Shown one piece after another: positions 1-32,000 of a DNA stretch of 32,000 bases. Numbering within the stretch: the stretch's first letter is position 1; each line of letters opens with the position of its first letter. The notes under the pieces are model-generated. The model searched no databases, was not told where the DNA came from, and saw nothing but the letters and a program-made list of their open reading frames with translations. The DNA comes from Promethearchaeota archaeon (lineage in GTDB: Archaea > Asgardarchaeota > Lokiarchaeia > Sigyniarchaeales > SOKP01). The stretch lies in NCBI GenBank assembly GCA_030606485.1, contig JAUWGH010000004.1:330001-362000 (forward strand). The letters run 5' to 3'. A program made the position numbers and the translations under genes.

Positions 1-3000
1 AAGATTTTTGCAACAGATCTTTGTGCATTTATTGGAGTATCAGAAGAAAGTAGCTTTAAAAGAGTAGATAATAAATTTTTAATTCCAATTTTATTTATTA
101 ATTGAGAAACTGATATAACAGTTTTTTCTCGGACAGAATCTGATGGATCGTTAAGTAAGTCAACGATGTAAGGGAAAATTTCATCCAAATCTTCTAAACT
201 ATAAATTTTTATCAATTTGATTGAAGATTCCCGAACTCTTTCATCATTATCTCTTAAGTTTTTTGAAATTTTATTAAACGGAATTAATTTTGGGGATATA
301 TTCGGAATTTCAGTTAATATTTCCATTGAACTCCTGCGTACCCATTTTTGATCATCATCAAGCATTTTAATAAGTTGATTTAAAATGATATCATAATTCT
401 TGATATCTTTAATCAAATTTCCCAAACTTTTTATAACAGCATCTCTAACTACCCATTCATCATCAGATATTGAATCTATTAGTGCATTGGCTGCTTTATC
501 GGGAACTTTATGTCCAATATAAAATAAAACATTAGCTGCTGATTCCCGTACGAATGGTTCCTTATCTTTTAATAAATTGATGATAGGGTCAATAGGTATT
601 ATTTCGGGGGACTTTTTAGCAATATTGATAAGTGATTTAGATAAAGTTATTTTAACTGATTTTTCTTGTGCAATTATGGTGTTTAAAAAAACAGAAATTA
701 AAGGTTTAACGTAATTGGGCTTTCTAATCGCAATAATTGAGATAATCTTAGAAGCTTCTGTTTTAAATTGCTTATTTCCCTCAGTTTTTAAAATATTTAT
801 AAAGGGATCAATGCTTATTAAATCAATATAATCTTCTGCTAATTCAGATAATGAATTAATTGAAGTTAATTTAATATGTTCTAGATCTGAATTCAAATTT
901 ACTAATAATTTTGGGATAAAAAGTTTAGGATTTTCTTTAACGATATTAATTATAGTTTTGGTTATTATACCTTTTGTGATAAATTTTGCTGAGTCAGGGA
1001 TTGTTATCAATTTACTAAAAACCATCTCAGGATTTTGCTTTCCAATATTAATAATCATATTGGAAATGCTATTTTTTATCAGTTCATCATCTGATTTAAT
1101 ATATTTTAATAAAATATCTGTGATTTTTTCAGGATTTGTCTCCCAGATTTTTCCTAATAATCTAAGAATGCTATATTGAATTTCGAATTTTGATGAAGCC
1201 ATCTTACTTAATAAATAATCCAAATTAAGAGCGGTTGGAACTTCATCATGGTATTTTTCTAATGCTTTTATTGCAGAATTCCTAACTGCTTCATTAGGAT
1301 CTAAGAGACCATCTAAGAAAGGTTTTATTGGAATAAAATATTCTTTAAAATTCCCAATTTTAGCTATTGTAGTAAAAATTTCAGTCCTAACCTCTTTATT
1401 TGGGTCATTCATTAGGGATATTAATTCATTAACTGTACTTGAATCTAAATCGTCAATACTAATTCCTTGGAGAGAAAATGCTGCTGCAGCTCTTACATTC
1501 TTATTTGGATGCTTCAATTTTTCAATAACTAAGGCTAAAGGAAATTTTTTAGGGGATTTTATTAAAAATTTAAGCGTTTCTTCTTGAACCTTATAATCAG
1601 AATCTTGTAATAAATGTTCAAACTCTGTTAGTGCAATATAGTTTAAACTTTTGCTAGGAATTCTTGATAAAACCATAATTGCATAATATTTTATATGCCA
1701 TTCAGCATCTTTGATTAATGGTAAAAGAACATTGATTGGAATCTGACTTATTAAGTTTTCATTTGCTTTAATTAATGTTTCTAAGATGGGAATTTTCTTA
1801 TCATAATTTGGGCTTTTTAATCCTTCAATTATCCATGAAAGTATTGCATCTGGAGCATCATTTTCTAGTTGAACCAATATTTCAGTTGAAATTCTTTTAG
1901 AATTAGAACTAGGATCACATATACCATCAAATAATGCATTTTTATATTTATTACTTGTAAGGTCGATATCACCCTTCCGAGGTATTCTTTCAAACATTAA
2001 TTTTATTGTTTCCTCTGCATGATCCCGTATTCTTTTATCTGAATTTTTAATAAAATTGAATAAAGGGATAGGATCAAAAGTTTGCCCTGATTTTGTTATC
2101 ATTGAATATCTAAGATTTTGAGTAAATTCATTTTTTAAATTGATTATATAGAATAAAATAAAAGATAACAAAATAACCTCTTCAATAATTGCTGCTGGAA
2201 CAAATTCTATAAACCTAGTATTTATTGGTTGCGTGAAAATCCAAGAATTAAAAATATTTTCTAATTTATTAGCATTTACTATTAAAAAATTGATTAAAAC
2301 ATTTAAACCAACAGCTGCAATTAAATACCCTGCAAAATACACATCAATTCCTCTGTATTTAATTTTTCGCCCCCAAAATCTGGTAAAATAACCAATGATC
2401 CCAAAGATCAATACTATAATGACCATCCAAGCATAGGACATGGTTGATATTGCCATTGAACCCGAAAAGTAGTAATTTACAGTTTGTATAAATGAGATCC
2501 ATGTCCAAACAAATACAAATAACATAACTCCCAGAATAATTCTAGGGGCTGGATCTCTGCCAAATTCTTCCATAGAACGCTTACCATTTTCAAATCCTAG
2601 AAAGAAATATCTATTTAACTCAGGCAGATGATAATATACATTACTTATTCCAGCAACATACCCTTTTGCGCCGTAGAATGTTAAAATCATTAGGGGATAA
2701 ATTAACATCCATGACATCCAAATAATAACAACAGGACCATTTGTGATTAACCATATCATAATAGGGGGAAATAAAAAAAACATAAAATATAAAAGAACTG
2801 CAACAAGGAGAGAATAGGGTTTTGGAAATCGATTTATGATTTTTTTTCCAATAAATTCATGAAAAGGAGTTAAACCTTCACTCTTTTTCTCAGTCCATGC
2901 AATAAATATAAAATCAAAGAGGGGATACCCTGAAATATAAAAGAGACTTGCAATCATAGGAAGAATTAATACATAAGGTGGGATCTCTGGGGGTGATACT

Positions 3001-3254
3001 CCTGATTGCCAAAATTCAGGAGTTTCGATAATAAAAATAACAATCATTGCAATAATAGTTATTGTTGCTAATCCAAAGATTAAACCGTAAATAACACACA
3101 CAAACCGATCCAAAATTGAAAATTCTCCTTTTTTAACAATAGAAACCTGTTTGTATATAAGTAAAAATCCGAAAATACTCGTGCCAATGTAAAAAATTAA
3201 TAATAGAATGGAAATTTCATTCCATAAATTGAATAGATCTCCGAACACCCCCAT
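1..3254 (-). CDS. Large membrane-anchored HEAT-repeat (alpha-solenoid) protein, 3' end runs off the window (>1080 aa)
   Basis: Missing from the ORF track because there is no stop in the window. Manual translation from ATG 3254 (MGVFGDLFNLWNEISILLIFYIG...) gave no stop in any stretch I translated, and the frame is open at position 3. The first ~365 aa hold many hydrophobic segments. These are followed by HEAT-like units such as LLPLIKDAEWHIKYYAIMVL, LLQDSDYKVQEETLKFL, KLKHPNKNVRAAAAFSL, LMNDPNKEVRTEIF and LLDPNEAVRNSAIKAL. Confidence 0.85.
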   Translation of the reverse strand, partial: MGVFGDLFNLWNEISILLLIFYIGTSIFGFLLIYKQVSIVKKGEFSILDRFVCVIYGLIFGLATITIIAMIVIFIIETPEFWQSGVSPPEIPPYVLILPMIASLFYISGYPLFDFIFIAWTEKKSEGLTPFHEFIGKKIINRFPKPYSLLVAVLLYFMFFLFPPIMIWLITNGPVVIIWMSWMLIYPLMILTFYGAKGYVAGISNVYYHLPELNRYFFLGFENGKRSMEEFGRDPAPRIILGVMLFVFVWTWISFIQTVNYYFSGSMAISTMSYAWMVIIVLIFGIIGYFTRFWGRKIKYRGIDVYFAGYLIAAVGLNVLINFLIVNANKLENIFNSWIFTQPINTRFIEFVPAAIIEEVILLSFILFYIINLKNEFTQNLRYSMITKSGQTFDPIPLFNFIKNSDKRIRDHAEETIKLMFERIPRKGDIDLTSNKYKNALFDGICDPSSNSKRISTEILVQLENDAPDAILSWIIEGLKSPNYDKKIPILETLIKANENLISQIPINVLLPLIKDAEWHIKYYAIMVLSRIPSKSLNYIALTEFEHLLQDSDYKVQEETLKFLIKSPKKFPLALVIEKLKHPNKNVRAAAAFSLQGISIDDLDSSTVNELISLMNDPNKEVRTEIFTTIAKIGNFKEYFIPIKPFLDGLLDPNEAVRNSAIKALEKYHDEVPTALNLDYLLSKMASSKFEIQYSILRLLGKIWETNPEKITDILLKYIKSDDELIKNSISNMIINIGKQNPEMVFSKLITIPDSAKFITKGIITKTIINIVKENPKLFIPKLLVNLNSDLEHIKLTSINSLSELAEDYIDLISIDPFINILKTEGNKQFKTEASKIISIIAIRKPNYVKPLISVFLNTIIAQEKSVKITLSKSLINIAKKSPEIIPIDPIINLLKDKEPFVRESAANVLFYIGHKVPDKAANALIDSISDDEWVVRDAVIKSLGNLIKDIKNYDIILNQLIKMLDDDQKWVRRSSMEILTEIPNISPKLIPFNKISKNLRDNDERVRESSIKLIKIYSLEDLDEIFPYIVDLLNDPSDSVREKTVISVSQLINKIGIKNLLSTLLKLLSSDTPINAQRSVAKI

Positions 3255-3436
3255 ATTAGACACTTTAAATTTTAAAATAATTAATTAATTTTCTAATTAA
3301 ATTTTATTTTATATTGATATTTTAATATTTAATTTTTAAAAAGTAATGAATCTTATTTTTTTAATATACGGCAAGTTATAATTTATTTGTGAAATTTTCT
3401 TAAGAATTGACAATCTTATTGAGTTAGTATATTAGA

Positions 3437-3988
3437 ATGCTAAAATTAGAAACAGAGATCAGCTTATATTTAGAGAGATTGAAAATTATTTTTTTAAATA
3501 AAATGATAGTTGTAGAATGTATTAAAGATTGTGACCGAATTAATTTATTTAGTGAAAATATTGGACCTTTCAAAAGAGGACGAACTTATAAACTACCGTT
3601 TTGGAAAATTAAGCCCTTTTTTGAAAGAAATTATTTTAAAATTCAGTCAAAGAATGAGATTAATAGTTCTTTAATTCAACAATTTGCTGAAAATGAACGA
3701 GATAATACAAAATTAGTAAAAAGACAAAATGATTTCTTTATAGAGATTAAAGAACTTAAAAGATTGATTAAAAATAAAATTGAGAATAGAATATATCCTA
3801 AAGAAGAATTAATTAAATATCAATTGCATTTAGAATTTTTACTGCATCAAAGAATCTCAAAAATTGAAAAGTTAGCTACTAGTACACCATCAATTGAAAT
3901 AATGGGAAGATTAACTGATACAGAAGAGATATTATTTGAGGGATTTAGAAGCTTAATAAAAGATTTTAAAGAATTTTTATTAGATTAA
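3437..3988 (+). CDS. GINS complex subunit (B-domain then A-domain order, Gins23/Psf2-like); probable start ATG 3503
   Basis: N-terminal beta-rich B-domain pattern IVVECIKDCDRINLF..IGPFKRGRTYKLPFWK, followed by a helical A-domain ending RISKIEKLA...LTDTEEILFEGFRSLIKDF. Confidence 0.75.
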   Translation: MLKLETEISLYLERLKIIFLNKMIVVECIKDCDRINLFSENIGPFKRGRTYKLPFWKIKPFFERNYFKIQSKNEINSSLIQQFAENERDNTKLVKRQNDFFIEIKELKRLIKNKIENRIYPKEELIKYQLHLEFLLHQRISKIEKLATSTPSIEIMGRLTDTEEILFEGFRSLIKDFKEFLLD

Positions 3989-4047
3989 ATCTAAAATTTT
4001 ATTCTTTTTTTATTGCAATATTAATTTATATGTCCCTTTTTCTGTTC

Positions 4048-6735
4048 TTATTCAATGAAATCATAGTAGTCAATAATTTTAACAATTAATTTTAACAGCC
4101 ACGTTGGAATCAAACTGCTTCCATAATCTAATAACATTAGATGATCACTTTCTTTTGAATGTAATCCATTTTCAAAGTCAGAAAAATACAAGCCTCCACT
4201 AGCTTTTGGTGGACGCCCAAAACTTTCACACAACTTCCAAGGTACGACAAGATCAGTTGTTATATTCCAATTCTCTAAATTTTTTCGTGTAGCAACCCAA
4301 CTTGAATCGCTATAAATTTGTAATTTTTCCCCAGTTATTAAAAGGATCTCTCCGAATACATTAATTGGCCCAATACCTTTGATATAATCAACATTTTTTA
4401 TTCCAATTACATTTTTTCCAATCTTTAGAAATTTTCCAATATTTAATATTCGGATATTATTTTCTAGCATGTTATAATTAAATGATTGTCGAGAAATGAC
4501 GTATCCAAGATATTCTCCATTAATATATACTTCGGAGAAACATCCAGCAATAACTTGCAAAAAGGCACTCTTAATTTCCTCTTTAATCTCAATTATCTTT
4601 TTAAAATAAGTAGGACTACTTCTTGCCCTTTTTGCTTCTATTTTCTTTTTTTCTTTAAGTGACTTAACAAAATAGCTATTAAAACTTCTTGTTTTTCTAA
4701 CTTTCAAGTAAATCCATTCACTTGGAATATTAGGATTTTCCCATTCAATACCTTTTTTTATTTGTTCAATTTTATCATCATAAAATCTTGCCAGCCAATA
4801 ATAATTATTTTTTAAAGTTGTGAAACAATCAGATTTCGCACTTTTTAACCATAAATACTCATAATCTTTGAATAAACTAATAATATCATCTTTTAATTCC
4901 GCAATCTCTTTATGTATTTTAGTAATTTTCTCTTTTTTTGCTTTTTTAAGATTGAGTTTAACTAATTTTTTTGAATTTATTTGTTTCTTACAGAAGAATT
5001 GTATTTGTTTCGCAACAAATCTTAAATTTTTAATATTTATTTTATTTTTCAATACAATATTCTCTAAATCAGAACAATATTCAATTATTTTATCCATATC
5101 ATTTATTATATCATTAAAGTCCTTTATCTTTCTAGTTCTCATATATTTTGATGAATTTTTTCCATAAGGATGGCTAAAAAATTTATTATAAAACCTTTTC
5201 CATCTAAAATGTAGTAATTTTTCATCTTGAATTCTTCGAAATATATCAATAATTTCTTTAATTCTATCATCATATAATCCAAAGAAATGAAGTATGAGTT
5301 TTTTCCAAAATTCTTCTAAAATAATTTCTTTTCCTGGGTTCCATGCAACTTCTGCAGAAAGGATAAATCCATACAATCGATTTTCTCTAATTTCTTTATT
5401 TCGGTAATCACCCCATGCAGATGTGATTTCACCTAACATTCCTCCCAATTCATAACCATATTTTATGAGATTGATAATATTTTTTTCAAAACTTGATATT
5501 GACGGGAATGGACGATTATAATCCCAAATTGAAGGACTTACAATAAATGGAAGATCAAAACTTTTTATCTTATCCAAAATTTTGTGCTTTTTTCTTTTAT
5601 CATATTTCCAGTACATTATAATCATATCTTTGGGAAGATCTTCGAGTACTTCTGGATATTTATAGAGAATATCATGATAAATAATCACATATTTATTCCC
5701 ATATTTCTTCACAGTATCGTATATCTTGTTATAATGATTAAGATAAGCCTGAGCAATACCGATCTCTTCTACGTACTCAGAAGATGCCCCTTTTCCTACA
5801 TCCCAACTCTCATCAGCAGCTATATGGAAATATTCTGTATCAAATACATCGCTTAACTCTCCGATCATGTCATCTAACAATGGATATATTTCTTCATTAC
5901 TGATATTTAAACTATTAGAGCCGGGAAATTCCCCATATTTCCAATAATTTTTATTAATTAAGATATTTTCCCAATGACCAATTGTTTGAAATATTGGAAT
6001 TACTTCAACAAAATGTTTTTTTGCATATTGAGATACTTCTTTAATTTCTTCTTTAGAATAAGATCCACGATTTTTGCCAATTTCAGGGTGATTTCGAAAT
6101 TTAAACATATCTTGCATATATACGAGATAATATTGATTAATCTTAAAATGGCTTAATTCCAGAATAAAACGTTTAAGATTTTCAACAGTTGGGGCCTGAC
6201 CTCGTGAAATATCATCTGAAATCCCCCTAATTAGCAGTAAAGGATAATCAATTATGCCAAACTCAGGAAAAATTAACTTATTTTCTCCACAATTTAATAG
6301 TTGAATAAAGGTTTGAACTCCATAAAATATTCCTTGAGCACTTTCGGCTTGGATAATTAATTTATTATTTAATGTGTTTAGAGTATATCCTTGTTGTAAG
6401 AAATTATCTTGATTTATTATTTGATTAATATTTATATCTAAAAATGCTTCTTGAAGAAAAATTGAATTCTCATTATCATTTTTTAATTTTTGAACCTTAA
6501 TTATTTCTAAATTTTCAGATAAACCAAATTCAATTAATTTATCTTGGAGCTGTGAAATGACGTGCTTAAACTCCTCTGGTAAATTAGTTTTAACCTGTGA
6601 ATTAGAAGTAATTTTATTATATTTTTTAAAAATCTTTATGAATTGCGGTTCAGGTAATATTTTTATTTCATTTAAATTAAAATCTGAAGTTTTTTTAATT
6701 GAATCTATTATTAAGAACATTTCTTTCAGTTGCAA
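4048..6735 (-). CDS. Glycoside hydrolase family 20 (beta-N-acetylhexosaminidase-like) with a C-terminal beta-sandwich domain; probable start ATG 6720
   Basis: QGYTL...[21 protein letters not shown] (GH20b domain), [29 protein letters not shown], and catalytic FHIAADE. The C-terminal [10 protein letters not shown] segment is typical of glycosidase accessory domains. No obvious signal peptide. Confidence 0.88.
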
Positions 6736-6775
6736 TTTTAAGTTGATCTATTAAACAAAATTTAAAACTTAATCC

Positions 6776-6949
6776 ATGGAAAAAAATTTTTCTAATATTA
6801 AATATTATATTACTTTAATGGAAGAAGTACTTATAGACATATTTTTAATTAAGGAAAAAGGTGCTTGGGGTGCATTTAAACCAACACAAAATGAAATAGT
6901 TAATGAGACCGTAGAGAAAATTGAAAATATCTGTAAAATGATCGAATAA
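6776..6949 (+). CDS. Possible 57-aa small protein or gene remnant
   Basis: Manual translation MEKNFSNIKYYITLMEEVLIDIFLIKEKGAWGAFKPTQNEIVNETVEKIENICKMIE, below the ORF-track length cutoff. No family recognised. Confidence 0.3.
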   Translation: MEKNFSNIKYYITLMEEVLIDIFLIKEKGAWGAFKPTQNEIVNETVEKIENICKMIE

Positions 6950-6995
6950 ATTAATCAATTATTTTCTTATAATTTAATTAATCTATTTTTATCTC

Positions 6996-7289
6996 TTATT
7001 TTAGTTTGATTAATTTTTCAGTTAAATCGATTTTATAATAATTAGCAGTACATATTATTGTAATAACTAGATCCGCTAATTCCATACCAAGATCTCCCTT
7101 AACTTGATTAGATTTGGGTGTTTTATTTTTTTTTATAATATTAATTTCACGCTAAATCTCGCCCAATTCTTCAAGAATAGCAGCTAACATTGAAAGAGGT
7201 GGCCAATATCCGCCACCTTCATTGATAATCCAATCATCAATTTCTTTTTGAAGGTTTGAAATAGTAAAATCTTTAGAAAATGAGCTCAT
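6996..7289 (-). pseudogene. Disrupted MazG-like nucleotide pyrophosphohydrolase (YpjD type)
   Basis: Translation MSSFSKDFTISNLQKEIDDWIINEGGGYWPPLSMLAAILEELGEI*REIN...GDLGMELADLVITIICTANYYKIDL matches the YpjD pattern (Q.EVD..I...GYF.PL.M.A.L.EELGELAREVN...E.GD......LAN). In-frame TAG at 7152-7154. The RDK.R-like C-terminus (IRDKNR) is in a different frame. Confidence 0.8.
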
Positions 7290-7498
7290 ATTTAATTAAG
7301 TTATGGGAATTTTTAAAAAATTAACTAAGATTTTAAATTTTTCCTTAAAATTTTTGATAAAGAATTAGTTCATTAATCATCCAAATTCTCTGTATATTCC
7401 AAGATTAGTAAGAAAAATAATAAATTTAAGAATAATCTTCGAATTTTTTTCTTTAGAGTTTCTTTACGAAACTTTAAAGAATTTTTAATTTTAACGTT

Positions 7499-7861
7499 TT
7501 AAGGTTCTAAAGAGATCCAAGTAAATAAATTAAATATTACAACAGTAAAATTATTTTTCTGTGTTATTTGAGCTGTAAATCTCCCGGTGATTATTTTCTT
7601 TGATAGTTTTAAATCCCATGCAGAGAAAGCTCCATGATAATAGCCCTCTTTGAGATTAATTAAAATTGATCCTGGTTTTATTAAAATTTGGTATAAACCA
7701 TCTTCGAAGAAATATTTTCTTTTTTTCATCAGAGAATCGATGTTTTTCATAATAAGTTTATTTAAATCTTTATATTCTCCCTCTTCAAGTATGTTATTTA
7801 ATTCTAATTCAAAAATTTTTTGAACAGAAGTATTTAACATGAGACTAATTTTAATTTTCAC
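7499..7861 (-). CDS. Hypothetical protein, 120 aa
   Basis: ORF track; protein-like composition; no family recognised. Confidence 0.45.
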   Translation of the reverse strand: MKIKISLMLNTSVQKIFELELNNILEEGEYKDLNKLIMKNIDSLMKKRKYFFEDGLYQILIKPGSILINLKEGYYHGAFSAWDLKLSKKIITGRFTAQITQKNNFTVVIFNLFTWISLEP

Positions 7862-8189
7862 AAAAATATCTTAATAGACCCGACAAAATTAGTAGTAAAT
7901 AATAAGAAAATTTAATGCTTTTAGTTAAATTCAAACTTTTTTTTTGTGTAATTTTAATCTCGAATTCAGAAAAAATAGAGATTTTTATATTTTGTTTTTA
8001 AAAAAATTAAGACACAAGATAAATAATTTTATGGAATTAATTAAATTCAAATTCTAACTAAATAAAAATGCGGAAAAAATTTGCAATCTGAACAAAAATT
8101 AATCAGATAGAAAAAATTTTTAAGAATATAGAATATTGACAACTTCTAAATGCTAAAACGAGTGAAAGTTCCCTTAGCTTAATTAAAAA

Positions 8190-9263
8190 ATGGGATGGAG
8201 AGAAGATATGAAAACGTTCAATCCATTAAATTTACAATTTGATAAAATTAATGAAAAAAAAGGAACCTTAACGTTTAGAATTTCAAAAAGCAATCTAATG
8301 GATACTTTTTTACAAAATATATTGATACTTGATATTCAAGTTGGAGATTCGAGATTTTTTCTGCATCGAAATAAAAACTTTGATTTAATTTTTATCCACT
8401 GGAGCACAAGAAGGGGGATAAGAGTGGCAAGGGTGAATATTTGGGGATTAAATCTTAATAAGGGTCTATTTATTTCTTTAACTTGGTCGGAAGAAGAGAA
8501 TAAACTATATGTTGGTGAACAAGGTGGGTTAAATTTAAAATACAATAAAGCAGAACAAAGAAAGGGAATAATAAGGAAAGGAATAAATGGTGAATTATAC
8601 AAAATAGGAGATGAAGGTGTAGATGTGGCATGGTATCACATAAGGGAAGATTCTCGCGATATTCTAATACCAACTGCAAAGGAAATATGGGAGTTCAAAA
8701 TTAAAAGAATTAATATCATTATCGAAGGTTGCAAGTCAAAAAATTTTCTTTTTGAATCGACACTTGTCCTACAGTGTCTAGTGATGTTAGTAACAGGCTT
8801 TGAAGTTTTCACACAAAAGAGATTCATAGAGATAGAAAAAGAAGGTAATATACCGAATATTAAGTCTTTAATGAACGATTTTGCTAGGGACAAATATACA
8901 AAAGACAAAGTGAAAGATTATGCAGAATCAACTGGTAAATCCCTTTTGGAAAGTATGCTTGAATTACGGAATGGGAGAGGTTTAATAAATTTCCAGAATT
9001 GGAGAAACTGTAAAAGGGCGTATAACAGGGCATATGGAATAATATTTGGAGAATTATTTCCCTTAGAAAGTAAAATATTTGAAAATATAAAAAAATATTT
9101 TGAATGGAGGCATAAAATAATCCATTCGAAAGTGGATATGACAATATTAAATTTTGATAAAGTCCCTGAAGAAGAACCAATTTTTGCCAAAAAAGAGTTT
9201 ATTAAACAAGTAAGAGATGATTTTATTAAGCTTATTAATAAATTACATGAATATATTGTTTAA
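8190..9263 (+). CDS. Putative HEPN-domain RNase fused to an N-terminal beta-rich (LamG/ConA-like) domain
   Basis: C-terminal helical region with LVMLVTGFEVF, FQNW..CKRAY and an R-X4-H motif RHKIIH (9108-9125). The N-terminal part has KGTLTFRI...LFISLTWSEEENKLYVG, resembling LamG strands. Confidence 0.65.
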   Translation: MGWREDMKTFNPLNLQFDKINEKKGTLTFRISKSNLMDTFLQNILILDIQVGDSRFFLHRNKNFDLIFIHWSTRRGIRVARVNIWGLNLNKGLFISLTWSEEENKLYVGEQGGLNLKYNKAEQRKGIIRKGINGELYKIGDEGVDVAWYHIREDSRDILIPTAKEIWEFKIKRINIIIEGCKSKNFLFESTLVLQCLVMLVTGFEVFTQKRFIEIEKEGNIPNIKSLMNDFARDKYTKDKVKDYAESTGKSLLESMLELRNGRGLINFQNWRNCKRAYNRAYGIIFGELFPLESKIFENIKKYFEWRHKIIHSKVDMTILNFDKVPEEEPIFAKKEFIKQVRDDFIKLINKLHEYIV

Positions 9264-9572
9264 AAATAACTTATTCTTTGGAAAAATTTATCTAACTTAG
9301 TATTTTGAGTTCTTCACGATTTTCTACATTTTATCCAAATTCTACTTTCTATAACCTGATCTGCTAAATTTTTTATTCTATTTTTTTTCCAAGTTCAAAA
9401 AATGAAAATTAGAAATTCAATTAGCCTAAAGATTTTAAATATTTTTGACCTTAAATTTTTTTTATTCATTCTACATTCTGGCAAAATCTTTTTATATGAG
9501 AAAAAATATATATTTTATACTAATATATATTAAAAAGAAATTAATACAAAAAAAAAATATATATTAATTAAA

Positions 9573-10043
9573 ATGTTATCAAATAATAAACTAAAAAGAG
9601 TCCTTAAAAATAACGGTGCCGAAAATATTGCAGAAGAATCAATTAACTTAATTAACGAAATTGTTTCCAAAATTTCGGAAGAAATAACTTTAATTGCTGT
9701 TAAATTAACCCATTTCAAAGGTACAAAAACATTACAGAAGGATGCAATAAAAGTGAGTTTAAAAACCTTTCTGGGAAGAGATCCAAAAAAATTGGAAGTC
9801 AAAACATTCAATATTTCAAATATTAGAAATATTTTAGCGAAAAGTGGTGCAAAAAGGGTTTCAAAAGAAGCTATTGATTATATGAATAAAGTAATCACAT
9901 GGATTGCCGAAGAAATTGCACTAAACGCTGTTATTTTGACACATACAAACCAAAAAAAATTAGTAGAAGAGGACTCAATAAAATTCGGTTCTCAAAAGTT
10001 TCTAGGTAAAGATATAGAACAAAACAATGTGGAGAGTGTTTAA
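9573..10043 (+). CDS. Tandem (doublet) histone-fold protein, divergent
   Basis: Two internal repeats align with archaeal HMf histones: KRVLKNNGAENIAEES...EEITLIAVKLTH..GTKTLQKDAI and RNILAKSGAKRVSKEA...EEIALNAVILTH..KKLVEEDSI. Both end in FLG. Confidence 0.85.
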   Translation: MLSNNKLKRVLKNNGAENIAEESINLINEIVSKISEEITLIAVKLTHFKGTKTLQKDAIKVSLKTFLGRDPKKLEVKTFNISNIRNILAKSGAKRVSKEAIDYMNKVITWIAEEIALNAVILTHTNQKKLVEEDSIKFGSQKFLGKDIEQNNVESV

Positions 10044-10046
10044 AAA

Positions 10047-10868
10047 ATGGAAGATATGTTTATAGCGCATGAAAAAACAATTTGTCATGTAATTTGTGAA
10101 GCTATGCGAAGTGAAGATTTCGAAATATTAAGGGGAATACAATCCTTTGATTTATCTCCATGGATGGGTCTAAGAGGTGTTGAAGTTATTGTAACAGTTT
10201 TAGTCGATTTAACAATAGCTTCGAATCCTTTTAGATTTAATCTAGATTCCGAAGCAGAAGAGATCTACAATGAATTTGGTATATATGATATAATAAGGAA
10301 GAAATTTGAATTAGAAACAGAAGGCAAAATTCCTTATTCAATATTAAGATATCTATTAGGCGATTTGAAAAAAAAACAACAAAAATTAAGTAAATTAGCA
10401 TCGTTTGGTTTAGTTAATATTGAGCCAGCTGATCAACCAATAGGTGATAACAGTTTAATATCCCTTACAGAAATTTGGGAATCACTATTAGAAATGATAA
10501 TTAATGATGAATTAGAGTTAAAATTATTTGTTAGCTCTTTAGGAAAAATGCTTGCGATAGGTGTAGGAGAGAAAGGGATAAGATTCATAAAACCAATTAT
10601 TATAGCAATAAATCGAGCAGAAAGCAATGAAAATGAAATATCTCTAGAGGAATTTCTTAATATATATCTTGATATGGGATTACCTTACTATTATTTTCCG
10701 ATTTCAATAAGAACAGATGAGAAAAAGAGCGAAATAATTAGATTAATAGCGTATAAAAATAATGAGAAAGTAATTTTTAACTTACATTCAGTTAGAGCTT
10801 TGCAAATTTGGCGGACAGCTGCACAAAATTATTTAATTGAACAAAGAAGATTAAGAAGTGGTCTGTAA
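10047..10868 (+). CDS. Uncharacterised 273-aa protein, paralogue A (putative tandem winged helix)
   Basis: Full-length similarity to the next gene (LRGIQSFD vs LRGIQTFD, and further blocks). wHTH-like segment KLSKLASFGLVNI...SLISLTEIW. Confidence 0.8.
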   Translation: MEDMFIAHEKTICHVICEAMRSEDFEILRGIQSFDLSPWMGLRGVEVIVTVLVDLTIASNPFRFNLDSEAEEIYNEFGIYDIIRKKFELETEGKIPYSILRYLLGDLKKKQQKLSKLASFGLVNIEPADQPIGDNSLISLTEIWESLLEMIINDELELKLFVSSLGKMLAIGVGEKGIRFIKPIIIAINRAESNENEISLEEFLNIYLDMGLPYYYFPISIRTDEKKSEIIRLIAYKNNEKVIFNLHSVRALQIWRTAAQNYLIEQRRLRSGL

Positions 10869-11690
10869 ATGGTAATTGAAGGAATAGAGTATAAATATTT
10901 GATTGAATCATTTGGAGATCTCATCTATGATGGATTAAACAGTAGTAATGATCGTCTTTTAAGAGGAATCCAAACCTTTGATGTATCAACTTTTTCACAC
11001 CTTGAAGGAATTGAATCGGTTTTGTCTGTTATGTTTGCATTAACTGTTGATGGGAAAATTGAAGCGGATGATCTTGAAAGAAGGTTAAAAGATGATAAAG
11101 ATTATTACGAAAAAACAGGAACATTAGAAAAAATGAAAGAACGATTGAAGAGAAAGAAAAATGGAGAAATTCCTTTCTTTTTTATCAAAAATGCATGTAG
11201 TGGATTGAAAAGTGTAGTCAAAAATTTATTTTTACTTAAAGAGCATGGCTACATTGAAATAATTGGGAAAGACATTGATAATTCTTTTCTTAAATTAACA
11301 TCTAAATGGGAAAAATTTATTGAAGATACAATAAAACGCGGTTATGAAGCAGAGATATATGGCAGTTCTATTAGTAGAATGATAGCATCAGGCATATTGC
11401 AAAAAGGGTTTAGGTTAATATTTCCGATTGCTTCTGCATTAATGATTGCCGAAAAATCTAAGGGAGAATTGAAATTAGAGAAATTCAAGCAATTATTTGA
11501 AGATAGTGAGTTAAAATACCGACATTTTACGAATGTAATAGAAAGAGATCAAAAAAAGCCCAAAGATATACAGTTAATACATCATTTAGGTGATAAAAAA
11601 GTGATTTTTAATACTGCTTCGATATACGCTATAAAACAATGGATAAACTTAGCAGAAAAATTAAAATTAAAAATAGGACGAACTATATAG
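10869..11690 (+). CDS. Uncharacterised 273-aa protein, paralogue B (putative tandem winged helix)
   Basis: The start codon directly follows the stop of paralogue A (TAA|ATG). wHTH-like segment NLFLLKEHGYIEI...SFLKLTSKW. Confidence 0.8.
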   Translation: MVIEGIEYKYLIESFGDLIYDGLNSSNDRLLRGIQTFDVSTFSHLEGIESVLSVMFALTVDGKIEADDLERRLKDDKDYYEKTGTLEKMKERLKRKKNGEIPFFFIKNACSGLKSVVKNLFLLKEHGYIEIIGKDIDNSFLKLTSKWEKFIEDTIKRGYEAEIYGSSISRMIASGILQKGFRLIFPIASALMIAEKSKGELKLEKFKQLFEDSELKYRHFTNVIERDQKKPKDIQLIHHLGDKKVIFNTASIYAIKQWINLAEKLKLKIGRTI

Positions 11691-11706
11691 AGAGGATTAT
11701 GATTTA

Positions 11707-12426
11707 ATGTCAAGGCATACTGAAGAAACCTTTAAAATTTTTGCACCTAATGAGATAAATAAGGGTAGAAATGATGTCATTGGTGAAGAATATCAAAAAA
11801 TATTAGAAGATGTTAGAAAGATAATACGGTTTCAGCAGAAATACCATATAGAAGATGGAATTCCTGGGTTTCTTTTCCATGGTGATGTTGGATTAGGGAA
11901 AACTCTAATTGGAAAAATAATAGCTAAAGAACTTAATAGTCATATGATTTTTATTGATGGTACGGATATTGCTCGTTCATTATATGGACAGTCAGAACAA
12001 CAAATTTCCATACTTTTTCAAAAAGCAGGCCAATTTAGACATTCTATTATCCTAATTGATGATTGTGAATCAATTTTTCCAAAAAGAGATTGGATTAAAG
12101 GTGAATCTTGGCATCTCGCTCAGAACAATGTGTTTTTTCATCGATTAGACGAATTGGATACTTCTAAAATATCAGTAATTTTAACCACTAATAGATATGA
12201 CTTAATAGATAAAGCAATTAAAGATAGATTGCATAATATAGAATTTCCTTTACCTAGTAAGGAAACTCTAATCGAAATCGCAAAAAAAATGTGTTTAAAA
12301 TTAAATTTAGAATTTGACGATATTAGATCAAAAATTGAGTTTGAAAATATTAAATCTATGCGGACATTAGAGAAAACTGTTCTATCGCTTTATATAGATA
12401 AAATTCTTAAGAGTGAAAGTATTTAA
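11707..12426 (+). CDS. Minimal classical-clade AAA+ ATPase (single AAA module)
   Basis: Walker A GDVGLGKT (11881-11904), pore-loop-like SLYGQSEQ, Walker B IILIDD (12046-12063), sensor-1/second region of homology LTTNRYDLIDKAIKDR, then IEFPLP. Confidence 0.9.
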   Translation: MSRHTEETFKIFAPNEINKGRNDVIGEEYQKILEDVRKIIRFQQKYHIEDGIPGFLFHGDVGLGKTLIGKIIAKELNSHMIFIDGTDIARSLYGQSEQQISILFQKAGQFRHSIILIDDCESIFPKRDWIKGESWHLAQNNVFFHRLDELDTSKISVILTTNRYDLIDKAIKDRLHNIEFPLPSKETLIEIAKKMCLKLNLEFDDIRSKIEFENIKSMRTLEKTVLSLYIDKILKSESI

Positions 12427-12439
12427 AAAAGATATAAAA

Positions 12440-12468
12440 AATAGTCCCGACGCAGCGTCGGGACTATT
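12440..12468. other. Perfect 14-bp inverted repeat with a 1-nt spacer (hairpin or palindromic protein-binding site)
   Basis: AATAGTCCCGACGC-A-GCGTCGGGACTATT. The arms are exact reverse complements, and the GC-rich core stands out in an AT-rich background. An A6 run lies at 12436-12441, giving a U-tract after the stem on the minus strand. Confidence 0.9.
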
Positions 12469-12470
12469 GA

Positions 12471-12477
12471 AAGGTGA
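12471..12477 (+). promoter_or_regulatory. Shine-Dalgarno-like site (AAGGTGA) for ATG 12483
   Basis: Archaeal-type GGTGA motif 5 nt upstream of an in-frame ATG. Confidence 0.55.
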
Positions 12478-12833
12478 AAAAAATGACATTTATATTAGTT
12501 CATTGTATGGAAAACAGCGTCCAAAAGATGATATGGGATTGGAAAAAAGGACGACACAGAAAAAATTTGCAATCCTATTTTATTGAAAAGCTTGACGCGA
12601 GAACTTTCCTGATGGAAGCAAATGGAGAATTATTAACTTTATTATGGTCCTTAAAAAAAAGATTTAATAATAAATTAGATATATTTATTACAGAACCAAT
12701 TTATGAAAGAGATTTGCCAAAAACTGTAAAAGAGGTTGTAAAATGTCTAGAAGAAAAACCAACAATGAGAAAAGAACTCGAGAAAGTAAAAAATTTGAAA
12801 ATAAGATGCTCAGTGAATTTGAGCATGGAGTAA
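12474..12833 (+). CDS. Small alpha/beta protein (predicted beta-alpha-beta-beta-alpha-beta, ferredoxin-like); probable start 12483; may be the 5' part of a frameshifted gene
   Basis: ORF track; SD motif; residue pattern TFILVHC / helix / FIEKL / RTFLMEA / helix / LDIFITEP. Confidence 0.7.
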   Translation: MKKMTFILVHCMENSVQKMIWDWKKGRHRKNLQSYFIEKLDARTFLMEANGELLTLLWSLKKRFNNKLDIFITEPIYERDLPKTVKEVVKCLEEKPTMRKELEKVKNLKIRCSVNLSME

Positions 12834-12940
12834 AAGAATTAATAGATAAACACCAAATATTTAAAAAGAATCTATCAAAAAAAGTTGAGGATGAATTAGA
12901 AAAATTAATTAATAATATTGTGGCGATTTATTATGAGTAG
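12743..12940 (+). CDS. Short helical ORF in the -1 frame of the previous gene, overlapping the SMC start
   Basis: Its stop TAG (12938-12940) overlaps the SMC ATG at 12933, which suggests translational coupling. It overlaps the upstream ORF by about 90 nt. Confidence 0.55.
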   Translation: MSRRKTNNEKRTRESKKFENKMLSEFEHGVKELIDKHQIFKKNLSKKVEDELEKLINNIVAIYYE

Positions 12941-14789
12941 TAATATTATGAGAGTAAATTTTGAAAATGTTGGAGTCTTTAGAGGTCCACATTCATTTGA
13001 TTTTGAAAAAGGTTTAAATCTTCTAAGAGCTCCTAACGCAAAAGGAAAAACTAGTTTCACAAGGGGCCTGGAATTATTTTTAATTCCTTCTTCAGAATTA
13101 AAAGGGAAGGGCTATTACATGAACCTTTTCGCAACGGCTCCGGATGAAAAGCTTGAGGTAGAATTAACTATTAGTAATCAATCATGGATACGTAGATTTA
13201 GAAGACCTCAAAATAGTAGAAATTTGCTAGGAGTTTCGGAAGAGCCATTCGGATTAAGAGGAATTAATTTGTCTCAAGTATGTTTTGCAACTCCAGAAAA
13301 CAAGTTAATGAATTCAATTCTATACGGTAAATCAATAAGAGGATACATGGAAGATATTTCAGGTAGTAATTCTTATGAGGTTATTATTAAATCTCTAGTA
13401 AATTTTCAACGAAATTATAATCGACAATACCAAAAATACAAAGATGATTTAATACGATTGGATGAAACAAAAAGATCTTTAAAGAATGATTTTGAGGAAA
13501 AAGAAAAATATAGAAAAGAACTAAAACAACTTCCTGAGGTTGATGAAGAACAATTCTTAGAAAGTAAGGAAATTCGAGATCAATATTTCGCTAAAAAAAG
13601 CAAAAAGGAACAATTAGATAAAATAATTAGAGAGGAAAAAGGGCAACTTGAGAGCCTTGATGAACAGATTAAGGACTTAAAAATTGATATTAAAAGACAA
13701 ACAGAATTAATCTCTGAAATTGAAGAGGACCATCCAAAAATCACACAAAAAATCGAAGATTTAAAAGATTTAATGGATAATCAGAATAAATCAAAGAAAG
13801 AAATTCAACAGGAATTATCAAAAATTGATGATCAATTAAAATCAATAAATGATAACTGGGTTAAAAGAAAAAAATACGGAGAAGAGAAATGTTATGCTTG
13901 TGGTAAGCCATTAACTCTAAAAGAACTTCAAGATTTTGAAAAAAGTCTAGAAAATACTAAAAAAGATTATTCACAAGAATTAAAAAAAACAAAGAGACAA
14001 ATTGAGGATTTAAAAGATGAAATCAACGAATTGCAAATTCAAGAGAGAGAATTGAGCATTCAACGAACTAATTTAGCTAAGAATGAAAAAAGTTTAGCGA
14101 GAAGAGAATTAGAACGTGATAAAATTAATAAAGATCTTGACTCTGATTTACTAGAACAGAAATCGCATCAGAAAGAAATCGATAAATTATTAGAAAATGT
14201 TAGTGAGGAAATTATTGAAATTAAAAAAAAAAGAGAGAAACTTGAAGATAGAATCCAAATTATTGAATCTAAAATAAAAGTCACACAAAAAAGAGTTAAA
14301 GAATTGGAAAAAGAAACAAAAGGCGCTGAAGTACTTACAAATAAGATTGAATTTATTGATGAGAGTATTTCTTATTTAAAGAAAAGGAAGGAGCAAATCA
14401 CTGAGAAAGCAGCAGAAAAATTTAACGATAAAATCAACGAAATATATAATCAACTTGGTTTTACTGATTTTAAAGAAATTGGAATTAAAGAAGACTATAA
14501 TATTTACATCTCTAGAGAAAAAGATGGTAAAATTTTATCAGATTGGCCATTGGAGGCATTATCTACTTCTGAGCGATATACAATTGGTGTTGTTCTATTA
14601 ATTGCGGCTAAAGAAGAATATTTACCAGAATTTCCTTTATTCGTAATTGATGAAATTATTACGAGTTATGACCAAGATCGTATGCAAAAATTAATAGAAT
14701 ATGTAGCGAATGTATCTGATTATGTTATAATCACTCAATTAGCTCCTGAAAGTTCTATAGATGAATTAACAGTAGAACATATTTCATAA
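12918..14789 (+). CDS. SMC-like ABC ATPase with a central CxxC zinc hook (Sph/ClsN/Rad50-like); probable start ATG 12933
   Basis: N-terminal head RVNFENVG.F...FEKGLNLLRAPNAKGKTS (Walker A 13029-13055), long coiled coils, CYAC at 13890-13901 (mid-protein), signature LSTSE (14559-14573) and Walker B LFVIDE. Confidence 0.92.
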   Translation: MWRFIMSSNIMRVNFENVGVFRGPHSFDFEKGLNLLRAPNAKGKTSFTRGLELFLIPSSELKGKGYYMNLFATAPDEKLEVELTISNQSWIRRFRRPQNSRNLLGVSEEPFGLRGINLSQVCFATPENKLMNSILYGKSIRGYMEDISGSNSYEVIIKSLVNFQRNYNRQYQKYKDDLIRLDETKRSLKNDFEEKEKYRKELKQLPEVDEEQFLESKEIRDQYFAKKSKKEQLDKIIREEKGQLESLDEQIKDLKIDIKRQTELISEIEEDHPKITQKIEDLKDLMDNQNKSKKEIQQELSKIDDQLKSINDNWVKRKKYGEEKCYACGKPLTLKELQDFEKSLENTKKDYSQELKKTKRQIEDLKDEINELQIQERELSIQRTNLAKNEKSLARRELERDKINKDLDSDLLEQKSHQKEIDKLLENVSEEIIEIKKKREKLEDRIQIIESKIKVTQKRVKELEKETKGAEVLTNKIEFIDESISYLKKRKEQITEKAAEKFNDKINEIYNQLGFTDFKEIGIKEDYNIYISREKDGKILSDWPLEALSTSERYTIGVVLLIAAKEEYLPEFPLFVIDEIITSYDQDRMQKLIEYVANVSDYVIITQLAPESSIDELTVEHIS

Positions 14790-14809
14790 TGTTTTGGAGG
14801 TTTTAATTC

Positions 14810-14971
14810 ATGTCTCAAAATATTAGTGTATCTAAAGTTGTTAAACTTGGTAATAGTTTGGCTATGGTTCTTCCGAAAGAGATGTGTGAAGAATTAAATA
14901 TTAAAAAGGGAACTTATCTCGGTATTCAATTAGTAGGAGAGAATATAATAATTAAAAAGGTTTTGAAATAA
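14810..14971 (+). CDS. AbrB/MazE/SpoVT-family DNA-binding protein, 53 aa (absent from the ORF track)
   Basis: MSQNISVSKVVKLGNSLAMVLPKEMCEELNIKKGTYLGIQLVGENIIIKKVLK fits the K.GNS..V.LPK.....L.I..G pattern. GGAGGT SD at 14796-14801. Confidence 0.88.
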   Translation: MSQNISVSKVVKLGNSLAMVLPKEMCEELNIKKGTYLGIQLVGENIIIKKVLK

Positions 14972-15004
14972 ATTAGTTGGTGTAAATAGAAGGAAAATTT
15001 AAAA

Positions 15005-15697
15005 TTGTGGGTTTGTTTATTGACTTTATTTAAAGATATACTACCAAATGATAATGTGTTTATATGGCTTGGTTCTTTTGATAATACACAAGTGAATAAT
15101 GTTTTAGTTTTAGCGGGAGGCGAAGTATTAATTTTAAAAACAATCAGAAGATTTGATTTAAATCAAGAGCAAATTCGTAAAGATCTTTTAGAAATGTCTA
15201 TAAAAGAATTCATAGATGCTTATGATTTGATTGAATTTGAATTAATAATAAATGATTTTGAAGGAGAGTTAAATAATAACAAAGAAGATTATGAAAATAA
15301 AGTAATTGAAATTATAGAAGATATAAAGGAAGGAGTTATAAATAAAAAATATCCTCCTTATATGGCAGGATTTAATGAATATTACATAATAGAATTTAAA
15401 AATATGATAAATAAATATCTGCATAAATTATCTAATTTATCAAATTCTAAAGATGCAATTAATCATCTCGAGGATGTAATAGATGAATGTGAAGAAAGAA
15501 TTCAAAAAATTAAGAAGGAACATTTGAAAAAAGAGGTTTCTATGTTAGAAAAAATAAAAAAAATAAGTAAATCCCCAGGATTTGATGAATTACACAAAAT
15601 TCAAAAAGAAATTGACGAGGAAGCAAATAATCTTAGGAATAAAATTCGTAGAGCGACAAAGAAGTTTGAGGAACTTAAAAAGCTATTTAGTAAATAA
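15005..15697 (+). CDS. Hypothetical helical/coiled-coil protein, 230 aa (start uncertain)
   Basis: ORF track; E/K-rich helical C-terminal half; no family recognised. Confidence 0.6.
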   Translation: MWVCLLTLFKDILPNDNVFIWLGSFDNTQVNNVLVLAGGEVLILKTIRRFDLNQEQIRKDLLEMSIKEFIDAYDLIEFELIINDFEGELNNNKEDYENKVIEIIEDIKEGVINKKYPPYMAGFNEYYIIEFKNMINKYLHKLSNLSNSKDAINHLEDVIDECEERIQKIKKEHLKKEVSMLEKIKKISKSPGFDELHKIQKEIDEEANNLRNKIRRATKKFEELKKLFSK

Positions 15698-15918
15698 TTT
15701 CTTCTTATAATTTCTAAATAAAGGTAAGAAATTCAATAAGAAATCAAAAGAATTTTAGAAAATTAATATTAATAACTATTAAGGAACTCAGAATATTTTT
15801 AGAAATTATTAAAAATTCTTTATATGACTGTTCAAGATTGGTTTGAAAAGGGATGAAAATATTTTGAAGAAAGAAATTTTGAAAAAATAATGAATATACT
15901 TTTAAATTAAATCTTAAT

Positions 15919-16086
15919 TTAACTCTTCTTTTTTCTCTTATTAAAAAATACTTCAAGGGTTTTTAACGATTCTGGAGGAGTATAGAGATAGGTATTAGGG
16001 TATAAATCTTCAAATGTTAATTCCGTTGGTAAAATTTCTTTTCTCTTATTATTTAGTTCGTTTTTTTCAACTTTTTTTGTTTCCAT
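15919..16086 (-). CDS. Small hypothetical protein, 55 aa (absent from the ORF track)
   Basis: Manual translation METKKVEKNELNNKRKEILPTELTFEDLYPNTYLYTPPESLKTLEVFFNKRKKKS. The ATG is preceded by a TATA-like AT tract. Confidence 0.45.
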   Translation of the reverse strand: METKKVEKNELNNKRKEILPTELTFEDLYPNTYLYTPPESLKTLEVFFNKRKKKS

Positions 16087-16246
16087 ATATATCACATATT
16101 TAAATATATATTTCTTATATTAAAAAAATAGGACTTAATATAATTAATAATTTATTTATTGATGAATTGTTCAAATAATTCTATTTAATAAAAAAATCCT
16201 AGTTTGATATAAGAATTTCTTTCATTTTAAATCAAAATATTATTAA

Positions 16247-17833
16247 TTATTTTTCATAAAAATAGTTCCAAAAGGAATTAGTCAAATCATCATTTCGTGT
16301 TATTATACGATATATTGAATCTGTAGTAGTTTCATAAAGACCTGTATAACCATCTTCTCTCTTTATTTTGAAATTTAATTTATTTGTTAGAATATCTATT
16401 AATATTTTAACACAAGTTTCGGGTTTTCTACATACAATCACACCGATTGCAACTCCTGTATTTATATCAACTTGCATCGCTAATGGATGAAATTCTTTTA
16501 AAACTTTTGCTCTATGATCCCAATAAACTTTAGTTGCAATAGCTAATATTTTACAGATTTTTTCAAAATCATCTTTATTACTATCAATAAAATGTTGCTC
16601 TTTTGTTTCCCAAAAGGTATAAGGCTGATTAATTCGATGTTTATCTAATTTTTCAACAAAACTTAACAAAAATTTTTGAAACTTTAAGAATTTTTCTTTA
16701 TCTCCTGAAGAGAGTTTATTTAATTGAGATATAAATTCTGGCTTTGAAAAGATTCCTTCAGCTTTAAAATTTAAAATTCTTTTCTTAATATAATCAAGTG
16801 GATATTCTTTTATTTTATCTATTAATTTTTCTACGGGGTCATTTGGAATATATGCTATTACAGGTTTTTTTTGAGCTAATGTAGAAGCAAGTTCAGAATC
16901 TTTTCCAATAGAATCACTTTCCTGTACCATATAAATTGTACATTTTGCTCTTTTTAGCATTAATCCTTCAAGCAACCCCTTATCTCTTGATTCTTTACAA
17001 AATGATTGAGTGGGATCAAAAAATCGTATATTTAGATTAGAGATTTGTTTATCGTCCCTTATTCTTTTTAAAAAATTAAATACCTCTTCATATTCACATT
17101 TATTTCTCATAGATGTTGCTACATATACATCTAAATAGCTGTAAATTAAATATGCAAAGGTATTTTCTAAACCCATTTGTTGAAATATTTGTATATCATC
17201 ACTTTTACATTTTAATTCATTATAAAATTTTATATATTCATTATATTCCTCAGAATTTGTAAATCCTTTTTTTTTTGATAACTCTTCTATTTCTTTTTTT
17301 AAGAAATTTAATTCCCTCGCTAATTTTTGACCAGTTAAATAGCCCAAATAATATGTATTTTTCCCATCAATATCATATACTTCATGAATGGATGTTTTTC
17401 TTTTTCTATATACCTTGTCTATGTCAATTTCTTTATAGATATCTAATTTTTTTTCAATTTTCTCTTTTGTCTTTTCAGAAAGGAATTTAAATGTGAATCT
17501 AAAATTACCAAAGTGTAATAAACTGTATCCTCTAAATTTTTCTATACCAGATTTCAATTCTTTAAATTTTAATTCTTTTTTACCAAAAAAATATTCAAAA
17601 AAACTTTCTTTTACCCTGTTTTGATTTAGCAGTAATAATATTTCATTGAATTGTACATAATTTAAACCGTATTTATTAATATCTTTAATTATATTTTCTA
17701 AAATCTTCTTTTTTGCATTATTAATAATATCTTCTGAATATTCTTTATCACATAAAAATACAATAAAAGCTTTTAAAAAATTTTCAATTATATTTAGATC
17801 AAGAGGCCTTAAGTTAATATCTTCAAATTTCAA
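16247..17833 (-). CDS. 528-aa protein with a central nucleoside 2-deoxyribosyltransferase/deoxyribohydrolase-like (TIR-related Rossmannoid) domain
   Basis: LDVYVATSMR...FFDPTQ...D.GL.E.LML.RA...IY...DSIGKDSELA..LAQKKPVIAYIP (about 16844-17131) follows the NDT pattern YxAx..., F.P, D..G...E.G.A...KPV. Confidence 0.62.
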   Translation of the reverse strand: MKFEDINLRPLDLNIIENFLKAFIVFLCDKEYSEDIINNAKKKILENIIKDINKYGLNYVQFNEILLLLNQNRVKESFFEYFFGKKELKFKELKSGIEKFRGYSLLHFGNFRFTFKFLSEKTKEKIEKKLDIYKEIDIDKVYRKRKTSIHEVYDIDGKNTYYLGYLTGQKLARELNFLKKEIEELSKKKGFTNSEEYNEYIKFYNELKCKSDDIQIFQQMGLENTFAYLIYSYLDVYVATSMRNKCEYEEVFNFLKRIRDDKQISNLNIRFFDPTQSFCKESRDKGLLEGLMLKRAKCTIYMVQESDSIGKDSELASTLAQKKPVIAYIPNDPVEKLIDKIKEYPLDYIKKRILNFKAEGIFSKPEFISQLNKLSSGDKEKFLKFQKFLLSFVEKLDKHRINQPYTFWETKEQHFIDSNKDDFEKICKILAIATKVYWDHRAKVLKEFHPLAMQVDINTGVAIGVIVCRKPETCVKILIDILTNKLNFKIKREDGYTGLYETTTDSIYRIITRNDDLTNSFWNYFYEK

Positions 17834-18047
17834 TATAATTCACTCGAAAAGAAAATTTCTATTTTCTATATATATTTAGAAATTCAATTATTAATATCAA
17901 ATAAAAAGTTAAAATTATTTCTATCTCGCTTAAAAAAAATTATTTATTTATGGAGTAGGATGAGTTTTTTATGGGAATTAAATTCAAATTTAATAGAAAA
18001 ACTCCTTTAATTAGATTCAATAATGTTTTTATGAATTTATATTGATT

Positions 18048-19204
18048 CTAATTATTATTTGAATTTTTTTTCATTTTATCCAGAATTGGTAATAATTCAG
18101 GAAATAAATAAGAAACCTGTTCATAAATAGATTCTGCTTTCTTATGGGATTTTCTTTTAAGATGTGCAAAATGAAGTTATTCAAGAATATTAGGATCAAA
18201 TTTATTTTCTCTAGATGCATTTAAGCAAAAATCTTCTAATTCTTCCTATTCCTCTTGTTTTTTCAAAATATCAACAATGAATAGAAATATTTCAGGAGAT
18301 CGCTCATTAAATTCAATCCAACACTTTAATGCATAAATTTTTGCACTATCAAAGTCATTTTGAAGAAAATATGTTTTAGCATTATATTCTAAAAAAAATG
18401 CTTTAAAATGAAAAAATTTCTATTTAATTCAATAATGCTCAAGGCTTTATCAATAAATACTTTTGCTTTTTTTAAATTCTGGTTAATATCTATATAATAT
18501 TTCAAAAGATTCATATGTGTAATTAAATCAGATTCATATAATTCAAGAATCTTTTCTGCGGTGCTGAGAAATTTTTGATACATCTGATAACCAAAATATG
18601 AGAGTTGCATATTATGCAACATATCAATATCATTAGACCGAAATTTCAAATATTTCTCACCCCATTGAATTGATGCTTCACTTTTTTTTAACCTCGCTGT
18701 GATCTTATAAAGCATTCGGAAAATTTCAAGTGCTTGGTCAGTATCTTCTTTAATTTTTTTTAGTTCAGAATTTAGCTCTTCCTCCATTTCTTTTAATGAT
18801 GGTTCATCCATTGGTAGATCTTTCCAAGTAGTTGAAAAGCCTTTATCATATTCTAAAAATTTTCTCATGAAATAGTGTTCAAAATCGGTTAAATTTCGCA
18901 TTTGGGTAAAATCTAACTTCAAATTGAATCCTTTTATGATATCAACAATAATTCTATAACCCTCATCGCTTAATTGAAAATTGAAATTCTCGAATATGAG
19001 TTCTTGTAGAACACCTCTCTGAGTTCTGAATTCAATTTCATAAAGAAGCATTTCATAAATCATATCATTTGGCATTAAAAACCAAGGTTCGTCCTTATTA
19101 TCTCTTATTGGAAAGAAGCCACGTATCTCTCGCCATTTTTTTAATGCGTATTCCAGATTGACATTATCAATTTTAAATTTATTTCTAAAATCCTTCTGGA
19201 GCAA
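18048..19204 (-). pseudogene. Decaying TPR-repeat protein gene
   Basis: ORF 18389-19204 ends in TPR-like helices. After a -1 shift near 18390-18420 the TPR-like text continues (AFFLEYNAKTYFLQNDFDSAKIYALKC...PEIFLFIVDILKKQEE*EELEDF...PNILE*LHFAHLKRKSHKKAESIYEQV). In-frame stops at 18246-18248 and 18177-18179; the frame ends at 18048. Confidence 0.72.
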
Positions 19205-19497
19205 ACCGATATTTTCCAGATCCTACTCAATATGGTCTTGAAATAACTGATCTACAGGGAAATGAGAGAGATAAATTCATAAATATAATTAAATTGAATG
19301 AAGGAAACAAAATTGAGGCTTTACGAGAGATGTGGAAAAATAACAACCAGAAATTACATTTTACCAGAGGGGATCTTAAAGGGTTTCTGGAAAACAACAC
19401 GAGCCTGGACTTTCGGACATAAAATTTCAAATTTATAGCAAAATTAATGATAAGAAGAATAAAATAAGATATTACCCATCTTAAAGCAAAAAAAGAA

Positions 19498-20340
19498 TTA
19501 TTTTTTTAGTCTCGCTAAAGAAATTATTTCTTTTATTTTATCTTTTTCTTGGAATTTTGAATAATCTTTAAAATAATCTCTAATAATCGAATATTCTTGG
19601 GGGTCGAATTTATCTTCAAGCCAATGAAGTTTAGATTTAAATGGAATTAAGGAATAAAGATTATATCCTAATTCTTTAGCTTTTTCTTTAGCTCCTTGTT
19701 CTCGATCTATTAAAACCACTACATCATTACATATAACTTTTTTATTTCTTTGCTTAGCTTCATAAATCAATTGTTTTTTTACGAGATGTGCTGATTTAAA
19801 TTTAGTTACTAAATCATCAACAAGTATAATTGTTTCACCATCCTCAAATTCACCCTCTATTAATCTATGTTCGCCATAAGTCTTAATAAATTCCTCAAAA
19901 TCCTTAATTTCTCTTCCATTAACAATTTTTCGGTTATATAACGAAGGAATTTTACTAAATAAGGTAATAACTGTTGCAATTTGTGTACCTGTTGTTGCTA
20001 AACCAAGAATTTTATCAAATTTGAATATTTCATTTATAATTAGTAGACTAAGAGCTTTTCCTATTGCTTCCAATATGGAAGCTCCTTTTTTTTTACTTGA
20101 AATATCTCTAAGAGAAATATAGACTGGGCTCCATAATCTACTATTTAATATCCACCCTTCTTTTTTATCCTGAAACCATGTTTTAATTGCTCCACAATCA
20201 TATAATAGATCAAGTATATATCTACCTATTTGTTCTTTCTTTTCAAGCCAATTATCAATTTTCTTAAAGTTAAAGTTTAACAAACACTCTGGTATTAAGC
20301 TAAAACTCTCATTAGGTAGAATTATAATTTTTTCCACCAT
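19498..20340 (-). CDS. pyrE: Orotate phosphoribosyltransferase-like type I PRTase (divergent)
   Basis: WSPVYISLR, FDKILGLATTG, YNRK...YGEHRLIEG, PRPP loop ILVDDLVTKFKS, and VVLIDREQGA...GYNLYSL. Confidence 0.72.
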   Translation of the reverse strand: MVEKIIILPNESFSLIPECLLNFNFKKIDNWLEKKEQIGRYILDLLYDCGAIKTWFQDKKEGWILNSRLWSPVYISLRDISSKKKGASILEAIGKALSLLIINEIFKFDKILGLATTGTQIATVITLFSKIPSLYNRKIVNGREIKDFEEFIKTYGEHRLIEGEFEDGETIILVDDLVTKFKSAHLVKKQLIYEAKQRNKKVICNDVVVLIDREQGAKEKAKELGYNLYSLIPFKSKLHWLEDKFDPQEYSIIRDYFKDYSKFQEKDKIKEIISLARLKK

Positions 20341-20729
20341 AATAATAACTTCATATTTTTTTTTTTATATAAATTCTTCAAAATTTTTTTGTTGCCTACT
20401 TAATAATGCCAGTAATTATAAAAACTCCACAATTATTTAAAGAGATTATTGTTTTTTATTTTTTCCATATTATTAGAATTATGTCGATATATTCATATTT
20501 TCACTTAGATATTTAGCCAAATTTTTTTTAGGGTTCTTTAATATTAACTATTTCTTTCGAGATATATAAATTTAGTCTTAAAAAATAAAGAGACTCCTAA
20601 AAAATTTAATAAAATGTAATTATTTTTAATTTTTAGATTATTTAAAAATAATTCTGGGCTTTAACGACATAATTCTCTAAAAGTCCCAAAAAATGAAACA
20701 TTTAAAAGATTTTAATATATTTAATATTT

Positions 20730-21047
20730 ATGCAAAATTTTGAGTTCTCAGAAGACACTTCAATCAAGAACTTTTTAAATAGAAAGGCAATAAATTTGTT
20801 ATGTCTTTTAAATAGAGAATCTGAACTTTTAAGTGGAGATTTTTTGGATCTAGTGAAAAATCGTAAATTGATGTCAAAAAGTTCTTTTTTCAGATATGTT
20901 TCATGTCTTGAAAAATTTAATTTACTCAGTAAAAACCACTGGAAAGAAAGAAAAAAAGGATATTTTGTATATTATAAACTAACAGAAAGAGGAAAGGAAC
21001 TACTTAATATGATGATAGAATATTTTTCAAAAAAATCGTTATTTTAA
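20730..21047 (+). CDS. Winged-helix transcriptional regulator (MarR/HxlR/ArsR-like)
   Basis: SKSSFFRYVSCLEKFNLL...VYYKLTERGKELL pattern. Confidence 0.8.
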   Translation: MQNFEFSEDTSIKNFLNRKAINLLCLLNRESELLSGDFLDLVKNRKLMSKSSFFRYVSCLEKFNLLSKNHWKERKKGYFVYYKLTERGKELLNMMIEYFSKKSLF

Positions 21048-21164
21048 CGTGAAAAGAATGAATTTTATTATAGTTTTAATTATACAGAAATTTTACAAAT
21101 TAAGTTGTAATTTTATAATTAAGTGTTTCTGTTAGATTTATTCAAATAAATCTAAATTCTATTT

Positions 21165-21707
21165 TTATTCACCCATTTCTGCTTGTAATTTTAATAATTT
21201 TTTTCTTTCTGAGGCGTATTCTTCATTCGATACCTTTTCTTCTAGCCAATCTTTCTCAAGTAGTTCCATTTTTTTACGCATTTGCTCTAATTGTTTTTTC
21301 TTTTTTGCCTTCTCAAAGTTATTTAACGCTTTTTGGGCTAATTTTTTAATTTTTTCATTTTCATTTTTAAGGAGTTTTTCTATATATGGTATAATTGGCT
21401 TAGCTATTTCAGTTTTTTTCCTAGTAATTTCCTCTAAACGTGTTAATAACGTTAATTTTTCCTCGCTATTTTCTGTTTCTAAACCTTTAGCCATTAAAGG
21501 GATAGCAACATCTTTAACAAGTTCGTCTAAGTGTTTATTTATTTGAGATCTTAATTTATTATTAGTAAATCTTGATAAATTGTCTTTTCGATATTTTTCA
21601 ATAATTAAAATTGGAATTTCAGGAGGCCAACTCATCATTTTTTCTTTATCAATTAATTGAACAATGCCACCATCGATATTTTTATTATTTTTATAAAATA
21701 TTTTCAT
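21165..21707 (-). CDS. Hypothetical protein with a HEAT-like repeat and a short C-terminal helical (SHOCT-like) module
   Basis: IPYIEKLLKNENEKIKKLAQKAL and LEKDWLEEKVSNEEYASERKKLL. The ATG is 1 nt after the top6A stop. Confidence 0.7.
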   Translation of the reverse strand: MKIFYKNNKNIDGGIVQLIDKEKMMSWPPEIPILIIEKYRKDNLSRFTNNKLRSQINKHLDELVKDVAIPLMAKGLETENSEEKLTLLTRLEEITRKKTEIAKPIIPYIEKLLKNENEKIKKLAQKALNNFEKAKKKKQLEQMRKKMELLEKDWLEEKVSNEEYASERKKLLKLQAEMGE

Positions 21708-21708
21708 C

Positions 21709-22893
21709 TTATATCCAATCCCCCGTAGTTAATTTTGTTGGTAAATACTTATCGCCTAAAAAGTCAAATCCATGAGAAGAAAAGGCTTGGATTTCCGCCT
21801 TTATTTTTAATTTAAGGGCTAATTTGAGATCTGCTTCCCATTTTTTATTTTTTTTAACGAACTTTTCTTTTAACATATCCTTTATCCTCTTAATGTCATT
21901 TGAATTCATAGGAATTCTTGCTTCTTCAGGTATTTTATATTCATCAAGATCTTTAGTTAATACGCCGAGGAGTTTAATATTGGGAGTTGCGAGAAAAGGT
22001 GATTCGTAGCTTAACCTTTTAGAGCCTCTCAAATAAACGGAATGAATATAATGTCCATAAGGATCACTATCAACTAATGAAAATATTGGAAGATTCAATT
22101 CTTTACTAAGGCGCTTTAAAAACATTCTAACTGCAACGTTTCCAACGCCTTGAGCCGTTATCAGAATACTAGGATATTTTTCCCAGAATTTATGCTTGTT
22201 AAGGCGCATCATAGCGGCGTCTTTTTCTATTACTAAAATAAATTCGGCATCTGATTCAATTATATCTATTTCATCTAACATAGTAGATACTTGCCAATAT
22301 CCACTTCCTTGTCTTTCAAGGTCAATTATTTCAGCACCATCTCTAATTCTAAGCTTACCAACACACGCACCCCTTGGAGCAGCAATAATGTGAGTTGAAT
22401 TTCTTGTAGTATATAACATAGTAGAAATATCTTCTATACTCTTATCACTATTCTTCTGATCTTTAAATAATCTCACAGCAGTATAGAAAATTTCACGTTT
22501 AGTTGCGTAATCATTTGTCTTAAGGAGTTCATAGACATTTTCTAAAACTTTCATTAATCTAGTAATATCTTCAACACTAGCAAGACTGTGAAATTGTTTT
22601 TCCACTATCTGCTTTCCTAATAGCAATAAGTCGTTTTCTTCATCCCATATTATATTTGATCCTGACCTCGAGGGCAGTTCAATTGAAGGTCGGCCTGTAT
22701 TGTAAATCATCTGGACTAATTTATCTATAAGTTCGTTAATTCTACTAATTGTATTTTTTACAGAGAGATCTTCAATTTTAATTGTATCTTCTGGGAATTT
22801 TATTTCCTTTTTGTATTGTCCTATTTCTAAATATTGTCTTAATAGATCCTTAGTAGCTTTTAAATCGTAGTTTTTTTTACTTTTTGATGCCAT
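21709..22893 (-). CDS. top6A: DNA topoisomerase VI subunit A (Spo11 homologue)
   Basis: Catalytic TKREIFY, Toprim FILVIEKDA, DSDPYG, KAEIQAF. Confidence 0.96.
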   Translation of the reverse strand: MASKSKKNYDLKATKDLLRQYLEIGQYKKEIKFPEDTIKIEDLSVKNTISRINELIDKLVQMIYNTGRPSIELPSRSGSNIIWDEENDLLLLGKQIVEKQFHSLASVEDITRLMKVLENVYELLKTNDYATKREIFYTAVRLFKDQKNSDKSIEDISTMLYTTRNSTHIIAAPRGACVGKLRIRDGAEIIDLERQGSGYWQVSTMLDEIDIIESDAEFILVIEKDAAMMRLNKHKFWEKYPSILITAQGVGNVAVRMFLKRLSKELNLPIFSLVDSDPYGHYIHSVYLRGSKRLSYESPFLATPNIKLLGVLTKDLDEYKIPEEARIPMNSNDIKRIKDMLKEKFVKKNKKWEADLKLALKLKIKAEIQAFSSHGFDFLGDKYLPTKLTTGDWI

Positions 22894-22907
22894 TTTATTT
22901 GCCTATT

Positions 22908-25907
22908 TTATTTTTTTAACTTCCAATATTTTTTCCCACTTTGAATATTAACTAAGACTTTATTTTCCCGTTCAAGTTGTTTAAGTTTAACCTGTAATAA
23001 TCGGGCATCCATCATATCACTAATTCCTAATCTAAATATCAAGTGCTTAATTGATTGCCATTCATCATTTAAGATAGAGAAGGTTTTTTCTGTTGTTATT
23101 ATAGGTAATGATGTTTGTAGAGTTTTTTTCAAAGGTTTTTTAATAGGTGTTATTTTTTGTGGAGTTCCGGGTTTTTTAGCCATTGGTATGGGTTGGTAGG
23201 TTTTAGGTTTTGAAATTAATGGTGTTGTAGTTAGTTTCTTAGGAGTGGAAGTTTTTTTAGGAATAGTGACAGGAATTTTTCCCATTAATGCAGGAATTTT
23301 AGTTTGTATGGACGGTGTAATTATTTTTTCTGGTTGAGGTTTAGGAGAGATTTGAGGAACCTTTATAGCAGGTTTCGGTAGTTTCGATATAATTTTTGAT
23401 GGAATTATAGGAGGTTTTTCAACTATAGGTACTTCTGGCAATAACACCTTCTCTGGCTTTTCACCAATAGCACTACGCAATAGATTTTCTAATTCAACCT
23501 TTTTCAATTTATTTTTATATTTATCTTCATTTTTTGCAATATTATAAAGAGAATTAACAAAAATTGGAATATATTTCAAAATTTTTTTCTCTCTATCCAT
23601 GCCTTTTCGTATTTTTTCTCTTCTGTTTAAATAACTCTTAATCTGGAGACCAATTTTCTGAAGAGTTAATTTTATTTCTGTCATTAAAATTTCATCTTCA
23701 GCCAATGCATTTTTTGACTGAGATTTGAACATAAGATGAACAAATGGACCAGAAACATTTATTATTAGTCTAAGAGGTCCTTTAGGCAAGCCGTTATCAT
23801 AAACATCTAATTTGTAATTCTCCTTCCACTTGACGGACTGTGCTGCTTTCATTATAGCACAATCTGCACTATCTCGCAATTTCGATGTGCGATTAACATA
23901 TCTTAAAAGAGCCTCCCTAGGTAATTTTGGACTCTCTAATCCATCTTTATAAGCTAATGCAGCCTCAACCACAAATGCAAGGCCTTTTCCACTCGTAGGT
24001 GATCTAGTTTCAGCTGCAACAAAATCTTTTGGCATCATTTCATTGATTTCTCTTTGAGTTTCATTTTCAGTAATACTTTGAAGATCTATTTTGGATTCAT
24101 CAATATCTTCGAGATTAGTAGAAACGTTTAGATTATATTCGTCAATTAAAATGTTTTTTAATATAGTTGAGCCAATAGGTATTGCTGTATCGGTCGGGGG
24201 AGATAAGTATTTAATAGATTTAAAAGCTAGAAATAACTCATTAAATTGATCACTTGTTATTTCAACAGGTTTAGTTTTAGAAATTATAACTTTTTTAATT
24301 AATTCTAAATTCTTTTTTCGAACTTCAGGAGATTTAATTTCCGTAATTCCATCTTTTATATTTTTAAACTTCTCTTCTAATTTCTTTTTAACTTCATCCT
24401 TTTCATTATCAATTTTTTTAATACTATTCTTAAAATTAGTTATAACCTTCTTTATATCTTTTTCTTGTCCCTTAGAAATCTTCTCTTTATCAAATTTTTT
24501 TCTCTGAGATTTAATTTTTTTCTGTATTTCTTCAATTTCTTTACATTTTTCATTGAATTGATTAATTAATTCCCAGTAATTTTTTTTTAAGTCTATATTT
24601 TCAATTTTATAGGTTATTAGATGGTCTCTTTTTTGTGTAGATTTTCCCCAGACTCTTGGTTCATAGCGCATTAAATATATTGGAGAAGTCAATTTTGGGG
24701 CTCTATTAATATAAAATTTATCTACTACTAATAGATTTAATTTCTCCTCTAATTGCCGTTCAGCTTTATTAGTTATAGTTTTTGCAATTTTTGAGCTCAT
24801 TCTAACAAAACTGTCCTGTAAGAAGGAAGATATTGTTTTATGTTCAGATTTTGTAATATAATCTTGAAAATCTCCAATATTTACAGAAGAGGGATGTGGT
24901 AATGCATATTTTGGTTCTGAAGGAAATATATTAACCCTTCTGGAATAATTAAAATTTTCATTATTTGGATCGATATATTTTATAGTAACATGAGGGTTCA
25001 TTAGTGCTGTTTTTTTAATATAATCATCAACATAACGTGATATATATTTAATATTCAAATAATTCAATTTTATATATGTTCCATGAAGAAATGATGTTTC
25101 AATTTCTGTATGGGGTACAACATATTTCTTTTCATTTTTTGAAGTTGTAAAAAATTGAGAGGCTGTTGCATAAACATCAAATTGTGTTTTGGAAACAGCA
25201 ATTATTGGTTCTCCTGTCGTATTTTGTGAATCACTAAATGCACTAGGAGCTCCAAACCCTTGACTACCTCTGGTTTGTTTTAATTTTACGCTTTTACTTG
25301 ATGCTAAATAGATACCGAATTTTCTTAAATCAGAACGATTCATTCCAGTTCCGTTATCAAAAATCTCAAATGTATATCTCATTATATTTTTTTTCCCTAA
25401 TTCATCTGTCAAAACAGAAGGAGCTTCAGATTCTGTTAATTTAATAATTACAATTGGCTCAATATCTACGATATTCTCAAATGGTTGGAGTAATTTCTCC
25501 ATATCAAGAACTAAATTTTTTACTAACTTCTCTTTTTTCTTTTTATCTCTTTTTTCTGTAGGTTTTCCTTCAGTTAATATATATTTTTTTTGACTTATTT
25601 CTGTTTTTAATTCCATTTCTGAAGTTTTATAACCTTCTCCCTCAATTTCCTTAATTAGATCTTCATTTAATTTGTTTCCAAATTTTATAACATCAAAATC
25701 TTTATCTACAGAGAAAGCTGTCTTTGAACCTTTTTTCAATTGTTCCCATTGGAAAGATTCAACCGCATCAATAGCATTGTCCATGAATTCTGCTGCATAT
25801 TGAACATGTTTCCAATGACCAAACTCAAATCCAACTAACTGAGTTCTCTTTCTCATAAACTCGGCAATCGTGCCTTCTTTTATTTTACCTTCTTGGTCGT
25901 CTGTCAC
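22908..25907 (-). CDS. top6B: DNA topoisomerase VI subunit B, greatly extended (999 aa)
   Basis: GHKL motifs EFMDNAIDA, DNGTGM, TRGSQGFG and HGT; NPHV; PHP; transducer FVAAETR.P...VEAALAY, LRYVNR and FKSQSKNA. Directly upstream of top6A. Confidence 0.95.
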   Translation of the reverse strand: MTDDQEGKIKEGTIAEFMRKRTQLVGFEFGHWKHVQYAAEFMDNAIDAVESFQWEQLKKGSKTAFSVDKDFDVIKFGNKLNEDLIKEIEGEGYKTSEMELKTEISQKKYILTEGKPTEKRDKKKKEKLVKNLVLDMEKLLQPFENIVDIEPIVIIKLTESEAPSVLTDELGKKNIMRYTFEIFDNGTGMNRSDLRKFGIYLASSKSVKLKQTRGSQGFGAPSAFSDSQNTTGEPIIAVSKTQFDVYATASQFFTTSKNEKKYVVPHTEIETSFLHGTYIKLNYLNIKYISRYVDDYIKKTALMNPHVTIKYIDPNNENFNYSRRVNIFPSEPKYALPHPSSVNIGDFQDYITKSEHKTISSFLQDSFVRMSSKIAKTITNKAERQLEEKLNLLVVDKFYINRAPKLTSPIYLMRYEPRVWGKSTQKRDHLITYKIENIDLKKNYWELINQFNEKCKEIEEIQKKIKSQRKKFDKEKISKGQEKDIKKVITNFKNSIKKIDNEKDEVKKKLEEKFKNIKDGITEIKSPEVRKKNLELIKKVIISKTKPVEITSDQFNELFLAFKSIKYLSPPTDTAIPIGSTILKNILIDEYNLNVSTNLEDIDESKIDLQSITENETQREINEMMPKDFVAAETRSPTSGKGLAFVVEAALAYKDGLESPKLPREALLRYVNRTSKLRDSADCAIMKAAQSVKWKENYKLDVYDNGLPKGPLRLIINVSGPFVHLMFKSQSKNALAEDEILMTEIKLTLQKIGLQIKSYLNRREKIRKGMDREKKILKYIPIFVNSLYNIAKNEDKYKNKLKKVELENLLRSAIGEKPEKVLLPEVPIVEKPPIIPSKIISKLPKPAIKVPQISPKPQPEKIITPSIQTKIPALMGKIPVTIPKKTSTPKKLTTTPLISKPKTYQPIPMAKKPGTPQKITPIKKPLKKTLQTSLPIITTEKTFSILNDEWQSIKHLIFRLGISDMMDARLLQVKLKQLERENKVLVNIQSGKKYWKLKK

Positions 25908-26210
25908 TTTTTTTCTCGAACTATTTTTAACTCTACCACAGAATGGATGTTATTTTTATATATTTAAATTTGGTTGTATACTTGTGATATATCTATATTA
26001 TTAACTCTATAATTTGTTACTCATATTACCTAGTATATTTATCTCCTTTACTGCCTCTTTAATTTCTTTTTTACTTTTCAATTTAAATCAGAAATAATTC
26101 TAATATTTAAATTTTTTTCTTTAACCAAATTCAAATGAAAAAATGCAAATAACTATATTTAAAAATAAGGAGTTTATATGTTAATATCAAAAATAAGAGA
26201 CATAAATTAT

Positions 26211-27521
26211 TTAATAATTTTTTAACCTAAAGATTTCTAAGGAAACATCTATTATTTTTGATGCTATATATCGTTTTGTATTTAATGGAACATGTATAAT
26301 ATTTTTATCTTTGTCAATAATAAAGACTTCATTTGTTTTAGTTCCGAACCCTCTTTCATCACGTCCTACATCATTGGCGACAATTAAGTCAATATTTGAT
26401 TTTATAAGGCGTTTATAGGCTCTTTCAATAAGCTCTTTTTCAGAAACCTTCGTTTCAGCCTTAAAACCTACAATAAAAACATTTTTATCCGTTTCTCTTG
26501 CTATATCAATAATTTTTGGAGTTAATCTTAATCCCAGACTTAATTCTTCATTTTTACTAGAGGAGATTTTTCCTTCTAAATATTCTTTTGGGGTGTAATC
26601 ACTAATTGCTGCTGCAGAAATGAAAAAATCATATTTATTTTTTGTTAATTCTTCTTTAACTATGTTTAAAAATTCTTTTGTAGAAGTCGCCGGAACCATA
26701 TCTATATATGCAGGAACCTTTTTGGTACCTTTTCCATATATTAATAAAACATCGCCTCCTCTAACCTTTACTTCCTTCGCTAGTTCAACACCCATTCTTC
26801 CTGATGATTTGTTTGAAATAAATCTAATTTCATCTATATACTCTCTTGTGGGACCAGCTGTTATAAGAAATCGTTTTCCCTCTAAATCTTTTACAAGATG
26901 CACTAAATCAATTACTCTTTGGATGATATCATCAACTCTTGCAATTTTTGCTTTTCCTTCAGATATTCTTGGACCCAGGATATCAACCCCTAGTCGTTTT
27001 AATTTAAGAATATTTTCCTCCAAGATTGGGTGATTGAACATACTTTCATGCATTGCTGGAACAATAATTATAGGAATCTGAGTTCCAAAAGCTGTAGTAA
27101 CGACTGTGGTTACTACTGTATCGTCGATTCCAGTAGCTATTTTTGAGATTGTATTTGCTGTCGCAGGACAGATTAAAATAAGATCGGCTTTTCCTAACCT
27201 TTTGGGTCGTTGTCCTGCTAAATAGACATGTTCAACATTGCCAGTTAATTTTGTTATTGTTGGATTTCCGGTAGCCCAGTGCATTAGATCGGGACCAAGT
27301 AATTTTGTGGCAGCTCTAGTCATAACACATACCACTTCAGCACCGAGTCGCATTAGCTCTCTAGATATAATTGGGGCTTGAATTATTGCCACACTACCAG
27401 TGACGCACAAGCATATTGTTTTTCCTCTTAAAATAGTTCCCTTAGATTCTAAAATTTCCTTAGAGGGATGATCTTTATTCATATTAATCAAACTCTGAAA
27501 TATGTAATTTTTTAAATTCAA
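26211..27521 (-). CDS. coaBC: Bifunctional phosphopantothenoylcysteine decarboxylase/synthetase
   Basis: VTGSVA, PATANTISKIATGIDD, PAMHESM, LITAGPTREYID.IRFISNKSSGRMG, AAISDY, VGFKAET, IVANDV. Confidence 0.96.
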   Translation of the reverse strand: MNLKNYIFQSLINMNKDHPSKEILESKGTILRGKTICLCVTGSVAIIQAPIISRELMRLGAEVVCVMTRAATKLLGPDLMHWATGNPTITKLTGNVEHVYLAGQRPKRLGKADLILICPATANTISKIATGIDDTVVTTVVTTAFGTQIPIIIVPAMHESMFNHPILEENILKLKRLGVDILGPRISEGKAKIARVDDIIQRVIDLVHLVKDLEGKRFLITAGPTREYIDEIRFISNKSSGRMGVELAKEVKVRGGDVLLIYGKGTKKVPAYIDMVPATSTKEFLNIVKEELTKNKYDFFISAAAISDYTPKEYLEGKISSSKNEELSLGLRLTPKIIDIARETDKNVFIVGFKAETKVSEKELIERAYKRLIKSNIDLIVANDVGRDERGFGTKTNEVFIIDKDKNIIHVPLNTKRYIASKIIDVSLEIFRLKNY

Positions 27522-27810
27522 AATAAAAGTAATGATTATTTCATTAAAATTTTTTCAAAAATAAAACCATAATTATAAATTAACTGATTTTTAATTTTAT
27601 TTTCATAAAATTTGATAAAATTGAAGATAAAAAAGTTATTCTTGTAAAAGCGAAGGAGCCTCCGGATGAGGTATTAGAAATTTTTATAAATAACAAATTA
27701 CTTGGATCAAGCAATAAGAAAGATTTAGAAGAAGGTTTCATATTTTAATAAAATTTAAATAATTCGCCAATTAATTGTAATTTATTTCTAATAATCATTA
27801 ATGAATTTCT

Positions 27811-28992
27811 ATGTTTGATGTAATAATTTCTGGAGCTGGTCCATCTGGTTCTAAATGTGCAGAAATTTTAGCTAAAAATGGTTTTAAGGTTGCATTAATT
27901 GAAAAAGATACTAATTGGCGAAAACCTTGTGGAGGAGGTGTAAGTGCGAGGATTTTTAAATATTATCCTCAATTAAGAAAATTCAATATCCCAAAAAAGA
28001 AAAATATTGTAATGTTTTCCTCACAATATTATAAATTGGAAAATAGATGGGAAAAACTTAAAGATTACTCAATTGTAATGGATCGATTAGAATTGGATAA
28101 TATAATGAGAGATGTAGCGGTTGATGCGGGAGTAGAACTATTTGATAAGAATATTTCCTTTGATTATGTAATTAAAAATCAAAAAAAAATTGGAATCAGG
28201 ACAAAAACACCTTCAGGTGTTAATGAATATTTAGGTAAAATAATTATTATAGCCGATGGAATGAGTTCTAAATTGGCAATAAAATCAGGATTGAGAGAAC
28301 GATGGAAAACTGAACAACTTGGTATAGCAAAATGTGCTATTTTAGAAGGGGAAAATTCTTTAGATTCAAGTTCTATTTATATTTTCTTTCGGCCTTATAA
28401 AGGATACGGATGGATATTTCCTATAGATGAACACCGTTTTAATATTGGTTGTGGGACATTTGAAGAAGATAATTTTAGCTATAATTTAAATGAAATTTAC
28501 AAGGAGTTTTTAAATAACCCAAATATTAAAGATCTTTTACCAAGATCGAATTACAAACAAATATGGATGGATTCTTATCCCTTACCAAGTGTAGGAGTAT
28601 TAGAAAAAAGCTTATATGGAGAGAATTTAATGCTTATTGGAGATGCTGCAGGATTTGTATCCCCCATAAGTGGGGAAGGAATACATGCAAGTATAGTATC
28701 AGGAGATGTAGCTGCTGAAATTGCAATTAATGCTTTAGAAAAAGAAGATATCTCAGAAAATACGTTAAAAAAATATAAATTTCATCCAAAAATTAAGAAA
28801 ATAATTCGAAATTTTAAAATAAAACATTCAATGGCAGATTTCTTTTTTGAAAATAGGGGTCAAAATCTTAATACCGTATTTAAAATAGCTGAAAAAGATA
28901 TAGCATTCAAACAAGAAGTTATAAATATATTTTTATACAATGCTACTCCTCCAAAGGAATTTTTTCAAAGAATAAAAAATACGATTTCTTAA
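27811..28992 (+). CDS. Geranylgeranyl reductase-family FAD-dependent oxidoreductase
   Basis: DVIISGAGPSGS, KPCGGG, IIIADG, GYGWIFP, LIGDAAGFVSPISGEGI. Confidence 0.9.
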   Translation: MFDVIISGAGPSGSKCAEILAKNGFKVALIEKDTNWRKPCGGGVSARIFKYYPQLRKFNIPKKKNIVMFSSQYYKLENRWEKLKDYSIVMDRLELDNIMRDVAVDAGVELFDKNISFDYVIKNQKKIGIRTKTPSGVNEYLGKIIIIADGMSSKLAIKSGLRERWKTEQLGIAKCAILEGENSLDSSSIYIFFRPYKGYGWIFPIDEHRFNIGCGTFEEDNFSYNLNEIYKEFLNNPNIKDLLPRSNYKQIWMDSYPLPSVGVLEKSLYGENLMLIGDAAGFVSPISGEGIHASIVSGDVAAEIAINALEKEDISENTLKKYKFHPKIKKIIRNFKIKHSMADFFFENRGQNLNTVFKIAEKDIAFKQEVINIFLYNATPPKEFFQRIKNTIS

Positions 28993-29028
28993 AATTTAAT
29001 TATAAATTATTAATAAAAAGAATTTGAA

Positions 29029-29100
29029 TGGACCTGACGGGAATCGAACCCGTGACCTCTTGAATGCGAATCAAGCGATCTTCCTCTGATCTACAGGCCC
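29029..29100 (-). tRNA. tRNA-Ala (anticodon CGC), intronless, CCA not encoded
   Basis: The reverse complement GGGCCTGTAGATCAGAGGAAGATCGCTTGATTCGCATTCAAGAGGTCACGGGTTCGATTCCCGTCAGGTCCA folds as a cloverleaf with anticodon stem CTTGA/TCAAG, loop TTCGCAT and T-loop GTTCGATTC. It has the G3:U70 alanine identity pair and discriminator A. Confidence 0.96.
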
Positions 29101-29325
29101 TTATTTAAGATAATTACTATGAGGAAATTAATTTCTACTAACTCTTTTTAAACTACTAAATAATATTTTTAGATCTTCTTTATCGATAGCAACTTTTAAT
29201 TTATATTTAATATTTAGAATCATCAAAAATAAATAATTTTGATGTATTCTGATAATATACATTAATACATAAAAAAGAAAATTGCAAAACTTAACTAGTA
29301 ATTGAATTAATTTGGCTAAAATATA

Positions 29326-31923
29326 ATGTCGGAGAAAAATAACTTCCCTAAGCGATATAATTTTTCAGAAATCGAAAAAAAATGGATAGAATATTGGAAA
29401 AAAGAAAATATATACAAATTTGATTTAAATAAAGAAGGACAAATATTTACGATTGATACACCACCCGATTTTACAAGTGGGGATTTGCATATGGGGCATA
29501 TATTAAATCATTCATGGATTGATTTTGTCGCACGATTTCGAAGAATGCAGGGAATTAATGTTTACTTTCCTCAAGGTTATGATTGCCATGGTCTTCCAAC
29601 AGAATTAGCTGTAGCAGAAGAATTTAAAATAGATAAATATGATAGAGAAAATTTTCTTAAAAAGTGCATTGAATGGACAGAAAATTGCATAAAACGAATG
29701 ACCAGGCAATTTGATGAATTAGGATATTCTACAGATTGGAATTATATTTATAGAACAATGGATAACACGTATAAAAAGCAAGTTCAAGAATCTCTTTTGG
29801 ATTATTATGAGAAAGGTTGGCTATATCGCGCTAAACATCCTACACATTATTGCATGAACTGTCAAACTTCTGTCGCTAAAGCAGAAGTAGGATATATGGA
29901 TGAAGCGGCAAAAATTTGGGAAGTTAAATTACCTTTAGCAAATTATCCTGAAGAATACATTATTATTGCGACGACTAGACCAGAATATATTGAAGCATGT
30001 GTTGGCATCTTTGTTCATCCGAATGATGAAAGGCATTATGATTTAATAGGAACTCAGATAAGAATCCCATTTTCAGAAAGAATTGTTCGTGTTGAAGCTG
30101 ATAAAGAAGTGGATATGAATTTTGGAACTGGAATTGTATATTTATGTACTTTTGGGGATGAGATGGATATACGATTGCAGAGGAGATATAATCTCCCAGT
30201 TGTTCAAATTTTTACTAAAGATGGTCTCATGAATGAAAATTCAAAATTTCAGGGTTTGACAATTCTTAAAGCTCGTGAAAAAATTTTAGAAGAATTAGAT
30301 AAAATGGGATTATTAATAAGCGAGAAAGAATATCAACATCGAATAATAGTTCATACAGAAAGATCTTCCTGCAAGCAACCAATTGAATATCTCCCAATTC
30401 CTCAATGGTTTATTAAAGTTAAGGATTTCACAAGAGAGATTATAGAATCTGGAGAAAAAATGAAATGGTTTCCGGAAAAACATAAACGACGTCTAATTGA
30501 TTGGTGCAAAAGTCTAGATTGGGATTGGGTCATTTCTAGACAGAGAGTATTTGGAACACCTATACCATTTTGGTATTGTAATGATTGTGGGGAAATTTTT
30601 TCCGCAAAAAGAGAAGATTTGCCCGTTGATCCAGCAAAAGAAGAATCGCCTGTAAAAGAATGCACAAAATGTAAGAGTAAAGATATTATTGGTGAAAAGG
30701 ACATTTTAGACTGTTGGATTGACTCAAGCATCACACCTCTGGTTATATCAAAATGGAAAATTGATAATGATTTCTTTGATAAGACATACATGAAAGCCCG
30801 AGTTCATAGACCACAAGGCTATGAAATTATCAGAACATGGCTATTTTATACATTATTTCGCTGTAAAAAACTAACAGGAAAAGATCCATTTGATGAGGTT
30901 ATGATTAATGGGATGGTGGCAGGTCCTGATGGTAGAAAAATGTCTAAAAGTTTTGGTAATGTCGTTTCTCCAGATGAAGTTTTACCCCTATATGGAGCGG
31001 ATGCACTAAGACAGTGGGCTGCAATGGGTTCATTAGGTGATGATTATCCGTTTGAATATTCATGGATTGAGAAAAATACCAAACAACCTGTTAGTAAAGA
31101 TAAAATCGATGAAGAAAAAAATAAATTGCCTGAAGATAAATTCAATAGAAAATATGAGAGAAGATACAACCAATTAATAGGGGCTTCTAAATTTCTAACA
31201 AAAATATGGAATGCATATAGATTTTTATATTTAGCTAATAAAAGAATTGATTTAAAAGAGATTGACATTGAAATAAATGAATTATCCGCTATTGATAGCT
31301 ATTTTTATAAAGAATTTAATAAAGTTCTTGAATATATAACAAATTCATTCGAAGGATATAATTGGCATGAAGGATTTGCAGCATTTCGCTCATTTTTCTG
31401 GTATGAAATATGTGATGATTACATTGAGGCAATAAAATATAAATTTTATTTAAAAGATGAAGCAATAAAACAAAATGCATTAAAAACCGTATTAAATCTG
31501 ATGCATAAAATACTAAAGATTTTAGCAATAATAAGTCCTTTTATTTCAGAGGATATTTATTCTATTCTCTTTAAAAATTATATAAAACAGAAATCAATCC
31601 ATTTTGAAAAATGGCCAGTTCCTTATAAAGGAATTTCAGAAAAATTAGCTGAACAAGGTAAATTTGGTATAGAAATTATTAAAAATGTTAGAATGGTTAA
31701 ATCTTCAAATAAAATTCCATTGAATCAAGAATTAAATAAAGTTATATTAATTTTAGACATTAATAAAGCAAAAATGTTGGAAGCGCTACAAATCGATATT
31801 AAAAAAACAATTAGAATTAAAGAATTAATAGTAATTGATAAAGAGACACAGAGATCATTAACTACACCCGATATAGAAGAGAAGATAGAAGATTTAGGTT
31901 TAAATATTTTAATTTATAAATAA
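29326..31923 (+). CDS. valS: Valine--tRNA ligase (archaeal type)
   Basis: IDTPPDFTSGDLHMGH (HIGH-like), ATTRPE editing motif, DWVISRQRVFGTPIP, QGYEIIRTW, KMSKS. Confidence 0.96.
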   Translation: MSEKNNFPKRYNFSEIEKKWIEYWKKENIYKFDLNKEGQIFTIDTPPDFTSGDLHMGHILNHSWIDFVARFRRMQGINVYFPQGYDCHGLPTELAVAEEFKIDKYDRENFLKKCIEWTENCIKRMTRQFDELGYSTDWNYIYRTMDNTYKKQVQESLLDYYEKGWLYRAKHPTHYCMNCQTSVAKAEVGYMDEAAKIWEVKLPLANYPEEYIIIATTRPEYIEACVGIFVHPNDERHYDLIGTQIRIPFSERIVRVEADKEVDMNFGTGIVYLCTFGDEMDIRLQRRYNLPVVQIFTKDGLMNENSKFQGLTILKAREKILEELDKMGLLISEKEYQHRIIVHTERSSCKQPIEYLPIPQWFIKVKDFTREIIESGEKMKWFPEKHKRRLIDWCKSLDWDWVISRQRVFGTPIPFWYCNDCGEIFSAKREDLPVDPAKEESPVKECTKCKSKDIIGEKDILDCWIDSSITPLVISKWKIDNDFFDKTYMKARVHRPQGYEIIRTWLFYTLFRCKKLTGKDPFDEVMINGMVAGPDGRKMSKSFGNVVSPDEVLPLYGADALRQWAAMGSLGDDYPFEYSWIEKNTKQPVSKDKIDEEKNKLPEDKFNRKYERRYNQLIGASKFLTKIWNAYRFLYLANKRIDLKEIDIEINELSAIDSYFYKEFNKVLEYITNSFEGYNWHEGFAAFRSFFWYEICDDYIEAIKYKFYLKDEAIKQNALKTVLNLMHKILKILAIISPFISEDIYSILFKNYIKQKSIHFEKWPVPYKGISEKLAEQGKFGIEIIKNVRMVKSSNKIPLNQELNKVILILDINKAKMLEALQIDIKKTIRIKELIVIDKETQRSLTTPDIEEKIEDLGLNILIYK

Positions 31924-32000
31924 CTTTCAACCTATTGGAGCAATAAATACTTTCTATTAAATTATTGTTCGCCTTCAAGTTGAGAAATTATTTGTTTTTT

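Follow-up and report, generated by a model that had tools for sequence, protein, structure and literature searches.

A paralogous pair of predicted tandem winged-helix proteins in a conserved ASRP/AAA+ gene module of an Asgard archaeon

Described systems and the paralogous pair A and B

The KITE proteins (ScpB, MukE, JetB and the Nse1-Nse3 pair of SMC5/6) carry two winged-helix (WH) domains in tandem, are encoded beside an SMC-superfamily ATPase and act in pairs. The two paralogues reported here, A and B, are like them in domain content and gene neighbourhood and probably in paired action, and their duplication into diverged copies mirrors Nse1/Nse3; they differ from KITE proteins in an additional N-terminal helical region, a long C-terminal helix, and an AAA+ ATPase and two small proteins as obligatory neighbours.

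Coalescin, a member of the ASRP family, shapes the chromosome compartments of Sulfolobus. The family comprises ClsN/coalescin of the Sulfolobales and Sph1/Sph2 of Halobacterium (Yoshinaga et al. 2022, PMC9389158), and ASRPs are patchily distributed and thought to be derived from extrachromosomal elements (PMC11344861). The SMC-like gene downstream of A and B resembles them in its zinc hook and its match above the cut-off of the NCBIfam ASRP model, but it is always accompanied by a WH protein, an AAA+ ATPase and a ferredoxin-like protein (and by a small peptide in most loci), whereas in the open-access texts searched no WH, AAA+ or other partner, nor a loading mechanism, is described for an ASRP.

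Two further comparisons concern defence systems and regulators. Wadjet (JetABCD) and Lamassu (LmuABC) are, like the present module, accessory and patchily distributed, combine an SMC-like ATPase with small partners and often lie in defence islands; the core of the module, however, has no nuclease, other effector or kleisin (JetA), an AAA+ ATPase and a histone or ParB adaptor being present instead, and A, B and the ferredoxin-like protein match no PADLOC model. The WH dimers of the MarR, PadR and Sso10a type and the WH domains of ORC/Cdc6 are single-WH and cover at most ~100 of the 273 residues of A; a regulator of the MarR/PadR type has one WH between N- and C-terminal dimerisation helices in ~100-150 aa, against 273 aa in A and B.

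The window (the whole stretch of 32,000 nucleotides that was analysed) contains the following genes of the operon:

9573-10043, + strand: histone-fold doublet, 156 aa (NCBIfam archaeal histone 2.7e-21, two stretches; Pfam CBFD_NFYB_HMF 8.4e-14)
10047-10868, + strand: paralogue A, tandem WH protein, 273 aa (AlphaFold2 model; BLASTP against B)
10869-11690, + strand: paralogue B, 273 aa (BLASTP against A; B clade monophyletic, 100/100)
11707-12426, + strand: short classic-clade AAA+ ATPase, 239 aa, without an N-domain (PF00004, 3e-23)
12474-12833, + strand: P6, a ferredoxin-like protein of 119 aa (conserved in all loci; fold model)
12806-12940, + strand: small helical protein, ~44 aa from an internal ATG of ORF 12743-12940 (conserved, 11 loci)
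12918-14789, + strand: ASRP zinc-hook SMC-like ATPase, 623 aa (NCBIfam NF045487, 2.9e-91, full length)
14810-14971, + strand: AbrB/MazE-fold protein, 53 aa (PF04014, 7.1e-12)

A and B are true paralogues, with a similarity far beyond chance: BLASTP aligned them over 250 colinear residues with 31% identity and 55% positives (E 2e-38). The preliminary description of the sequence had started from their identical length and colinear conserved blocks, and both observations hold, all the motif pairs quoted there being found in the translations. The genes are tightly packed: A starts 3 nt past the stop codon of the histone gene, the ATG of B directly abuts the TAA stop of A, and the AAA+ gene starts 16 nt downstream of B. 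The charge asymmetry between the two proteins (pI 5.1 for A and 9.0 for B here) was considered as a feature and dropped, as it is not kept among the orthologues.

The AlphaFold2 model of A, computed from a 29-sequence alignment of A- and B-type sequences (pLDDT 87.6, pTM 0.86), places two WH domains, each a helix-helix-hairpin unit, on a helical scaffold. The scaffold consists of N-terminal helices (residues 1-76), three connecting helices (142-191) and a long C-terminal helix (246-271); WH1 lies at ~95-140 (strand 95-96, helices 97-104 and 110-119, hairpin 123-140) and WH2 at ~197-244. The two helix-turn-helix-plus-wing segments that had been guessed from the sequence are thus where they were expected in the model of A, and by the colinear alignment B would have the same tandem WH fold. 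Among 50 members of the family the best conserved parts are helix 158-173 and the N-terminal G30/Q32 motif, WH1 with its wing is the least conserved, and the recognition helix of WH2 is middling; this distribution suggests that the constrained part of the protein is a conserved protein-protein surface rather than WH1.

Gene order and distribution of the module

No Pfam, NCBIfam, PADLOC or PHROG model matched A or B (in Pfam, none at E<=1). With a profile of both paralogues, 51 representatives were found at E<=1e-3 among 1.84 billion representative proteins; their lengths range from 91 to 313 aa (most 206-296 aa), and therefore there are no fused forms. When 42 members were searched against Pfam no meaningful match was obtained, the exceptions being two stray hits, each to a single member (E 0.001 and 0.005), and a profile search of the PDB sequences gave chance S100 matches only. 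The family is thus small, unnamed and undescribed. Both A and B match its HMM (A2) at E about 1e-93 to 1e-97 and are its only copies in the host genome; strong matches occur in 5 of the 400 genomes of the phylum and in none of the four congeners, and a scan of viral contigs found no relative.

Loci were collected through WH homologues (L001, L003, L020-L022, L024-L027 and L071-L075) and, independently, through distant AAA+ homologues with 47-58% identity (L077-L080). Wherever there was enough sequence (15 of 15 loci, which include the window, L001, L003, L020, L021, L022, L027, L072-L074 and L077-L080), the genes for the WH protein, the AAA+ ATPase, P6 and the ASRP follow each other in the same order. 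The WH gene stands directly upstream of the AAA+ gene in all 15, including the four loci fetched by AAA+ alone, with AAA+ proteins of 233-242 aa and P6-type proteins of ~120 aa. This order, kept despite a divergence that extends to E 1e-67 for the ASRPs and E 1e-10 for the WH proteins, is the strongest evidence on the pair. The full module accordingly reads: a variable DNA-binding adaptor, the WH protein, an AAA+ ATPase without an N-domain, a ferredoxin-like protein of ~120 aa, a helical peptide of ~45 aa, the ASRP and often an AbrB-fold protein, the last being a frequent end of the module (L001, L003, L022, L072, L073, L077 and L080).

The first gene is a histone doublet in the window lineage, a single histone in L022, L025, L026 and L080, a ParB_N protein in L027 and a zinc-ribbon-like protein in L020 and L021; the doublet is one form of a variable, swappable DNA-binding first gene. 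In L024, a metagenomic contig, a phage-integrase-family gene (1941-2420) follows P6 at the expected place of the ASRP, so that the module may be truncated there or carry an insertion. The ASRP gene is immediately followed by a large gene of the PAPS-reductase family (567-588 aa) in L078 (10112-11878, same strand) and L027 (11858-13561, opposite strand), two distant single-WH loci, which suggests a sub-type tied to a DndC-like enzyme. In L001 the operon is followed by a second, unrelated SMC-like cluster (8155-11717) that encodes a Cys-rich protein of 273 aa, a protein of 249-253 aa and an SMC_N/AAA_23 ATPase of 665 aa that has a CPLC hook; behind this cluster lie a C-terminal SMC fragment and ScpA.

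No gene of the module is better conserved than that of the AAA+ ATPase. Its homologues at 47-58% identity carry the labels Thermococcus, Thermoplasmata, Methanocellales, Nanoarchaeota and Heimdallarchaeaceae, and conservation extends to Walker A, to a Walker B of the form DD(C/A)ES and to the sensor motifs. This Walker B replaces the usual DE and is kept from Asgard to Thermococcus- and Nanoarchaeota-labelled loci, as is a block past it (~residues 127-146, consensus RDW.KG.SWH.AQNNVFFH.LD). P6 is a real gene and not a kleisin: its model (pLDDT 83) shows a ferredoxin-like domain with generic structure matches only. The gene of the small peptide begins inside the end of P6 and runs into the beginning of the ASRP gene; the peptide (~45 aa) was detected in the window, L001, L003, L022, L027, L072-L074, L077, L078 and L080, and not in L020, L021 and L079 (the gene call of L079 has an unmatched 43-aa gene there). 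There is no need to fuse P6 and the small ORF by a -1 frameshift, a possibility that was considered: they are two genes, since the tail of P6 in frame 0 can be aligned with distant homologues and in L027 the two are distinct and do not overlap. The ASRP gene scores 306.9 bits with NF045487 (cut-off 300), the sole match above cut-off in the genome; it encodes a CYAC (CxxC) hook in the middle of the protein, Walker A (APNAKGKTS) and Walker B (LFVIDE), and has weak PADLOC matches to LmuB (3.9e-16) and JetC (2.2e-7).

A single WH gene is present in L020, L021, L027 and L077-L080, and two in the window lineage (window, L001, L003, L071-L075) and in L022. In the maximum-likelihood tree the A clade and the B clade each have 100/100 support on long stems, and the A and B orthologues share a contig in every complete locus of the window type. 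Judged from these sequences, A and B are the products of a lineage-specific duplication, because most loci carry one WH gene. The L022 pair groups together in the tree, yet orthology of this pair with A and B is compatible with the AU tests (p 0.075 and 0.20); a second, independent duplication in the L022 lineage is possible but unproven.

These loci bear on a first alternative, namely that the pair consists of ordinary DNA-binding regulators of the MarR/PadR kind, acting on the operon or on the surrounding island. MarR proteins are indeed among the structural matches of A (see below), but A and B are 273 aa long and have a second WH and an extensive helical scaffold, their conservation peaks in the scaffold, with the recognition helix of WH2 middling and WH1 lowest, and the gene is internal to a translationally coupled operon in distant lineages. 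A more obvious candidate for a regulator is the separate AbrB-fold gene, and a fixed place among the same four partners over such divergence is rare for regulators, so that we regard this explanation as highly improbable. We prefer to read A and B as diverged copies of the single tandem-WH subunit of the module, acting as the accessory pair of an ASRP/AAA+ machine, and give this reading a probability of roughly 0.55.

Comparison with KITE proteins and AAA+ adaptors

The preliminary description had proposed a KITE-like partner of the SMC-like protein. Two of its elements stand, the tandem WH (in the model of A, and in B by colinear alignment) and the neighbouring SMC-like gene; the relationship to KITE proteins does not follow from them. 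With hhalign, the family was compared with the two ScpB proteins of the host and with a profile of 30 Asgard ScpB sequences, and the probability was <=3%, a value to be read with the KITE archetypes in mind, which are undetectable to each other by sequence; to our knowledge this holds for ScpB, MukE and Nse1/Nse3-MAGE alike. In the comparison of structures, which had been suggested as a check, WH proteins dominate all searches. The KITE rows, however, lie within 1 Z unit of the WH domains of ORC2, Cdc6 and ORC1 and of MarR proteins and cover one WH with at most 102 aligned residues, no row spanning both WH. Foldseek against the PDB gave no E better than 0.2, and shape and feature searches of the ESM Atlas gave weak rows of WH regulators only (TM <=0.41, cosine <=0.85). 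ESCRT-II, also named for comparison, is absent among the matches listed in the structure searches, which leaves room for a resemblance.

The gene content of the loci points the same way. The caveat that no kleisin was recognisable in the window has held well beyond it, as none of the 15 loci has a kleisin-like gene, and the partner ATPase is a zinc-hook ASRP instead of a hinge-type SMC, MukB or JetC. KITE homology of A and B is not detected, and two features that define the group, the kleisin and the hinge-type partner, are missing from the module. The host has its own SMC-kleisin-kite genes outside the operon. A ScpB of 332 aa, whose N-terminus is a long acidic repeat, together with a ScpA-like gene, is found immediately past the end of the window (contig C2:361998-363507, L028), and a second ScpB adjoins a 1196-aa SMC on contig C10. 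These ScpA, ScpB and SMC genes are in keeping with the SMC/kleisin/kite operons that van Hooff et al. (bioRxiv 10.1101/2024.01.07.573240) describe for Asgard archaea, without mention of ASRPs.

A and B might still be highly diverged true homologues of ScpB, MukE, JetB or Nse1-Nse3, forming a prokaryotic hetero-KITE that binds a kleisin-like element hidden within the ASRP complex. The tandem WH and the paired genes would suit this idea; the single-WH matches tied with ORC2/Cdc6/ORC1 and MarR, the lack of any Pfam match at E<=1, the 3% hhalign probability against Asgard ScpB, the 0 of 15 loci with a kleisin gene (P6 being ferredoxin-like), the zinc-hook partner and the presence of ScpB, ScpA and SMC genes elsewhere in the host all speak against it, and we consider it quite improbable.

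Another explanation gives more weight to the AAA+ ATPase. The WH and AAA+ genes adjoin or overlap across the loci, and the AAA+ protein has no N-domain; the WH proteins might mainly be trans-acting adaptors that recognise substrates for it, in an ORC/Cdc6- or clamp-loader-like loader or unloader, with A and B as two specificities that form no heterodimer. The AAA+ protein, however, belongs to the classic clade (PF00004, with CDC48, PAN and Vps4-like matches) and not to the initiator clade, and in the structure searches the ORC rows do not surpass those of MarR or Nse1. We regard this explanation as unlikely as it stands; it is nevertheless a close rival to our main reading, in which A and B are the accessory pair of the ASRP/AAA+ machine, and KITE homology and a plain regulator are less likely.

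Accessory setting and possible role of the module

The whole operon lies inside a strain-variable island:

6893-19428, no strand assigned: strain-variable island of 12.5 kb containing the whole operon (blastn against the congener G147)

G147, a 100%-complete congener, has ~0.9 kb in place of window 6893-19428, while window 1-6892 and 19429-32000 are colinear with it, mostly at 92-95% identity (two blocks have 73% and 84%). A tRNA, an integrase and flanking or att-like repeats were looked for at the island borders and none was found. The island also encodes proteins of 357 aa (8190-9263), 230 aa (15005-15697, coiled-coil), and 528 and 271 aa (both without Pfam hits). Two genes of the flanks may be mentioned in their own right. 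At 3-3263 (- strand) a HEAT-repeat protein of >1087 aa has, among generic HEAT hits, a match to Pfam Cnd1 (condensin non-SMC subunit 1, 1.6e-18) and is possibly hawk-like; at 22908-25907 (- strand) the B subunit of topoisomerase VI is unusually long (999 aa) and adjoins a normal Topo VI A (21709-22893).

In other genomes the module often has neighbours of the defence or mobile type: a GmrSD-type enzyme and a SAVED effector in L020, a SIR2 protein in L021, DarT in L022, a CBASS cyclase and a SAVED-HNH effector in L003, DarT-Macro, an SNF2 helicase and the PAPS-reductase gene in L078, transposases and a methyltransferase in L077, and integrases in L024 and L027. The surroundings of L072, L079 and L080 are housekeeping genes. 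The module is thus accessory, horizontally mobile, patchily spread and often found in defence or mobile regions, a pattern that agrees with the suggested derivation of ASRPs from extrachromosomal elements (PMC11344861). A role in defence is guilt by association only, because the core of the module holds no nuclease.

For the reading of A and B as the accessory pair of an ASRP/AAA+ machine, the following mechanism seems the most likely. The ancestral WH protein would have been present in two copies per ASRP dimer, and the duplication in the window lineage would have exchanged this pair for an A-B pair; it is likely that A and B now work as a pair in place of the ancestral homodimer. The A-B pair would be the non-SMC accessory part of the ASRP machine, its conserved helical scaffold, with the LRGxQ motif near the N-terminus and helix 158-173, docking on the AAA+ ATPase, on the heads of the ASRP or on both, while the WH domains and the histone-fold adaptor would contact DNA. 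In this way the pair would link these partners to DNA and to the exchangeable DNA-binding adaptor. The AAA+ ATPase, without a substrate-binding N-domain of its own, may load, reset or dismantle the assembly. The module would more probably serve to survey, trap or maintain particular DNA molecules than to carry out core chromosome folding.

The accessory and mobile setting argues against A and B as an ancestral, eukaryote-like SMC5/6 feature; any bearing on eukaryogenesis is tempered accordingly, the genes being an accessory island set and not an Asgard SMC5/6-like complex. On a broader and tentative reading, which we think doubtful though worth stating, the WH pair reflects how the accessory subunit of an undescribed class of SMC-family machine went from homodimer to heterodimer. 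In this machine a dedicated AAA+ motor would drive or reset a zinc-hook ASRP, exchangeable histone, ParB or zinc-ribbon adaptors would direct the ASRP to DNA, and the whole would serve kleisin-less DNA surveillance or the control of mobile genetic elements across Archaea. If true, the proteins of the module would be the first candidate partners for the coalescin/Sph family. The fixed partner set around one branch of the ASRPs (a tandem-WH protein, an AAA+ ATPase and two small proteins) offers clonable candidates for the DNA assembly of a kleisin-less zinc-hook SMC-like ATPase, and the loci with one and with two WH genes provide a natural comparison for the change from a symmetric accessory dimer to a heterodimer, the step behind the eukaryotic Nse1/Nse3.
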